Shown: positions 1-64,000, counted from the stretch's first letter. The stretch is DNA of 64,000 nt from SAR202 cluster bacterium Io17-Chloro-G4 (GCA_002816455.1 MUCR01000017.1:6702-70701); one strand, 5' to 3'. Numbers and translations are program-made. Notes: generated by a model not told the origin, from the sequence alone.

Positions 1-1
1 C

Positions 2-406
2 ACGATATTCCCCAATCTCTCCTTCTTAAGAGCGGCCGCTCGCACATTCCGCGTTTGGCACCCGAAAGGGCCGGACGCCGTCGAAATTTGGTCCTGGACT
101 TTTGTGGACAAAGCTGCGCCGCCTCATGTTAAAGACGCATTCAGGTTATCGGCCGTCAGGGGTTTCAGCCCGTCGGGTACCTTCGAGCAAGATGATATGG
201 ACAACTGGGAAAATTGCACCCAAGCTGGTAGAGGGACGGTGTCCCGCCGCCACTCACTGAACATCCAAATGGGCATTGGGCACGAAGGCTTCGACGAAAA
301 TCTCAACGCTTGGGCCAGCCAGGCCAGACTTAGCGAGAGCAACCACCGGGAGTATTATCGTCACTGGGCTAGTCTAATGGCCGGGGGTCCCGTGGGGTCT
401 AATTAA
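2..406 (+). CDS. Rieske-type aromatic ring-hydroxylating dioxygenase, alpha (large) subunit, C-terminal part (5' end outside window)
   Basis: The frame is open from the window edge to TAA 404-406. The translation (...NLSFLRAAARTFRVWHPKGPDAVEIWSWTFVDKAAPPHVKDAF...FEQDDMDNWENCTQ...) looks like the catalytic-domain C-terminus of RHO alpha subunits. A beta-subunit gene follows. Confidence 0.7.
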   Translation, partial: TIFPNLSFLRAAARTFRVWHPKGPDAVEIWSWTFVDKAAPPHVKDAFRLSAVRGFSPSGTFEQDDMDNWENCTQAGRGTVSRRHSLNIQMGIGHEGFDENLNAWASQARLSESNHREYYRHWASLMAGGPVGSN

Positions 407-629
407 TCTCGATGTGCATATTCTTGGTAGTCGCACATGGAATTTTTTTACGGCGGCGATTGGACTCCGCTCGTGCCCGTCTTTGACGGGCGAAATTGAA
501 GTGTAGATTGTTCTGGCCCGCTGGAAGCGGGCCAGAACAATCTACACTTTTTCATGGGGGGGTGGGGGTAACTTTCTTGGCACGTCTAGGCGGGATCAAG
601 GGAAAACTTGCGCAGGGGTCTAATTAATC
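394..629. repeat. Insertion-like intergenic segment bounded by a 15-bp direct repeat GGGGTCTAATTAATC (394-408 and 615-629)
   Basis: The two 15-mers are exact and lie 221 bp apart. The first copy contains the alpha-subunit stop codon. The segment carries three hairpins. Confidence 0.6.
499..549. repeat. Perfect 24-bp inverted repeat (hairpin, 3-nt loop) followed by a T-run
   Basis: AAGTGTAGATTGTTCTGGCCCGCT-gga-AGCGGGCCAGAACAATCTACACTT, then TTTTC. It could act as a terminator or RNA-stability element between the dioxygenase subunit genes. Confidence 0.8.
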
Positions 630-676
630 CTTGCCCGGTTTACCCAAAGACAATTAAGTTATAGGAGCCGAGTAGC

Positions 677-1219
677 ATGCGAGACGAGACCATCAGAGAA
701 ATCGAGCAGTTCCTCTACCGCGAAGCTAGGTTGCTGGATGACCGGAAGTTCCACGAGTGGCTGGAGCTTCTGACCGACGATATACGCTACTGGATGCCGG
801 TTAGATCCAACCGCTACCCGGTAATCAGCAAGGCCATTTCCATCCTAGACGGTTCTCGTTACGAAGAAGATGAGCTCTCTAAAGAGGGTGAGTTGGCCAT
901 CATGGATGAGGACAAGGACTCTCTGACCAGGCGTGTGCAGCGCTTGGACACGGGCATGGCCTGGGCTGAAGACCCTCCGTCCCGCACCCGCCACTTCGTG
1001 TCCAACGTGCAACTGGAGCCGGGGGCCAACGATTCTGAACTAAATGTCTACTCAAACTTCATCATGTACCGCACCAGGGCAGAAACGGAAGTGGACTTTT
1101 ACGTGGGCTGCCGGGAGGACGTCCTTCGGAAAGTAGGCGGCCAATGGAAAGTGGCCTACCGAAAAATCGTCCTAGACCAAACCGTGCTCTTGGCCAAAAA
1201 CGTCTCCAACTTCTTCTAA
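677..1219 (+). CDS. Aromatic ring-hydroxylating dioxygenase, beta (small) subunit (NTF2-like fold)
   Basis: The N-terminus (IREIEQFLYREARLLDDRKFHEWLELLTDDIRYWMP) is typical of RHO beta subunits. A GGAG Shine-Dalgarno lies upstream, and the gene follows the alpha subunit. Confidence 0.8.
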   Translation: MRDETIREIEQFLYREARLLDDRKFHEWLELLTDDIRYWMPVRSNRYPVISKAISILDGSRYEEDELSKEGELAIMDEDKDSLTRRVQRLDTGMAWAEDPPSRTRHFVSNVQLEPGANDSELNVYSNFIMYRTRAETEVDFYVGCREDVLRKVGGQWKVAYRKIVLDQTVLLAKNVSNFF

Positions 1220-1350
1220 CTAACTGCGTTAGGGCTTGGTTAGGATCTGTTTTGCACAGAATGTAGACGGGCGTCGGTAACTAGGGATGCTTGGTGTCAG
1301 GCTACTGGCGGGCGGTCTACCTCACTTTGCTCGTGGTGAGCCCTCCCTAC

Positions 1351-1378
1351 CCGCTCGTGGTGAGCCTGTCGAACCATC
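1351..1378. repeat. REP-like repeat family 1 (core CCGCTCGTGGTGAGCYTGTCGAACCATC)
   Basis: The same roughly 28-mer recurs at 2565, 4845, 52493 and 56441-56848, some in reverse orientation. A partial copy lies at 1329-1342. Confidence 0.8.
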
Positions 1379-1491
1379 CCTTGTTTCTCCACTAATTAGG
1401 TTCGTTTCGAGGACAGCGACTAGATGGAAGGCACGTCGGAGGTGGAGACGGTAGTGGCTTGCCCAGCCTAAGCGCCCTTGATGATGGACGT

Positions 1492-1518
1492 CCTTCGACA
1501 GGCTCAGGATGAACGGGG
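1492..1518. repeat. REP-like repeat family 1, variant (CCTTCGACAGGCTCAGGATGAACGGGG)
   Basis: This is the reverse-orientation variant of the family ('FDRLRMNG' when translated). A further fragment, ATTGTCGAACCATC, lies at 1607-1620. Confidence 0.6.
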
Positions 1519-1681
1519 AAGGGGAGCGCCCACCCTTCGTGGTGTGAGCCCTTCGGACCCACTCAGGACAGGTCCGACATTGTCCAGACTCTAGATGGAT
1601 TCGGAGATTGTCGAACCATCATAGGAAGCTCTTGGGTTTGACTCTCCGAGATTTGTGTGGACCACCCAGTGTATTTATGTC

Positions 1682-2464
1682 TTAAACGTCCTCGGCGAAG
1701 TCTCGCAGGGCGCTGAAATCCGTCTTAAAGCCCTCGGTCATGGCGCGCCGGTCTGTTCCGTGAAGGATGAACCTGGCGCCTTGGCTGATCCAATACTTGG
1801 ATAGCTCAGGCGTTTGATGGTGCACCAGCACCGGTAATCCCCGGTTGGCGGCGGTGTCGATTATGTGCTTGACCGTACTTTTATATTCGGGCCGGTCGTA
1901 TTGGTCCGGGAAGCCCAAGGATATGCTCATATCGTTGGGGCCGACGAAAATCCCGTCTATGCCCGACACCTCAAGCATCTTATCCAAGGCGTTAACAGCG
2001 GCCACGCTCTCGATACCGATAATGGCGATGCTGTTGCGGTTCCGTTCTTCCAAGTAAGCGCGGGTTGCGTCGCTCACATGCTCCCCGGTGTCTATAATTT
2101 TCCGCACGGCTTCCCCTTTTAAGGGACGCCATTTGGCCGCCGCAACCACTTCCTTTACTTCCTCCACGGTCTCGCAGTAGGGCGCCAAAACGCCTTGAGC
2201 GCCAGCGTCCATGGCCATGGTCACGTAGTGGGAGTCGGGGATGGGGATGCGCACTATGGGCACGACTCCGGTCGTATTGCACATGGTCAAGTAGTCGCCC
2301 AACTCGCCCCGGCTGCGGGGGTTGTGCTCCGTGTCGATGATGATGTAGTCCAAACCCACTCCCGTGAGAATTGGTATCCACCTGGGATTACGCCCAATGG
2401 ATATCATGGTGCCGAAGACCCGGCCCCCGGCCTGCAATGTGGATTTTAATTCTGCTCCGTTCAT
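1682..2464 (-). CDS. HpcH/HpaI family aldolase (2-keto-3-deoxy-acid aldolase-like)
   Basis: 260 aa. The segments GLDYIIIDTEHNP, VRIP and IAIIGIESVAAVNALDKML...IDGIFVGPNDMS fit the HpcH/HpaI TIM-barrel aldolase pattern. Confidence 0.8.
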   Translation of the reverse strand: MNGAELKSTLQAGGRVFGTMISIGRNPRWIPILTGVGLDYIIIDTEHNPRSRGELGDYLTMCNTTGVVPIVRIPIPDSHYVTMAMDAGAQGVLAPYCETVEEVKEVVAAAKWRPLKGEAVRKIIDTGEHVSDATRAYLEERNRNSIAIIGIESVAAVNALDKMLEVSGIDGIFVGPNDMSISLGFPDQYDRPEYKSTVKHIIDTAANRGLPVLVHHQTPELSKYWISQGARFILHGTDRRAMTEGFKTDFSALRDFAEDV

Positions 2465-2564
2465 ACCTACGCCTTATTTCTAATTTAATGATGTTTGTAC
2501 AGGTGGTTCAACAAGCTTGTGCTGAGCCGAGTCGGAGGGCTAAACACAAACGGTTCGGCTTCCT

Positions 2565-2592
2565 CCGCTCGTGGTGAGCTTGTCGAACCATC
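2565..2592. repeat. REP-like repeat family 1
   Basis: CCGCTCGTGGTGAGCTTGTCGAACCATC, located in the 3' intergenic region. Confidence 0.8.
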
Positions 2593-2659
2593 GCCTTCAG
2601 TTTATCCAAGGACTCAGCTTTATGTCCTGCGTGATTAAGAAATTGCTTGTAGCGGATCC

Positions 2660-3739
2660 CTAATGAGTCTCCAACAACCTCTCGCAGAAGCGGGCGGTGT
2701 TCATCAAATCGGGTACCACTACATACTCGTTCACCGTGTGCATGCCATTGGTGGCCATGCCTACCACCACACAGTCAATGCCGTTGAGCCTCATGGCATT
2801 TGCGTCGGTGCCTCCCCCCGAGGCCTCAATGTTGGGGACTAGTTTCATCTCGCCCATGACCCGGGTTACCAGCTGAACTATGGGGTCGTTGGGGTCCAAG
2901 TTGTACATGGTGAACATCACGTTCAGTTCTTCCTGGATGGTCGCCTCCCGGTACTTCTCGCGAGCTTCTTCCAAAGTGCTGATTAATTGCATGCGCAGCG
3001 AGTCCACCATCTCGGTATTGCGGCTGCGGAACTCACCGCTGAAAGTAACATCGGAGGGCACGGCATTACGCACCGAGCCGCCGGAAATCGTGCCAACGTT
3101 GAAGGTGGACTCCTCGTCCAGACGCCCTTGAGGAAGGGCGCCGATGATGTCGGAAGCGATGCGGATGGCCGAAAGTCCTTTTTCCGGCTCAACTCCGGCG
3201 TGGGCGGCCCGTCCGGTTACAGTGATGTCAAAACCCACGTAAGTAGGGCTGGAACCGGTGATCTGGTTCACCGGGCCGTTGCCGTCGAATACCACCGATT
3301 CCTTGCACCGAATCATGGAGTAATCAAGATTACTGGCGCCCACCAGGCCGATTTCCTCGCCGCGGGTAAAGACTACCTGCACCGGTCGCCTGTGCCGGCC
3401 TTCCTGTTTCGCCGACTCCAAGGCCTCCATTATGGCAGCCACACCTGCTTTGCAGTCGCCGCCTAAGATTGTCGTGCCGTCGGACTCGATGCGGTCTCCC
3501 ACAACCTGGGGCTTGATGCCCCGCCCTGGGTTCACCGTATCCATGTGGGCGGATAGGAGCAGCGGGTCGTCGCCTTCCTCGGAAGCGATAACGTTCCCGT
3601 GGGCGTCTCGCTCGACTAGAAACCCCAGATTTCCCAACCGTTCTTCCAGGTGTTTGGAAATGTCCTCTTCGAAGTCGGAAGGACTATCGATGCGGACCAT
3701 TTCACAAAATGAGTTAACCAGTCTTTCCTGATCAGGCAT
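2660..3739 (-). CDS. M20-family metallopeptidase (peptidase T-like tripeptidase)
   Basis: Contains SAHMDTV, GGDCKAGVAAIMEAL, TRGEEIGLVGA and HTVNEYV. The start was chosen at ATG 3739, 5 nt after a GGGAG SD; the ORF track begins at GTG 3745. Confidence 0.75.
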   Translation of the reverse strand: MPDQERLVNSFCEMVRIDSPSDFEEDISKHLEERLGNLGFLVERDAHGNVIASEEGDDPLLLSAHMDTVNPGRGIKPQVVGDRIESDGTTILGGDCKAGVAAIMEALESAKQEGRHRRPVQVVFTRGEEIGLVGASNLDYSMIRCKESVVFDGNGPVNQITGSSPTYVGFDITVTGRAAHAGVEPEKGLSAIRIASDIIGALPQGRLDEESTFNVGTISGGSVRNAVPSDVTFSGEFRSRNTEMVDSLRMQLISTLEEAREKYREATIQEELNVMFTMYNLDPNDPIVQLVTRVMGEMKLVPNIEASGGGTDANAMRLNGIDCVVVGMATNGMHTVNEYVVVPDLMNTARFCERLLETH

Positions 3740-3892
3740 ATACACTCCCGGCGACGGTCATCGCCCCAAAATAATTTTCTATAGGAACCCGCCAATTGGG
3801 CAGGGCTGGAATGATTTGGCAACATTATACATTAGACATAACCTGCTCTGAGGCCGGGAACTAAAATAAAGCACAGGCGCTCCCGACACGAT

Positions 3893-4768
3893 CTAGGGAG
3901 AAACAGCAATGAGGGCGAGGCCCGCCACTATGAATCCGGAGCCCAAAATACGGCCCCGGCCGAAAGGTTCTTTCAGAAGCACTACGCCGAAGAGAACTCC
4001 CATGGCAATGCCCACTTCCCTGGCCGGCGCCACGTAACTGACCCTGGAGAGGGAAAAAGCAGTCAAAACCAGTCCGTAAGCCAGGAAAAGGAGCAATCCT
4101 GAAACTAGGATTGGAACGGTATTGGCCCGAAACTCCGTCCCGATTTGTGCCAAGCCCGACCTTCCCAAGATGTAAGGAGCGAGGCCAAGGGCAGAACCTA
4201 AGGTCATGAAGTACATGTATAGAAAGGGCTCAACATGGTCGACGCCTCGCTTGTCTACGATGGCGTAAATGGCGATGGTAATCCCGGTTAGGATGGCATA
4301 CCTGGTGCCGCTATCCTTGATAATGGACAATGGGTCTCGCAGCAAAGCCGCAAAATTGCCCCACCAGGAAATGGTGTAAATGCCCACTATGATGGCGATG
4401 ATGCCGATTATGGCCAGAGACCCTATGCTTTCGCTGAGAATTACCACCGCCAGAATGGGTACCAGCATTGGGCCCATCCCCCTGGCGATGGGATAGACCA
4501 AGGACAAGTCGCCATGGGTGTAGCCCTTTCCCAGCAGGACAAAATAAATCATGTGCAAGACGATGGTGGCGAAGACGAAAACCCAGCCGGGATACCCGAT
4601 TGGATGGAGGATGAATAATACGACACCGACGGGGACAAACATGATGCTGGCGATGACCAGAAGCCACCATAAAAAAACTTGCTTGTCGCCGGAGCGTTTT
4701 AGCAGAAGGTTCCAGGTCGAGTGAGCCAGAGCGGAGGCCAGTACTAAGCCAAGGGCGAGCGCCGTCAT
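3893..4768 (-). CDS. EamA/DMT-superfamily transporter
   Basis: 291 aa, about 10 hydrophobic helices arranged as two EamA-like halves. Confidence 0.8.
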   Translation of the reverse strand: MTALALGLVLASALAHSTWNLLLKRSGDKQVFLWWLLVIASIMFVPVGVVLFILHPIGYPGWVFVFATIVLHMIYFVLLGKGYTHGDLSLVYPIARGMGPMLVPILAVVILSESIGSLAIIGIIAIIVGIYTISWWGNFAALLRDPLSIIKDSGTRYAILTGITIAIYAIVDKRGVDHVEPFLYMYFMTLGSALGLAPYILGRSGLAQIGTEFRANTVPILVSGLLLFLAYGLVLTAFSLSRVSYVAPAREVGIAMGVLFGVVLLKEPFGRGRILGSGFIVAGLALIAVSP

Positions 4769-4844
4769 TGGGAGAGTATATCACCGGGGTTGGAGGGCCA
4801 GATTCGGTTCACTCGTGGATATGAAACTGTAGACGGTTCTCATG

Positions 4845-4873
4845 CCCGTTCGTGGTGAGCTTGTCGAACCATC
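4845..4873. repeat. REP-like repeat family 1
   Basis: CCCGTTCGTGGTGAGCTTGTCGAACCATC. A reverse-orientation variant, CCTTCGAAAAGCTCAGGACGAGTGG, lies at about 4926-4950. Confidence 0.8.
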
Positions 4874-4990
4874 TAATCTTGAGAGTTCATTTAGGTGATT
4901 CTGCCTAACAGTTATTGATGATGGTTGCCCTTCGAAAAGCTCAGGACGAGTGGAACAAACTCCTGTGCGGCCGCAGTCCGATTGCTGCCG

Positions 4991-5278
4991 CTATGCGCCC
5001 TCGTCCCGCTCGTAGCGGCGACGTAGCGATTCGACGTAGACCTTGTCGTAGTCGCCGTAGTGGGCTCCTTCACTACCTAGCTCGCCCAAGCGCTCGGCCC
5101 ACATGTACTCCACGTCTTCCCAGCGGATGGGATAGGGGGCTTGGTCGAAGAAGGCGGTGACGGCGCCATTAGCATCGGCGGCTTCCATATACCCCAGCAT
5201 CTGGAAATTGTCGTAGGTGTTGCCGTGGTCAGACACGAATCTGCCCTTCATGGCGGCCAACACGATAAAAGTTGCCAT
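4991..5278 (-). CDS. Hypothetical protein (95 aa), co-directional with and downstream of the thiolase
   Basis: The ORF has protein-like composition and I recognised no family. An antisense ORF (4915-5160) was rejected. Confidence 0.4.
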   Translation of the reverse strand: MATFIVLAAMKGRFVSDHGNTYDNFQMLGYMEAADANGAVTAFFDQAPYPIRWEDVEYMWAERLGELGSEGAHYGDYDKVYVESLRRRYERDEGA

Positions 5279-5335
5279 GAGTGAACCTTAGAGCAATAAG
5301 CTATTGGGTGCCCTTGTGAGGCTGAAAGCTAGCCC

Positions 5336-6571
5336 CTATTTCGTCAGAATGTGGACCGTGGTCACGTCCCCTGCGCCAGAGCATTGGGCCAGTCCCACCC
5401 GGGCATTGCTAACTTGACGGGGCCCGGCCTCCTGGCGCAATTGGGTAACAGTTTCGTGAATCATCCGAATTCCGGTGGCGCCGAAGGGGTGACCCATGGC
5501 CAGCAGTCCACCGTCAGTATTGCAAGGAATGTCGCCTGTAAGGGCGGTGCGCCCTTCAGCCGTGGCCTGCCAAGCCTCACCCGGCGGCACCAGACCCAAT
5601 GCCTCCAGTTGCTGCAGCTCGCCGATAGTGGCGGCGTCGTGGACTTGGACCAAGTCCACGTCTTCCGGTCCCAAACCGCTGATCTCATAGGCTTTCACTG
5701 CGCCGGGTTCGGTCCGGTACGGACTGAAAGCTGAATGGTCGCTGCCCCTGCCGTTGTAGCTGCCGGAAGTGAGCACGGCGGCGGCGATGCGAACGGTCCG
5801 GTCTTTGTTTATGCCGTAGCGATCTGTGGCATCGGCGGCGCACAACACAGCGGCGGCGGCGCCTTCACTGGTGGGGCAACATTGGTAAAGAGTCAACGGG
5901 TCGGCGATGAGGCGGGAGTCTAGCACCTCTTCCAGGCTGTACTCTTGTTTCCGATGGGCGAATGGGTTTAGGGAAGCGTTCTGCCTGGCTTTCACTGCTG
6001 CTTGAGCAAATGCGGTGGCTGGGGCACCGGTTTCTTCCATGTACCTTCGCATGCGCAGGGCATATCCGGCCATCATGTGGTCGCCGCCGATGTAGCGCTC
6101 CGGGCTTTCCTCAGGGGTAACCGTGACTGGTCCCCGAGGAACCTTCTCCGCGCCGAAGGCGAGGGCCATGTCATAAATCCCGGTGGTGATACCCCAATAA
6201 GCCTGCCAAAAGGCAGTGGAGCCGCTGGAGCAAGCGTTTTCAACGTTGATGATGGGTATCCCGGTAAGTCCCAAGTTGGCCAAGGCCGTCTCTCCCACGG
6301 ACATGCCGTGATAATACACGTGGCCGAAATAGGCGACTTGTATGTCCTTCCAACCGACACCGGCATCTTGCAACGCCGGGAGCACCGCCTCCATCGCCAG
6401 CGTAGCCAGGTCCTTTTCCGGAAACCTGCCGAAGGGATGCAAGCCTACGCCTGCTACAACTACTTCGCGGACGGAATTAATTTGGTTCAAAGAAATACCT
6501 CCATCGATGGTTGAGATCTGCGGCTCCCGGGAAGATACTTTGGGTACCTTGACCATGGTTGTCTGCTCCAA
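5336..6571 (-). CDS. Thiolase-fold protein, SCP-x/nonspecific lipid-transfer-type (acetyl-CoA acetyltransferase-like)
   Basis: Contains NVENACSSGSTAF (nucleophile Cys) and C-terminal NTDGGLLAMGHPFGATG ... GLAQCSGAGD. A DUF35 partner lies upstream. Confidence 0.85.
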   Translation of the reverse strand: MEQTTMVKVPKVSSREPQISTIDGGISLNQINSVREVVVAGVGLHPFGRFPEKDLATLAMEAVLPALQDAGVGWKDIQVAYFGHVYYHGMSVGETALANLGLTGIPIINVENACSSGSTAFWQAYWGITTGIYDMALAFGAEKVPRGPVTVTPEESPERYIGGDHMMAGYALRMRRYMEETGAPATAFAQAAVKARQNASLNPFAHRKQEYSLEEVLDSRLIADPLTLYQCCPTSEGAAAAVLCAADATDRYGINKDRTVRIAAAVLTSGSYNGRGSDHSAFSPYRTEPGAVKAYEISGLGPEDVDLVQVHDAATIGELQQLEALGLVPPGEAWQATAEGRTALTGDIPCNTDGGLLAMGHPFGATGIRMIHETVTQLRQEAGPRQVSNARVGLAQCSGAGDVTTVHILTK

Positions 6572-6578
6572 GCCGTTG

Positions 6579-6872
6579 CTACAGCCGGGTGATCCAATAC
6601 GATGGCCGACGTTGGTGGTGACTAACGGCTAGGACCTGAACCGTTTCTTCCGACTCACGGAATAGAATCGTAAATGGAAACCGCCTCATTCTAGCGCGAC
6701 GAATGTCCGGTTCTCGCTCAATTGGGTAGCGGTTTGGGGTCTCGCAAATCACCTCCAAAACTGATTCGAACTCGGCCAGGTAGGAGGCTCCAAGCCCTGC
6801 TCGCCGGGTTTCGTAGTAGGCGACTGTTTCGAGATGCTCGGCTTCCGCGACTGGGTGAAACTCGTAGGTCAC
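6579..6872 (-). CDS. parE: ParE/RelE-superfamily toxin (type II TA)
   Basis: 97 aa. It ends ...FPFTILFRESEETVQVLAVSHHQRRPSYW, typical of ParE-like toxins. The GTG start overlaps the antitoxin stop (GTGA). Confidence 0.75.
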   Translation of the reverse strand: MTYEFHPVAEAEHLETVAYYETRRAGLGASYLAEFESVLEVICETPNRYPIEREPDIRRARMRRFPFTILFRESEETVQVLAVSHHQRRPSYWITRL

Positions 6873-7093
6873 CTTAGCAAGGCCCTTGCTCTTCGCCGCA
6901 CCTCCTCCGCTGGGACAGGCTGAACATCCCCACGGTCAAGTTCCCGCGCTCGACGGTCGGCCTCGATAAGCCACTCTTGGCCTAATTCCTCTTCAGAAAG
7001 CGAGTCGAGGCTTAGAAGCAGCTTTTGTGCAAGATTGGCACGGTCTTCCGGAGGCAAACTAAGCGCCTCAAATTCAACGGTCTCAAGATCCAT
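6869..7093 (-). CDS. Addiction-module antitoxin (TIGR02574-like 'putative addiction module component')
   Basis: 74 aa, with ALSLPPEDRANLAQKLLLSLD ... EWLIEADRRARELDRGDV. It is translationally coupled to the ParE-like gene. Confidence 0.7.
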   Translation of the reverse strand: MDLETVEFEALSLPPEDRANLAQKLLLSLDSLSEEELGQEWLIEADRRARELDRGDVQPVPAEEVRRRARALLR

Positions 7094-7164
7094 GTCATCA
7101 CCTCATCGCTTCCCGCGTCCGTAACCAACAAGTTCTGCTCCCACCATTAGTCCTGTGATTTATC

Positions 7165-7629
7165 TTAAACCGGTTGCCACTTATAGACGACTCGCTCGGC
7201 ACCGCCTTCAGCGGCTTCCACCAAGCGAAGGGCAAGCTCCACATTCATTCCGATTTTCAGGTCATCATGACGGCAGTCGATGACCTCAGCCAACACCTGC
7301 GGTCCTTCGGCTAACTCTATCTGCCCCAAAACGTAGGGCACATCGCCCGGCCAGCCTTGGGGTGGTATCCGGACAATGGTGAATGAGTACAAGATCCCCT
7401 GCTTGCCCAACTCCACCGGCGATAGATTACTTGAGGAGCATCCTTGGCAAAAAGTGGCCGGGCCGAATACATGTATCCCGCACTCTTGGCAGCGAAAACC
7501 GAGAAGAACGCCTTCAGTGCCCTCGTCGTTGGTCAGCTTTAATCGCCTGGAATCTACAGAGACAGCCAAAGTTGAGTTGGCCTCCTGATGGTCAAAAATT
7601 AGCTTAAACCGGCCATCTGGAGGTGTCAA
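7165..7629 (-). CDS. DUF35 Zn-ribbon/OB-fold protein (thiolase partner)
   Basis: A CQECG...CQGC zinc ribbon is followed by an OB-fold segment (YSFTIV...). This family is usually encoded next to SCP-x thiolases. Confidence 0.85.
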   Translation of the reverse strand: MTPPDGRFKLIFDHQEANSTLAVSVDSRRLKLTNDEGTEGVLLGFRCQECGIHVFGPATFCQGCSSSNLSPVELGKQGILYSFTIVRIPPQGWPGDVPYVLGQIELAEGPQVLAEVIDCRHDDLKIGMNVELALRLVEAAEGGAERVVYKWQPV

Positions 7630-7784
7630 CTTGATTGGCTCGCTAACAGGCGCAAATCTCCCCCATTGACCCTATTACGGCTACATGTTAGGTTTTGGGG
7701 TGCTGGAAGCGGGTCAATTTATCCATCCAAAACCAGGTTTTCCTATTTCGGTGGCGGTGCAGAGGCCGTTGCCCAGGGGTGGAC

Positions 7785-9431
7785 ATGAGCAACCACAATA
7801 ACCCAGGCCAGGGACCACTGCCATGGGAATCCTCCCTGGGTGATTTCTTTGAGCTTGCGGTTGAGAAATCTCCGGACAAGGAGTTTGTGGAGATCTCAGG
7901 TCAGGAGTTCACCTACCGCCAGGTCCATGAGAAGGCACAGCAAACGGCCTCAATGTTTCTGGGGATCGGCGTCAGCCATGGCGACCGGGTCTGTTTGTTC
8001 ATGCCCAACTGCCCCGAGTACCTTTTCTGCTGGTTCGGATTGTCCATCTTAGGCGCAATCGGCGTTCCCGTTAACACCGCATACAAGCGGGACGAGATGG
8101 CATTTATCCTCAACGACTCGGAAGCCAAGGCCATGGTGGCTCATCAATCTTTGGCAACTGTAGCCCAGGAAGCGGCGATTTTGGCGCCTAGTGTTGAACA
8201 CAAACTGTTGGTCGCAGACGTGGACGGCTCCGCTGTGGATGAACAAAATATCTCCGGGTGGACAGGGTTCAGCCAAGCCCTTGACCAGGCGGCCGTTTTG
8301 GCTTCCCGGCCCGAAGTGGCCCCAGATTCCGTTTGCATGCTGGTTTACACGTCGGGTACTACCGGAAACCCCAAGGGAGTCATGGTTACCCACAAGATGT
8401 ACGTGGCGGCCGGCCAGGGGTTTGCTAGTTGGACAAGAGCCAAGCCTGAGGACCGGTTCTTTACTTGCCTGCCCTTTTACCACGCCAACATCCAGTATTA
8501 TTCCACTATGGGCGCTATGGCGGCGGGCGCAACCTTGGTGATTGCTGATCGTTTCAGCGCCTCCCGCTTTTGGGACCAAGTGCGGGAAGCCAAGGCTACC
8601 GTGGTCAACTTCATCGGCATGATGATGCCCGTTTTAGCCAAGAACGACGAATCGCCTGACGACAACGAGAATACGGTGCGGCTCTTCTATGGTTCTCCCT
8701 CATTTTCTCCCGAGTTCCTGGCCAGCTTCCAAGAAAGGTTCGGCACGGACATTATTGTCGGTTTCGGCATGACTGAGACCTGTTACGGCACCATCGAAGT
8801 CATCGGTCAGGAGCGCCGGTCCGGTTCTTCCGGCTTGGCCCGGCAACATCCCGATCCCAGGTTTGTTAATGAAATTCGCATCTCCGACCAAGAATCCGGT
8901 GAGCCCATCGGCACTGGCATTGTGGGAGAGATTACGATAAAAAACCCGGCGACGATGCCCGGCTACTGGCGCAATGAAGAGCAGACCCAGTTTTCATTGC
9001 GGGACGGTTGGTTATACACCGGAGACTTGGGCTGGTTGGACGATGACGGCTTCTTGTACTTCGTTGACCGGAAGAAGGACATCATCCGCCGCAGAGGCGA
9101 AAACATCTCTTCCCAAGAGGTCGAAGACGTTATCAAGCGCCACCCAAATGTCCTGGATTGCGCCGTCGTCGCGGTGCCATCGGAACTGGGCGAAGACGAA
9201 GTAAAAGCCTACGTTTTGCCCCGCCAAGGCGCCGTTGTCAGTCCCGAGGATGTGGTCCACTGGTGCGCCGACAATTTGGCCTACTTTAAGGTGCCCAGGT
9301 ACCTAGAGATGCGAGAAGACCTGCCCCGCACGCCAAGCCTCCGGGTGCGTAAAGACCTGCTGAGGCAGGAACGTGAAGACCCCACCGAAGGCTGCTTCGA
9401 CAGGGAGGCTGCTGGGATAAAGCTAAGGTGA
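7785..9431 (+). CDS. AMP-dependent acyl-CoA synthetase/ligase (ANL superfamily)
   Basis: Contains YTSGTTGNPKGV (P-loop-like A3 motif), GYWRNEE, YTGDLG and RRGENIS. The start was chosen at ATG 7785 (MSNHNNPG...) rather than the track's 7695. Confidence 0.85.
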   Translation: MSNHNNPGQGPLPWESSLGDFFELAVEKSPDKEFVEISGQEFTYRQVHEKAQQTASMFLGIGVSHGDRVCLFMPNCPEYLFCWFGLSILGAIGVPVNTAYKRDEMAFILNDSEAKAMVAHQSLATVAQEAAILAPSVEHKLLVADVDGSAVDEQNISGWTGFSQALDQAAVLASRPEVAPDSVCMLVYTSGTTGNPKGVMVTHKMYVAAGQGFASWTRAKPEDRFFTCLPFYHANIQYYSTMGAMAAGATLVIADRFSASRFWDQVREAKATVVNFIGMMMPVLAKNDESPDDNENTVRLFYGSPSFSPEFLASFQERFGTDIIVGFGMTETCYGTIEVIGQERRSGSSGLARQHPDPRFVNEIRISDQESGEPIGTGIVGEITIKNPATMPGYWRNEEQTQFSLRDGWLYTGDLGWLDDDGFLYFVDRKKDIIRRRGENISSQEVEDVIKRHPNVLDCAVVAVPSELGEDEVKAYVLPRQGAVVSPEDVVHWCADNLAYFKVPRYLEMREDLPRTPSLRVRKDLLRQEREDPTEGCFDREAAGIKLR

Positions 9432-9434
9432 GCT

Positions 9435-9559
9435 AGCTGTCAGCGCTCAGCCATCAGCATTCAGCTTTTGGGTCCGGTGGAGGTTCTGGATTAGAATCAA
9501 AGAAAGCGGCGCGATTCAACGGTTTTTAGCTGATAGCTGAACGCTAATAGCTGAATGCT
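9435..9559. repeat. Repeat family 4 (CAGCTGA/TAGCTGA-rich arms) forming an inverted pair around a ~60-bp spacer
   Basis: The arms are AGCTGTCAGCGCTCAGCCATCAGCATTCAGCT (9435-9466) and AGCTGATAGCTGAACGCTAATAGCTGAATGCT (9528-9559). Confidence 0.7.
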
Positions 9560-9574
9560 ATAAAGGAGCTAATT

Positions 9575-10051
9575 TTGGCGGAAAAAAGGTACTGGTTATT
9601 TAAATCCGAGCCAACCGCTTACTCCTACGCGGACCTTCAGGGCGAAACAGGCGGAATTGCGGAATGGGACGGAGTGAGGAATTATCAGGCCCGTAACCTG
9701 ATTAGGGACGAAATGAAATCCGGCGACGGTGTGCTTTTTTACCACAGCAGCGCCAACCCAATGGCGGTAATTGGCACCGCGCTGATCGTTAAAAATGCCT
9801 ACCCTGACGCCACCGCATGGGACCCAAATGACAAGCACTACGACCCTAAAAGCACGCCCGGCAACACGGTCTGGATGGTGGTGGATATCCAAGCCGACCA
9901 GGAATTCCCCAAGCAGGTGACGTTGCAAGAAATCAAGGACAATCCAAAACTGCAAAACATGATGGTTGCTAGGAGAGGGATGCGTTTGTCGGTCCAGCCG
10001 GTGACCGCCGAGGAGTGGGCCGAGGTCCTTCTTATGGGAGGTCTCAGCTAA
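9575..10051 (+). CDS. EVE (PUA-like) domain protein
   Basis: YWLFKSEP...WDGVRNYQARNLIRDEMKSGDGVLFYHS is the canonical EVE-domain N-terminus. It has a TTG start 6 nt after AAGGAG. Confidence 0.8.
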   Translation: MAEKRYWLFKSEPTAYSYADLQGETGGIAEWDGVRNYQARNLIRDEMKSGDGVLFYHSSANPMAVIGTALIVKNAYPDATAWDPNDKHYDPKSTPGNTVWMVVDIQADQEFPKQVTLQEIKDNPKLQNMMVARRGMRLSVQPVTAEEWAEVLLMGGLS

Positions 10052-10107
10052 AGGGGGCGGTCTTACTTAAAGCAGAGGCGGTCTTGGCCCATCATAGGAG
10101 GCAAACC

Positions 10108-10917
10108 ATGGCGGAGTACAGCTACGAGACTCTTTTAGTCGACAAGAATGATGACATATTGACCATCACCTTGAACCGTCCCGAGCGCTTAAACGCCGTG
10201 GACGAAACCATGCACAAAGAACTAGAGACTGTCTTTGCCGAGGTGGGCAATGACCCCGATGTGAGCGCGGTGGTTTTGACCGGCGCCGGACGGGGGTTTT
10301 GCTCCGGCGGCGACGTGCGGGCCATGGATGAAAGGGGCGGAGCCATCGCCTTGCAGAGCCGGCCCTTGGGCGCTGTTTCCCAAGGAGGGCGCCGGATTAT
10401 ACATAATATGTTATGGGTGGAGCAGCCGATGATCTGCGCCCTAAACGGCGTGGCTGCTGGCCTAGGGGCCACAATCGCTCTGTTTTGCGACGTTATCTAT
10501 GCCTCCGACCAAGCTCGGATTGGCGACACCCATGTGCGGGCTGGCTTGGTGGCCGGTGACGGCGGAGCGGTCATTTGGCCTCTGCTGATCGGGGTGGCCA
10601 AGGCTAAAGAACTGCTCATGACCGGAGACATCATTGATGCCAACGAAGCGGAACGCATCGGTCTGATCAACAAGGTGGTTCCCCATGATGAGTTAATGGA
10701 GACGGTGATGGATCTGGCCCACCGCTTGGCCACGGGCCCGGCTCTGGCGATACGGGGCACCAAACATGCCATGAACAAGAAAATCTGGAACGATTTGAAC
10801 CTGGCCTTGGATATGGGCCTATCCCTGGAAGCCCGTAGCGCCGGTCACCCGGACCACCAAGAAGCGGCCAAGGCTTTCGTGGAGAAGAGAGCTCCCCAAT
10901 ACAAAGGAACGATTTAA
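10108..10917 (+). CDS. Enoyl-CoA hydratase/isomerase (crotonase fold)
   Basis: Contains ITLNRPERLNAV, VVLTGAGRGFCSGGD and C-terminal AFVEKRAP. The start was chosen at ATG 10108 after AGGAGG. Confidence 0.85.
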   Translation: MAEYSYETLLVDKNDDILTITLNRPERLNAVDETMHKELETVFAEVGNDPDVSAVVLTGAGRGFCSGGDVRAMDERGGAIALQSRPLGAVSQGGRRIIHNMLWVEQPMICALNGVAAGLGATIALFCDVIYASDQARIGDTHVRAGLVAGDGGAVIWPLLIGVAKAKELLMTGDIIDANEAERIGLINKVVPHDELMETVMDLAHRLATGPALAIRGTKHAMNKKIWNDLNLALDMGLSLEARSAGHPDHQEAAKAFVEKRAPQYKGTI

Positions 10918-10939
10918 AGCCCTACGAATCTCGGTCGTT

Positions 10940-11012
10940 GTCATTCTGAGGAGCGCAGCGAGCGAAGAATCTCAGGCGTGGCGAAGAGATTCTTCACGTT
11001 GCTCAGAATGAC
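10940..11012. repeat. Repeat family 3 hairpin (GTCATTCTGAGGAGCG...GAAGAATCTC / GAGATTCTTC...CTCAGAATGAC)
   Basis: A long imperfect palindrome directly 3' of the hydratase stop. Related copies lie at 19604 and 35062. Confidence 0.8.
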
Positions 11013-11093
11013 TGCGTGGGTTATTCGGGAGGTTCCAAGGTCGGCATTCGGCAACCGGTTGCTGACCATTAATGCCATTTAGTCGAGAGATCT

Positions 11094-12719
11094 GTGAATA
11101 ACCAAGACATTGAGGCGGCGAAAGAATATCACGAGTCCACCAAGCTGGCCTACATAAATTTGTCCAACAAGCCGCCCCTGTACAAAGCCTACTCCGGCCT
11201 GCCCGAGATTCCGTTGCCTACGGACTTCACCCCGCCACAAACGCCCACGTTAGAAGCTGTAGGTAGTGCACCAGAAATCCCCTCCGACCCTCCTTTACAC
11301 ATGGGGGGAGAGAGATTAGACTTAGCTGAGCTAGCCCGGCTGCTGCACTTCTCAGCGGGGGTGTTGCACAAACGGCAGCTGCCCGTGGCCGGCGAGGTTC
11401 ACTACCGAGCGGCTGCCTCGGCTGGTGCGTTATATCCAGTAGAGGTCTACGTCGTAACGGGCGACATCCCCGGCCTAGAAGCTGGGGTTTATCACTTCTC
11501 CCCCGACAGATTCACGCTGACTCAACTGAGAAAGGGCGACTACCGTGGGGAGTTGGCGGCAGCAACAGGAAGTGACATAGCAATTGCCGAAAGCCCAATG
11601 ACACTGGCGTTTACAGCCGTGTTTTGGCGGAGCGCCTGGAAGTACCGCGTCAGGAGCTACCGTTACTGCTTCTGGGATGCAGGGACTATTTTGGCCAACA
11701 TGCTGGCGGCCGTCAGGGGAGGAGCGGGCCTGCCAGCACGGCTGCTGACCGGCTTTGTGGACCAAGAAGTGAATGCGCTGCTGGACTTGTACTCCGAACG
11801 AGAAGCCGCCCTGTGCCTGACGCCCATAGGAATAGCCAAGGCCGCTACGGGCACGGAGACATCCGGGCCGATTTCCAGCATTAAGGACGGATCCGGCCAG
11901 GGATTCGAAGGTGAGATTAGCTACCCAGAGATAATCCAGGTCCATGCGGCTTCCAACCTGGCTAACCAGCAAGAGGTGCTAGCCTGGCGGCAAGCGGCGG
12001 CTAATGGAGGCAGCTCTGCACCCGAAGGGGCAACGAATACTCCCAGCTCCGTTTTTGAAGATGGGAATCCTCGAGAGTCCCAGCCTCTGGGAGACGCCAT
12101 TGCGGGTCGAGGCTCCACCCGGCGTTTTGCGCGGACCAACATCTCCCTATCCCAGTTCGGCGCAATCCTGAATAACTCCACCAAGCCACTGCCAGCGGAT
12201 TTTCTTGCCGGGGAATCTGTCAGCCTGTTGGACCCATACGTCATTGTCAATGGAGTGGACGGCCTGGAGCCGGGCGCATACTATTTTTCACTGGTCCAAC
12301 GGCGCTTGGAGTTGCTGAAAAAGGGAGACTTTCGGGAAGAGGCCGGCCATTTGTGCTTCGAGCAGGCGTTGGGGGCAGACGCAAGCGCCGTGGTTTACTT
12401 TTTGGCCGACTTGGACCGGATATTGGGCCAGTACGGTAACCGGGGTTACCGGGCCGCCCAGTTGGAAGCGGGGGTCATGGCCGGAATCGCTTATCTTTGC
12501 GCCCATTCCTTGGGCCTGGGCGCTACCGGCATGACCTTTTACGACGACGACGTTACCGAGTTCTTTTCACCCCATGCGGTGGGTAAAAGCATGATGTTCC
12601 TGGTTGCATTAGGCAAGACAGATGAGGTGAACCGGGTCCGTCCCTTCCGCTCTAAAATAGGCGTGCTTTTGGACTCTTTGGCCCGCGGCGCAGGGCAGCG
12701 GCTTGGCGGGTCGACGTAA
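11094..12719 (+). CDS. SagB/ThcOx-type dehydrogenase, two nitroreductase-like domains
   Basis: It has the N-terminal KEYHESTK motif and two repeated nitroreductase-like halves (...YRAAASAGALYPVEVY... and ...YRAAQLEAGVMAG...). The start is GTG. Confidence 0.65.
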   Translation: MNNQDIEAAKEYHESTKLAYINLSNKPPLYKAYSGLPEIPLPTDFTPPQTPTLEAVGSAPEIPSDPPLHMGGERLDLAELARLLHFSAGVLHKRQLPVAGEVHYRAAASAGALYPVEVYVVTGDIPGLEAGVYHFSPDRFTLTQLRKGDYRGELAAATGSDIAIAESPMTLAFTAVFWRSAWKYRVRSYRYCFWDAGTILANMLAAVRGGAGLPARLLTGFVDQEVNALLDLYSEREAALCLTPIGIAKAATGTETSGPISSIKDGSGQGFEGEISYPEIIQVHAASNLANQQEVLAWRQAAANGGSSAPEGATNTPSSVFEDGNPRESQPLGDAIAGRGSTRRFARTNISLSQFGAILNNSTKPLPADFLAGESVSLLDPYVIVNGVDGLEPGAYYFSLVQRRLELLKKGDFREEAGHLCFEQALGADASAVVYFLADLDRILGQYGNRGYRAAQLEAGVMAGIAYLCAHSLGLGATGMTFYDDDVTEFFSPHAVGKSMMFLVALGKTDEVNRVRPFRSKIGVLLDSLARGAGQRLGGST

Positions 12720-12730
12720 CAGCAATGTTA

Positions 12731-13552
12731 CTAGCCCAGAGCCTTCTTTCGGACGTATTCCAGGGCCATCTGCATGTGCCACTCCATGGCCCCGATGCCC
12801 ACCACTTGGACCCCTAATTCGAAGAACCTCTTGGCCGAGGCAGCCATGGAGTCGAAGTCGGGAGAGTCAAGCCCCAGGTTATACATTACCCCGGCGCCGT
12901 ATTTCTCGGCCGTCTTCACCGCTTTTTCCACCAAGGACAAGACTTTAGGATGCTCGTACTTAAACGGGACGCCCAAGATCTTGCTTACGTCCCCCGCCGC
13001 CAACCAGACGAGCCGGATGCCGTCCAAGGCAAAAATCTCATCCAGGTCCCTGAGACCGCCCTCACTTTCCACGGTGGGTATTATCAGTGTGCTTTCCGAC
13101 ACCCGCTGAGCGAACTCCGGGAATTCCTCGGCGGAGGCGAATCGTTTTAGGTGGATCAGCCGGTGCCAATCGGTTTTTAGACCCATGAGTTCTCGCACCT
13201 CCTCTTTTGAGGAAACGGAGATGGTCACGGCGGTGGCGCCCAGAGACAGTGCCCTAGCGGCGTCCGACACGGTCCGCCGGTCCACTCCGGGGTCGGACTC
13301 GCCCGAGGACCATGGATAGGCTTGGACCCGGATCATCGGAGAAATGCCAGTACCCCTGGCTGCACGGACCAGATGAGCGATGCTGTCCCAATCGTGGGCG
13401 GTGAACATCATGTCGGCCATAAAGCAGTCGTAGCCCGCCAGTCCGGCCACCTCCACCATATTGGGATGGCTGAAAACGTAGGCGCACATGGAAGGCTTGC
13501 CGCTATTTAGGTTGGCCAAGAGGCGGTCGTTGGTCTCGTTGGGAAACAGCAT
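12731..13552 (-). CDS. HpcH/HpaI aldolase/citrate-lyase-beta-like protein
   Basis: The layout is TIM-barrel aldolase-like (GYDCFMADMMFTAHD, MIRV, IIPTVESEGGL, LVWLAAGD). The start was chosen at ATG 13552, 5 nt after AGGAG; the track begins at TTG 13600. Confidence 0.7.
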   Translation of the reverse strand: MLFPNETNDRLLANLNSGKPSMCAYVFSHPNMVEVAGLAGYDCFMADMMFTAHDWDSIAHLVRAARGTGISPMIRVQAYPWSSGESDPGVDRRTVSDAARALSLGATAVTISVSSKEEVRELMGLKTDWHRLIHLKRFASAEEFPEFAQRVSESTLIIPTVESEGGLRDLDEIFALDGIRLVWLAAGDVSKILGVPFKYEHPKVLSLVEKAVKTAEKYGAGVMYNLGLDSPDFDSMAASAKRFFELGVQVVGIGAMEWHMQMALEYVRKKALG

Positions 13553-13692
13553 GGGCGCTCCTAAGTTGAAAATTCCCAATCGTGGTTGTCCCATTGGCAA
13601 CGGTTTGGGACTTGAGGCAGGTCATAACACAACAAATTAAAACCGGGCGAGAAGTGACCTCGCCCGGATAATTGACCGGATGGTGCGGGCGT

Positions 13693-13923
13693 TCAGTCCT
13701 GTTGCAGGTCAGCTGCGTCCAAAACTCGAAAACCGATGCCCAGTTTGACCTGGTACCAAGCGGCCTTGCCGTCTTGGATATTGCCGCGAATCTCCTTCAC
13801 CTCGAACCAGTCAAGGTTTCTAAGTGTTTGGCTGGCCCGGTTAATCGCCCCATCAATCGCTTGCTGCACACCTTCGGAAGAAGAGCCCACCAACTCAACA
13901 ACTTTGTAGGTATTGTCGGTCAT
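13693..13923 (-). CDS. Dodecin-family flavin-binding protein
   Basis: 76 aa. YKVVELVGSS...AI..AI.RAS.TLRNLDWFEV.E.RG.I.DGK...YQV.L..GF matches the dodecin pattern. Confidence 0.8.
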   Translation of the reverse strand: MTDNTYKVVELVGSSSEGVQQAIDGAINRASQTLRNLDWFEVKEIRGNIQDGKAAWYQVKLGIGFRVLDAADLQQD

Positions 13924-13986
13924 ATCCAGCCTCCATTAAACGATTTCCTATTACGGTTCACTATGCGTAGACAAGAAGTCCCCGGC

Positions 13987-15159
13987 TCAGGTGACCACTC
14001 CTTGGGGCTTGAAAGCAGGGATAACTTCTTTCGCGAAACGGGTGAGTTGCTCCTTGAATTGAGCCTTGGTCGCGCCCATGGGGAAACCGATCATCACCTG
14101 CTCCACGCCGGGATACTTTTCTTCGATTTCTTTTAAGTATTCGACGGTGGATTCAGGGGTGCCGGCAAACCAAGCCTTCTTATCCAGTACGTCCCGGAAG
14201 TCGCTGCCTGCCGCAATGTGCCGGGCGACGCCGCCTGGGCCGATCTCCTTCATCTGCTCTTCAGTGTACCGGAGCATGCCCAATGGAGCGGCGAATTTGA
14301 CGTGCTCTTCGAACAACGGCTCCAAAGCCTTCTCGGCCTTTGCCACCGTGTCATCCACCTGGGCCCACAGGCCCAGCGCAAGGTTGCCGCCCAGAGGCAA
14401 TTCGCGCCCGTATTTGGCGTTAGCCGCTTGGAACTTTCGCATGTACTCGTCGACGTAGTCGGTGTGAGTGCCCAAGATCAGACCCTTTATTCCGTGCTTT
14501 GCCATGAAGTCCATGCCCCGCTCGCTACCTGAAACCACCGGCTGCCAAACGTCCACTGGGCGGTTGACCGGACGAGGCACCACAGTAATCTCCTTCAGCG
14601 TGTAACCGCGGTAGGGCACCTCGGGCGGAAGAGTGTAATGTTTGCCTTTGTGGGCGAACGATTCCTCGTTGAAGGCCTTCATCACGATTTCGAACTGCTC
14701 TTCAAACAACTCACGGTTGGCGTTGGGGTCCAGCATCGGCGCGCCGAAGGTCTCCACCTCTCTGGAGTGGTAGCCGCGGCCGACTCCGAAGATGACCCGG
14801 CCGCCGGTGAGGATGTCAACCATGGCAAAGTCTTCGGCCAAGCGGATGGGGTGCCACATGGGCAGAATGTTAAATCCGCAGCCGAACTTCAGGTTCTTGG
14901 TAAATTGGCACAGGTATTGGCTCAATATGAGCAGGTTGGGGATGCACTCATAGCCTTCCCGCTGGAAGTGGTGCTCCGCCATCCACAAAACGTCATATCC
15001 CAGCTCATCCATATAGATGGCCGAGTCCTTCGCAATATCGAAGACTTCGATGAGCCGGTCATTGGAGTACCAGCGGTCATCGTGAGGGGTGCCGTTAAAG
15101 CCAACGCCCTCGCCTTCGAGTATGTGTCCCGCGTACAAGGTCGAGAATGATGTGATCAT
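13987..15159 (-). CDS. LLM-class (luciferase-like) flavin-dependent monooxygenase/oxidoreductase
   Basis: Contains WMAEHHF, ILTGGRVIFGVGRGY and related segments. The start was chosen at ATG 15159, 5 nt after GGGAGA. Confidence 0.85.
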   Translation of the reverse strand: MITSFSTLYAGHILEGEGVGFNGTPHDDRWYSNDRLIEVFDIAKDSAIYMDELGYDVLWMAEHHFQREGYECIPNLLILSQYLCQFTKNLKFGCGFNILPMWHPIRLAEDFAMVDILTGGRVIFGVGRGYHSREVETFGAPMLDPNANRELFEEQFEIVMKAFNEESFAHKGKHYTLPPEVPYRGYTLKEITVVPRPVNRPVDVWQPVVSGSERGMDFMAKHGIKGLILGTHTDYVDEYMRKFQAANAKYGRELPLGGNLALGLWAQVDDTVAKAEKALEPLFEEHVKFAAPLGMLRYTEEQMKEIGPGGVARHIAAGSDFRDVLDKKAWFAGTPESTVEYLKEIEEKYPGVEQVMIGFPMGATKAQFKEQLTRFAKEVIPAFKPQGVVT

Positions 15160-15476
15160 GTGTGTCTCCCAGGTTAATTTCGTTTCGCCCAATCCGCGTG
15201 GGGTAGTGTTTCGGGTATTATTCACCTTCTTGGGTGATTCTGGCCATACCCAAATGCCTGAGTAAGCAGGGCCGATTGGCGTCTCAACAACAATCCAATT
15301 GCTCTTACCAACAACTTGTACATCGGGTTAATTAGATTCAGTGGAGACGGGGACGCCAACGGTCTATAATCCCGTGTGGTTGGCCAGATTGCTAGGGTTG
15401 CTGCGTCCGCAGAGCCGGCCATCGGAATTAATGTGTAGTCACTGAACAACCAGCTTATCTAAAGAGAGGTAAACAA

Positions 15477-16427
15477 ATGGAAACGATTGGATTTATCGGT
15501 CTGGGAAACATGGGCGGAGGCATGGCGAACAACATCCAAAAAGCGGGCTATCCCATGGTTGTTTACGACCTGCGGGAAGAAGCAGCCCGGCCTTTATTGG
15601 ACGGCGGCGCGCGGCTGGCCAACTCCCCGGAAGAAGTTGCCGGCCTTTGCGAGGTAACTTTCACTTCATTGCCAGGCCCCAAAGAAGTCGAGGAAGTGTC
15701 GCTGGGCGCCGAAGGAATCTTGGCGGGTATTAAGTCCGGCGGTATTTTTATCGACCTGTCTACCAGCCGGCCGACATTGATACGAGAGATCGAGCCCCAA
15801 TTCCGGCAAAAAGGCGCCCACGTGTTGGACGCTCCCATCAGTGGGGGCAAGAGCGGCGCAGCCAGCGGAAATTTGGCGGTGATGGTTGGTGGAGAGCGGG
15901 AGATATTCGACCGTGTTAAACCCCTGCTGGATTCATTCGGCGACAAGGTTTTCTACGCCGGGGAAATTGGGGCGGGCAGTGTGGCCAAATTGGTGCACAA
16001 CATGATCGGTCACGGGGTCAGGCAGGCCATCGCCGAGGGAATGACGCTTGGCGTCAAGGCCGGCGTGGAACCCGAGGCCTTGTGGCAATGCGTGCGCCGG
16101 GGAGCGTTAGGCCGAATGAGCGGTCTCCACGAAGGTATGGCCAAGACGGTATTCACGGGCGAGTTCGATCCGCCGAGCTTCGCTTTGGCCCTATCCCGGA
16201 AGGACATCGGCCTGGCCACTGAACTGGGAAAAGAGTTTAACGTCCCGATGCCGGTGGCCAACCTGGCGGAGCAAATCGCCATCCAGGGCATGAACCGGGG
16301 TTGGGGCAACCGGGACAGCAGCGTTACCTTCTTGCTTCAAGAAGAGCAAGCTGGCGTGGAAGTGCGGGTGACCGGCGTTGACGTGGAAAAAGCCGCCCGG
16401 TTTATTTCCACTCATCCAGAGCTATAG
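15477..16427 (+). CDS. NAD(P)-dependent 3-hydroxyisobutyrate/6-phosphogluconate-dehydrogenase-family oxidoreductase
   Basis: It has a GFIGLGNMGGGMA Rossmann motif and the family's C-terminal helical domain. Confidence 0.85.
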   Translation: METIGFIGLGNMGGGMANNIQKAGYPMVVYDLREEAARPLLDGGARLANSPEEVAGLCEVTFTSLPGPKEVEEVSLGAEGILAGIKSGGIFIDLSTSRPTLIREIEPQFRQKGAHVLDAPISGGKSGAASGNLAVMVGGEREIFDRVKPLLDSFGDKVFYAGEIGAGSVAKLVHNMIGHGVRQAIAEGMTLGVKAGVEPEALWQCVRRGALGRMSGLHEGMAKTVFTGEFDPPSFALALSRKDIGLATELGKEFNVPMPVANLAEQIAIQGMNRGWGNRDSSVTFLLQEEQAGVEVRVTGVDVEKAARFISTHPEL

Positions 16428-16453
16428 CGGTCCGCATTTAGTGTTGCTTGGAC

Positions 16454-16498
16454 GAAAAAATCCCCCGGCTGCTTTTTAAAGCAGCCGGGGGATTTTTT
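16454..16498. terminator. Bidirectional Rho-independent terminator
   Basis: AAAAAATCCCCCGGCTGC-ttttta-AAGCAGCCGGGGGATTTTTT, a GC-rich stem flanked by an A-run and a T-run. It sits between convergent genes ending at 16427 (+) and 16540 (-). Confidence 0.85.
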
Positions 16499-16539
16499 GG
16501 GTCATAGCTGGAGGGCGGACGGCGACTGGGAATTTTGTG

Positions 16540-18102
16540 TTAGGTTTTGGCCTCGCTGGTGATCACACCGTTGGTGATGACGCCCAATTCCCGCCAAAGC
16601 CCGTGGAGCAGGTCTTCCTCGCTGGGCAATCCGTTGGTATGGCGAGGCACCATGCCTTCCCGGGAGCGCCACATATACGTTAGGTCTTCTCCAATGAGCT
16701 CTATAATGGCGTTGCGCACACCGCTATCGGTGCCGATGTCCGGGTAAAGCTTCCAGCATTCGTTCTTAACCAGCTGTAACCACTCGCCTTCGGAGGTGCA
16801 CGAGGCCCGGTCCTCGGCAAAGTGCCACTGGTACCAAGCGGTAACCATTTCCCGGAAAATCGTCAGGTCCGACGCCGGAGCTCCTACTATGGACATCTGA
16901 ACATCGAACCGGTGATTGTCTCCGGGATGGCCTTCGACGGCGGCGAATCTGCGACCACCGCCTAATCCTCTGACGACTATGTCGTGGACGTTGGAGGCGG
17001 TGATGCCAACTCCGGATGCCGAGTCCACATGGCCCACACCGACTTCACCCACGCGCCACACCTTCTGCTCCATGGCTGCGGTACCACGGTGCATTTCAGC
17101 GAGCAGTTCGCCTAGTTCCTCGTTGTAGCGCATTCCATTGGATATCACGGAGAGGAACCCAGCTTCCAGTGACACCGTGTCCTGTATTTTTTCAGACAGG
17201 GCCAGAGCCAGCAGTTCTTCCATTTCTTCAGTGCTCACCCGATTGTTGCCGTAAACGCCCAGACCTTGCAAGGAGGACCGCACGGTTTCCGCAACCTCGT
17301 TTACATCAGCGGAGCTTATTTGGAACCGATCCAAGATTCGTGCGGCAATGCTCTGAGCCTGCTGTCCCCTCAGTAAGTTCCTTACGGTGGGGTCCTCGCT
17401 CTCGAAGCTCCAAAGGTCGGGGTCAATAACTTGTTGGAACAGCGGTCCTCCCAAGGTGGCCCGCCTTCTTAGACTGGCCGTCACCTCGAACCATGAAGCA
17501 ACGTACTCTTTGATCTCTTCTTCCATGGATTTAATAACATCGGCGACGTGGTTCCGGCACATGGTTTCCAGCCACTCGTCGATTTGTTGCTTCCACTTGG
17601 GAACTCGCCGTCGGCGGTCTTCGGGCCTGGCCAGTTCAGGATGGGTATATTCATTTATGCTGGGCAGGTCCCGTTGAATGGCCCTGGCGGATAGATTCTC
17701 CCACCTGCGAATGGCCGGGTCTTGATGAGGCGCCACTATCAAACCCTGGACGTACAGGTTTTCCAGCCGAGCGCGGATTTCCCGGGTCAGCTCGTCTTTC
17801 TTCTCGTCAGCAAGAAAGCTGGCTCGTACTAGTTCGTTTCTAATTTCTCCGTTGGCCTCCAGGATTATCCGGTCGGCCACCGCTACGTCGGGGCCCAACT
17901 GCTCAAAGACCAGTTTGATGGCTTTTTCCACGTCTTCCAATCCGCCATGCATCACAGCGTGAATCTGCTGAAAGGCGTCTCTGGAGCTGATGTTGCCCGA
18001 TTCGACGGCCAGGAAATCCAGCGGGTCGATGGATTGGCGCACCTTGGTCGATTCCTCTTTGTACGAGAGTTTTTTCTTACTCAGCCATGAAACATTTGGC
18101 AT
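16540..18102 (-). CDS. Hypothetical 520-aa protein, tightly coupled partner of the tubulin/FtsZ-like gene
   Basis: The ATG lies 7 nt after the upstream stop. The N-terminal and middle parts look charged and helical, and the C-terminal part looks beta-rich (GVGHVDSASGVGITASNVHDIVVRGLGGGRRF...). I recognised no family. Confidence 0.6.
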   Translation of the reverse strand: MPNVSWLSKKKLSYKEESTKVRQSIDPLDFLAVESGNISSRDAFQQIHAVMHGGLEDVEKAIKLVFEQLGPDVAVADRIILEANGEIRNELVRASFLADEKKDELTREIRARLENLYVQGLIVAPHQDPAIRRWENLSARAIQRDLPSINEYTHPELARPEDRRRRVPKWKQQIDEWLETMCRNHVADVIKSMEEEIKEYVASWFEVTASLRRRATLGGPLFQQVIDPDLWSFESEDPTVRNLLRGQQAQSIAARILDRFQISSADVNEVAETVRSSLQGLGVYGNNRVSTEEMEELLALALSEKIQDTVSLEAGFLSVISNGMRYNEELGELLAEMHRGTAAMEQKVWRVGEVGVGHVDSASGVGITASNVHDIVVRGLGGGRRFAAVEGHPGDNHRFDVQMSIVGAPASDLTIFREMVTAWYQWHFAEDRASCTSEGEWLQLVKNECWKLYPDIGTDSGVRNAIIELIGEDLTYMWRSREGMVPRHTNGLPSEEDLLHGLWRELGVITNGVITSEAKT

Positions 18103-18109
18103 GATTAAC

Positions 18110-19150
18110 CTACCTGCTACCGACGTTCCATTTGGTCTGCAAATATTGACGGGCGGTCAAATTGAAGAAGCCTTCAAGGAGGCCGACCTCTTTGGAGCTG
18201 ATGGACCCGAAGCGGGCATCAACCCGATTGTTGGCCTCCCTCATGGTCTCGTGATACCTGGCCCACCAGTCTGACCCGCTGCCCCAAGAGTCGGCCACCA
18301 GATTTTCTAAGATGCGGGCAACGTGAGCCCGTTGTGCCGGGATCGAGTCTTTGGGTGAACGATGAAGCAGTCCGATGTCGAAATGGGGACCGGTGGCTTC
18401 AATGAGTTTGTCGGGATAGACCGTAATACGGAAAGTGTCCGACCCGGTATGCTTTCCTTCGCCTGCCGCCACGCCGGTGGCCGACCTCAAAAACTGCATA
18501 GTTGAATAGGTGTTTCTGAGTTGCAGCGGGTAGCTGTTGTCCGGGTCCCTGGAGAGACCTCTCTGGGGCATCAGCAGGTGCAAAACCACGCTAAAGTTGT
18601 ATGCGGTGCCCCGCGCCTCGGACAGAGCCGCAAGCAATACGGGAAGAGCGCCGATGGTGCCGCCGCCCAAGAAGGCGACTACGTGGGCCCTTAGATAAGT
18701 TTTGCCTTCATAGTACGGGCACACTTCGCTGATGATGGAGTCTATATGTCCGCGCATGGCGGCATAGTTGTAACGGGCAGCAACGCCGGCATTGGCCAAC
18801 ATTCCCAAAGCGCCTTCCCTGGAAAGGCTTAGGTGCTTGAGTTCCGGCACACATTCCGTGATCCAGGGTCTCAGGTCACGAAGGTTGGAAAAATGAGGGA
18901 GTGTTAGAGGAATAAACCGCGAGGCCCGGGAGATTTCTTCCCGGGTAGCTTCCCTCGTATCGAGATATAGGAAGCCTAAACTGTTCCTGTCGGAGGAACT
19001 CCAAGACTCAGTGGTGGTTTCTAGATGTTGTGTTATTTGGCAGGCTGTAGTACCCAGGCCTATAACCACCGACGGCGATGCAACGCGCTGCGTCGCCCTC
19101 GTCCCTCCAAGCCGCGAAAGGACGTTTCTCCGGACTGTTGACGATACCAT
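18110..19150 (-). CDS. Divergent tubulin/FtsZ-superfamily (Tubulin_2-like) protein, 346 aa
   Basis: Motifs occur in the order VVIGLGTTACQI, FLYLDT, EGALGMLANAGVA, VVAFLGGGTIGALPVLL (compare FtsZ GGGTGTGAAPV), VVLHLLMPQRG, NTYSTMQFL. A strong SD (AGGAGG) precedes the ATG. Confidence 0.55.
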   Translation of the reverse strand: MVSSTVRRNVLSRLGGTRATQRVASPSVVIGLGTTACQITQHLETTTESWSSSDRNSLGFLYLDTREATREEISRASRFIPLTLPHFSNLRDLRPWITECVPELKHLSLSREGALGMLANAGVAARYNYAAMRGHIDSIISEVCPYYEGKTYLRAHVVAFLGGGTIGALPVLLAALSEARGTAYNFSVVLHLLMPQRGLSRDPDNSYPLQLRNTYSTMQFLRSATGVAAGEGKHTGSDTFRITVYPDKLIEATGPHFDIGLLHRSPKDSIPAQRAHVARILENLVADSWGSGSDWWARYHETMREANNRVDARFGSISSKEVGLLEGFFNLTARQYLQTKWNVGSR

Positions 19151-19220
19151 AGGCCCTCCTGGATATAGCTACACACCTCCCCACTATCTTCACAGATTCC
19201 CCGTGTATTCAGCTAAGTAA

Positions 19221-19248
19221 TTTATATCATCATTCTGTTGTCTGTCAA
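19221..19248 (-). promoter_or_regulatory. Putative sigma70-type promoter of the tubulin-like operon (TTGACA-N16-TATAAA with TG extended -10)
   Basis: The minus strand reads TTGACAgacaacagaatgaTGaTATAAA, about 70 nt upstream of ATG 19150, inside an AT-rich tract. Confidence 0.45.
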
Positions 19249-19603
19249 ATTAGGGCTTCTGAATTCGGTAACATCTTATTGGGCTTGAAGGCGTTTAGGT
19301 ATCCTTCACAGCGAATTCATCCACCCATCCCGTTAAAGGCTAAAATGTTATATTAACGGGCGTAACGTGGTGCTTATACGGCTATGCCACCAATTAGGCT
19401 TATATCTGAAATATGTGCTATTTGATTAACTTAAAAATCGACGGAATTCGTAATCCGTCTAGTGGACATAAAAACGCCCGATATCCCTTTCCTGTTAACC
19501 GGAATCAAGCCATCTCTGGATACCCACCACGAGCCCAAGCGCCGTTAGTGGCCAGGTTGTGGAGTCCACCCTCTCTTTTGTCACGGCGCCGTGCCTCTAA
19601 TGT

Positions 19604-19676
19604 GTCATTCTGAGGAGCGTAGCAACGAAGAATCTGTTGCACTAGGCGCAACGATGGTTCGCCTCTCTCAGAATGA
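19604..19676. repeat. Repeat family 3 hairpin
   Basis: GTCATTCTGAGGAGCGTAGCAACGAAGAATC ... CTCTCTCAGAATGA, located 3' of the ThDP-enzyme gene. Confidence 0.75.
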
Positions 19677-19745
19677 AAGGCTCCCAATGACTTTTGAGGC
19701 AACGCCTCGCCACAGGCGAGCACGGCTCGGATTAACGTTGCAAGA

Positions 19746-21419
19746 TTAGAGAGACCCGTCGATGCTCACGTCGAGTAAGGCGGGTTTTCCGCTGTCGTAA
19801 GCCCGGCGCAACGCCGGTCCCAGTTCTTTGGGGTCCTCTACTCTCTCACCGGCGACTCCCATACCTTGGGCGATGGCGGAAATGTTTAAGGGGTTGTCGA
19901 AGTTCATGCCGACGTAATCGCTTTGGCGTTCCTTATCCTCCAGCATCCGCTGTAGGTAAATGTCCATGTTTACCTTGAGAATACGGTAGGCCCGGTTGTT
20001 GCAGATGGCGTAAACCACGGGGATGTTGTACTTGGCGGCAGTCCACAAAGCCTGCACTGTGTAAAGGGACGCGCCGTCGCCCACCACTGCCAGGACCGGT
20101 CTGTCCGGGTTGGCCAGCTTGATCCCCAAAGCGCCCGGCATGGCCCAGCCCAAAGCGCCGCCCTGAATGCCGTAAAAGCTGCCGGGCTCATCAAAGTTGA
20201 AGGCCCGGTTCAGGGCTGGCCTCGAGGTTATGGCCTCATCAGCTACTATCACGTCGGGAGGTGAGGCCTCGGCCAACTCTTGCATCATCTGCTCCACGGC
20301 CATGGGGCTGCGACCGGTAAGGCCCCGGAGCCGTTCCTGGTACTGCTCGTCAGAGCGGCGGCGCTCGTCGGCGTAAGTTGCGGACCGTGTGGCCGCCGCC
20401 TCTTTGGCAGATGCCGACATGTCTTGTCCCAGGGCGTCGGTCAATTCCGCAGTTCCCGCTGCCGGGTCGGCCAGAATGCCCACTTCGGTGGCGTAGATTT
20501 TTTCGACTTCTTCGTAGTTACTGTCCAGATGTATCAGCTTCGTTGTAGGAGACAGGAACGGGTTTTCGACGTACAAGAATGAATTGAATACGTTGGCGCC
20601 GATGGCTACCACCACGTCGGCCCCGGCCAGTTGCCTGGCGGTCGAGGGGTTGTTCAGGTTCAGGATTCCAGCGTACAAAGGATGGCTGGTTGGAAAGTTG
20701 ACCTCCGTATAGGCCGATGCGTAAACCTTCGACCCAAGTTGCTCGGCCAATCCCACTACTTGGGAAACTGCTCCCGATTGGGCCACCCGGTCTCCCACTA
20801 CGATGACTGGGTTATCGGCTTGGGACAGAAGCATTGAGGCTTGTGCGATCGCATCGGTATCGGGGCGGACTCGGTGGTAGCCGGGTGAAGACGGGACGAT
20901 ATCTACGTCTGACAGATCATCCATGGTGTCCCATGGGAAGGACAAGAACACCGGCCCGGTTGGAGGAGTTTTGGCCTCTTTGAAAGCCCGTCGCACCGCC
21001 ACAGGTATGTCCGACGCATGTAATATCTCGGCGCTCCACTTGGTGTATTGCGAGGTCATCTGGACCAGGTCGCCGGACAATACCGGATCGGCCATGAACA
21101 TGCGGGTATCCGAATTTCCCGCCGTTAATATTAACGGTGTGCCGCCCCTATGGGCGTTGTATAAAGCGCTGATGCCGTTGGCCAAGCCCCCGGCGATATG
21201 TATGTTGGCGAATGCAGGCTTTCCCGTGGCCCGAGCGTAGCCGTCGGCCATGCCCACCGCTGTACCTTCCTGGAGCGCTTGGATGTACTTCAATTGAGGG
21301 AAGTCCTGTAAAACGTCCAAAAAGGGCGTTTCGCTGGTGCCCGGATTCCCGAAAATGTACTCCACACCTTCAGCAGCCAGCATTTGGGCCAAGGCTTGTT
21401 TCCCAGACATTGACGGCAT
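19746..21419 (-). CDS. Thiamine-diphosphate-dependent enzyme (benzoylformate decarboxylase / acetolactate synthase-like)
   Basis: 557 aa, with GVEYIFGNPGTSE at the N-terminus and the ThDP motif GDGASLY...NN. Confidence 0.85.
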   Translation of the reverse strand: MPSMSGKQALAQMLAAEGVEYIFGNPGTSETPFLDVLQDFPQLKYIQALQEGTAVGMADGYARATGKPAFANIHIAGGLANGISALYNAHRGGTPLILTAGNSDTRMFMADPVLSGDLVQMTSQYTKWSAEILHASDIPVAVRRAFKEAKTPPTGPVFLSFPWDTMDDLSDVDIVPSSPGYHRVRPDTDAIAQASMLLSQADNPVIVVGDRVAQSGAVSQVVGLAEQLGSKVYASAYTEVNFPTSHPLYAGILNLNNPSTARQLAGADVVVAIGANVFNSFLYVENPFLSPTTKLIHLDSNYEEVEKIYATEVGILADPAAGTAELTDALGQDMSASAKEAAATRSATYADERRRSDEQYQERLRGLTGRSPMAVEQMMQELAEASPPDVIVADEAITSRPALNRAFNFDEPGSFYGIQGGALGWAMPGALGIKLANPDRPVLAVVGDGASLYTVQALWTAAKYNIPVVYAICNNRAYRILKVNMDIYLQRMLEDKERQSDYVGMNFDNPLNISAIAQGMGVAGERVEDPKELGPALRRAYDSGKPALLDVSIDGSL

Positions 21420-21518
21420 TTTTTCTTCCTTTTATATTGTCGTTTGGTGAATTGCTAAGTCCCAGGGCCTGGGCCCTAAATATTAAACCATTGCCGACAT
21501 CAATCGGCTACGCCCAAT

Positions 21519-21567
21519 GGCTGAAGGCTGAAGGCTGAAGGCTGACCGCTGACAGCTATGAGCTAGC
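21519..21567. repeat. Repeat family 4, with a 7-bp tandem GGCTGAA x3.5
   Basis: GGCTGAAGGCTGAAGGCTGAAGGCTGACCGCTGACAGCTATGAGCTAGC, abutting the stop of the VOC gene. Confidence 0.75.
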
Positions 21568-21568
21568 C

Positions 21569-21976
21569 TCACAAATAAACCATCCATTCCAGCAGGTTGT
21601 CGTCAGGGTCTCTAGCGTACATGCTGACGGCGGGCAATGTGCCTCCGGCCTTGGCTCCCTTACGAGGGCCGGGACCCCGAATGATCTCGACTCCCAGGCC
21701 TTCCAGCCAAGATTTGCATTCTTCAGCTGTGCCGTCCCAAACGAAGCAAATGTCCCCGCAACCAGGGACTGCCGTCGGTCCGCGCAAATCGGCGGTAAAG
21801 CCCTCGGGGTGGACGTTTACTTTAGAATCGCCTATTTGAATCGAAAATATTCGGGCGTCGCCGGCCCGCCACTCGGCTTCGTCATTGATGGTGAAGCCAA
21901 GCCGTTTGTAGAACTCAATTAAGCGCTCCGCATTGGCGGTGGGTATAGCGATATGGTCAATCCCTACTGTTCCCAC
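21569..21976 (-). CDS. VOC-family (glyoxalase/bleomycin-resistance/dioxygenase) protein
   Basis: 135 aa. IDHIAIPTANAERLIEFYKRLGF and the paired beta-alpha-beta-beta-beta layout fit the family. The start is GTG after GGAGAG. Confidence 0.8.
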   Translation of the reverse strand: MGTVGIDHIAIPTANAERLIEFYKRLGFTINDEAEWRAGDARIFSIQIGDSKVNVHPEGFTADLRGPTAVPGCGDICFVWDGTAEECKSWLEGLGVEIIRGPGPRKGAKAGGTLPAVSMYARDPDDNLLEWMVYL

Positions 21977-22046
21977 GATGGCTCTCCTCTTCCCCTAAAG
22001 CAGATTTATCACAGCCCGACCGCCCTGCCCTATTAGAGCTTTTAAC

Positions 22047-22128
22047 TTCACCGCAGAGGCGCTGAGATCGCAGAGATTTGAGGGTAATTATGACTAAAAC
22101 TCTGCGTTCTCTGCGCCTCTGCGGTGAA
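22047..22128. repeat. Repeat family 2 hairpin (TTCACCGCAGAGGCGC...CGCAGAG / CTCTGCG...GCGCCTCTGCGGTGAA)
   Basis: A long inverted repeat 3' of the cysteine desulfurase gene. Related copies lie at 27782, 41270 and 63113. Confidence 0.85.
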
Positions 22129-22142
22129 ATATTTAGATAAGC

Positions 22143-23291
22143 TTAGCCTGATTGATGTGCAGGGATCAAACTCGTGACCACCCTGCTTATCTCCTCCGTC
22201 GCCCGCTTTATCTCATCACTGGTGGTGAACCGTCCCACGGAAAACCGGATCGTGCCCATGGCGTACTCTATGGGCACCTTCATGGCTTGCAATACGCTGG
22301 ATATTTCCACACCGTCGCTGTGACAAGCAGCGCCAGCAGAGGCCGCGACGCCGTCAAAACCGGCCAAGATTCGATTGGCTTCAAGATTCTTGAAGCTAAT
22401 GCTGGAAGTGTTGGGCAGTCGCTTTTCAGGGTGCCCGTTTAACCGAGAGTTAGGGAATCGGTCCAAAAGGCCCGATTCCAGCTGGTCCCGCATCTTGGCC
22501 ATGTGGCTTTGGTATTCGGGCAGATTTTGGTGAATCAACTGGCAAGCCTTGCCCAGCCCAACTATTTCGATAACGTTTTCGGTGCCAGCACGCCAGTTCA
22601 TCTCGTGATTGGCCCCGTGGATCAGTTTCTCCAGCTTTACCCCGGTTCGGACGTATAGCACGCCAACACCTTTCGGGGCATAAAGTTTATGCCCGGCCAC
22701 GGTTAGCAGGTCGACTCCCAGGTCGTCAACGTTGACCGGAATCTTGCCGATGGACTGGGCGCAGTCGGCGTGAACCAAGGCTCCGTGGCGGTGGGCGATT
22801 TCAGCGATCTCCCGGATGGGCTCCACAGTGCCGACCTCGTTATTGGCGTGCATGACCGTCACCAGCACGGTTTGGTCGGTGATGGCGTCCGAAACTTGTC
22901 GGGGGTCTAGCAACCCAAACTGGTCAACGGGTAAATAGGTAACTCGGCTGTCCTTTTCTTCAAGATAGCGGCAGACCTCTATAACGGCCGGGTGCTCCAC
23001 CGATGAAGTAATAATGTGGTTGCCCTTGATTGAGTAGGCGCCAGCCACGCCTTTAATGGCGTAGTTGTTGGCTTCAGTCCCGCCGCTGGTGAAAATCACT
23101 TCTTGGGGCAGGCAGCCCAGCATATCTCCGATACGGCCCCGTGCTTCTTCAACGGCGGTATGAGTGGTGACTCCCAATGCGTGGCTACTGGACGGGTTGC
23201 CGTAGTGCTGGTGGACGAAAGGCAGCATCGCCTCAGCGACTTGCGGGTCGATAGGTGTCGTGGCGTTGTAGTCCAGGTAAATCGGTTCCAT
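22143..23291 (-). CDS. Cysteine desulfurase (NifS/IscS-type class V aminotransferase)
   Basis: Contains IYLDYNATTP, GNPSSSH, the PLP-lysine context GHKLYAPKGVG and the active-site Cys loop SAGAACHS. Confidence 0.9.
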   Translation of the reverse strand: MEPIYLDYNATTPIDPQVAEAMLPFVHQHYGNPSSSHALGVTTHTAVEEARGRIGDMLGCLPQEVIFTSGGTEANNYAIKGVAGAYSIKGNHIITSSVEHPAVIEVCRYLEEKDSRVTYLPVDQFGLLDPRQVSDAITDQTVLVTVMHANNEVGTVEPIREIAEIAHRHGALVHADCAQSIGKIPVNVDDLGVDLLTVAGHKLYAPKGVGVLYVRTGVKLEKLIHGANHEMNWRAGTENVIEIVGLGKACQLIHQNLPEYQSHMAKMRDQLESGLLDRFPNSRLNGHPEKRLPNTSSISFKNLEANRILAGFDGVAASAGAACHSDGVEISSVLQAMKVPIEYAMGTIRFSVGRFTTSDEIKRATEEISRVVTSLIPAHQSG

Positions 23292-23808
23292 TTAATGCTT
23301 TAATGCTAGTCCAATAACGTTTAATTATGCCCAACACGCGGGTGGCAAGGACTCACCAATGTTAGCCGCAACCACTGCTACTGGCAAGGCGACACCGGTT
23401 TTAGGCAGCCCATGACATTGAGCCAGACTATTTGTGATTTGCCGGGATGTATGGTAATTTTGGGGCACTTTTGAGGCTAATTTCCGGTTAAATTACTTCG
23501 AGCGCGGAGACATACGGTCCTCAAGCAGCTCAACAATGGACACATTGATGGACATCTACGTTTTGATAGCTTTTGATCCGGGCGCCAGAAACCGTTTTGG
23601 CAGTGAAGTGGCGGGTTGGCTGGAGGAAGAGGGTTTTCGTGACACCCAGTTGGTGCCTCTACCAACTCATCTGGCCTTGGCGCTGGCGAACAAGCCGCTA
23701 TAGATTACTGGAGACTATAGGGTCCAGTTAGATGCGAAGCCGATGAGCAACACGGCGAATTCCTGGATAGAATAACATAAGAACAAGTGTTAACTGGAGG
23801 TTGATTCT

Positions 23809-24003
23809 GTGCATAACGAGTTTACTGGCATTGTTGAGCAGGATGGGGATTGGTATGTTGCTTACTGCCCCGAGATTCCTGGAGCTAATGGGCAGGGACG
23901 ATCGAAAGACGAGGCCCTGGGGAGCTTGTCTGAAGCAATAGGACTTATCCTTGAGGACCGGAGGGAAGAAGGGCTCCGAGGAGTGCCGCCCGAGGCGATG
24001 TAA
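23809..24003 (+). CDS. hicB: HicB-family antitoxin (UPF0150-like)
   Basis: 64 aa. FTGIVEQDGDWYVAYCPEIPGANGQGRSKDEALGSLSEAI fits the family. The start is GTG after GGAGG. Confidence 0.75.
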   Translation: MHNEFTGIVEQDGDWYVAYCPEIPGANGQGRSKDEALGSLSEAIGLILEDRREEGLRGVPPEAM

Positions 24004-24020
24004 GAAATGGTAATTGTGGA

Positions 24021-24200
24021 GTGAACCGGGGAAGCTTACTTCGGCACCTCCGAAGGCACGGATGCTATCTTAAGCGTGAAGGCCGGGCTCACTCTCTGTG
24101 GGCCAACCCTGCTACAGGGGCCACCGAAGCAGTCCCGCGTCATTCGGAAGTCGCCAACCTGCTCGCCCAGAGAATCTGCCGCAATTTGTCCATACCATAA
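24021..24200 (+). CDS. hicA: HicA-family mRNA-interferase toxin (59 aa, below the ORF-track cutoff)
   Basis: My own translation from GTG 24021 gives MNRGSLLRHLRRHGCYLKREGRAHSLWANPATGATEAVPRHSEVANLLAQRICRNLSIP, which matches the HicA pattern (..L...GC...R.G..H.......G....VPRH.E.......I...L.I). Confidence 0.75.
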   Translation: MNRGSLLRHLRRHGCYLKREGRAHSLWANPATGATEAVPRHSEVANLLAQRICRNLSIP

Positions 24201-24248
24201 ATCGGCCGCCGGTAATCACAATCCTTCGCACAGGCTGATGGAGAAAAA

Positions 24249-25721
24249 ATGTTGGACCTACTTCTAAAAGACGCCCGGGTGGTCGACGGCACCGGACAGA
24301 CTTGGTTCTGGGCGAGCGTTGGCGTGGAAGGTGACCAAGTTACCGTAATGCGGGGCGACGCCTCCTCAATCCAGGCGTCGCGAATAATTGATGCCAGCCG
24401 CTACGTGGTCTGCCCCGGCTTTATAGACATGCACTCCCACTCGGAGTTGATGCTGCTTGGCGACCCTCGCCACGAGGCCAAAGTGCGCCAAGGCGTTACC
24501 ACCGAGCTTATGGGCTTGGACGGCCTGTCCTATGCGCCGATATCTCCTCCCAAGCTGGAACAATTGCTTGTGTACCTGGCTGCGGTTAACGGCACCCCGC
24601 CTTCGGGAGTTGGCTGGAGTACCGTGAGAGAGTTCTTGGACCTGTTCGACGAACGAGTTGCCTGCAACGTCGCCTACATGGTGCCTCACGCCGCCATCCG
24701 CATCGAGGCCATGGGCTGGGAAGACCGGTTGCCCACCGAGACGGAGCTTAACCGCATGCGGGAACTAGCTACCCAGGGTATGCGCGACGGGGCTTTTGGA
24801 TTCGCCACCGGTTTGACCTACGCTCCCGGCGCCTACAGCGACACCGACGAGTTGGTGGCGGTGTGTGATGCAATCAAGAACCTGGGCGGCATTTACATGA
24901 CCCACGCTCGTTATAGCCTGGGAGACCGCCTACTTGACCCGTTTAGGGAGGTGGTGACCGTTGGCCGGCGCTCCGGAGTGCCAGTGCATATTTCCCACTA
25001 CCACAATCCCGTGGACGGCATGGGCCAGCAAATGATTGACTTGGTGGACGATGGTAGGAATGAAGGCATAGACGTCACCTTCGACCAATACCCTTATGCC
25101 GCCGCCAGTACTATATTGCACTCCCTTCTGCCGTATTGGGTCCACGCCGGTGGTCCGTCGGCGCTGCTACAGAGGCTACAGGACCGCAACGTGAGGGAGC
25201 AGATCGGCGACGCAGTGAACCCCATGTGGGGCCTAACACTTGACCACTACATTTTTAGCCACGTTGGGTCGGACAAGAACAAGGAGTGGGAGGGCCGCTC
25301 GCTGACTGATCTATCCAAAGCCAAAGGGACGCCCATGGTGGACACGATCTGCGATTTCCTTCTGGAAGAGAACTTGGAAGTTGCCTTTGTCGCCCGCACC
25401 GGAAACCCGGACAACATCCGGAAAATCGCCCAGCACCCAGCCCAGATGGTGGGCTCCGACGGCATCTTGACCGGTGACATGCCCAATCCCCGGACCTACG
25501 GCACCTTCCCCTACGTCCTGGGCCAATTCGTACGGGAGGAAGGTCTGCTGCGCTTGGAAGACGCAGTGCGGAAAATGACGTCAATGCCGGCCCAGCGATT
25601 GGGATTGAAGGATCGGGGCATCCTCCGGGACGGCATGAAAGCCGACATCGTGGCCTTCGACCCGGACCGGGTAGAAGCCAGGGCAACCTTCGACGACCCC
25701 AAGCAATACCAGAGGGGATAG
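24249..25721 (+). CDS. D-aminoacylase (N-acyl-D-amino-acid deacylase, amidohydrolase superfamily); 3' end apparently frameshifted
   Basis: Contains DARVVDGTG, PGFIDMHSHSE and related segments. The conserved C-terminus (GIDYVVVNGKLVVDNGVHTGATPGRALRSQ*) continues in another frame to 25807. Confidence 0.8.
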   Translation: MLDLLLKDARVVDGTGQTWFWASVGVEGDQVTVMRGDASSIQASRIIDASRYVVCPGFIDMHSHSELMLLGDPRHEAKVRQGVTTELMGLDGLSYAPISPPKLEQLLVYLAAVNGTPPSGVGWSTVREFLDLFDERVACNVAYMVPHAAIRIEAMGWEDRLPTETELNRMRELATQGMRDGAFGFATGLTYAPGAYSDTDELVAVCDAIKNLGGIYMTHARYSLGDRLLDPFREVVTVGRRSGVPVHISHYHNPVDGMGQQMIDLVDDGRNEGIDVTFDQYPYAAASTILHSLLPYWVHAGGPSALLQRLQDRNVREQIGDAVNPMWGLTLDHYIFSHVGSDKNKEWEGRSLTDLSKAKGTPMVDTICDFLLEENLEVAFVARTGNPDNIRKIAQHPAQMVGSDGILTGDMPNPRTYGTFPYVLGQFVREEGLLRLEDAVRKMTSMPAQRLGLKDRGILRDGMKADIVAFDPDRVEARATFDDPKQYQRG

Positions 25722-25884
25722 ACTACGTGGTGGTCAACGGCAAGCTGGTGGTGGACAACGGGGTCCACACGGGAGCGACACCGGGACGAGCGCTACGGTC
25801 GCAGTAACGTAGAATCTCAAATATAATGTCATATATCATTTGCCGGACTATACATGTACTCAGCATAAGGACATCGGGTGCAAT

Positions 25885-26121
25885 ATGACTCCCCAGCACG
25901 CAGTTAAGGCAGTCATTCGAAAGGGCGAGGACCATTACGTTGCTGAATGTGTGGAAATCGCCGTCGTGACCCAAGGCAAAACCTTGGACGAGACCGTCAG
26001 CAACCTACGAGAAGCAGTTGGTCTGCATTTAGATGGCGAGGACCTTGCGGAACTTGGTCTAGCAGCCGACCCATGGATACTTATCACGTTGGAGTTGGAG
26101 TTGGCAGGTGCCCAGGCTTAG
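25885..26121 (+). CDS. hicB: HicB-family antitoxin
   Basis: AVIRKGEDHYVAECVEIAVVTQGKTLDETVSNLREAVGLHL fits the family. The start was chosen at the internal ATG 25885. Confidence 0.7.
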   Translation: MTPQHAVKAVIRKGEDHYVAECVEIAVVTQGKTLDETVSNLREAVGLHLDGEDLAELGLAADPWILITLELELAGAQA

Positions 26122-26353
26122 ACGCCTGTCCGGCCAACAAGTTATTAATATCCTATCGGGGTTCGGATTCTACATCCATTCTCAAAGAGGCAGTCACGTC
26201 AAGCTTAGAAGAACTCCGACTACCGGGGCACTCCAGACACTAACCGTGCCGAGACATCGTAAAATGGACGTCGGAACGATTCAAGCCATATTTCGACAAG
26301 CATGCCGATTTATCCCAGAGGATCAGCTTAGAGATCAATTCTATACCGATTAG
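26108..26353 (+). CDS. hicA: HicA-family toxin
   Basis: LSGQQVINILSGFGFYIHSQRGSHVKLRR...LTVPRHRKMDVGTIQAIFRQA fits the family. It overlaps the end of hicB. Confidence 0.8.
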   Translation: MPRLRRLSGQQVINILSGFGFYIHSQRGSHVKLRRTPTTGALQTLTVPRHRKMDVGTIQAIFRQACRFIPEDQLRDQFYTD

Positions 26354-26492
26354 TGCTGGTGGGCCGACGCCAGCTTCATGGCTGAGATCTGGAATTACCG
26401 CACGCAACCCATTGAGCACGTGCCCTAGTTGCGTGCCCTCTCCCCATGGGGCATAATCCATCACTACGCCACACCTACTGGCACCTAGTAAA

Positions 26493-26527
26493 ACTGACCG
26501 CTGGCGGCTCATAGCTGATAGCTAATG
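26493..26527. repeat. Repeat family 4
   Basis: ACTGACCGCTGGCGGCTCATAGCTGATAGCTAATG. Confidence 0.6.
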
Positions 26528-26543
26528 TCCCTGGAGGAAGCAC

Positions 26544-27776
26544 ATGGATTTTGAACCCACCTATACCGAGGAGCAGGAAAAATTCCGGCTGGAAGTCCGA
26601 GCCTGGTTGAAGGACCACGTTCCTGCCAGTATCGTCCACCCAGCGGACCCGATCGACCTCTCTTACGAGCAGTATCAGATGCGCCGGGAATTGGGCCGCA
26701 AGCTGGGCGAAAAGGGTTGGCTCTGGCCCACCGCTCCAGTGGAATACGGCGGCGGCGGTCTGTCCTTGGACTATTCGGTGGTTATTGAAGAAGAAATCGA
26801 CAATGCCGGCATGACCCTGCCGCCCTACTACGACTCCGGCGGAAAGCTTGGCGGCGCTTCTATATTGGTCTGGGGCTCGGAAGAGCAAAAGCAGTTTTTC
26901 TTGAACAAGATTTTTCGAGGCGAAGTCCGGACCTGGCAACTGCTGTCTGAACCCGAAGCTGGCTCCGACCTAGCTAATGTTAAGACCACCGCCATCCGGG
27001 ACGGCGACGATTATGTGATTAACGGCCAGAAAGTCTTCGTAGGCAGTGGCCTGGGCTGCGACTACATGTGGACCATAACAGTCACCGACACCGAGGCTAA
27101 GCGGCACGAAAACCTGGGTTGGTTCATGATTGAGGCCGACTTGCCCGGCATAACAATTCAGCCCATGGATTTGCTAATTTCCGGCGGCGAGTCGGGAGCT
27201 GGTTCCGGCGTAAAGAACGTGGTGTTCTTCGACAACGTGAGAGTGCCTGCTTTCAACCTGGTAGGCGGTGAGAACGAAGGGTGGAAAGTCGCCACCACCC
27301 ACTTGGAGCTGGAGCATGGCACCGGCGGACGGATTTCCCGAAACTGGTTGGTTGACCGGATGTTCGATTACTGCAAAACCACCCAGCGCCGGGGCGAACC
27401 GCTGGCCAAAGACCCGAATGTTCAGGACCGTTTGGTGGACATATACATTGAAGCTGAAATTACCCGCCTATTTAACTTGAGAAACTATTGGATGCGCCAC
27501 AGCGGCGCAACCATTACCTATGAAGGCCCTCAAGCGTCTTACTATCGGAAGCAATCTGGGCTGCGTCAGGCGACGGCCATCCTGGACATCCTGGGACCGG
27601 CGGCGCTGACTTACGATCCCGAACTGGGCGCCGGAGAAGGCCACGTGGAAGCCTACATGCGCTCGGCGTTAATAGCCCTCCATCCGGGCGGCACCACCGA
27701 CATCCAGAAAGTTATTATGGCCCGGCGCATCGGCATCGGCCGCGAGGTTAAAGAAAAAGCAGGTGCGTTGGCTTAG
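26544..27776 (+). CDS. Acyl-CoA dehydrogenase family protein (putative catalytic subunit)
   Basis: 410 aa with the ACAD three-domain layout. LELEHG aligns by eye with the isovaleryl-CoA-DH-type catalytic Glu (LDLER). The C-terminus reads GGTTDIQKVIMARRI. Confidence 0.85.
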   Translation: MDFEPTYTEEQEKFRLEVRAWLKDHVPASIVHPADPIDLSYEQYQMRRELGRKLGEKGWLWPTAPVEYGGGGLSLDYSVVIEEEIDNAGMTLPPYYDSGGKLGGASILVWGSEEQKQFFLNKIFRGEVRTWQLLSEPEAGSDLANVKTTAIRDGDDYVINGQKVFVGSGLGCDYMWTITVTDTEAKRHENLGWFMIEADLPGITIQPMDLLISGGESGAGSGVKNVVFFDNVRVPAFNLVGGENEGWKVATTHLELEHGTGGRISRNWLVDRMFDYCKTTQRRGEPLAKDPNVQDRLVDIYIEAEITRLFNLRNYWMRHSGATITYEGPQASYYRKQSGLRQATAILDILGPAALTYDPELGAGEGHVEAYMRSALIALHPGGTTDIQKVIMARRIGIGREVKEKAGALA

Positions 27777-27781
27777 ATTTA

Positions 27782-27848
27782 GCCACCGAGACACAGAGGC
27801 GCGGAGACTACGAGATAAAAACTCTCTGTGACTCCGTGCCTCTGTGGC
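27782..27848. repeat. Repeat family 2 hairpin (between the two ACAD genes)
   Basis: CACAGAGGCGCGGAG ... CTCCGTGCCTCTGTG. Confidence 0.75.
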
Positions 27849-27873
27849 ATACCAGTGCGAAAGAAGGAGCCCT

Positions 27874-29028
27874 ATGGACCTAGCTCTGACTCCGGAACAG
27901 GAAATGCTAAAGACGGCCGTGCGCCGTTTCGTGCAACAAGAGTACCCCAAAGACACGTTGCTGCAGATGGCGGCCACGGGTATATCATGTCCTTCCGAAT
28001 CGTGGAGCAAGCTAGCGGAGACAGGATGGCTGGGAATTGCCATCCCTCAAGAGTACGGTGGGGAGGGAGGCACGCTAACCGATGCCGCAGTACTTTTCGA
28101 GGAACTGGGGAGAGGTCCTGTTCCCGGGCCGCACATCAGTTCCGGGCTTCTAGGAGGCTTCACCGTGCTGGCTGGTGGCACTCAGGCGCAAAAGAGGGAA
28201 TGGCTGCCCTTGATTGCCAAGGGTGAGCGGTCGCTAGTGCTAGCCGTCACCGAGGCCGACTACGGATGGGATGCCAGGGACGTGCGCTTGGTGGCCACCC
28301 ACGACGGCGACGGTTATCGGCTAAACGGCTCCAAAAGCTACGTTTTCGACGGCTTGTCAGCCACCCATTTCCTCTGTGCCGTGCGCTTGGATGACCCCCC
28401 CAACCCCCCCTTGGCAAGGGGGGGCAAGGGGGGGTCCGTGGGATTGGTGTCGGTCCCGGCCAACGCCTCCGGAGTCACGGTTCGATCCCTGCCTGGCTTT
28501 GCTTGGAACCTGTCCGAGGTCAAGCTGGATGACGTGGTAGTTGATAAAGCCGACCTGCTGGGCGAGTCCTTCGACTCCGGGTGGGACGCTTTCCAAGAAG
28601 CCGCCGGCCGCACCATTCCCGTTCTCACCGCTTATCAAGTTGGCGCCTGCCAAGCGGTCTACGACATGTCGGTGGAATACAGCCGGACGAGGGTACAGTT
28701 CAACATGCCCATCGGCCGCTTCCAGCGGGTGCAAGACCATGTCATAAACCTTGTTAACCAGTTGGACGCCGCCCGATGGACGGCCTACGAAGCGCTATGG
28801 AAGTTGGATACTGACCGCCCGGCTGCCGACGCAATCCACTTGGCAAAGGCCGTTGGCTCTGAAGCCTATTATCAGGCTTGCAACCACGCCCACGAAGTCC
28901 ATGCCGGTGTGGGCAGCATGACCGAATATGGCCTTACCCTGCACACCACAGCCTCCCGCACCCTCTACCACTACCTGGGTGACCCCCGCTACCACCGCCG
29001 CCTGCTGGCCGAGGCTCTGGGTTTGTAA
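27874..29028 (+). CDS. Acyl-CoA dehydrogenase family protein (second subunit-like paralog)
   Basis: ATG 27874 follows AAGGAG. The protein has an ACAD fold (MDLALTPEQEMLKTAVRRF...). Both usual catalytic-Glu positions appear substituted, and it carries an in-frame repeat insertion at 28394-28434. Confidence 0.85.
   Translation: MDLALTPEQEMLKTAVRRFVQQEYPKDTLLQMAATGISCPSESWSKLAETGWLGIAIPQEYGGEGGTLTDAAVLFEELGRGPVPGPHISSGLLGGFTVLAGGTQAQKREWLPLIAKGERSLVLAVTEADYGWDARDVRLVATHDGDGYRLNGSKSYVFDGLSATHFLCAVRLDDPPNPPLARGGKGGSVGLVSVPANASGVTVRSLPGFAWNLSEVKLDDVVVDKADLLGESFDSGWDAFQEAAGRTIPVLTAYQVGACQAVYDMSVEYSRTRVQFNMPIGRFQRVQDHVINLVNQLDAARWTAYEALWKLDTDRPAADAIHLAKAVGSEAYYQACNHAHEVHAGVGSMTEYGLTLHTTASRTLYHYLGDPRYHRRLLAEALGL
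28394..28434. repeat. Repeat family 5: nested G/C palindrome C7-AA-C7-TTGGCAA-G7-CAA-G7, inside a CDS
   Basis: ACCCCCCCAACCCCCCCTTGGCAAGGGGGGGCAAGGGGGGG, translated in-frame as DPPNPPLARGGKGG. It is related to the element at 59079. Confidence 0.8.
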
Positions 29029-29086
29029 GCCAATACTTGGGTTTGGAGAATTTGGTCGGCTAAGTTTGGACCAAGGAGAAAGAGTC

Positions 29087-29332
29087 ATGTCGACGCCTGT
29101 CAGAGATCTGTTTAGACAAGCCTCGGCCCTCGACGAGCAAGACCGAGCAACATTAGCCGGTTTGTTGTTGGAGAGCCTCGAAGACAATGTTGATGAGGAT
29201 GCTGAGACGGCTTGGCGGGACGAGATTGGGCGACGATTAGTTGAACTTGATGCCGGCGCCGTGGAGCTTGTGTCTTGGGAGGAAGTTCAGGCGGGGCTTC
29301 GAAAGAGCACTGGTGCCGAACATACGGATTAG
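29087..29332 (+). CDS. Addiction-module antitoxin (TIGR02574-like), paralog of 6869-7093
   Basis: ATG 29087 follows AAGGAGAAAGAG. It contains LDEQDRATLAGLLLESLE...AWRDEIGRRLVELDAG. Confidence 0.7.
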   Translation: MSTPVRDLFRQASALDEQDRATLAGLLLESLEDNVDEDAETAWRDEIGRRLVELDAGAVELVSWEEVQAGLRKSTGAEHTD

Positions 29333-29609
29333 ATTTCATGGGGAAGCGGCCGCTGAAGTTGATGCCGCTGTGCGTTGGTACAGAGAGCGGAGCCCCGATG
29401 CCGCTCGAGCTTTTGTAACCGAGATTATTGCGTGCGTTCAGCGGGTTGAGGAAGCTCCTGACCGTTGGCCGCATTAATTGCGTGACACCCGCCGCTATTT
29501 ATTTCCGCACTTTCCTTTCAGTCTCGTATACCGGCACCGGGGCGAAGAAATCGAAATAGTTGCCGTTGTGCATCATCGGAGGCAACCGGGTTACTGGAGA
29601 ATTCGCTAG
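29313..29609 (+). pseudogene. parE: ParE-like toxin interrupted by an in-frame TAA (29475-29477)
   Basis: Translation from GTG 29313 gives ...IRFHGEAAAEVDAAVRWYRERSPDAARAFVTEIIACVQRVEEAPDRWPH*LRDTRRYLFPHFPFSLVYRHRGEEIEIVAVVHHRRQPGYWRIR*. This is collinear with the intact ParE-like protein at 6579-6872. Confidence 0.65.
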
Positions 29610-29629
29610 AAAGTAGAACCCCTCTGGCA

Positions 29630-31819
29630 TCACCGGCCACTGCCCTCGCTGTCCCGCCTGATAATCCCTTTTTGTTGCAAGCCGATGTGCGCCATGCGAA
29701 TCTCATCATAAGAGTAGTTATCGCCCAGTAGCTCTTTTACCGGCGCCAGGCGTGTGTCCTCTGTACGGAGGAACGCCGATTTGATCTTCTCCATGCGCTC
29801 CGGAGGCGGCATGAGGTGTTCCAAATCTAAAGCCTCACCGGTCTGAACAAGGCGTTCAATCTGTGATCCGATGGTGCTGCTGGCCAAAACGCGGCGTCGG
29901 GCGATTTCGTCGATGCTGAGCTTTAGCCCTACCAGTTCTTTGGTCTGGTTCAAAGTTGAGTTGGCCGAATCTCTAGTGCGGCCATTTCTAGTCCGCCGCA
30001 CTGTAATCGACGTTTCCTGAAGCCCGTTGGCTTCCGCAAACTCCCGGATCACCTCAAGAAATGGCCCGCTCAGCTCCTCTAATTTGACCCTTCCCACGCC
30101 TGAAATTCTGGAAAAACTTTCGTTGCTTTGGGGCAGATAAGACGCCATCTGCAGCATTGAAGCGTCACCAAAGATAACGTAGGCAGGCACTCCCCGTTGC
30201 TCCGCTATGTTTCTGCGCAAACCCCGGAGCATTTCCAGCAATTCCAGGTTGGGGGCCAGTACTTCGGCATCAAATGTAGCGGCTTTTTCGCCCACCGACT
30301 TCGGCCTGTCTAGCATTAAGGTCAAACGGTTTTTCAGGAAATCCTTCCCTAGAAGCGTCAAGCTCAAGGTTGGATAGCTTCCTTCGCTTTTCGAAAGTAG
30401 GTCCTGGCTCACCAAAGAGTTGGTGATCTGCTTTAATTCCTCATCTGTGGACTCTCTGGCGATGCCGAACACGGTCAATTCTTGGTGTCCGTATTGAATC
30501 ACCCGTTTTGTAGCCGCTCCTCGAAGCACTTGAGCAACGTGCTGCCCACCGAAACGCTCGCCGGTCCGGATTACCGCCGAGAGGATTTTCTGTGCAATCT
30601 CCGTGGCGTCGTACTGCTCTCTAGGGGTCAAACAAATGTCGCAGCCCCCGCAGTCGGTCTCCCAGGGGCTCTCGCCGAAATAGGCGAGCAAGCGCTGTCG
30701 TCTGCATGTGGTCAGTTCGCAGTACTCGACCATCTGGGAAAGTTTTAGTTGCTCGTTTTCCCGCTCTTCAGATTGCTCTATTTGGTCTATAAAAAAGTCG
30801 TGCTTGATCTTGTCGCCAAAGGAGTAGAACAGAACGCATTCGCTGGGAAGGCCGTCTCGGCCAGCCCGGCCGGTTTCTTGGTAGTATCCTTCAAGGGACT
30901 TGGGCAGGTCGTAGTGGACTACCAAGCGGATATCCGGTTTGTCGATTCCCATGCCGAAAGCGATGGTGGCCACGATTATGGGTACCCGATCGTGGATAAA
31001 ATTCTCTTGGTTAGCTCTGCGCGTTTCCCTTGAGAGACCGGCGTGATATGGCAACGCTTGCATTCCGCAGCCGGTCAAATCCTCCGCCAGAGACTCTGTG
31101 TCCTTGCGGGAGAAGCAGTAAATTATGGCGGACTCGTTTTTGTGAGACTCCAACAGGTCGAGCAAGGCGCCAAAGGCTCTCTTCTTGGGCCGGACATTGT
31201 AAGTCAGATTGGACCGGTTGAGACCGGACAGAAAAACGCCCGGCTCATTGAGCCCAAGTTGGGCGATGATGTCACTTTGGACCTGATCGGTCGCTGTGGC
31301 GGTTAGGGCAATTAGTGGTACGTTGGGAAAGTCCCGCCGCAGGGATTTTAGGGTTCGGTAATCAGGCCTGAAGTCATGACCCCACTCTGAGATGCAATGT
31401 GCTTCGTCGATGGCAAACAAGCTAACTTCCAGTGTAAGCAGGAATTCCCGAAAGCCGGGAAGCGCCAACCGTTCCGGCGCCAAATAAAGAATCTTGAAGT
31501 CGCCGCTCTTGGCCAACCCTTGAACTTTAGCGGCCTGGGTGGCGGTTAGCGTGCTGTTCAAGTAGGCGGCGGGCACACCGTTGGCCCGGAGATTGTCCAC
31601 CTGGTCCTTCATTAAGGCGATGAGCGGGGAGACCACTACGGTCAGGCCGTCGGAGCAGAGGGCAGGCAGTTGGTAGCACAAAGACTTTCCGCCGCCCGTG
31701 AGCATCAACACCAAAGCGTCTTTCCGGTCCAACACTGCGGTTATGATTTCTTCTTGGCCCGGTAAAAAGCTTTCAAAGCCGAAGTGGGCTTTCAATTTTT
31801 CAAGCACGCTTTCAAGCAC
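29630..31819 (-). CDS. recQ: ATP-dependent DNA helicase RecQ with a C-terminal HRDC and extra HTH-like extension
   Basis: Contains FLPGQEEII, TGGGKSLCYQLPA, DEAHCISEWGHDFRPDY, the zinc-binding CRR..LL.YFGE...C..CDIC motif, then HRDC-like and HTH-like tails. 729 aa. Confidence 0.9.
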   Translation of the reverse strand: MLESVLEKLKAHFGFESFLPGQEEIITAVLDRKDALVLMLTGGGKSLCYQLPALCSDGLTVVVSPLIALMKDQVDNLRANGVPAAYLNSTLTATQAAKVQGLAKSGDFKILYLAPERLALPGFREFLLTLEVSLFAIDEAHCISEWGHDFRPDYRTLKSLRRDFPNVPLIALTATATDQVQSDIIAQLGLNEPGVFLSGLNRSNLTYNVRPKKRAFGALLDLLESHKNESAIIYCFSRKDTESLAEDLTGCGMQALPYHAGLSRETRRANQENFIHDRVPIIVATIAFGMGIDKPDIRLVVHYDLPKSLEGYYQETGRAGRDGLPSECVLFYSFGDKIKHDFFIDQIEQSEERENEQLKLSQMVEYCELTTCRRQRLLAYFGESPWETDCGGCDICLTPREQYDATEIAQKILSAVIRTGERFGGQHVAQVLRGAATKRVIQYGHQELTVFGIARESTDEELKQITNSLVSQDLLSKSEGSYPTLSLTLLGKDFLKNRLTLMLDRPKSVGEKAATFDAEVLAPNLELLEMLRGLRRNIAEQRGVPAYVIFGDASMLQMASYLPQSNESFSRISGVGRVKLEELSGPFLEVIREFAEANGLQETSITVRRTRNGRTRDSANSTLNQTKELVGLKLSIDEIARRRVLASSTIGSQIERLVQTGEALDLEHLMPPPERMEKIKSAFLRTEDTRLAPVKELLGDNYSYDEIRMAHIGLQQKGIIRRDSEGSGR

Positions 31820-32029
31820 GGAGCTATCCTAGTCAACCTTGGCCCATTCAGCAACGCCCTTCTGTCACCATTTACGACAGGTTTTGAGATGCCTAGATTT
31901 CTGTTATCTGCGTTGCGGAACAGCCTCTGAAACAGCCCCAGCTCCATTGGCCCGAATCTAATGTGAACGAAATTAGTAAGAATTTCCCAATAACCAACCA
32001 CGAGGTATCGTGGCTTGACCAATCCAAAT

Positions 32030-32038
32030 TGATATAAT
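32030..32038 (+). promoter_or_regulatory. Possible extended -10 element TGATATAAT upstream of the KaiC-like gene
   Basis: An exact TGnTATAAT lies about 45 nt upstream of ATG 32083. There is no good -35 at standard spacing. Confidence 0.3.
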
Positions 32039-32082
32039 GTCAATTAAATTAGAGAGACAACAACAAACCGGCTATCAAGCCG

Positions 32083-32829
32083 ATGGCGATGACCATGATC
32101 GAAAGGACAAACACCAGTGCTGCGCAGAAAATGGGGACCGGCCTGGATTGGCTGGACCAACTAATAGACGGCGGTTTGCCTAGGCAATCCCTGGTGGTTG
32201 TCGGCGGTGTGCCCGGTGCTGGCAAGTCCACTTTGGCCTTCCACATGATGGCCGAAGCCGTGAAGAATGACACCAATGCCATGTTGGTCACCACCACCAA
32301 TCAGCCTATTTCCAAACTACGAAGACAATATGGCAACCTCAGCTTCTTGGGCCCCACCGGCGCTATGGATAAACTGGAGTTCTTTTCCCTGGACACGGGC
32401 ATTCAAGACACCACCATGAACACCCTGCTCAACACTATAGTTGGCCGGCTTCAGGAATCGAACGTTGGAGTGGTGGTGATTGACAGCTTTCGGGTGATAT
32501 CCGACTTGGCGCCCAACCGGGCCCAAGTGTGGCGTTTCTTGGGTTCCCTGAGCGCCAACGTGGTGGACAGCAACTGCGTTTGCTTGCTGCTGGGTGAGTA
32601 TTCCCTGCCCCGGGACTTGGACTTGCCGGAATTAGCGGTGGCCGACGTGGTTATTTACCTGGAGGTGGAACGCCAGACTGCACAAGACCTGCGGACCCTC
32701 CGCATATACAAAACCAGGGGAACCGCCTACACTCCGGGCAGGCAGGCGTACACCATTTCAAGCGATGGCATATCGTTTACAGGCAGCTATCAAGGCCAGC
32801 CCGGAGAAAACACTCCGGCTGCTATCTAG
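32083..32829 (+). CDS. Single-domain KaiC-like / RecA-superfamily ATPase
   Basis: Contains TGLDWLDQLIDGGLPRQSLVVVGGVPGAGKSTLAFHM (Walker A) and VVVIDSF (Walker B). About 248 aa. The exact start is uncertain (ATGs at 32083, 32089, 32095). Confidence 0.7.
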   Translation: MAMTMIERTNTSAAQKMGTGLDWLDQLIDGGLPRQSLVVVGGVPGAGKSTLAFHMMAEAVKNDTNAMLVTTTNQPISKLRRQYGNLSFLGPTGAMDKLEFFSLDTGIQDTTMNTLLNTIVGRLQESNVGVVVIDSFRVISDLAPNRAQVWRFLGSLSANVVDSNCVCLLLGEYSLPRDLDLPELAVADVVIYLEVERQTAQDLRTLRIYKTRGTAYTPGRQAYTISSDGISFTGSYQGQPGENTPAAI

Positions 32830-32879
32830 CCGCTGCGAGACGGCTCAGGATGAGCGGTCGCCTCTAGAAAATTACTCCT

Positions 32880-33644
32880 CTATTTCCCTTTCCACACCGG
32901 CGCCCGCTTTTCGGCGAAAGCCGTCACCCCCTCTTTGGCGTCCTCACTGTCCAAGACCTCGTTCCGTTTCGCTTGGGCGAAGGCCACTCGGTCTTCCAGC
33001 CCCATCTCGGACCCCTTGATTGACGCCTCTTTGATGGCGGCGATCGACAGGGGAGCGTTGGCGGTTATCTTGCGCGCTAGTTCTTCTGCTTTGGGCAAGA
33101 CCTCTTCCGGCGGCACCACGTAGTTGACCAGCATCAGTTCCAGCGCTTTCTGGGCGTCCACGAAATCGCCGGTGAAGAGGAATTCGAAGGCTATATTGCG
33201 GGGCACCACCTGGGAGAGCAGAGCCGGGCCGCTGACCGACGAGATGCCCCTTTTCGCCTGGGGCCAACCGAACTGGGCCTCGGACGAGGCCACCCGTATA
33301 TCGCTGCCCAGTGCGATACCGCAACCTTGTGCCAAGCAGATGCCGTTGATGGCGGCGATTATTGGCTTCCAGATGTTGGACTGAACAACGTAAAGGTCGC
33401 CGGTGCTGGGGCCTTCGTTGGCCCGTGCGTTGGCCATGGCCACCAAATCGTGCCCGGTGGAAAAAGCCCGGCCATTACCGGTCACCAAGGCGCAGCGAAC
33501 CTCAGGGTTGTTCTTCACGTCCTGAAAAGCGTCCCATAGAAGCTGGCGCATCGGTGGGTCGATGGCGTTCAGCTTCTCCGGGCGGTTGAGGGTAATGTAA
33601 GCGATGCCCTCACGTATTTCGTACAGCACTTCCTTTTCGGGCAC
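32880..33644 (-). CDS. Enoyl-CoA hydratase/isomerase (crotonase fold)
   Basis: Contains ITLNRPEKLNA, LVTGNGRAFSTGHD and C-terminal AFAEKRAPVWKG. The start is GTG after GGAGG. Confidence 0.85.
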   Translation of the reverse strand: MPEKEVLYEIREGIAYITLNRPEKLNAIDPPMRQLLWDAFQDVKNNPEVRCALVTGNGRAFSTGHDLVAMANARANEGPSTGDLYVVQSNIWKPIIAAINGICLAQGCGIALGSDIRVASSEAQFGWPQAKRGISSVSGPALLSQVVPRNIAFEFLFTGDFVDAQKALELMLVNYVVPPEEVLPKAEELARKITANAPLSIAAIKEASIKGSEMGLEDRVAFAQAKRNEVLDSEDAKEGVTAFAEKRAPVWKGK

Positions 33645-33696
33645 TTTTCACCTCCGATTACGTTTGCCTTGCACCTTTCAAGTAGCAAGCTGACAG

Positions 33697-34995
33697 CTAA
33701 ATGATTCTCGACCCTGTCGGCTTATCGCCAATCACCCCTGTCTCTTCAAGTTCCATGATCTCTGGCTCAGTGAGGCCCAACAACTGTCCGTAAATCTGGC
33801 GGTTGTGCTGGCCTAAAGCCGGGGACGCCCACCTAATTTGGCCTGGCGTGACCGACATCTTCCAAGGAATCCCCGGATATTTGCGCACACCCACGTGGGG
33901 ATGGTCCACCGCCACAAAAGTATCCCGGTCCTTGTAATGCGCGTCCTCCAGCAGGTCCGGCCCCCGCAGCACCGGGCTGGATGGCACCCCGACCTCTTGG
34001 AGCCGTTCGGCCAGTTTGAATGCGTCTTGGGATTCGGTCCAGCGGGAGATTATCTCGTCCAAATCATCTTGGTTCCCCAGCCTGCCCTCGTTGGTGTCGA
34101 ACCGCGGGTCACTGGCTAAATTAGTGGCCAAATTAGTGGCCAATCCAGACCCGGCGACCAAACCAGCCAGCGCCCGCCACTGTTGGTCGTTGGTTACGGC
34201 GATGGTGATCCACCGGTCCTCTCCCAGGCAGGGATAGGCGTTGTGGGGAGCCACCCGGGGGGAATGATTGCCATTCCGCTCCGGCTCTTGTCCGCTGATT
34301 TGAAAGGCCAGAACCTCCGCCCCGATCAAAGACACAGCGGATTCTTGCTGGGAAACATCGATAAACATGCCCTTGCCGGTGCGGCGGCGGTGTCTGAGAG
34401 CGGCCAGGACCACGCCAGCAGCATGCGAGCCGGTGATGGGGTCGCCGTGATTGATTCCCGACTTCATTGGCCCGTCGCCAGCGTACCCGGTCATGTGGGC
34501 CATCCCGGAGAGTTGCTCCTGACCGATGCCGTAGGCCAGGTAGCTTTGCCACGGCCCGTCGTTGCCAAAGGCTGGCATCGAGACGTAAATTAGGTCCGGG
34601 CGGGATTTCTTCAAGGCATCATAGTCGTAACCCAGCCGAGCCAAACTCCCCTGGCGGAAGTTCTCTATCAAGACATCGCTGACTGACACCAACTTTTCGA
34701 ATACAGCCTGGCCTTCCTGAGATGTAAGCTCCAAAGTCACGCCGTACTTGCTGAAGTGCAAGCAATTAAACCAACCGTTCCGGTTCCAAGGTTCTTCTCC
34801 GGGCTCGCCATCAGGATAAGCGGCTATGCCCCGAGCGGGCGCTATCGGGCCCCGGTGGGAGTCATAAACGCTCAGGGACTCCATTTTGATGACCTCGGCC
34901 CCCAAGTCGGCCAGCAGCTTGGTGCAGTAGGGGCCGGCCCAAATGCGGGACAGGTCGAGAATCCGGTAATTTTCCAGGGGTTGTTTTATATTCAT
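33697..34995 (-). CDS. Family III CoA-transferase (CaiB/BaiF-type), catalytic Asp present
   Basis: Contains RILDLSRIWAGPYCTKLLADLGAEVIK. HGDPITG (Asp185) aligns with CaiB YTADYFSG (Asp169). Confidence 0.85.
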   Translation of the reverse strand: MNIKQPLENYRILDLSRIWAGPYCTKLLADLGAEVIKMESLSVYDSHRGPIAPARGIAAYPDGEPGEEPWNRNGWFNCLHFSKYGVTLELTSQEGQAVFEKLVSVSDVLIENFRQGSLARLGYDYDALKKSRPDLIYVSMPAFGNDGPWQSYLAYGIGQEQLSGMAHMTGYAGDGPMKSGINHGDPITGSHAAGVVLAALRHRRRTGKGMFIDVSQQESAVSLIGAEVLAFQISGQEPERNGNHSPRVAPHNAYPCLGEDRWITIAVTNDQQWRALAGLVAGSGLATNLATNLASDPRFDTNEGRLGNQDDLDEIISRWTESQDAFKLAERLQEVGVPSSPVLRGPDLLEDAHYKDRDTFVAVDHPHVGVRKYPGIPWKMSVTPGQIRWASPALGQHNRQIYGQLLGLTEPEIMELEETGVIGDKPTGSRII

Positions 34996-35061
34996 GCCAG
35001 AGAAATTTTTAAGAACACCGTCATTGTCACGCTATTTCTTGTCCATCTCGACTGCGAAATT

Positions 35062-35138
35062 GTCATTCTGAAATGTAGGTGAAGAATCTCATGGGCGTGG
35101 GCCTCAAGTCGCTAGATCCTTCGCTACACTCAGGTATA
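35062..35138. repeat. Repeat family 3, degenerate copy
   Basis: GTCATTCTGAAATGTAGGTGAAGAATCTC ... second arm eroded. Confidence 0.5.
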
Positions 35139-35183
35139 CATAACCTGGTAGGCAAGTTGGGATTTAAGCCTGGTCGCATTCGC

Positions 35184-36473
35184 CTAGATAACTCCGCCGT
35201 TTCGGAGGCCTTCGGCTTCATCCGCGGAGTAGCCTAGTTCACAGAGAATCTCTCCGGTGTGTTCCCCCAACAGCGGCACCCGCCGGTAGACCCAGGGTTC
35301 GAAATCAAGCTCACCTGTAGAGATCTTGCTTATGGGAGGTCCTGGGTATTTCAAGTTGCCCGCCACGGGGTGTTCCAAGTCCACGAAAAAGTTGCGGGAC
35401 ACCAATTGTTCCATATCAAGGATGTCCTCCATGGTAGCTACGTAAGCGAAGCCGAAACCGTGTTCTTGTCCTGCCTTAAAGATATCCACCTTGTCGTGTT
35501 CCAACAGCCAGGGCAGCATCAGGGCATCCACTTCGTCGGCGTTCATCATGCGCCCGTTGCGGGACCCGAAGCGAGGGTCGGCCAACTCTTCCCGCTCCAT
35601 AACCGCCGCCATTTCCGGCCAACGGTGGTCCGGCCCAGCGATGATTCCCACGTATCCGTCCTGGCAGGGATAGATCCCCCAAGCCGCCCGTCCGTAGCCC
35701 CGGTTACCCACCCGGTTGAACTCCTGGCCGGAGTAGCTGTATTGCATCAGGGCGTTTTCCAAAATGTTGGTGGCGTACTCAGCTATGGAAACGTCGATGT
35801 GCTGACCTTCACCCGTTTCTTCGGCATACATCAGCGCCGCCATCGACGCCACGAAGGCGTTTTGCCCGGCGCCCAGTTGGGCCAAAGGAGCGCCTTCCAT
35901 TAACGGCTCTTGGTCCGGCTCTCCAGTGATGTTCATCAAGCCACCGGCGGCGTAAAGGTTGATTTCGGCAGCTTTCCAATCCCGGTGGGGTCCGGTTTGA
36001 CCATAGTTGGAAATTGATGTCAACACCAGTGCCGGGTTCAACTCCTTCAAGTGGGCGGACCCCAAATTCAGCGAGTCCATAGTGCCGGGGGCGAAACTTT
36101 CCACTAAAATTTGGGAACTCTGGGCCAATCTACCCAGGACGTTGTGGCCTTCATCGGATTTCAGATCCAGCGTAATACTCTTCTTGGAAGTGTTTAGGTA
36201 GAGGAACCACGCTCCTGATTCAAGGATCCGGCTCTCCGCAGATGAGCTCGACTTATTGCCAGCAATTGATTTAGCGAAAGGACCGAATTGGCGGATTGGG
36301 TCACCCGCGCCCGGACGCTCCACTTTAATTACCTCGGCTCCCATAGTTGCCATGAGTTTGGTGCAGTAGGGACCGGAGATATAGTTGGTCAGATCCAGGA
36401 CGCGCACGCCTTGGAGCAACCCGGGAACCGTTGGATTCGGTGATTGGGTATCCCCAGACAGGCTGTTTGGCAT
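35184..36473 (-). CDS. Family III CoA-transferase paralog with Gln at the catalytic-Asp position
   Basis: Contains RVLDLTNYISGPYCTKLMATMGAEVIKVERPG. The aligned segment reads APLAQLGAG (Gln199; codon CAA at 35877-35879 on the minus strand). Confidence 0.85.
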   Translation of the reverse strand: MPNSLSGDTQSPNPTVPGLLQGVRVLDLTNYISGPYCTKLMATMGAEVIKVERPGAGDPIRQFGPFAKSIAGNKSSSSAESRILESGAWFLYLNTSKKSITLDLKSDEGHNVLGRLAQSSQILVESFAPGTMDSLNLGSAHLKELNPALVLTSISNYGQTGPHRDWKAAEINLYAAGGLMNITGEPDQEPLMEGAPLAQLGAGQNAFVASMAALMYAEETGEGQHIDVSIAEYATNILENALMQYSYSGQEFNRVGNRGYGRAAWGIYPCQDGYVGIIAGPDHRWPEMAAVMEREELADPRFGSRNGRMMNADEVDALMLPWLLEHDKVDIFKAGQEHGFGFAYVATMEDILDMEQLVSRNFFVDLEHPVAGNLKYPGPPISKISTGELDFEPWVYRRVPLLGEHTGEILCELGYSADEAEGLRNGGVI

Positions 36474-36739
36474 GTGTTGTGTTTTGCTCGAGTGGGAGAT
36501 TAAACTTTGACGCCAGGCGTAGACCGCCGAAGCAAAATCACCTAAGTTTCTGGGATTGTGTCACCGGTAGATACCAAAAGCAAGGCATCGGCAGAACCCG
36601 CCAGATTCGTTGCAATTCCGGACAAGCCTCTAGCTGAGTATTTATATGCTATTCTTCTAGCTGATCTGCAGGAGTAGTATTTCACGAATAAGCGCTGCTG
36701 CTTGGGACCAATACAACCCCTAAAGCAACTGGGAGAGAT

Positions 36740-37921
36740 ATGGAACGCCCTGTTTTTCAACCAGCGGGCACGCCAGTTACCGACATCGACACCCCGGCCT
36801 TGGTGGTGGACTTGGCGACCATGGAGTTGAACATTGAGGTAATGCACTCCTATTTCCGCCAGGCCAGCGCCAAATTGCGACCTCACGTCGCTGGCCATCA
36901 ATGCCCCCAAATTGCGCATAGCCAATTGGAAGCCGGGGGCACTGTGGGAGGCGTCAGCGTGAACACAGTTGGGGAAGCGGAGGTGTTCAGCGAGTCGGGA
37001 ATCAATAATATTGTTGTCGCGAGCCAAGTCGTGACACCGGCCAAGATTCGGCGCTTGTGCTCGGTTGCTCAGCGAAGCCGCATTGGCGTGGCGGTGGACA
37101 ACTCCAAGAACGTGGATGATTTGGCCGAGGCCGCTCAGGCGGCGGGTGTGACCTTGGAAGCCTACCTAGAACTCGACGTTGGCCGAGAAAGCTCCGGCGT
37201 GGCGGCGGGTCAACCAGCACTGGACTTGGCGAGGCAAATTTCCAAATTGGGCGGGTTGCATCTGGGTGGCCTGATGGCCATACCGCCCGCTCCCATTTCT
37301 CCGGTTCCCGGTTCTCCAGGTCCCGGTTCTCCAGGTCCCGGTTCTAAAGAAGAGGGCGGAGAAAAAATTTATCCCAGCCACGTTGAGCTCCGGCGGGAGG
37401 CAGTCCGAATATTGCAACCCGTGTTGGATACTAAGAGTTCCATGGATAGCGACGGGCTTCCCGTTCCGAACGTAAGCGTTGGCGGGACGTGGCTCTACGA
37501 CATCGCCGGGGAAATGCCGGGCATCACCGAAGTTCAGGCTGGCACGTACGCTCTTATGGACTACAATTCTTGCCAGCTCCGGGGCGAGTTCAGCCAGGCG
37601 GCCAAAGTTTTGGCCCAAGTAATCAGCCATCCGGTTGAGGGAACGGCTATTTTGGATGCGGGCCACAAAGCCACCGGTCCCGACTTGGGGATACCCATAT
37701 TGGAAGGCATGTTAGGGGCCACAGCCACTCGGTTCAGCGCGGAGCACGGCACTTTGGAATTAAATGGAGAGGCGGCGGCGCAATACAACCCAGGGGACAA
37801 GGCTTGGCTGCTTCCTTATCACCTGGGCCTTTGCTTGAACCAATACGATTACATCCGTGCGGTCCGGGACGGCAAGCTGGAAGGCTTTTGGCTAATGTCG
37901 GGCCGAGGCCAGTTTGGCTGA
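36740..37921 (+). CDS. DSD1/D-threonine-aldolase-like (alanine racemase N-domain fold) protein lacking the PLP lysine
   Basis: DTPALVVDL...KLRPHVAGHQCPQIA compares with KLRGHSKNHKTPAIA in the paralog at 42223-43323. It has a low-complexity insert PVPGSPGPGSPGPGS. Confidence 0.7.
   Translation: MERPVFQPAGTPVTDIDTPALVVDLATMELNIEVMHSYFRQASAKLRPHVAGHQCPQIAHSQLEAGGTVGGVSVNTVGEAEVFSESGINNIVVASQVVTPAKIRRLCSVAQRSRIGVAVDNSKNVDDLAEAAQAAGVTLEAYLELDVGRESSGVAAGQPALDLARQISKLGGLHLGGLMAIPPAPISPVPGSPGPGSPGPGSKEEGGEKIYPSHVELRREAVRILQPVLDTKSSMDSDGLPVPNVSVGGTWLYDIAGEMPGITEVQAGTYALMDYNSCQLRGEFSQAAKVLAQVISHPVEGTAILDAGHKATGPDLGIPILEGMLGATATRFSAEHGTLELNGEAAAQYNPGDKAWLLPYHLGLCLNQYDYIRAVRDGKLEGFWLMSGRGQFG
37298..37345. 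repeat. 15-bp in-frame tandem repeat (GGTTCTCCAGGTCCC x2 plus partial copies)
   Basis: tctCCGGTTCCC GGTTCTCCAGGTCCC GGTTCTCCAGGTCCC GGTTCT, encoding (S)PVPGSPGPGSPGPGS. Confidence 0.85.
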
Positions 37922-37943
37922 GATAATTTAACTGGAGGCATTC

Positions 37944-39581
37944 GTGGACCAGATCGTTGACGTAGCTTCGCGCTTGGGCATTGCAGAAGAGCACTTAATC
38001 CCCTATGGCCACTACAAAGCAAAAATCTCGCCGGACGCCATGACTTCCGGTAACGCCCAGGTGGGCAGAGGGAAGCTAATCGTGGTCACTGGGATCACGC
38101 CCACACCCGCAGGTGAAGGCAAAACAACCACAGCGGTTGGCCTGACCCAAGGCTTGGGCAAACTGGGCCACAATGCGGTGGTGACGTTGCGGGAGCCTAC
38201 ACTGGGGCCCATATTCGGTATTAAAGGCGGCGGCACCGGCGGCGGAAAGGCGGTGGTGGTGCCTGAGGACGAAATTAATATCCACTTCACCGGTGACGCC
38301 CATGCCGTAGCGTCCGCCCACAACCTGTTGGCCGCCTTGGTTGATAATGCGGTTTACCGCAACGCTGTGCCGGGACTGGAGCCAGTTGGAATTAGTTGGG
38401 CCAGGGTAACCGACTCCTCGGACCGGGCGCTACGGCAGGTGGTGACCGGATTGGGCGGCGACGCCAACAGTCCCCTTCGGGAGACCCGGTTCGACATTGT
38501 ATCCGCCTCGGAAATCATGGCGATTCTCGCTTTGTCTGCCGACTTCGAAGACCTGCGCAACCGGATCTCACGAATTATCGTGGGGACCACCAAAGACGGG
38601 ACGCCCGTGCCAGTGGACGACCTAGGAGTAACCGGGTCTTTAATGACGTTGCTACGGCAAGCTATCATGCCCAACTTGGTGCAGACCAGGGAAGGACAGC
38701 CTTCGATAATCCATGCCGGGCCGTTCGGTAACATTGCCCACGGATGCAACTCAATAATCGCCGACCGCACTGCTCTGGCCTACGCCGACTATGTCGTCAC
38801 CGAAGCCGGGTTTGCCTCGGACTTGGGATTCGAGAAGTTCATGCACATCAAAGCCCGGCAGAGCGGCCTTATTCCCAACGCAGCCGTCTTAGTGGCGTCG
38901 GTGCGAGCGTTAAAGTGGCACGGCGGAGCTCCCCGCAGAAGCTTAGAATCGCCAGACCCGGCAATGGTGCGTGCTGGCGCTGAGAATTTGGTCCACCACA
39001 TAAATGCCGTGGCAAGCTTTGGCATGCCCGTGGTCGTCGCAATTAATCAGTTCGGCACCGACTCCCAGGAAGAACTTGAGGAAGTGCGGCGAATAGCCTC
39101 GGAAGCAGGCGCACAAGCCGCCGTCGAGTGCTCCGGGTTTGCTCAAGGGGGTGACGGTGCTACTGCTTTGGCCGAGGCCGTTGCCGCTGCGGTTGTGGAA
39201 AAGGTGGACGTTAATTACGCCTATTCATTGGACGACTCTGTGGAAGACAAAGTGCTTTCCTTGGCCAAACGCATCTACGGCGCCGACGACGTTAGTTGGT
39301 CGCCGGACGCCCGGCGACGGTTGCGCTACTTCGAGGCTCAAGGATGGGGCAACCTTCCAATTTGTATGGCTAAGACCCACCTTTCAACCTCCCACGATCC
39401 TTCCCTAAGGGGTAGCCCCAAAGGCTATACTTTCCCCATTGGCGACATCCGGGCCTCGGTGGGGGCGGGCTTCTTGTACCCCTTGGCGGGCACCGTGGCC
39501 ACACTGCCCGGCTTGCCTTCAAAGCCCAGGGCGCTGAACATGGACGTATCACCGTCAGGCGACGTCATCGACCGGAGCTAG
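37944..39581 (+). CDS. fhs: Formate--tetrahydrofolate ligase
   Basis: Contains YGHYKAKIS, VTGITPTPAGEGKTTT, LREPSLGP-like LREPTLGPIFGIKGGGTGGG and PICMAKTHLS. The start is GTG after GGAGG. Confidence 0.9.
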   Translation: MDQIVDVASRLGIAEEHLIPYGHYKAKISPDAMTSGNAQVGRGKLIVVTGITPTPAGEGKTTTAVGLTQGLGKLGHNAVVTLREPTLGPIFGIKGGGTGGGKAVVVPEDEINIHFTGDAHAVASAHNLLAALVDNAVYRNAVPGLEPVGISWARVTDSSDRALRQVVTGLGGDANSPLRETRFDIVSASEIMAILALSADFEDLRNRISRIIVGTTKDGTPVPVDDLGVTGSLMTLLRQAIMPNLVQTREGQPSIIHAGPFGNIAHGCNSIIADRTALAYADYVVTEAGFASDLGFEKFMHIKARQSGLIPNAAVLVASVRALKWHGGAPRRSLESPDPAMVRAGAENLVHHINAVASFGMPVVVAINQFGTDSQEELEEVRRIASEAGAQAAVECSGFAQGGDGATALAEAVAAAVVEKVDVNYAYSLDDSVEDKVLSLAKRIYGADDVSWSPDARRRLRYFEAQGWGNLPICMAKTHLSTSHDPSLRGSPKGYTFPIGDIRASVGAGFLYPLAGTVATLPGLPSKPRALNMDVSPSGDVIDRS

Positions 39582-39631
39582 CAGGCTAATTTGCCAGAGA
39601 AAGGCATACGAGGTTTAGTCGAGGTCCGAAT

Positions 39632-40285
39632 ATGCGCATAGTTATGGTCCACGCCGTGGCCGAGTCCATACCTCCGGTCAAGCTGGCATTTGACGAAATT
39701 TTCCCGGAGGCCGAGGTGGTTAACTTATTGGACGAGGGTCTACTTCTGGACTTCGGCGAAGAGCTAACGCCCAAATTGCGGCGCCGCATGAGCCAGGTCA
39801 TTTGCTACTCCGCCGAGCACGGCGCCGATGCCGTGGGTCTGGCTTGCTCTGTGTACGCTCCGGTGGTGGACAGCGCCAAAGACTTAGTCGACATCCCGGT
39901 GGTGTCCTCTTATGGCCCGGTAATGGCGGAAGCGGCGGCGGCGGGACCGAGGGTGGGCATCATCGGCACGGTCAATGCCACCCTACGCGATTCCGAGTTC
40001 TACCTGAACAAGGCGGCCGTGGAGCAAAGTGTGGCTGTGGAAGTCGTTCCATGCCTTGCCCCTGACCTGATCCAAGTCCTCCGCCAAGAAGGCCAGGAAG
40101 GTTTTGAGCGCAGACTGGGCGAGGAAGTAACCAAGTTGGCCCCTCAGGTGGACGTTGTGCTCCTGGGCCAATTCTCCATGGCGTCAGCACTAGAATACCT
40201 TAAGGGGTTTTCCTCAGTCCCGATCTTGTCCGCTCCCCACAGTAGCGCAAAGCGCTTAAAGGAAATGCTGTCCCAGTCAAGTTAG
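39632..40285 (+). CDS. Asp/Glu/hydantoin-racemase-superfamily protein
   Basis: 217 aa in two pseudo-symmetric halves. The first active-site-like Cys context is GLACSVY. The second half reads LGQFSM, with no Cys, so it may not be a two-base racemase. Confidence 0.55.
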   Translation: MRIVMVHAVAESIPPVKLAFDEIFPEAEVVNLLDEGLLLDFGEELTPKLRRRMSQVICYSAEHGADAVGLACSVYAPVVDSAKDLVDIPVVSSYGPVMAEAAAAGPRVGIIGTVNATLRDSEFYLNKAAVEQSVAVEVVPCLAPDLIQVLRQEGQEGFERRLGEEVTKLAPQVDVVLLGQFSMASALEYLKGFSSVPILSAPHSSAKRLKEMLSQSS

Positions 40286-40330
40286 GTCAGCCAAGTTCAT
40301 CCCCTACATTATCCCAAACGGAGGCACTAA

Positions 40331-41263
40331 ATGGCCATTACCCCCCAATTAGAAGCCGTGAAACAAATGTTCATCTCCATGGGCGAACGGTCTAAGGAAT
40401 TGGGGACTATAGACGGCTTTCGCCTGGCTCTGGAAGAAACGATATCCCAGTTTCCCTTGGCCGGAGACGTCGTCTATGAAGGTATTAACGCTGGGGGCGT
40501 GGCAGCCGAATGGATTTTTGTTGAAGGGAAATCCGGTCAGGAGAAACACGGAGGAATAGCCAACGGCAATGTGGTGCTTTACCTTCATGGCGGCGGATAC
40601 GTAATCGGGTCGATGCGGGCCTACCGAGGCTTCCTATCCAGAGTGTCCCGAGCGACCGGAGCGAAGGTCCTCGGACTTAATTACCGGCTGGCTCCTGAGT
40701 TTCCTTTCCCGGCCGCTGTGGACGACTCAGTTGCGGCATACCGGTGGCTTCTCTCCCAGGGCATAAACCCCAGCAATATCGTAATCGGCGGAGATTCCGC
40801 TGGAGGCGGCCTGACCGTCGCCACCCTGGTTGCTCTGCGGTACTTGGGCGAGCCCATGCCAGCCGCCGGCGTTTGCATTTCGCCTTGGGTGGACCTGGAA
40901 GGCACCGGCGAGTCCATGACGAGCAAAGCGGAGATTGACCCCATCGTACAAAAGGAGGCGCTGGAATTCATGGCCCAGCTGTACATGGGCGAGCGGGACA
41001 GGCGGGCGCCCTTGGCCGCGCCGCTGCATGCCGACCTTCGGGGACTGCCGCCGCTGCTAATTCAGGTAGGCACCGCCGAGACGCTATTGGATGACTCAAC
41101 CCGTCTGGCAGACAAGGCAAAGTCCTCCGGCGTGAAGGTGGAGTTGGACATTTGGGAAGACATGATTCACGTTTGGCCGATCTTCGCCCCCGTGTTACCC
41201 GAAGGACAGCAGGCCATCGAGCGCATCGGCGAGTTTGTCCGCAAACAAACGAAGAGCCATTAG
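40331..41263 (+). CDS. Alpha/beta-hydrolase, HSL-type esterase/lipase
   Basis: It has the HGGGY oxyanion motif and the GDSAGG nucleophile elbow. Confidence 0.85.
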   Translation: MAITPQLEAVKQMFISMGERSKELGTIDGFRLALEETISQFPLAGDVVYEGINAGGVAAEWIFVEGKSGQEKHGGIANGNVVLYLHGGGYVIGSMRAYRGFLSRVSRATGAKVLGLNYRLAPEFPFPAAVDDSVAAYRWLLSQGINPSNIVIGGDSAGGGLTVATLVALRYLGEPMPAAGVCISPWVDLEGTGESMTSKAEIDPIVQKEALEFMAQLYMGERDRRAPLAAPLHADLRGLPPLLIQVGTAETLLDDSTRLADKAKSSGVKVELDIWEDMIHVWPIFAPVLPEGQQAIERIGEFVRKQTKSH

Positions 41264-41269
41264 AACATT

Positions 41270-41346
41270 TACCGCAGAGGCGCAGAGAGCGCGGAGTTTC
41301 AGGGGACCAATTTACTTTTCTCTGCGGCCTCTGCTTCTCTGCGGTA
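41270..41346. repeat. Repeat family 2 hairpin
   Basis: TACCGCAGAGGCGCAGAGAGCGCGGAG ... TCTCTGCGGCCTCTGCTTCTCTGCGGTA, 7 nt after the esterase stop. Confidence 0.8.
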
Positions 41347-41430
41347 ATATTGAATCGCCAAGGTGAGAGAGGCGATTAGAGCAAATCTAGCGGACTTGTC
41401 CTGTCAAGAAATATTTTAGAGAGGTGGAAA

Positions 41431-42120
41431 ATGATTTACGACTATCGCGTTTACACATTGGAACCCGGCGCTACCCAAGACTACATGGCTGGAGTCAGGG
41501 AACTGGGTTTGCCCATCCGCCAACGCCACGGCGTGACCCTGTCCGGCTGGTACCACAGCGACATCGGGGACCTGAACCAAGTGGTGCATATATGGGGCTT
41601 CAACGACTTGAAGCACATGGCCGAAGCCAAAGCTGCCGTCTACGCCGACCCCGACTGGGCCGGGAAGTACTTGCCTCGCAACCGGGGTTTGATCCAAGCC
41701 CAGAAGACTTACTTAATGAACGCACCGTCCTTTGCGCCGACCTACCCGGTCCATGGCGAGGCGGAGCCCGGTTCCGAGGATGCCAAGAGGCGGAATGAAA
41801 TGGTGTACGACTACCGCATGTACTCGTTTAAGGCCGGCGCGGTGCCCAAATATATGACTGCTGTTGAGGAAATTGGCGTGCCCATCCGCAAGCGGCACGG
41901 CGTTAAATTGGCGGGCTGGTTCTACAGCGACGTTGGCTTTCTGAACCGCGTGGTGCACATCTGGGCTTTCGACAACCCGAAGCACTTGATAGAGGCCAAA
42001 GCTGCCGTAGCCGCCGACCCGGACTGGACCGGGAAGTATATTCCCGCAGTAAGCGGGCTGCTGGCAGCCCAGAATGTCTCTTTGATGAAGTCAACCGACT
42101 TCGCCCCGGTGCCGGATTAG
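41431..42120 (+). CDS. Tandem NIPSNAP-domain protein
   Basis: It consists of two internal repeats (MIYDYRVYTLEPGA...VVHIWGFNDLKHMAEAKAAVYADPDW / MVYDYRMYSFKAGA...VVHIWAFDNPKHLIEAKAAVAADPDW). Confidence 0.75.
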   Translation: MIYDYRVYTLEPGATQDYMAGVRELGLPIRQRHGVTLSGWYHSDIGDLNQVVHIWGFNDLKHMAEAKAAVYADPDWAGKYLPRNRGLIQAQKTYLMNAPSFAPTYPVHGEAEPGSEDAKRRNEMVYDYRMYSFKAGAVPKYMTAVEEIGVPIRKRHGVKLAGWFYSDVGFLNRVVHIWAFDNPKHLIEAKAAVAADPDWTGKYIPAVSGLLAAQNVSLMKSTDFAPVPD

Positions 42121-42206
42121 GGGTTAGTTGAGTTAAGTGATGGGGCCCTTCGATGGGTCCGACATCGTCGAGACTCTCGATGGAATCGGAACTCAGGATG
42201 AGCGGG

Positions 42207-42227
42207 GGCTGACCGCTGATAGCTAAT
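42207..42227. repeat. Repeat family 4 (short copy overlapping a stop codon)
   Basis: GGCTGACCGCTGATAGCTAAT. It is preceded at 42140-42205 by a copy of the GGTCCGACATYGTC.AGACTCT.GATGGA element also seen at 1570-1605. Confidence 0.6.
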
Positions 42228-43323
42228 TATGGCATCCACGGGCTTGAATATCCCAAACAGATTCCACTTTTCCGTTGCGGACGCCGATGAAGCGGTCCCA
42301 GCGGCTGACCATGGCGTCTTGTTGTGGCGGAAGCAGGGCTAGTTGGTCGCCGATTTGGAGATTCACACCGGTGTCCACTCGGAAGACGGTCCTGTCCGGG
42401 TCCATGGATTCCACCGTGACTCCTGGTCGGTCGTCCACCTCGGCCGTCGCCCGCAACATGCCCACGGCCTTGATTCCAGCGTCGCCCACAGCTACCCCCG
42501 GACGGGGCGTGCTGACGATGGTGGTCAGGACCTTGCCCGCATGGTGGAATTCGGTCATGTAATCATATGAGGTTTCCATGATCAGGTAGCTGCCGCCTTG
42601 GACCTCAGTTACACCGGGAATCTCTCCAGCCACGTCGTAGCTCCAAGTCTCTCCCGTGGAGACAATCTCCACGGGTATCCCGTCGGCTTCTATGGCGTCT
42701 TTCAGGTCGATCACGCCTTGGATGACCCGGCGCCCTTCCGTCACCCGGTCTTCCCTGTCGGGCATAACCGGGATTACCTGATGGCTCATGATGCCCCTAA
42801 AGGCTAGGCCGGGCAGTCCCCGGATAGTCTGGGCTAAGGCCAAGCCTTGTTGAATATCCTGCACTCCGCAGCGACCCATGCCGGTTTCCAGTTCGATTAC
42901 TACACCCAACTCAACGCCTTGGGCTGCCGCCGCTCGGGAGAGGTTTTGGGCGTTTTGCGGGTCGTCGCAGGCCACCATCATTTCCGCTTGCCCGGCCAGG
43001 GCGCACAACCGATCGATCTTTAGGGGCGCTATAACTTCGCTGGTGATGAAAACGCTGGGGATTCCTCCGTGGACCATGACCTCAGCCTCGGCGACCTTAG
43101 CTGAGCACACTCCGCCGACAGTCCCTCCGCGACGAATTTGCCGATGCGCGATGGCTGGCGTCTTGTGATTCTTGCTGTGACCTCGTAGCTTACTGGACTG
43201 GCCGGCGTAGAAGTCGGCGATTACGTCCATGTTGTTATCCAAGGCGTCCATGTCTAGGATTAAACACGGGGTGTCCAACTCTTCTATTGGCGTTCCCACC
43301 GTGGGCCGGTAGTTGTAGTCCAT
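42223..43323 (-). CDS. DSD1/D-threonine-aldolase-like PLP enzyme (alanine racemase N-domain fold), lysine motif intact
   Basis: Contains DTPCLILDMDAL...KLRGHSKNHKTPAIA...GGVCSAKVAEAEV. Confidence 0.8.
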   Translation of the reverse strand: MDYNYRPTVGTPIEELDTPCLILDMDALDNNMDVIADFYAGQSSKLRGHSKNHKTPAIAHRQIRRGGTVGGVCSAKVAEAEVMVHGGIPSVFITSEVIAPLKIDRLCALAGQAEMMVACDDPQNAQNLSRAAAAQGVELGVVIELETGMGRCGVQDIQQGLALAQTIRGLPGLAFRGIMSHQVIPVMPDREDRVTEGRRVIQGVIDLKDAIEADGIPVEIVSTGETWSYDVAGEIPGVTEVQGGSYLIMETSYDYMTEFHHAGKVLTTIVSTPRPGVAVGDAGIKAVGMLRATAEVDDRPGVTVESMDPDRTVFRVDTGVNLQIGDQLALLPPQQDAMVSRWDRFIGVRNGKVESVWDIQARGCHN

Positions 43324-43437
43324 CTTTCTCTCCCTCGAAGCAAATGTCAGCTTGAATTACACACTTATCGTTATGCAATGTTCGCACTGACCTAATGTGT
43401 TGGCGCGCCTCTATGGCAGCAATTCATGATCGCGGGG

Positions 43438-46400
43438 TTAAGAAGAACCCGCTTCCCGCTCCAGCCGCTCAATGTCTTCCTCACTGAGGTTGAAGTACTT
43501 GGCCTCCGGGTGATGGAAAACCAAGGCGGAAACCGACGATTCAGGATCCATCATGAATCCTTCGGTCAATTCCACCCCTATATTGCTGGTGACGTCCAGT
43601 AACCGGAAGAGCGGTTCCTGGTCTTCAAGTCTAGGACATGCCGGGTATCCGAATGAGTATCTCCGGCCCCGGTATTGGGTGCGGAATAGGTCCTGGTAGG
43701 TCGTCCCTGGCTGGTCGCCGAAGCCCCACATCTGGCGAATTTGCTGGTGCAGCAACTCGGCGAATCCCTCAGCGCTTTCCAGGGCCAATGCTTGGAGAAT
43801 GTGGGAGTCCAGAAGTTTTCCGTCATTCTTCAACTTCTGGGATAGTTCCAAGACGCCAGAACCAACGCTGACCACGAACATGGCAAGGTAGTCCAACTCG
43901 GCCAGGACGCTGGATACTGATGACAGCGGCAAAGCGTAGTCGGACAAGCACAGGCCGTCCCGCTGTGACTGTCGGCCAAAGTAAAAGCTTTCCAAGACGC
44001 TCTGGCCGTCTGGGCCATATATCAGCAGCTTCTGCCCGTCCGACGCACAAGGGAAAAACTTGAAGACGGCGTTGGCCTTGATGCGGTTGTCGGGCAGGGC
44101 CAGTTCTTCCACCCGGCGTACAGAATCCCGCAATTCTTGGGCGGCTGCGTCGCCAGCATCCAAAGCCTCGGAGAACCGGCCCTTGAAACCCAGGTGCCGG
44201 CCGTAGAGCATCTGGGGGTTGATGTAAGGGAATATCTGCTCCAAGTCAAAGTCTTCGAGCACATGGAGCAACAGGTCGGGCGGCCTGGGAATTGACGCCT
44301 CACGGCTGACTTGGTGTGCGGCTGGAGCTGTCGGCGTCTCGCTATTTTGTTGCGACTGAACGGCTGCAGCTTCTTCCGCAGCCTTAATGAGTTCTTCGGT
44401 TTCGACCTCCAGCCTGGCGGAGAGATTCTGACGCTCGTCGGCATCCTGCAAAGTGTTGGCCAAGGCTAAGCCGGACATAGCATCGGCGGCGTAGGCCACC
44501 AGGCTTCCATATTCTGGAGCAATGCGGAGCCGGGTAAACCTGTTTGAGAGAGCGGCCCCTCCAACCAACATAGGAGCGTCTACGCCTGCTTGGCGGAAAT
44601 CGTGGGCTGTTTCCACCATCATTTGGGCTGACTTCACCAGAAGACCAGACAGTCCAATAATGTCGGGCCGGTGCTCTTGGCAAGCGGTTATCAGTTCTTG
44701 CGGGGGCACTTTTATGCCTAAATTTATGACTTTGTAGCCGTTATTGGACAGGATGATGTCCACCAGGTTTTTGCCAATGTCATGAACATCGCCCTTCACA
44801 GTGGCTAGGACTATCTTTCCTCGGGTGGCGCTGTCAACCCGGTCCATATGAGGCTCAAGCTGGGCCACCGCGAATTTCATAGACTCGGCGGATTGCAGCA
44901 CTTCGGCGACGATGAGCTCATTCGCGTTAAACTGGCGGCCTACTTCGGTCATGCCGGCCATTAGCGGGCCATTGATTATTTCCAGAGGTTCCCTGTCGGC
45001 TAGCGCTTCCTCCAAGTCCTCGGCCAAGCCTTCTTTCGTGCCCTCTATGATAGCCAAGGCCAATCTCTCGTCCAAAGGAAGACTGAGGCGCTCTTCATTC
45101 GTCGCCTTAGGCGCCATGTCGCGGAAGTGAGCGGCGAAAGCAGCGACCGGGTCGTCGGTCCTGTCCCAAATCAGGTCCTCGGCCACATTCCTTTCATCTT
45201 CTGGAATGGTGGCGTACCGTTGCATCAATTCAGAATTTACTATGGCCATGTCCAAGCCCGCTTGCACGCAGTGGTACAGAAAAACCGAGTTAAGCACCTC
45301 CCGTCCGGCTGTGGGAAGACCAAAAGACACGTTGGAAATGCCAAGAACGGTTTTTGCCAATGGCAGGGCCTCTTTAATCAGCCGCACACCTTCGATGGTT
45401 TCAGCGGCCGAGCCCACGTAATTCTGGTCGCCGGTGCCAGCCGGGAAGACAAGGGGGTCGAAGATGATGTCCTCTGGCCGCACCCCGTACTTCTCCGTCA
45501 AAATCTGGTAAGAGCGTTGGGCAACTTCCAGCTTTCGTTGTCGGGTGACAGCCTGGGCCTGTTCCTTGTCATCGTCAATACAGCCGACCACGAGGGCGGC
45601 TCCAAACCGCCTGGCCAAGGGCACGATGGCCTGGAAGCGGGCCTCGCCGTCTTCCAGGTTAATCGAGTTAATAATCGCCTTGCCCTGAAGCCGTTTCAAC
45701 GCCTCTTCGATGACACGGTCATCGGTTGAATCCACCATTATTGGCGCTTTCACTTTCTTGGTCAGCAGCTCAAGGAAAGCAGTGATGTCCGCCGTTTCAT
45801 TCCGGTCAGGGTCCTGCAAGCAAACATCCAAGATATGAGCGCCGTTGCGGACTTGCTTGCGGCCAATCTCAGTTGCTTCCTCTAGAGCGCCATCAGCGAT
45901 CAGACGGCGAAAGCGGCGGCTTCCCAAGACGTTGGTGCGCTCGCCCACGATAGCGGGCCGGGTATCCTCATCGATGATCAGAGCTTCAATGCCCGATACA
46001 CGGGTTTCGCTAAGGCTGACTAATTCACGGGGAGATTTGTCGGCTGCCAGATCGGCCAACAACCGCACATGCTCCGGCCCCGTGCCGCAGCAACCGCCGA
46101 TTACGTTCAGCCAACCGGAATCAACGAAGTTGCCTAAAGTCCCGGCGATTTTTTCGGGCGTCTCGTTATACTTGCCGTTTTCGTCGGGAAGACCGGCATT
46201 GGGCACGCATGACACAGGGAAACGAGCAAGGGAGGCCAATGTGCGGATATGATCAGTCATGAACTCAGGGCCGGTGGCGCAGTTGAGGCCGACCCAAAGG
46301 AGGTCCCGGTGTTGGAGCGACGTGTAAAATGCCTCGGCATCCTGCCCGCCCAGCAACGTTCCCATGGCCTCGACCGTGCCTTGTACCGCCACTGGAATTT

Positions 46401-46971
46401 CCCGGCCAAGCTCGGCGAAAGCCCGGTCGATTCCAATTAGTCCCGCTTTGATGTTCAGCATGTCCTGGCCCGTTTCCAACAGCAGCACGTCGGCTCCACC
46501 TTCGATTAGTCCGGCAGCTTGTTCTTGGTAGGACTGGGTTAGCTCGTCAAAAGTAATGCCGCCGGTGACCGAGATGCTTTTGGTAGTGGGGCCCATGGAG
46601 CCAGCGACGAATCGGGGTTTTTCCGGCGTGCTGGCGGAGTCGGCCTCTTGCCGGGCGATTTGGGCGGCCAGACGGTTTAACCGTCTAGCTTCATGGGCCA
46701 GTTGGTATTCGGCCAGCACAATGGAAGCGCCTCCGAAAGTATCGGTCTCGGTAATATCGGCGCCCGCCTCCAAGTATCCTCGGTGAATTGCTGCGACCAA
46801 CTCGGGTCTGCTGACCACCAAGTATTCGTTGCAGCCTTCGTACTCTTCGCCGCCGAAGTCTTCCGGTCCAAGATCTAAGTCTTGGATAGCGGTGCCCATT
46901 GCGCCGTCGATCACCAAGATTCGTTCTTGTAGTAATGCTTTTATTGTCTGTGTTCGGTCGAGTGTGCTCAT
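43438..46971 (-). CDS. metH: Cobalamin-dependent methionine synthase
   Basis: 1177 aa. The Hcy-binding (DGAMGT, GGCCGT), pterin-binding, B12-binding (GDVHDIGKN) and AdoMet-activation domains appear in the canonical order. Confidence 0.95.
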   Translation of the reverse strand: MSTLDRTQTIKALLQERILVIDGAMGTAIQDLDLGPEDFGGEEYEGCNEYLVVSRPELVAAIHRGYLEAGADITETDTFGGASIVLAEYQLAHEARRLNRLAAQIARQEADSASTPEKPRFVAGSMGPTTKSISVTGGITFDELTQSYQEQAAGLIEGGADVLLLETGQDMLNIKAGLIGIDRAFAELGREIPVAVQGTVEAMGTLLGGQDAEAFYTSLQHRDLLWVGLNCATGPEFMTDHIRTLASLARFPVSCVPNAGLPDENGKYNETPEKIAGTLGNFVDSGWLNVIGGCCGTGPEHVRLLADLAADKSPRELVSLSETRVSGIEALIIDEDTRPAIVGERTNVLGSRRFRRLIADGALEEATEIGRKQVRNGAHILDVCLQDPDRNETADITAFLELLTKKVKAPIMVDSTDDRVIEEALKRLQGKAIINSINLEDGEARFQAIVPLARRFGAALVVGCIDDDKEQAQAVTRQRKLEVAQRSYQILTEKYGVRPEDIIFDPLVFPAGTGDQNYVGSAAETIEGVRLIKEALPLAKTVLGISNVSFGLPTAGREVLNSVFLYHCVQAGLDMAIVNSELMQRYATIPEDERNVAEDLIWDRTDDPVAAFAAHFRDMAPKATNEERLSLPLDERLALAIIEGTKEGLAEDLEEALADREPLEIINGPLMAGMTEVGRQFNANELIVAEVLQSAESMKFAVAQLEPHMDRVDSATRGKIVLATVKGDVHDIGKNLVDIILSNNGYKVINLGIKVPPQELITACQEHRPDIIGLSGLLVKSAQMMVETAHDFRQAGVDAPMLVGGAALSNRFTRLRIAPEYGSLVAYAADAMSGLALANTLQDADERQNLSARLEVETEELIKAAEEAAAVQSQQNSETPTAPAAHQVSREASIPRPPDLLLHVLEDFDLEQIFPYINPQMLYGRHLGFKGRFSEALDAGDAAAQELRDSVRRVEELALPDNRIKANAVFKFFPCASDGQKLLIYGPDGQSVLESFYFGRQSQRDGLCLSDYALPLSSVSSVLAELDYLAMFVVSVGSGVLELSQKLKNDGKLLDSHILQALALESAEGFAELLHQQIRQMWGFGDQPGTTYQDLFRTQYRGRRYSFGYPACPRLEDQEPLFRLLDVTSNIGVELTEGFMMDPESSVSALVFHHPEAKYFNLSEEDIERLEREAGSS

Positions 46972-47018
46972 TTATTCCAAACGTATATTACGGATTTCAT
47001 CGCAGGGGCACGTTCACC

Positions 47019-47027
47019 ATTGTAGCA
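47019..47027 (-). promoter_or_regulatory. Possible extended -10 (TGCTACAAT) upstream of metH
   Basis: The minus strand reads TGcTACAAT about 48 nt upstream of ATG 46971. This is a weak call. Confidence 0.25.
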
Positions 47028-47065
47028 TCGGCCCTTCGTGAAGGAAACGCCGAAGGGCGGCAACC

Positions 47066-47116
47066 GTGGTTCGACAAGCCTGTCCTGAGCCAAGCCGAAG
47101 GGCTCACCATGAGCGG
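47066..47116. repeat. REP-like repeat family 1, long variant (GTGGTTCGACAAGCCTGTCCTGAGC...GAAGGGCTCACCATGAGCGG)
   Basis: It has the same architecture as 56799-56848. Confidence 0.75.
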
Positions 47117-47160
47117 AATATCGTCTTCCGGTCGCCCGGACCCTTCAAAGGCCGGAAGAC

Positions 47161-47349
47161 CTAATTCGTATCGGCGTCTCTGGAAATCCGAGGGATATGC
47201 TTCCGCATTTCCAACATACGGTCCAGCGACTCAATCTTCTTAGTCAGGCTCATTTTTGCCCGCCTTTGGTGCCACTTCTCCTTCTCACGGAAAGCCAGTT
47301 CCGTGTAGCTCTTGGAGTCGGCGGGCAAGCGTGCCTTTTTCATCGTCAT
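47161..47349 (-). CDS. Small hypothetical protein (62 aa), overlapping the 3' end of the NTase-like gene
   Basis: The ORF lies in the low-GC islet and has basic/helical composition (KSYTELAFREKEKWHQRRAKMSLTKKIESLDRMLEM). The 65-nt out-of-frame overlap makes the start uncertain. Confidence 0.35.
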   Translation of the reverse strand: MTMKKARLPADSKSYTELAFREKEKWHQRRAKMSLTKKIESLDRMLEMRKHIPRISRDADTN

Positions 47350-47800
47350 ACCGCTCTATCAGACCTCGCAGCTTAGGTATGTCTGCGTTGGGCATCAAAT
47401 TCATTATTCGGAGTTTGTCTTTTTCTCGAAACGGCTCCAAATATAATAGTATCAAATGTTCTGCTGAGGCGAACTTGGACCGCAGCCTGCCGAACTTAAC
47501 TGGTAACGCTTGATCTAATGTATTCTGGAACAGAGGCTTGGTGTTGGACGGAAACATTTGTACCGGAACGCCACCAATAATATGGTGCATACCCTCTTGG
47601 CCTTCCGCCACTTCGCCCATACGACGGAAAACGCGGAGGTATTCCTCATCCGAATTGATTGAGACAATAACATCTAGGTCTTCTGTGAAAATTGCCTCCA
47701 TGTAAGCTGAGGCCGCTATGGCGCCGATGACCGCATAGTCTTTTATGATCTTGCGGCGCTTTAACCCGTTCAATATGCGGAAAGCATCGGTGAAGGACAT
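47285..47800 (-). CDS. Nucleotidyltransferase-fold-like protein (minimal NTase / AbiEii-like), 171 aa
   Basis: VIGAIAASAYMEAIFTEDLDVIV resembles the hG[GS]-x(9-13)-D-h-[DE]-h NTase signature. GC content is visibly lower than in the flanking genes. Confidence 0.45.
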   Translation of the reverse strand: MSFTDAFRILNGLKRRKIIKDYAVIGAIAASAYMEAIFTEDLDVIVSINSDEEYLRVFRRMGEVAEGQEGMHHIIGGVPVQMFPSNTKPLFQNTLDQALPVKFGRLRSKFASAEHLILLYLEPFREKDKLRIMNLMPNADIPKLRGLIERYDDEKGTLARRLQELHGTGFP

Positions 47801-47896
47801 ATTGGGTTCCCAATGTTCCAGCTAACCGACGCCAGCCGCGAATTCACCAAAGGCGAGTCGACCAGTCTAGGTCAGCGTTGAAGAATTACGTGTCTA

Positions 47897-50524
47897 TTAA
47901 GCCAGCCACCCGGCGACTTCCTCCCGGTTTCTTTCCAGCCAGTGGATGTTCAGGCGGATGCGTTCCAAGGCTTGGCGGATGGTACGCTCGGCGGCAGGAG
48001 CCGGGTTTTCCTTGAAGAAGGACTCCACGTCCGCCAGCTTTTCCTGAGTCCTGAAATTGCCGCAGACGGAGACCAAACGCATCAATCCGAACCCTCCGGA
48101 ACCGTAGCGTCGGTCGAACTCGGGCCAATTGGATTTGATAAAGTCCCAGGCCAATTCTTGTCCCTTGAGATTGGAACCTACTCCACTCACCACAAAAATG
48201 GTGTCTTGGGACCGTACCTCTGCGGACAGAGACCGTTCCAGCGTCTCCCTCAGCAATTCCAAGTCCGAGAACCTGGTGAGCGACATTAGCAGGCGAATTT
48301 TTTCTTCTTGTAGCGTGGTCTGCTCTTCAAGCTTCCATAGCTGATCGTAAGTCGCCCGGTCACCGGACTGACCGGCCAAGCCGAACACTAAGCCCCGTAG
48401 GTCGGGATGTATCTCCGAAGGGTCCTTGAGATATTTCCCGAACCGGGCTTTGGCCTCATTTAGCACCCCGGCGTCTTCATAGCTACCAGCCTGGCTTAGA
48501 ACAGTGCTGCGCAGCAAGGCGTCTAGGTGCCCTTCTCCCGGTTTTGCGTCCCAGCCAGCCCGTTGCACGGCCGGTTGAAAGATCCCCCGGGCGAAGGCTT
48601 GGAACCGGGCGTGGGAAGGTTCACCCGCCAGCATTACCTCAATGTCTCTCATGTTGCTGGAGAGGTCTCCCCAGACTGAGGCGTCGGTCTCGTTTCCGTA
48701 AGCCTTGGCCAAGGACAAGAATTGAGTTACCGGCAACAATCCGGCCCTAGAAAGGGAGTAGGCGTCATTTTGTATTCCCAAACGGTCGGAGGCGGGCAGT
48801 TCCAGAGACTCCACGGCTGGCACCAATCGCTGCCAGTCTGCGGCCTGGTAGTTGACCCGGAAGAAGCCAGCCTGGTCAGGATTGACTTTGAACCAGTCCT
48901 GAGCTTGGCCTGATCTTGGCGCCAATGGCGTACGCACGCTTCGCTCGTCCATCAATAGCGATGTGCCCTCTTCAGAACCGCTACGGCTGATCCTGATGGG
49001 CACCCGCCACAGCCCCCCTGTATCCCCTGTAGCTAAGGCGGGACTAAGGGGTGTGTCTTCGCCCAACAGGGCGTCATAGACAAACCGCTGCTGGGATAGC
49101 TCTAACTCGGGTTGGTCGGCGGTTCCCACTGTATCGACCTGCAGCACCGGATAACCCATCTGCTTGGTCCAAGAGTTCATAATCGAGGTAACCGGCTGGC
49201 CCGACGAGGTCTCCAACGCTGCCCACAAATCTTCGGTTTTAGCATTACTGTATTGATTCTTGGAAATATAGACCTGTAGGCCCCTTTGGAAGGTGGCAGG
49301 GCCAAGAAACTGCTCCAGCATGCGAATCACCGATGCGCCTTTGGAATAGCTGATGGCGTCGAAAAGCTGGCCTATCTCAGCGGGGTCGTTTACTTCCTGC
49401 TCTATTGGATGGGAGTTTTTGAGCCCGTCCAAGCTGAGGGCCCGGTTAGTGTCCATATTGACGAACTGGGTCCACATTTCCCATTCCGGGAAAGCCCAGT
49501 CCACTGCCTTGTTCCCCATCCAGGAGGCAAAGCTTTCGTTTAGCCACAGGTCGTCCCACCACTCCATGGTTACCAGATCTCCGAACCACATATGGGCCAT
49601 TTCGTGGGCCACCACTTCGGCGACTCGCTGCCGGGTCCCTGCGGACGAATTGTCAGGGTCCACCAGCAATGCCGTTTCCCGGTAGGTTATGGCTCCCCAG
49701 TTTTCCATGGCGCCTGCCGCGAAGTCGGGGATGGCGATGTGGTCCAGCTTTTCCAGTGGATAGGGGATCCCGAAATAATCGTTAAAGAATCCCAGCATCC
49801 GCACGGAGGTCTCCAAAGCGAACCTTCCCTGCTCCTCTTTGCCCCGGGTAGTCCACACCGCAATCTGGGTGCTGCCGCCGTCGCCGGTGTACTTGGACTC
49901 AATCGATGTAAAGTCTCCCACCATGAAGGCCAAGAGATAGGTTGACATAATCGGCGTCTCGGCAAACCGCAGGCTCTTTAATCCCGCTCCCGCTGCTGAT
50001 TCCTCGACCACCGGATTGTTGGACACAGCCACCAAATCCGAAGGTATGACTAAAGTCAGATCGAAGCTGGCCTTGTGGGATGGTTCATCCCAGCAAGGGA
50101 AAGCCCGCCGAGCGTCGGTTGCTTCGAACTGGGTGGTCGCCAAAGTTCGCTCTTTCCCGTCTTCGCCGGTGTAATGGCTCCGGTAAAACCCGCGGAGCTT
50201 GTCGTTAAGGACGCCGGTAAAGCCCAGGGTCAGGGTACCTTGGCCCGGATTAACCGCTATTCCGAAATCCAGGGTGACGGTCTCTTTAGCGGAGTCGTAG
50301 TTTATATTCGTTGCGTTGCTGGTGACCCCATCCATGATCAAAGCCGCCGACTGCACCTTCAGCTCGATGGCGTTCAAAACGATCTCGGAGGCGCCTTCGA
50401 CCACCTCAATGGAGACGCTCTCTTCGCCCTTGAATGTGAACTGCTCCAAGTCGGGCTGGATTTTCAGGGTGTACTTGGTGGGCCGGACGGATTGAGGCAA
50501 GACGTATGCGTCGGGACCTGGCAT
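47897..50524 (-). CDS. pepN: Aminopeptidase N (M1 family)
   Basis: Contains GAMENWG and HEMAHMWFGDLVTMEWWDDLWLNESFA (HEXXH-X18-E). 875 aa. Confidence 0.9.
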   Translation of the reverse strand: MPGPDAYVLPQSVRPTKYTLKIQPDLEQFTFKGEESVSIEVVEGASEIVLNAIELKVQSAALIMDGVTSNATNINYDSAKETVTLDFGIAVNPGQGTLTLGFTGVLNDKLRGFYRSHYTGEDGKERTLATTQFEATDARRAFPCWDEPSHKASFDLTLVIPSDLVAVSNNPVVEESAAGAGLKSLRFAETPIMSTYLLAFMVGDFTSIESKYTGDGGSTQIAVWTTRGKEEQGRFALETSVRMLGFFNDYFGIPYPLEKLDHIAIPDFAAGAMENWGAITYRETALLVDPDNSSAGTRQRVAEVVAHEMAHMWFGDLVTMEWWDDLWLNESFASWMGNKAVDWAFPEWEMWTQFVNMDTNRALSLDGLKNSHPIEQEVNDPAEIGQLFDAISYSKGASVIRMLEQFLGPATFQRGLQVYISKNQYSNAKTEDLWAALETSSGQPVTSIMNSWTKQMGYPVLQVDTVGTADQPELELSQQRFVYDALLGEDTPLSPALATGDTGGLWRVPIRISRSGSEEGTSLLMDERSVRTPLAPRSGQAQDWFKVNPDQAGFFRVNYQAADWQRLVPAVESLELPASDRLGIQNDAYSLSRAGLLPVTQFLSLAKAYGNETDASVWGDLSSNMRDIEVMLAGEPSHARFQAFARGIFQPAVQRAGWDAKPGEGHLDALLRSTVLSQAGSYEDAGVLNEAKARFGKYLKDPSEIHPDLRGLVFGLAGQSGDRATYDQLWKLEEQTTLQEEKIRLLMSLTRFSDLELLRETLERSLSAEVRSQDTIFVVSGVGSNLKGQELAWDFIKSNWPEFDRRYGSGGFGLMRLVSVCGNFRTQEKLADVESFFKENPAPAAERTIRQALERIRLNIHWLERNREEVAGWLA

Positions 50525-50765
50525 GGTTGGGGACCTCCTAAAAACTTAACAATGCAAATGCGAAATGCAAATACAAAAGGTGAGTATGATGCCTAAATTC
50601 GGTGGATGGTCTTAGGTATCTGAGGAAAGAAAAAGTGAACCTGTCCAACCGCTAGTGTACCATCGCTTGGGTGCCTTGGTCTGCCCGTCCTAGGTGATCC
50701 GCCCAGCGTTGCCCTCCATTCTGCGTGAACCTATCCCGAAGAATGACTGCGGGATAGGACCAAGG

Positions 50766-50774
50766 TGATATAAT
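50766..50774 (+). promoter_or_regulatory. Possible extended -10 element TGATATAAT upstream of leuC
   Basis: An exact TGnTATAAT lies about 107 nt upstream of ATG 50881. A 9-bp-stem hairpin (50791-50823) and a T6 run follow downstream. Confidence 0.35.
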
Positions 50775-50880
50775 TGCCTTCGCTTTTCGGAGGTAGCGCC
50801 AAGTTCCAAGTGCTGCCTCCGCCTATGTCCGATTTTTTGCCCCGATATTACCCAAGAAGATTCAGGAGAAATAAGCTAAC

Positions 50881-52284
50881 ATGCCGCCACAAACCTTATT
50901 CGAGAAAATTTGGGATGCTCACCTGGTACATGACGAGCCGGAGCAGCCCTCAATCATTTACATCGACCTTCACTTGGTGCATGAGGTAACCTCCGCCCAG
51001 GCCTTTGACGGTCTGAGAATGGCTGACCGGCCGGTGCGGCGCACCGACCTGACCATCGCTACTGCCGACCACAACACTCCCACTTGGGAATTGACCCGTC
51101 CGGTGGTGGACGAAATTTCCATCAAACAACTGGAAGCGCTCACCAAGAACTGTGAAGAGTTCGGGGTCACCCTTTACGACCGTTTCAGTCCTTATCAAGG
51201 CATCGTCCACATCATAGGACCCGACCTGGGCTATACCCAACCGGGCAAGACGGTGGTCTGTGGCGACAGTCACACAGCAACCCACGGCGCTCTGGGAGCT
51301 TTTGCCATTGGTATCGGCACTTCGGAAGTGGAGCATGTGCTGGCCACTCAAACCCTGCGCCAATTCAAGCCCAATACCATGGAAGTGAGAATCAATGGCG
51401 AGCTACCCGCAGGTGTGTCCCCCAAGGACGTGATTTTGGGAATCATTGGCCGCATCGGCGTGAACGGCGGCGTGGGCCACGTCATTGAATACACCGGCGA
51501 GGCCATTCGCTCCATGTCCATGGACGGCAGGATGACCGTCTGCAACATGAGCATTGAAGGCGGGGCAAGAGCTGGAATGGTCGCTCCGGACCAGACCACA
51601 TTCGATTACCTGCGAGGACGCCGTTTCGCTCCACAGGGCAAGGACTTCGACGAGGCCGTGGAAGGCTGGAAAACCCTGCCCACAGACCAAGGCGCCAAAT
51701 TCGACCGCCTAGTCGAAATCGAATCGTCCAGCTTGGAGCCTTTCGTGACTTGGGGCATTAACCCGGGAATGGTAATCCCAGTTACCAGCAGGGTGCCCGA
51801 CCCGGCGTCTTACTCCGACCCCAACGAGCGGGAGGTCGCGGAGCGGGCGCTTCAGTACATGGGCTTGGAGCCGGATACTCCCATGGAAGAGGTGAAAATC
51901 GACCGGGTATTTATCGGCGCCTGCACCAACGCTCGCTTGGAAGACCTACGGGCCGCCGCCGAGGTGGTAAAGGGTAAGAAAGCCCACCCGGACGTTTACA
52001 GCATGGTGGTTCCCGGATCGGCGCTGATAAAGCAGCAAGCCGAAGAGGAAGGCCTGGACCGAATCTTTACAGACGCCGGTTTCGACTGGCGGGTAGCTGG
52101 CTGCTCCATGTGTTTAGGCATGAACCCGGATATTCTGGAAGTAGGACAACGCTGCGCCTCCACCTCCAACCGCAATTTTGAGAACCGTCAAGGCAAGGGA
52201 GGCCGCACCCACCTGGTGAGCCCGGCCATGGCTGCCGCTGCGGGAATTGCCGGCCACTTCGTGGACATCAGGGAGTGGTCTTAG
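50881..52284 (+). CDS. leuC: 3-isopropylmalate dehydratase large subunit
   Basis: Contains [29 protein letters not shown] and CSMCLGMN. Confidence 0.95.
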
Positions 52285-52304
52285 AATGCCCACAAGTGGT
52301 AACT

Positions 52305-52333
52305 CCCTTCGTCCTGAGCTTGTCGAAGGATAC
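52305..52333. repeat. REP-like repeat family 1 variant (CCCTTCGTCCTGAGCTTGTCGAAGGATAC)
   Basis: This is the 'PELVEG'-type palindromic variant, located in the leuC-leuD spacer. Confidence 0.7.
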
Positions 52334-52492
52334 TGGTGAATCAGGCCGATCATGAGTTTCTACGTGTAAATACTTTGTTGCTCGGACGGGTCTTACTATG
52401 TTGGACATACAGCTGTTAAAAGGCTGGTCTCGACTAAAGAAAGAAGCTCTGATTCAAGGAGATTGGGAAACCATAAATTGGTTGTCTAAGTC

Positions 52493-52523
52493 GGGTGGTT
52501 CGACAAGCTCACCACGAACGGGG
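52493..52523. repeat. REP-like repeat family 1 (reverse orientation)
   Basis: GGGTGGTTCGACAAGCTCACCACGAACGGGG, in the leuC-leuD spacer. Confidence 0.8.
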
Positions 52524-52561
52524 TGAGTATCAAAGATTTTAAAATTTAACGGAGAGCCGAA

Positions 52562-53155
52562 ATGGACCCTTTTGTAAAGCTTACTGGAGTAGCCGCTCCT
52601 CTAGACCGGGTCAACGTGGACACGGACCAAATTATCCCGGCTGTACACCTGAAAAGCATCGAGCGCACCGGGTTTGGCAAGCATTTGTTTGAGCCGTGGC
52701 GCTTTAACGCCAACGGTAGTCCCGTCCCCGATTTTGTCTTAAACAAACCGGCTTACAGCAATGCGTCCGTGTTGGTGGCTGGCCGGAATTTCGGCTGTGG
52801 CTCGTCCCGGGAGCACGCTCCTTGGGCCTTAAGCGACTATGGAATCAAGTGCGTTATCGCCCCCAGCTTTGCTGACATCTTCTTCAGTAACTGCTTCCAA
52901 AACGGTCTGCTGCCCTTGGCGCTCCCCGAAGAGCAAGTCCGGGAGATTTTGGACCACGCCACAGCAAATCCTGGTGTCGAACTAACGGTGGACTTGGAGG
53001 GGCAGCGTGTTTGGTCTGAGGATGAGAAAATCTCGATTACTTTTGAGGTTGACTCCGCCCGCCGTCACGCGCTTCTAAACGGCCTCGACAACATAGGGTT
53101 AACTTTGGAGCACGAAGACAAGATTTCGGCTTTCGAGAGTTCCAGAGGGCTGTAA
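52562..53155 (+). CDS. leuD: 3-isopropylmalate dehydratase small subunit
   Basis: Contains NVDTDQIIP and [17 protein letters not shown]. Confidence 0.95.
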
Positions 53156-53181
53156 GTTACTGGCGTGACAGCCAATCAGAG

Positions 53182-53496
53182 CTAGCCTGTTTTTGATGTC
53201 TTTTGCATATCGGCGAGCCACTTTTTAAATGAGTGCTGGCTCTCGCCCGAGGGCTTCCCAGCCAATAGATTTTCAATGCTGATGTCTTCGTCCAAGTCTG
53301 GCCAGTGCAGACCTTCGCCAGCGCCGATCAGTCTCCAATTGATTCGCTGTTCGTGGGTTCCATGCACCAGCCTGGGGTACCAAGCGAGCGGGACTGATAC
53401 GCTGCGTCCATCGACCAAGTCAACTTTCAAAGAGTCTTGATCGATTTCAACACCATGGGCTCGGATTTCGATTATTTCACCGATTGAAATAAACAT
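53182..53496 (-). CDS. DUF2442-family protein
   Basis: LKVDLVDGRSVSVPLAWYPRL...INWRLIGAGEGLHWPDLDEDISIENLL fits the family. Confidence 0.75.
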   Translation of the reverse strand: MFISIGEIIEIRAHGVEIDQDSLKVDLVDGRSVSVPLAWYPRLVHGTHEQRINWRLIGAGEGLHWPDLDEDISIENLLAGKPSGESQHSFKKWLADMQKTSKTG

Positions 53497-53722
53497 CCCA
53501 CCTATTCAGTAATCGTTCCAGGTTTTCTTCCACAATATCAATTATACGATTTATACGATTTATTTCGTTTCTCCTAAAGCCATTGCTGCGTTGAAGCCGA
53601 ACCGGGTCCAGCCAAATCTTCGCAGTATTGCTGTCCCGTTCTACATGAACATGAGGCGGTTCAAGTCGATCCCCTGCATAGAAAAAGAATCGGAACGGCC
53701 CTGTTCGCAATACGGTTGGCAT
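53477..53722 (-). CDS. DUF4160-family protein
   Basis: MPTVLRTGPFRFFFYAGDRLEPPHVHVERD fits the family. It overlaps the DUF2442 gene by 20 nt. Confidence 0.8.
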   Translation of the reverse strand: MPTVLRTGPFRFFFYAGDRLEPPHVHVERDSNTAKIWLDPVRLQRSNGFRRNEINRINRIIDIVEENLERLLNRWDVYFNR

Positions 53723-53771
53723 TTACGTCTCCGGAATCAGCCGTTGGGAGGCCTCGACGCTGCGCTGGCGA

Positions 53772-55145
53772 CTATCGGGCCTTTACGGGCGGAGGGAAGG
53801 CCTCCGAGACCTGTTGCTGGAAGTCGGTCTCGTAGCGCTGCATCCTGCCTTGGCGCACTTGCTCATCCAATGACGGCCTCTGCACCGGACGGGGATCAAC
53901 CGGGGCGTATCCAATGATTCCTTGCCGTTCCAAATCCGCCATTTCCGCATCGCTGCGGCACAGTAGCTCGCCTAGAACCAGCTTGTTGTGCTCGCCCATT
54001 AATGGCGCCGCTTGGCCGGGCACTGCTGGAGAGCCCGGCAGTTTCCACGGTCGGCTGGCGTAGGGCAGGGGAGGTATGTCGGTGATGCTGTTATGGGAAA
54101 CGACCTCGTAGAATCCTCGCTCTTTCAGGTGAGGATCGAAAAGTAAATCTTTGCTATCCAAGACCGCCCCGGCTGAGACGCCGTCGCCTTGAAGCTGTTT
54201 CATCAATTCGTGGGCCTGCCATTTTCCGGTTTCCCCGGCCAGCAATCCGTCCAACTCCAAACGATTGGTCCACCGGGCCAATTGATGGGAAAACCGCTGG
54301 TCATTAGCCCACTCCTCCCGGCCTAAAATCCGGCAGAGCGCACGCCATTGGTCGTCGTCTTTGGCAGCAATGGCTATCCATAGGTCGTCGCCCTGGCAGG
54401 GGTAGCAACCGTGGGGAGAAATAGTTGGATGCTGGTTGCCCATCCGGGGCTGAATTCGGCCATTGACGGTGAAATCCATCAGGGCCTCAGGGATAGTGGC
54501 GCTGGCGGTCTGGGTCTGGGAAATGTCCACGAACTGACCCTGCCCCGTGCGCAGCCGGTGCATCAAAGCCGCCATCACCGCATAAACGGTGTGCTCCCCG
54601 GCGGTGTAGTCTGTGTAGGGAATCTCGGGCATTGCCGGTGGGCCGTCGGCATATCCGGTCATATAGGCCATACCTGACGCGCCTTCGGTGGACGGGCCGG
54701 TTGCCCCGAAGCCGGACCAAGGACCGGTATAGCCGAAGCCGGTGGACGATACCATGATGATGTCGGGCCGGATTTTTCTCAGGTCAGCATACTCCAGCTT
54801 GAAATTCTTGATGACCCTGGGCGTAAAGTTCTCGGCAAAGACGTCGCTTATGGACACCAACTGCCTGAGTATTGAGAGACCCTCCGCATTGTTCAGGTCC
54901 AGGGTTATGCCCAGCTTATTTCTGTTTTGCTCGTAGAAGTTTGCGCCGCGGTTCCAAAATTCTCCCGAAACGTCGTTTAAGTAAACCGAATCGCCACGGT
55001 AGCTTTCCAACCGCTCGCAGGACTCCATCCGGATCACCTGAGCCCCCATGTCCGCCAGCATTTTCATGGCCCAAGGGATGGCTATTAGCTGGCCCATCTC
55101 GATAATCCGCACGCCCCTTAGCGGCGCCTCTAGCGGCTGGGACAC
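53772..55145 (-). CDS. Family III CoA-transferase, catalytic Asp present
   Basis: PYTDYTAGEH (Asp179) aligns with CaiB PYTADYFSG. 457 aa. Confidence 0.85.
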   Translation of the reverse strand: MSQPLEAPLRGVRIIEMGQLIAIPWAMKMLADMGAQVIRMESCERLESYRGDSVYLNDVSGEFWNRGANFYEQNRNKLGITLDLNNAEGLSILRQLVSISDVFAENFTPRVIKNFKLEYADLRKIRPDIIMVSSTGFGYTGPWSGFGATGPSTEGASGMAYMTGYADGPPAMPEIPYTDYTAGEHTVYAVMAALMHRLRTGQGQFVDISQTQTASATIPEALMDFTVNGRIQPRMGNQHPTISPHGCYPCQGDDLWIAIAAKDDDQWRALCRILGREEWANDQRFSHQLARWTNRLELDGLLAGETGKWQAHELMKQLQGDGVSAGAVLDSKDLLFDPHLKERGFYEVVSHNSITDIPPLPYASRPWKLPGSPAVPGQAAPLMGEHNKLVLGELLCRSDAEMADLERQGIIGYAPVDPRPVQRPSLDEQVRQGRMQRYETDFQQQVSEAFPPPVKAR

Positions 55146-55147
55146 GG

Positions 55148-56347
55148 CTAAATGACCTCCATAGCGCGCATTCGGGCCAAGTCCTCACCAGCGCACCCCA
55201 ATCTTTCTTGAAACACCGAACTGTTGTGTTGCCCCAGAGTTGGTGCGGGTCTAATTGCATTCCAGGGAGTGCCTTCCATCAGGAAGGGAGCGCCGGGATA
55301 GGTGATCAGCCCTGTCACCGGGTGGTCTATCTCCACAAAGTAGCCCCTATGCCGGAACTGCTCGTCGGCCAAGACTTCTTCTGGAGACTGGATCACGCCG
55401 TAAATGAATCGCTTTTCGTGGGCGGCGAAGAACATATCGAACTTTTTCTTGGTCCGGAATATACGATCCAAGATATCCCCCAACTCCTCAGCGTTGGCTA
55501 GACGGGCTGAAGGTGTGCTGAACTTGTCGTCGTCCAGTTCCGGTGCCTCCAAGAAGTCAACCACCCCGTTCCAATTGAGTCCGGCGCCAATGCCGGGGTT
55601 GGGGAGAATGTAGCCGTCCGAGGTTTGGCGTATTCGGGTTAGGTCGCCGCTGTGGTTGGGCTGGCGGCGCCGCACCGCTCCAGTATTAGTGTAATTGTTG
55701 ACCACGTCTCTCAGTCCGGAAGCGATGGACTCTTGTATTGACACGTCCACATGCTGGCCTTCCCCGGTGAGGCGCTGGTGGTACATGGCCATCAAAGTAG
55801 CCGAAGCGGCATTGGTGCCGGCCTTGAACTGGGCTTGGTGTAGGGCATGTTTTAGGGGTTCCCTGTCGTAGCTGCCGAAAATATACATGAGCCCGCCCAA
55901 GGCGTACTCCACAATGTCGTTGGCTTTGTAATCACGGTAGGGCCCGTTCTGGCCGAAGTTGGAGATTGAAACCACAACCAGAGATGGATTTATCTCCTCG
56001 AGAGTTGGGTAATCCAGTCCCAAAGACGGCATTACTGTGGGAGCAAAATTCTCCACCAAGACGTCCGAGTCCCGCACCAATTCTTTGAGCATTTTCAGGC
56101 CACGGGGCGTTTTCAAGTTGAGGGTGACGCCCTGCTTACTGGTGTTGAGGTAGAGAAAGAGAAGGCTATTATCAGGACCGGTCTCGTCGTGGTAGAACGG
56201 TGGTATACGCCGGGCTGGGTCGCCACCGGGACGCTCCACCTTCACCACGTCTGCGCCAAAATCCGCCAGCAGCTTGGTGCAGTACGGACCGGCGACGTGG
56301 TGGGTAAGGTCCAGTACCTTAACCCCCTCAAGGGCTCCCTGGGCCAT
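55148..56347 (-). CDS. Family III CoA-transferase paralog with Gln at the catalytic-Asp position
   Basis: Contains VKVLDLTHHVAGPYCTKLLADFGADVVKVERPGG. The aligned segment reads LHQAQFKAGT (Gln173). Its stop lies 2 nt before the next CoA-transferase start. Confidence 0.85.
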   Translation of the reverse strand: MAQGALEGVKVLDLTHHVAGPYCTKLLADFGADVVKVERPGGDPARRIPPFYHDETGPDNSLLFLYLNTSKQGVTLNLKTPRGLKMLKELVRDSDVLVENFAPTVMPSLGLDYPTLEEINPSLVVVSISNFGQNGPYRDYKANDIVEYALGGLMYIFGSYDREPLKHALHQAQFKAGTNAASATLMAMYHQRLTGEGQHVDVSIQESIASGLRDVVNNYTNTGAVRRRQPNHSGDLTRIRQTSDGYILPNPGIGAGLNWNGVVDFLEAPELDDDKFSTPSARLANAEELGDILDRIFRTKKKFDMFFAAHEKRFIYGVIQSPEEVLADEQFRHRGYFVEIDHPVTGLITYPGAPFLMEGTPWNAIRPAPTLGQHNSSVFQERLGCAGEDLARMRAMEVI

Positions 56348-56440
56348 TATTTCTCCTGGTCAGATGGGTTACTCCAGCGTTACAGGCCGATGTGTCGCTG
56401 AGGGTCTTTTGAATATCCAAATGTGGAAAATATCCAAGCT

Positions 56441-56848
56441 GATGGTTCGACAAGCTCACCACGAACGGGTTCGCGATGCACCAATCGGCCGTCTTGAGTT
56501 CGACTAGTGACTCATCACGAACTAGACACCTAAATACCAACCGTCCGCCCTGAGCCCGTCGGAGGGCCGCCATCTTGGGGTGAGGTTAGGTTAGGGCTCA
56601 CCAAGGACAATGGCTCCACCAACCGTTTATCCCAAGCCTACCTAAGCGCAATTCCACCTAGGGATGGTTCGACAAACTCACCACGAACGGTATGTAACGG
56701 AATCGTTTTGTCCCAAGCCTACCTAAGCGCAATTCCAACTAGGGATGGTTCGACAAGCTCACCACGAACGGGGTCTTGATTCACCAACCGGCCGCCCGGA
56801 GTTCGACAAGCCTGTCCTGAGTTCGTCGAAGGGCTCACCACGAACGGG
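56441..56848. repeat. Array of REP-like family 1 elements (copies at 56441-56468, 56663-56690, 56744-56772, 56799-56848), including an 81-bp-period duplication
   Basis: GATGGTTCGACAA[G/A]CTCACCACGAACGG occurs three times. The 61-mer TCCCAAGCCTACCTAAGCGCAATTCCA.CTAGGGATGGTTCGACAA.CTCACCACGAACGG is repeated at 56630 and 56711 with 2 mismatches. Confidence 0.85.
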
Positions 56849-56871
56849 TTGTAACGGTATCGTTCTCAGTC

Positions 56872-57234
56872 CTAGCCCTGGGGATAGGTCAGTTTCAGCA
56901 GGACGTGCCGCCGGTTTTTGGTGTAGGGGCGGACCTGCTCCGGCCAACGTCCCAGCTCTACGGCTTCACCCCATTCGGCGCTGGTCAGCACGTCCGGGCT
57001 GTCCAGCTCATACATAGCGTGGTAAGTGGGCTCGCTCTCCAAAATTACCGAACGGGTCTCCCCACCAATGAGAACCGAGAACTTCTGTTTTTCTAAGCGG
57101 GTAATCCGTCCCACTCCCGGTACCTTTGAAAGCTCTGGGCAGTGCTCGGTGTCATATACGTCGTTAAATAACGCCGCTTTTTCCGGGTCTACGTCCATGC
57201 TGGCTATAAATAAATACTTGGATTGTTGAGCCAT
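56872..57234 (-). CDS. Hypothetical protein, 120 aa (possibly a small alpha+beta barrel, EthD/Dabb-like)
   Basis: A good SD (AAGGAG) precedes the ATG and the composition is protein-like. The family assignment is only a guess. Confidence 0.45.
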   Translation of the reverse strand: MAQQSKYLFIASMDVDPEKAALFNDVYDTEHCPELSKVPGVGRITRLEKQKFSVLIGGETRSVILESEPTYHAMYELDSPDVLTSAEWGEAVELGRWPEQVRPYTKNRRHVLLKLTYPQG

Positions 57235-57267
57235 CGTTGATCTCCTTGGGATAGATGTCGAATAGCT

Positions 57268-58914
57268 TTAAAACGCTCTGCGATGAGACGCCTGTGTTTC
57301 CGATGAGGTGATGAACTCCAAAAGCACGGCATTGCCTTCCTGCTCGGTCACTTCCCGGGCGCGCTTGAAAGCCGGAATTATTTCCTCTGGGTCTTCGATA
57401 CGCTCCGCATAGCCGCCCATGGCTCGGCCCAAATCGGCGTAGTTCCCGCCCAAGTCCCGGGTGTTGTACAGATCATGGGAGGCCGCCATTTGAGTAGTTT
57501 CAGCGGCCATGGTGGAGTTGTTCAGCACCACGGTTATTATGGGCAGCCGGGAGCGCACGGAGGTCTCAAAATCCAGACCAGTCATGCCGAAGGCGGCGTC
57601 CCCCATGAAGTTGACGCATACTTTGTCCGGTTGGGCCATCTTGGCGCCAATGACCAAGCCCAGACCGGTGCCCAGGCCGTGGGACTTGCCCCAACCCAGG
57701 TAGGTCCTGGGGCCGTTCGACCGGTAAAAAGGGATGATTTGGTCCCGGGGGCTGCCGGAATCGTGGGTAACGATGGCGTCCTGCGGGGGTATCGCCTGCA
57801 TGAAATCGTTTATCACCCGGTAGGGGTTTATCGGCCTTCCGCTGTCGGTCAGCTTGCTCTGCCATTGGCCGAGGAAGGCGTCCCGCTCGGATTTAATCTC
57901 CTGTGCTGTGGAGTCGTTGTTGCTGCGCGAGTCGCCTACAATTTCCTGGCAGGCTTCAATCATTTGGCGCAGTACCAGTTTGGCGTCTCCCACTATGGGG
58001 AAATCAATGTTGTAATCTTTATTTATATCTCGGGGGTCGTTGGTGGCCTGTATCAATGTCTTTCCGCTGGGAATGTTCATGCACATTCCGTGCTTGGTGA
58101 GACTAGAGCCAATGCCGAAAATCAAATCCGACCGGCCCACAAAATGGAAAACCGGACCGGGCATAACTAGGGCTCCCGTGCCCAAGGACAAGGGATGGAC
58201 TTCCGGGAACCCGCTCTTGCCCAGCAGAGTGGTCATTACCGGCACTTGCAGTAGCTCGGCCAGCTCGACCAATTCGTCTGTGGCATTGGCATACATCAGT
58301 CCCTGACCGGCAAGAATCACCGGATACCTGGCACTGCACAAAGCGCGGGCTGCCGCTTCAACGTCTTGATCGTCTCCCTTGGAGGCCACCTTCCTGCTGG
58401 GCCGGTAGAAGAAAGCTTCTTCGGCAACGTCATCCATGGCCACGTCAATGGGAACCTCCACCAGTACCGGTCCGGGACGTCCTTGCCGCAAAGCGGAGAA
58501 TGCCCGGCGCATTACTTCTGAGGTCCTATCGGCGGTATTGATCTGCTCGACCGACTTGGTGATCCCAGCGAACGCAGTCACCGAGTTGAAATGGGGCTGG
58601 ATGCCGGTCCGCTCTTTGGGGTGGCCGGTTGGCATGATCAAGATGGGCGAGGAGTCGGAAAAAGCGGTGGCAACGCCCGAGTAGGCGTTTTCCGCTCCGG
58701 GACCGTACTGGACCACTACGACGCCAATCTTTTCGCCGTTCGTCGCTCGGCTGTAGCCGTCAGCGATGCCGATGCCGACTCTTTCTTGGCGGCAGATGAC
58801 GGGACGGATGCCCCCTTGGGCGGCCGATTCCAGAATAGGAGTGGTGGGGAAGCAACTCAGATACTCTACTCCTTCCCGTTTAAGAATTTCGGTGATGGTG
58901 TCGATCGTATTCAT
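57268..58914 (-). CDS. Thiamine-diphosphate-dependent enzyme (acetolactate-synthase-like)
   Basis: Contains GVEYLSCFP, YGPGAENA and the ThDP motif GDAAFGMTG...NN. The start was chosen at ATG 58914 after AAGGAG. Confidence 0.85.
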   Translation of the reverse strand: MNTIDTITEILKREGVEYLSCFPTTPILESAAQGGIRPVICRQERVGIGIADGYSRATNGEKIGVVVVQYGPGAENAYSGVATAFSDSSPILIMPTGHPKERTGIQPHFNSVTAFAGITKSVEQINTADRTSEVMRRAFSALRQGRPGPVLVEVPIDVAMDDVAEEAFFYRPSRKVASKGDDQDVEAAARALCSARYPVILAGQGLMYANATDELVELAELLQVPVMTTLLGKSGFPEVHPLSLGTGALVMPGPVFHFVGRSDLIFGIGSSLTKHGMCMNIPSGKTLIQATNDPRDINKDYNIDFPIVGDAKLVLRQMIEACQEIVGDSRSNNDSTAQEIKSERDAFLGQWQSKLTDSGRPINPYRVINDFMQAIPPQDAIVTHDSGSPRDQIIPFYRSNGPRTYLGWGKSHGLGTGLGLVIGAKMAQPDKVCVNFMGDAAFGMTGLDFETSVRSRLPIITVVLNNSTMAAETTQMAASHDLYNTRDLGGNYADLGRAMGGYAERIEDPEEIIPAFKRAREVTEQEGNAVLLEFITSSETQASHRRAF

Positions 58915-59078
58915 CCGCTGGGCTCCTTTCAGCAATTTGTTCGGCGCAAAGAGTCTCAGGATTTATGGTTGGATACTGCTCAACCCAGGCAAGTAAATAC
59001 CCGCCGCCGGCTCAACAGCAGCACGAGTATACCACTAGTGTGGAAGCCCGAATATTGCGATCTTCAGGGTAATGAAGT

Positions 59079-59107
59079 CCCCCTTTCGTAAAGGGGGATT
59101 TAGGGGG
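59079..59107. repeat. Repeat family 5 (CCCCCTTTCGTAAAGGGGG-ATTTA-GGGGG)
   Basis: A palindrome followed by a second G-run, with the same architecture as the element inside the ACAD gene at 28394. It overlaps the stop codon of the ketopantoate-reductase-like gene. Confidence 0.75.
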
Positions 59108-60038
59108 ATTTCGCCCCGGCCTCGATCCTGGCCGCGGCTGGCTTTAAGATCGCGTATAGCGCGTCGTTTACCGGCGTGGCTATTCCCGCTTCTTTGCCCA
59201 AACGGACCACCGTCCCGGTCATGCCCTCTAGTTCTACAGGGCGGTTCTCGGTGAAATCTTTGGCCAGTGATGCCCTTCCTTGGCCGGGAAAGCCGTCCAG
59301 AGAGTTCATGGCCCAGTCCAGCGAGTCATCCATAATGGGAGCGCCCATGGCCCGCCCCAAGGCCAGGACTTCTTCTATCGCGGCTTGGATTAACGCCCTC
59401 GTTTCGGGGATGGACCGCATCTCCTCGTAAACAGAGTTGGTCGCTGCGCAAACGGCGGCCGAACCAGCGATGTAGGCGAACTTTTTCCAGAGCATTCCAG
59501 GCATGTTTTCGTGCAACTCCACTCGCCAACCTGCGTCCAGAAACACCGGTAACAGCCGCTGTCCCCTTTCACTCAGTACCGGTTCCATCTCGCCAAAGCC
59601 AGCAATTCCGGGACCGCCTTGAGTCACCACTCCCGGCTCTTTGATGCGGCCTTCCATGAAAGCCGTCCCTATCATCACCGGCGCTGCGCCGATGGTTTTG
59701 GCAATCTGGTTGCCGTTGTCGATGCCGTTCTGCAGGGTCAAGACAACGGTGTCCGGCCCGACCATGGGGCGCGCTGCCTCGATTGCCTGGGCATTGTGGT
59801 ACATCTTGACCGTGAATAGGACCAAGTCCTGGACACCCGCCGATTGGGTATCTTCCAGAGCGCTGCCCGGCGCCTCAAAATCGCCGTCCAAAACGCTTTC
59901 CACCGTCAGGTATCCGTTCCTGCGGATTGCATCCAAGTGGGCGCCTCGAGCGACGAAGGAAACGTCGTGCCCACCACGAGCCAGCAACCCACCGAAATAG
60001 CCACCCACGCCGCCGGTCCCCATCACCGCAACTTTCAT
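59100..60038 (-). CDS. panE: 2-dehydropantoate 2-reductase (ApbA/PanE family)
   Basis: MKVAVMGTGGVGGYFGG Rossmann motif, 312 aa, with the C-terminal ApbA_C-like helical domain. Confidence 0.8.
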   Translation of the reverse strand: MKVAVMGTGGVGGYFGGLLARGGHDVSFVARGAHLDAIRRNGYLTVESVLDGDFEAPGSALEDTQSAGVQDLVLFTVKMYHNAQAIEAARPMVGPDTVVLTLQNGIDNGNQIAKTIGAAPVMIGTAFMEGRIKEPGVVTQGGPGIAGFGEMEPVLSERGQRLLPVFLDAGWRVELHENMPGMLWKKFAYIAGSAAVCAATNSVYEEMRSIPETRALIQAAIEEVLALGRAMGAPIMDDSLDWAMNSLDGFPGQGRASLAKDFTENRPVELEGMTGTVVRLGKEAGIATPVNDALYAILKPAAARIEAGAKSP

Positions 60039-60067
60039 GTTAATTGAACCTCCGCATTAGCTGTCAG

Positions 60068-61627
60068 CTAACTCCCGTGCTGCTCACGTAGGTCCCTTTT
60101 AAGCACTTTACCCATAACGTTACGGGGCAACTCGTCTACGAAAACTACCGAGCGGGGACGTTTGAAGCTGGCCAACTTGTCCTGACAGTATTGGACCACC
60201 TCTTCCTCGCTGACCCCACCGGCGCGGGAGACCACCACCGCCCGCACTTCCTCTCCCCACTCAACGTCTGGGATGCCGATGACCGCCGCATCGTCAACTT
60301 GGGGATGGGACATGAGGACCTGCTCCACCTCTTCCGGGGACACCATTTCGCCGCCTCGTTTAATGAAGTCTTTGGCTCGGCCTGACAAGAAAATGTAGTC
60401 GTCCTGATCTTGGTAGCCCAAGTCTCCGGTGTAAATCCAGCCGGAGCGAATTGCGTCTTTGGTTGCGGCCTCTTCCCGCCAATAGCCGCTCATCATTCGG
60501 CTGCCCCTTGCTACAATCTCCCCGACCTCCCCGGTAGGCACCGCGGCGCCGTCTTCATCCACGATCTGCACTTCCACATCTTCCAAGGGCTTGCCGATAG
60601 AGGTCAAACGCTTCAGCTTGGTCTCGATTTCCTCCGGGGTGCCTTCCATTACGTGGTCCTCGGGAGGCAGCATAGTGATGGTGGATGCCGTCTCGGTCTG
60701 ACCGAAGGCGTTGATGAAGCGGGCCCCGGGAAATTCCTCGATAGCTCGACGTATAACCTCCACCGGCATTGGAGCGGCCCCGTAGGTGATGACATCTAGA
60801 GAAGAAAGGTCGAACTCGTGAAAGCGCGGATGGTCCATCAATTGCTTCAGCATCGTCGGCACCAGCATAGCCCGGTCTGCTCCATGCTCTTGGACCAATC
60901 CCATCCATTCAACTGGATCGAACTGGCGCATGATGATCAGCGTGCGGCCTCCGTAGACCGCCGCCAAAGACGCTTGCAGGCCGGCGACGTGGTACAGGGG
61001 CACGGTCAGGAGATTGGACTCCTCAATCTCCGGGTCGGCTGGATTTACCGTGGACAGCAGGAATGAGGAAAAACTGTCGTGGGTGAGCATCACCCCTTTG
61101 GGAACGCCGGTGGTGCCTGCGGTGAACATAATAACGGTGGTTTCATCATCCTCGGCTTCAGGAAAGATCATTTCGTCATCGGATGCGCCGGCCAACAGAC
61201 CTTCGTAAGATTCCCTTCCATCAGTGCCTTCGCCGTCAAGGATAATTATCTGGTCCGATGAAATGCCTAAATTTGATCCACCGCCAGAACGAACTAGGGA
61301 AAGATAGCGCTCCCCGATGAAGAGGAGGCTGGGCTGGGCGATGTTCAACATTTGATCAAGCTCTTCGGTCTTGGCCCGGAAGTTTATGGGCACGTAAATG
61401 GCGTCTAGTTGGGCCGTGGCGAAGTAAACCTCGATGGCTTGATTACAATTCACCTGCATGAAGGCTACCCGGTCGCCTCGCCCGACGCCCCGGTCCGCCA
61501 TGGCATTGGCCAGCCGATTAGACCGCTGTTGCAACTCCATGAACGACACCGCCTCGCCGTCGAAGTGAATGGCGGTGCGGTCGGGCACGATTGCTCCGGA
61601 AATCATGAGGAATTCGTTGGTCCGCAT
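60068..61627 (-). CDS. AMP-dependent acyl-CoA synthetase/ligase (ANL superfamily)
   Basis: Contains FTAGTTGVPKGV, GYWREEE, YTGDLG and KRGGEMVS. Confidence 0.85.
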   Translation of the reverse strand: MRTNEFLMISGAIVPDRTAIHFDGEAVSFMELQQRSNRLANAMADRGVGRGDRVAFMQVNCNQAIEVYFATAQLDAIYVPINFRAKTEELDQMLNIAQPSLLFIGERYLSLVRSGGGSNLGISSDQIIILDGEGTDGRESYEGLLAGASDDEMIFPEAEDDETTVIMFTAGTTGVPKGVMLTHDSFSSFLLSTVNPADPEIEESNLLTVPLYHVAGLQASLAAVYGGRTLIIMRQFDPVEWMGLVQEHGADRAMLVPTMLKQLMDHPRFHEFDLSSLDVITYGAAPMPVEVIRRAIEEFPGARFINAFGQTETASTITMLPPEDHVMEGTPEEIETKLKRLTSIGKPLEDVEVQIVDEDGAAVPTGEVGEIVARGSRMMSGYWREEAATKDAIRSGWIYTGDLGYQDQDDYIFLSGRAKDFIKRGGEMVSPEEVEQVLMSHPQVDDAAVIGIPDVEWGEEVRAVVVSRAGGVSEEEVVQYCQDKLASFKRPRSVVFVDELPRNVMGKVLKRDLREQHGS

Positions 61628-61792
61628 CTAGTGGACTCCTAGTTGTGCTTTGATGCGGGAAATAGGCAAGCCGTTTAAGTGGGCTCTGCCGAACCGCTGG
61701 GTAATTATGCCATATAGCAAACAAGTCCAGAACCCTACTAGGGGCGATACGAAACTCATCTGTTGTTCCGGCTTAGAAAAACGGCAAAGTGG

Positions 61793-62527
61793 CTAAGCTA
61801 AAGCACGGGCGGCGGACCTGGATTCCAGATCCAGGGCTTGAGCTAACGGCAAGTCGGTGCCCCGTCTGATGCAGTCCTTGGCGCTGGCCGAGAACTCTGA
61901 GTCCAGTTCCGCCAGTTGCCGGGCTAGAGATAAACCTTCTTCTAACAGAACATCTTGGGGCACTACCCGGGTGAGCAGACGGAGGGACAGCGCTTCCATT
62001 GCGTCCAGGCGGCGTCCGGTTAGCAATAAGTGTAACGCTGGGGACCGGCCAACGCTCCTGGGTAAGGTTTGGGTGCCCCCGGCGGCGGGGATCATGCCCA
62101 AATGAACTTCAGGCAAAGCAAAAATCGTTTCCTCCGCAGCAATGCGGAGGTCGCACAAAAGGGCAATCTCAACACCAGAGCCGATGCAATACCCGTGCAC
62201 CGCCGCAACCACCGGCTTGGTCAATCTCAGCATTTGCCCCCAAACGTCTCGCTCCCAACGGACTTGCCTGGCGATGGTCTGAGAGGGAGCTCTGCCGAAC
62301 TCCGTCAGGTCTGCGCCGGCGCAAAATGCTCTGCCCCGCCCCGTTATCAGCAAAGACCGGACATCGGGGTCTTCTTGGACCGCTTCCAACGCCCCGGCAA
62401 AATCGTCCCGCATTTGTATGTTATAGGCGTTTAGGGCTTGAGGACGGTTTAGCGAAATGTGGGCAACCGGCCCGTCTTTGCTGTATTTAAGTGTAGTGAA
62501 GCCAGGCATTTTTTTAGCAATCAGCAA
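61793..62527 (-). CDS. Enoyl-CoA hydratase/isomerase (crotonase fold)
   Basis: Contains ISLNRPQALNA and LITGRGRAFCAGADL. The start may be the internal Met (MPGFTT...). Confidence 0.8.
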   Translation of the reverse strand: MLIAKKMPGFTTLKYSKDGPVAHISLNRPQALNAYNIQMRDDFAGALEAVQEDPDVRSLLITGRGRAFCAGADLTEFGRAPSQTIARQVRWERDVWGQMLRLTKPVVAAVHGYCIGSGVEIALLCDLRIAAEETIFALPEVHLGMIPAAGGTQTLPRSVGRSPALHLLLTGRRLDAMEALSLRLLTRVVPQDVLLEEGLSLARQLAELDSEFSASAKDCIRRGTDLPLAQALDLESRSAARALA

Positions 62528-62546
62528 TCAGCGTTCAGCTATTGGC
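62515..62546. repeat. Repeat family 4
   Basis: TAGCAATCAGCAATCAGCGTTCAGCTATTGGC, spanning the junction between the PHP-like gene stop and the hydratase start. Confidence 0.6.
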
Positions 62547-63104
62547 ACTGGAGGCAGGAGTCGCCCGGCGGTAAAGCTCCTCCAAATCGACTTCGGTGTA
62601 TCGCAGACCGATGTTTTCCAAGTTATGTGCGTCGCTAACTTCCAAGACCAGGAGGTCATGAGCCTTTGCGACTTCGGCAACTTGTTGTTTGCGGATATGC
62701 CAGTTATGGATGTAGTTGTCGATCTCGATAGCGTGGATGTTCTCTTCAATAATTATTTCCGGGGAGTAATATCCGGGGTGGCAGTAGCTGCGGAACACCC
62801 GGCCACCGGGTAGGAATAGCTCGGCCACTTGGTACTCGGCAAAGGGATTTTGTGGGGGCCGGATCTCGATCTCCCAGCCCGGAATAATGGTCACTTCGCC
62901 GGGATACAGGCGTTCTACCAAGTCTCGGAACTGGTAGGACCAATCCTTGTTGTGGTGATCGGTGATCGCGATGCCGTCAATCCCGGCCGACTTGATCTGA
63001 CCCACGACTTTCTCGGCCATGGACTCGTCGGGAGCCTGGAAGTTAAAGGCCTCCCAAATGTGGGTGTGCAAGTCTAGTTTTAGTTTCAACCTATTGCCGT
63101 CCAA
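62535..63104 (-). CDS. PHP-domain-like metal-dependent phosphoesterase
   Basis: DLHTHI, ITDHH and SDAH histidine clusters are spaced as in PHP domains. 189 aa. Confidence 0.6.
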   Translation of the reverse strand: MDGNRLKLKLDLHTHIWEAFNFQAPDESMAEKVVGQIKSAGIDGIAITDHHNKDWSYQFRDLVERLYPGEVTIIPGWEIEIRPPQNPFAEYQVAELFLPGGRVFRSYCHPGYYSPEIIIEENIHAIEIDNYIHNWHIRKQQVAEVAKAHDLLVLEVSDAHNLENIGLRYTEVDLEELYRRATPASSANS

Positions 63105-63112
63105 CGTTTATT

Positions 63113-63187
63113 TTCACCGCAGAGACCGCAGAGCAACGGGGTGGGAATTATTTCTAACTCTGCGTGCTCTGCGCTCTCTGCGGTGAG
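63113..63187. repeat. Repeat family 2 hairpin
   Basis: TTCACCGCAGAGACCGCAGAG ... CTCTGCGTGCTCTGCGCTCTCTGCGGTGAG. Confidence 0.8.
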
Positions 63188-63223
63188 TTCTCTCGTAGAA
63201 GGTAAACACGTCGCAATTATTGC

Positions 63224-64000
63224 TCACCGGCCGGAGAACTTAGCGTCTCGCTTTTCCCGAAACGCCTGTAATCCCTCGGCCCGGTCCGAAGTGCTGTGGA
63301 GCAGTATGTTCAAGTCCGCTTCCAAGCGCAATCCTTGATCAAGGGGCAGGTCCATCCCTTTCTGAACGGCTTCTTTGGCGTACCGGGCAGCGATGGGCGC
63401 CCCAGCCAACACCTTTTCGGCCAGCTTGCGGGTTTCATTCAGCAGTTTGTCTGCGGGCACGACACAGTTCACCAGCCCTATTTCCAAAGCCAGATTCGCG
63501 TCAATCATGCGTCCGGTGAGGATCATGTCCAACGCCCATGAAGGCCCAATCAATCTCGGCAACCTTTGGGTCCCGCCGTCCCATGGAATCGGCCCTTGGC
63601 CTAAGCCATCAAATCCAAAACGGGCATCTGCCGCAGCGATTCTCAAGTCCGCTGCCAAGGCCAGTTCCAGGCCTTGGTCCAGTGCGTCGCCGTTCACCGC
63701 CGCTAACACCGGCACCGGAAGTTCCGCCAGGGATGCCGCCGCTTGATGCTTTAGTACCGAATCCAGTCCTCCAGCGGGACCCTGGCAATCCGCCAGGTCG
63801 GTGCGGCCGACAGAAAACGAGATGCCCTTGCCGGTAATCACCACCAAGCGGACCGAATCGTCTTGGCAAATGGTGCCGCACGCGTCCCGCAGCTCTTCAG
63901 CCATGGCTGCGTCAATCCGGTTGTCCACTTGCGGATTGTCGAGCGTCAGCGTGGCCAAGGGACCGTCGCACCGATAGTCTATGTGCCCGGGTGGGATCAT
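63224..64000 (-). CDS. Enoyl-CoA hydratase/isomerase (crotonase fold); the start coincides with the window edge, so it may be truncated
   Basis: Contains LTLDNPQVDNRID, VITGKGISFSVG and C-terminal AFREKRDAKFSG. The ATG is at 63998-64000. Confidence 0.8.
   Translation of the reverse strand: MIPPGHIDYRCDGPLATLTLDNPQVDNRIDAAMAEELRDACGTICQDDSVRLVVITGKGISFSVGRTDLADCQGPAGGLDSVLKHQAAASLAELPVPVLAAVNGDALDQGLELALAADLRIAAADARFGFDGLGQGPIPWDGGTQRLPRLIGPSWALDMILTGRMIDANLALEIGLVNCVVPADKLLNETRKLAEKVLAGAPIAARYAKEAVQKGMDLPLDQGLRLEADLNILLHSTSDRAEGLQAFREKRDAKFSGR

Follow-up and report, generated by a model that had tools for sequence, protein, structure and literature searches.

A conserved gene pair of SAR202 bacteria predicted to encode a divergent Tubulin_2 (FtsZl1)-type protein and its detached extension

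Described tubulin-like families and layout of the locus

The most divergent branch of the tubulin-FtsZ superfamily is the FtsZl1 family, which was described computationally by Makarova and Koonin (2010; PMC2875224) and equals Pfam family PF13809 (Tubulin_2). Its members are single chains of about 1000 amino acids with an FtsZ-like domain at the N-terminus, a long coiled coil, and an alpha-helical C-terminal domain. They are frequently, but not universally, encoded with genes of vWA, divergent P-loop GTPase, Ser/Thr kinase, and OmpA-family proteins. Literature searches retrieved no experimental study of FtsZl1 or Tubulin_2 more than fifteen years after the prediction. Other described relatives of the superfamily comprise the archaeal cell-shape protein CetZ, whose one polypeptide includes the T7 loop and an entire FtsZ-type C-terminal domain; the plasmid- or phage-encoded TubZ and PhuZ with TubR/centromere or phage-nucleus functions; and BtubA/BtubB of Prosthecobacter, two complete tubulins that form a heterodimer.

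The window analyzed here, a stretch of 64,000 nucleotides from SAR202 cluster bacterium Io17-Chloro-G4, contains two adjacent genes, A and B, with the following elements:

18110-19150, minus strand: gene A, ORF of 346 amino acids; divergent protein with a predicted tubulin/FtsZ fold and predicted nucleotide binding, Tubulin_2/FtsZl1 type
16540-18102, minus strand: gene B, ORF of 520 amino acids; partner of A, no known family
19221-19248, minus strand: A-B promoter, sigma-70-type (sequence reading; the -35 box was also listed by a consensus scan)
19155-19160, minus strand: Shine-Dalgarno sequence AGGAGG, 4 nt before the ATG of A (sequence reading)
16455-16498, no strand assigned: bidirectional intrinsic terminator (RNA fold; 20-bp stem, A-run on one side, U-run on the other)

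ORF calling placed both genes exactly where a first-pass annotation, made from the sequence alone, had reported them. The TAG stop of A and the ATG of B are separated by 7 nt (18103-18109) and B is read in a different frame, as had been noted from the sequence. The annotation had concluded that this is not a simple nonsense split, and a pseudogene or nonsense split was indeed rejected in view of the conservation of the stop and the frame change in 70+ species, the start codon of B, and purifying selection on both parts. The dN/dS ratio relative to the nearest relative is 0.017 (about 0.02) for A and 0.048 (about 0.05) for B, compared to 0.04-0.06 for the neighboring enzymes, and both genes are thus under strong purifying selection. 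Because each of them is represented by more than 100 protein clusters and has a low dN/dS, A and B are real genes. Rfam and tRNA scans of the 64-kb window were empty.

The promoter, located 200-600 nt away from the upstream gene, consists of a -35 box TTGACA (19248-19243), a 16-nt spacer, and a -10 box TATAAA (19226-19221). The consensus promoter scan found 3 sites against 3.5 expected, which is no excess over chance. The -35 box, a -10-like box, and the Shine-Dalgarno sequence are nevertheless conserved in seven of nine otherwise diverged orthologous upstream regions, with the core GGAG invariant in all nine aligned regions, which bears out the earlier reading of a near-consensus promoter and a strong Shine-Dalgarno sequence. 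A-B is transcribed from its own promoter, which is conserved across species. The hairpin downstream of B (-38.3 kcal/mol, z = -7.45; none of 200 shuffled sequences folded as well) is common to A-B and the convergent dehydrogenase gene (15477-16427, plus strand) and matches the previous description as a textbook bidirectional terminator.

Family assignment and motifs of A

The A protein of the window matches PF13809 with an E-value of 1.5e-5 and 24.8 bits, which is approximately 2 bits below the curated cut-off of 27 bits, and its residues 28-233 align to positions 1-234 of the 356 profile positions. All 37 aligned orthologs of A match the same profile (best E = 3.1e-12), several of them above the cut-off (P0019, 40.4 bits; P0056, 35.7; P0031, 35.2; P0007, 34.4). 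With scores of 31-40 bits the orthologs are colinear with PF13809 over positions 1-271, so that A resembles FtsZl1 from position 1 to about 270. These matches are in line with the Tubulin_2-type layout described in the first-pass annotation, and one ortholog has already been named “tubulin-like domain-containing protein” at NCBI. The AlphaFold (AF2) model of A has a pTM of 0.70 and a core pLDDT of 76-91. When it was compared with the PDB by Foldseek, the first 35 matches were all CetZ, TubZ, FtsZ, PhuZ, or tubulin, and this fold check thus returned only structures of the tubulin superfamily. The best structural matches were CetZ entries (4b45, 4b46, 3zid), with CetZ2 (4b45) at the top (E = 2.4e-5, TM-score 0.42); TubZ and PhuZ, like A divergent bacterial proteins of this fold, were also among the top matches (3v3t, 2xkb, 9pm9). 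The TM-scores were modest at about 0.4, and CetZ has no detectable sequence similarity to A. Some 300 columns of CetZ and FtsZ are matched, and these include a portion of the C-terminal domain.

A has no match to PF00091 or PF12327 among the Pfam profiles at E ≤ 10, which together with the lack of a T7 motif and the separate ftsZ-ftsA genes of SAR202 distinguishes it from FtsZ proper. Neither A nor B had a match in NCBIfam, PADLOC, or PHROGs; their profiles gave only chance matches to PDB chains on the sequence level, and no solved FtsZ or tubulin was retrieved for A. When the A alignment was broadened for a profile search at E ≤ 10, the same clade and no canonical Tubulin_2 proteins were recovered, the A clade being so separated from canonical FtsZl1 that these members were missed. 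In an hhalign comparison with Escherichia coli FtsZ the T4 loop alone was aligned (E = 0.038, which is weak by itself). As judged from the profile matches and the predicted structure, A is a divergent Tubulin_2 (PF13809, FtsZl1) protein with the tubulin/FtsZ fold.

Every peptide motif cited in the first-pass annotation is present in the A translation: VVIGLGTTACQI (residues 28-39), FLYLDT (60-65), EGALGMLANAGVA (112-124), VVAFLGGGTIGALPVLL (157-173), VVLHLLMPQRG, NTYSTMQFL, FDIGLLH, and RFGSIS. Four regions of the protein can be distinguished:

19037-19060, minus strand: residues 31-38, GLGTTACQ, putative T1 equivalent (alignments; after strand 1 of the AF2 model)
18647-18673, minus strand: residues 160-168, FLGGGTIGA, T4 signature loop (alignment; hhalign)
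18506-18523, minus strand: residues 210-215, QLRNTY, putative H7 equivalent (AF2 model and alignment)
18113-18286, minus strand: residues 289-346, C-terminal segment (pLDDT below 50; invariant residues)

From its place in the model, GLGTTACQ would be the equivalent of the phosphate-binding T1 loop; G33, T35, and C37 are nearly invariant in the alignments, but most of the glycines of a T1 loop have been lost (GLGTTAC). The glycine-rich T4 loop is a feature shared with FtsZl1. Its residues F160, G162-G164, T165, and G167 are invariant, fused relatives included, and the loop reads GGGT(I/V/S)GA throughout the clade, one residue shorter than the GGGTG(S/T)G of FtsZl1; hhalign accordingly places it on MGGGTGTGA of E. 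coli FtsZ with a one-residue gap. QLRNTY is located in a long helix (203-225), where R212, N213, and Y215 are invariant and the RNxY motif may contact the base. Since GGGTxG in T4 and RNxY in H7 are invariant across the whole clade, in split and fused forms alike, nucleotide binding has probably been kept. The earlier term “motif-degenerate” was thus overstated. No conserved T7 catalytic motif could be named in the clade-wide alignment, and the segment past H7 is variable and shortened in the fused forms. The C-terminal segment 289-346 has no confident placement in the AF2 monomer despite its conserved residues (F314, G315, S316, E321, F328, F329, W341). Its equivalent in fused relatives is followed immediately by the linker that leads to the B part, and we propose that the segment may dock onto B. 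No transmembrane helix was predicted in A or B.

The partner protein B and single-chain relatives

B has no match in Pfam, NCBIfam, PADLOC, PHROGs, or PDB, in agreement with the first-pass annotation, which recognized no family. Out of 1.84 billion representatives, a profile search with B recovered only 41 relatives, and two of these are fused to an A-like domain. In P0230 (850 aa) and P0226 (969 aa), an A-like part is followed colinearly by a B-like part within one chain (B-like residues 354-846 and 362-817, respectively, according to the B profile). The N-termini of both proteins share 39% identity with A (E = 3e-77 and 5e-79), and residues 356-811 of P0230 are 27% identical to B (E = 4e-36). 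B thus corresponds to the C-terminal two-thirds of its single-chain relatives. Its own regions are:

17173-18027, minus strand: residues 26-310, DPLDFL motif and helical domain (AF2 model)
16693-17085, minus strand: residues 340-470, most conserved block (invariant alignment columns)
16582-16635, minus strand: residues 490-507, NGLPSEEDLLHGLWRELG, conserved C-terminal peptide (alignment)

The motif DPL(D/S/G)F(L/I) is conserved in P0226, P0230, and P0231, and the helical domain contains two very long helices (77-123 and 160-215) with pLDDT values of mostly 83-97. Residues 311-419 have a pLDDT below 50. The consensus of the conserved block is MEQKxWRxGE..GHVDSxxGVG..GLGGGRxFAxVEGHP..HRFxVQMSxVGA..DLxxFxxMVxAWYxWHF..WKLYPDxG. 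A low-confidence linker leads to the short, amphipathic C-terminal peptide (consensus NGxxxDxDLLxGLxxELG, G491 and L498 nearly invariant), which is a candidate partner- or membrane-binding tail; the fused P0230 ends in a similar ...LLSELGF tail. Comparison of the B model with PDB and BFVD by Foldseek yielded only generic long-helix proteins (E > 0.03). The putative resemblance of HRFDVQMSIVGAPASDLTIFREMV in B to S8-H9 of the FtsZ C-terminal domain is a tentative lead, since hhalign of B with E. coli FtsZ gave nothing meaningful.

The first-pass annotation had viewed the pair as a fissioned protein and had named adjacency and fusion in other genomes as a check. In all 81 loci examined, B immediately follows A. 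Neither this check nor the family and fold comparison of A gave the outcome that the annotation had named as refuting its reading. The genes are split in 79 of the 83 loci that have both parts, fused in L007 and L082, and broken in two long-read loci. Second copies in other chromosomal contexts (L063, L074, L011) keep A and B paired. L063 has a large serine recombinase on one side and a DDE transposase on the other. In L031 a transposase interrupts B and A is intact; the pair is therefore not indispensable everywhere. In a neighbor-joining tree a single branch separates fused from split forms (96.5% bootstrap). The colinear single chains support the notion that A and B are two halves of one FtsZl1-branch protein, and long helices or a coiled coil after the FtsZ-like domain, followed by a further C-terminal domain, are likewise found in FtsZl1. 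The pair differs from FtsZl1 in its division into two genes (346 + 520 aa). Like BtubA/BtubB, it consists of two adjacent co-transcribed genes for what would be one functional tubulin-type unit, but the tubulin fold is confined to A, and B would be a non-tubulin extension that became detached from one ancestral chain. The pair, which the first-pass annotation had put forward as a candidate novel system, is not entirely novel: the family was described in 2010 (PMC2875224), one ortholog already bears a tubulin-like name at NCBI, and the division into two genes makes the pair a variant. With A, a compact tubulin-like domain of 346 amino acids is available detached from the long extension, so that expression, nucleotide-binding assays, and structure determination should be easier than with single-chain forms of 1000 amino acids. 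The natural occurrence of fused and split forms side by side provides a built-in test of the interaction between the parts.

Genomic context and possible roles

The A-B pair was found only in Dehalococcoidia/SAR202 genomes and a few unassigned metagenomic contigs, a narrow and vertical-looking distribution within one bacterial class. It occupies a stable core-genome position among metabolic and housekeeping genes, and its neighbors in the window are metabolic enzymes, as the first-pass annotation had stated. Most of the 73 species-level genomes share the gene order glyoxalase-(TPP enzyme)-A-B-(convergent NAD-binding dehydrogenase), which is preserved down to about 70% A identity. In about 18 loci the TPP gene is missing between the glyoxalase gene and A, and A-B is present. 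The second copies L011, L063, and L074 and the distant L007, L008, L082, and L083 lack glyoxalase, TPP, and dehydrogenase neighbors. Unlike FtsZl1, A-B has no vWA, GTPase, protein-kinase, or OmpA genes in its vicinity, and in contrast to TubZ and PhuZ the pair is chromosomal and lacks a DNA-binding adaptor gene: when 72,556 plasmids were searched with A by tblastn, all matches were at chance level, and viral contigs contained no relative of A-B.

In distant relatives the A/B gene or genes are part of an operon of four to five genes with three or four membrane proteins. They lie between the conserved predicted membrane proteins U, C, and D in L007, L008, and L082, and a further membrane protein, E, is present in L008 and L082. 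The operon of L082 ends near a faint JAB-domain gene. None of the partner membrane proteins had a Pfam match, and tblastn of U, C, D, and E (E ≤ 0.01) detected them neither in the 64-kb window nor in the SAR202 loci (13-17 kb each), a search covering all fetched A-B loci minus the three distant loci from which the queries were taken. The description of the pair as self-contained hence applies to the SAR202 lineage, but not to its distant relatives. The membrane protein C (700-755 aa) was considered as a degenerate A/B paralog; hhalign placed its N-terminus in register with the first strand and the T4 strand of A at a probability of only 0.3%, and this was rejected as unsupported. No relative turned up when JGI metagenome contigs were searched with the C alignment.

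We consider it fairly probable that A-B is a two-subunit, nucleotide-dependent assembly protein of the FtsZl1 type with an accessory cytoskeletal or membrane-organizing role. On the branch towards SAR202, the gene would have been broken in two at the linker that connects the nucleotide-binding domain to the remainder. A would bind guanine nucleotide, and its C-terminal segment would dock on B and rebuild the single-chain arrangement. The A:B unit may then self-assemble in a nucleotide-dependent manner, in which the long helices and C-terminal peptide of B would set the spacing and attach the unit to the membrane or to partners; polymerization is suggested by analogy, and A:B possibly acts at the membrane. 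SAR202 bacteria carry ftsZ and ftsA (PMC11994032, PMC10608941), have been reported to be without genes for septal peptidoglycan synthesis (PMC11994032), and have an S-layer-type wall according to SAR202 genome surveys. Because of the separate ftsZ, A-B is not the division protein, and the combination of separate FtsZ and FtsA, absent septal peptidoglycan genes, and S-layer-type wall makes an accessory role likeliest, for example in cell shape or membrane remodeling rather than in cytokinesis itself. FtsZl1 also co-exists with canonical FtsZ, and the embedding of relatives among membrane proteins is a further common feature; CetZ is accessory and co-exists with FtsZ in S-layer cells without peptidoglycan, as A-B would, although no B-like partner accompanies it. 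As a conserved core gene pair of SAR202, which has an unusual envelope and ranks among the dark ocean's most abundant bacterial groups, A-B would bear on the cell biology of this marine group through any role in cell shape or membrane organization. Only tentatively do we extend the assembly-protein reading to a cytoskeletal element with two obligate subunits, restricted to SAR202 and relatives, that organizes cell shape or internal and envelope membranes. Engine (A) and assembly or anchoring module (B) would then be separate, so that stoichiometry or assembly could be regulated, and B residues 340-470 could adopt a new fold and act in trans to complete or regulate the tubulin domain.

It is rather doubtful, but worth weighing, that A is a non-polymerizing tubulin-fold nucleotide switch (a regulatory GTPase or pseudo-GTPase) with B as helical scaffold or effector, which would make A a case of a tubulin fold co-opted as a switch. 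The glycine-poor T1 loop, the lack of a recognizable T7 catalytic loop, the variable region after H7, which is partly deleted in fused relatives, and the C-terminal parts of both AF2 models, which lack confident structure, are compatible with this, and Makarova and Koonin raised the same possibility for FtsZl1 (PMC2875224). However, the fold match extends into the C-terminal domain of CetZ and FtsZ, profile searches of A and B found no signaling-type output domain, and long coiled-coil-like helices together with a conserved peptide at the terminus typify proteins that assemble or anchor.

The conserved gene order around A-B could also indicate that the pair works with the neighboring catabolic genes (glyoxalase-fold, TPP enzyme), for instance as scaffold or organizer of a metabolic complex. 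This is improbable in view of the separate conserved promoter, the retention of A-B where the TPP gene is missing, and the lack of these neighbors at second copies and all distant relatives; moreover, synteny this deep is common for core genes within one order. Least credible of all is the conflict-type module suggested in the first-pass annotation, an NTPase sensor plus effector of defense or mobile elements: certain NTPase-plus-coiled-coil pairs do act in defense, and the recombinase- and transposase-flanked second copy and the JAB-domain gene would fit, but PADLOC-DB 2.0 (E ≤ 10; 0 families for A, 0 for B) and PHROGs gave no match, no relatives occur in plasmid records or viral contigs, Pfam revealed no nuclease, protease, pore, or other effector domain, and the pair holds a fixed core-genome position under very strong purifying selection with a narrow, vertical-looking distribution.

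The A-B gene pair and its transcription unit

The first-pass annotation had described a 346-aa and a 520-aa ORF (here A and B), separated by 7 nt and lying in different frames, as a pair with its own promoter and Shine-Dalgarno (SD) sequence and a bidirectional terminator. The ORF pair with its spacing was confirmed in the sequence, and all peptide motifs that had been quoted for A occur in its translation.

Features of the A-B unit in the window
19248-19221, minus strand: promoter TTGACA-N16-TATAAA upstream of A, read from the sequence
4 nt before the ATG of A, minus strand: SD sequence AGGAGG
18110-19150, minus strand: ORF A, 346 aa
16540-18102, minus strand: ORF B, 520 aa, 7 nt after A and in another frame
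16582-16635, minus strand: conserved amphipathic C-terminal peptide of B (residues 490-507), following a variable linker
16455-16498: 20-bp hairpin terminator downstream of B, lying between an A-run and a U-run

By a consensus scan alone, promoter-like sites did not exceed chance expectation. When nine orthologous upstream regions were aligned (44% mean column identity), seven retained the -35 element together with a -10-like one, and the SD core GGAG was present in all nine and the full AGGAGG in eight. A-B therefore forms a transcription unit of its own. The terminator was likewise borne out by RNA folding (-38.3 kcal/mol, z = -7.45), and its hairpin is common to A-B and a convergent dehydrogenase gene. 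Another terminator-like hairpin (19440-19459, minus strand), approximately 290 nt past the gene of a TPP-dependent enzyme and 190 nt before the A-B promoter, is consistent with separate transcription units, but hairpin matches of this kind are no more frequent here than expected by chance. Scans of the 64-kb window detected no tRNA and no Rfam family.

A and B are real, conserved genes. In a collection of 5.8 billion proteins they were represented by about 100 (A) and 140 (B) clusters, nearly all with lengths of 345-348 and 512-525 aa, respectively, and nearly all derived from Chloroflexota, Dehalococcoidia or SAR202 MAGs. Compared to the closest genome, UBA1141, whose copy of A is 95% identical, dN was well under dS for both genes; the dN/dS ratios of 0.017 (A) and 0.048 (B) are rough because dS is near saturation, and those of neighbouring enzymes were 0.04-0.06. 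A partial A ortholog labelled Candidatus Dadabacteria by NCBI (P0084, 86% identical) looks like a mis-binned contig because all other A matches stem from Chloroflexota. Two short predicted proteins encoded on 1.4-2.2-kb contigs combine a near-identical A fragment with other domains, phage-integrase domains in P0100 and a phosphotriesterase domain in P0101; contig chimerism or ORF miscalling is the probable explanation, although these joins could also mark insertions into A. Two MAGs assembled from long reads contain a truncated or frame-broken A ortholog (L078, 6228-6992; L081, 6488-7024), which may reflect a sequencing frameshift or a pseudogene.

Family, fold and possible role of the two proteins

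The sole Pfam match of A was PF13809 (Tubulin_2; E = 1.5e-5, 24.8 bits versus a cut-off of 27), which corresponds to the FtsZ-like 1 (FtsZl1) family (Makarova and Koonin, 2010; PMC2875224). The same profile was matched by all 37 aligned A orthologs (best E = 3.1e-12), several of which exceeded the cut-off (31-40 bits) and were colinear over profile positions 1-271, which supports the proposed Tubulin_2 type of A. No Pfam match to PF00091 or PF12327 and no sequence-level match to solved FtsZ or tubulin chains in the PDB was obtained. The AlphaFold2 model of A (pTM 0.70, core pLDDT 76-91) is poor at residues 1-20, 227-236 and 289-346. Its first 35 Foldseek matches belonged exclusively to the tubulin superfamily (CetZ2, TubZ, FtsZ, CetZ, PhuZ and tubulins; top match E = 2.4e-5, TM ~0.42 over ~300 columns), in agreement with the fold assigned previously.

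Residues D64, G113, F160-x-GGGT-x-G167 and R212-N213-x-Y215 are invariant throughout the clade, including its fused members, as are further residues in the C-terminal segment. The earlier T4 assignment is supported by hhalign, which pairs HVVAFLGGGT-IGALPVL of A with MVFIAAGMGGGTGTGAAPVV of E. coli FtsZ (E = 0.038, weak on its own), the T4 loop of A being one residue shorter. The T1 loop has few glycines yet is conserved (GLG[ST]T[AS]C), and no conserved T7 catalytic motif could be named. A role of A as a nucleotide switch that does not polymerise and is scaffolded by B is considered rather unlikely.

Searches of Pfam, NCBIfam, PADLOC, PHROGs and PDB sequences gave no match for B, and Foldseek no significant one for its model in PDB or BFVD. 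AlphaFold2 predicted a confident helical domain (residues 10-310), in which helices 77-123 and 160-215 are very long, and failed on residues 311-419 (pLDDT < 50); the most conserved stretch, from about 340 to 470, overlaps this poorly modelled part. The C-terminal peptide 490-507 (NGLPSEEDLLHGLWRELG; conserved pattern NGLPxxxxLLxGLWRELG) could bind the membrane or a partner. We take its layout, a linker followed by a terminal peptide, to resemble that of FtsZ.

The best-supported reading is that A-B represents an FtsZl1-type protein in two-subunit form. According to published genome surveys, SAR202 genomes contain canonical ftsZ and ftsA and are missing ftsW and ftsI, and the cells apparently have an S-layer-type wall (PMC11994032, PMC10608941). 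Since SAR202 thus has its own ftsZ and ftsA, A-B is an additional tubulin-superfamily element rather than the divisome protein. By analogy, an A-B complex might function in cell shape, membrane organisation or another cellular role. The literature searched contained no experimental study of any family member. The first-pass annotation had regarded the pair as a candidate for a novel system, which does not hold: the family was already known computationally, and one ortholog is named "tubulin-like domain-containing protein" in NCBI. Within this family, known from computational work only, A-B is a split variant that is specific to its lineage and has diverged strongly. Having A and B as separate proteins makes this long-unstudied tubulin-superfamily branch more tractable, and the pair belongs to the core genes of an abundant marine group.

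Fused relatives and a membrane-protein operon

The suggestion that the pair arose by fission is corroborated by two fused proteins that carry A-like followed by B-like parts. An exhaustive HMM search of 1.84 billion representative proteins with the B profile retrieved only 41 relatives, two of which are long: P0230 (850 aa, B-like region 354-846) and P0226 (969 aa, 362-817). Full-length A is 39% identical to their N-termini (E = 3e-77 and 5e-79, respectively), and residues 356-811 of P0230 share 27% identity with B (E = 4e-36). The junction is a linker of about 30 residues between W341, the last conserved residue of A, and DPLDFL, the first conserved motif of B; P0230 also ends in a tail comparable to that of B (…LALELLSELGF…). 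In an unrooted neighbour-joining tree of the A part, the branch separating both fused proteins from all split forms had 96.5% bootstrap support. Because fused and split forms lie on opposite sides of one branch, a single event explains their distribution; fission is the more economical direction, although the tree is unrooted.

The most divergent relatives occur at three loci and are fused at L007 and L082 but split at L008. All three loci have one conserved operon in common, made up of U, A/B, C, D and, in part, E.

Operon of the most divergent A/B relatives
Span: L007, 3046-9813; L008, 5-7891; L082, 643-9102
U: 300-430 aa, C-terminal TM helix, and an N-terminal one in both complete copies
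C: 700-755 aa, two central TM helices
D: 233-246 aa, four TM helices
E: 384-408 aa, three TM helices, L008 and L082 only

These membrane proteins show pairwise identities of 21-27% between loci and no Pfam or PHROG match. Such an operon agrees with a function of FtsZl1 proteins in membrane-associated complexes, as proposed earlier. Homologs of U, C, D and E were not detected in the 64-kb window or in any SAR202 locus fetched (13-17 kb each). In the N-terminal domain of C, hhalign sets the motifs LAVFVVGxL and DHCFVVSxWD in register with the first strand and T4 strand of A, at a non-significant probability of 0.3%.

Distribution, synteny and mobility

In 185,579 species, each represented by one genome in the scan, 73 loci with A-B relatives were identified, all from Dehalococcoidia, Chloroflexota or SAR202 MAGs, and A preceded B in 81 of 81 loci. 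In the window, A-B is flanked by genes for a glyoxalase-fold protein, a TPP-dependent enzyme, an NAD-binding dehydrogenase and a luciferase-like monooxygenase, the remaining genes being catabolic and housekeeping. Most loci retain the order glyoxalase-(TPP enzyme)-A-B-convergent dehydrogenase; about 18 lack the TPP gene, and L011, L063 and L074 lie in other gene contexts, two of these three being second copies within the same genome. A functional tie of A-B to the adjoining catabolic genes is regarded as very unlikely. Besides the luciferase-like monooxygenase, the window encodes amidohydrolases and three paralog pairs of catabolic enzymes: TPP-dependent enzymes (19746-21419 and 57268-58935), family-III CoA-transferases (33697-36473) and acyl-CoA dehydrogenases (26544-29028).

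No A-B relative was found on plasmid records, on viral contigs or in phage protein families (PHROGs), and a role of the pair as a conflict module is regarded as very unlikely. The second A-B pair at L063 (CBDCQN010000003.1), whose first copy (L067) is on the same contig, has a large serine recombinase (1455-3395) on one side and a DDE_3 transposase (9580-10389) on the other; evidently, the pair can be duplicated or moved as a unit. On a Dehalococcoidia MAG chromosome (L031, 7041-10256; OY761986.2), an oppositely oriented ORF for a 427-aa transposase (7767-9050) interrupts B, whose reading frame is broken once more near the C-terminal block, and A is intact (86% identical). B may be naturally knocked out at this locus, or the interruption may be an effect of a subpopulation or of the assembly.
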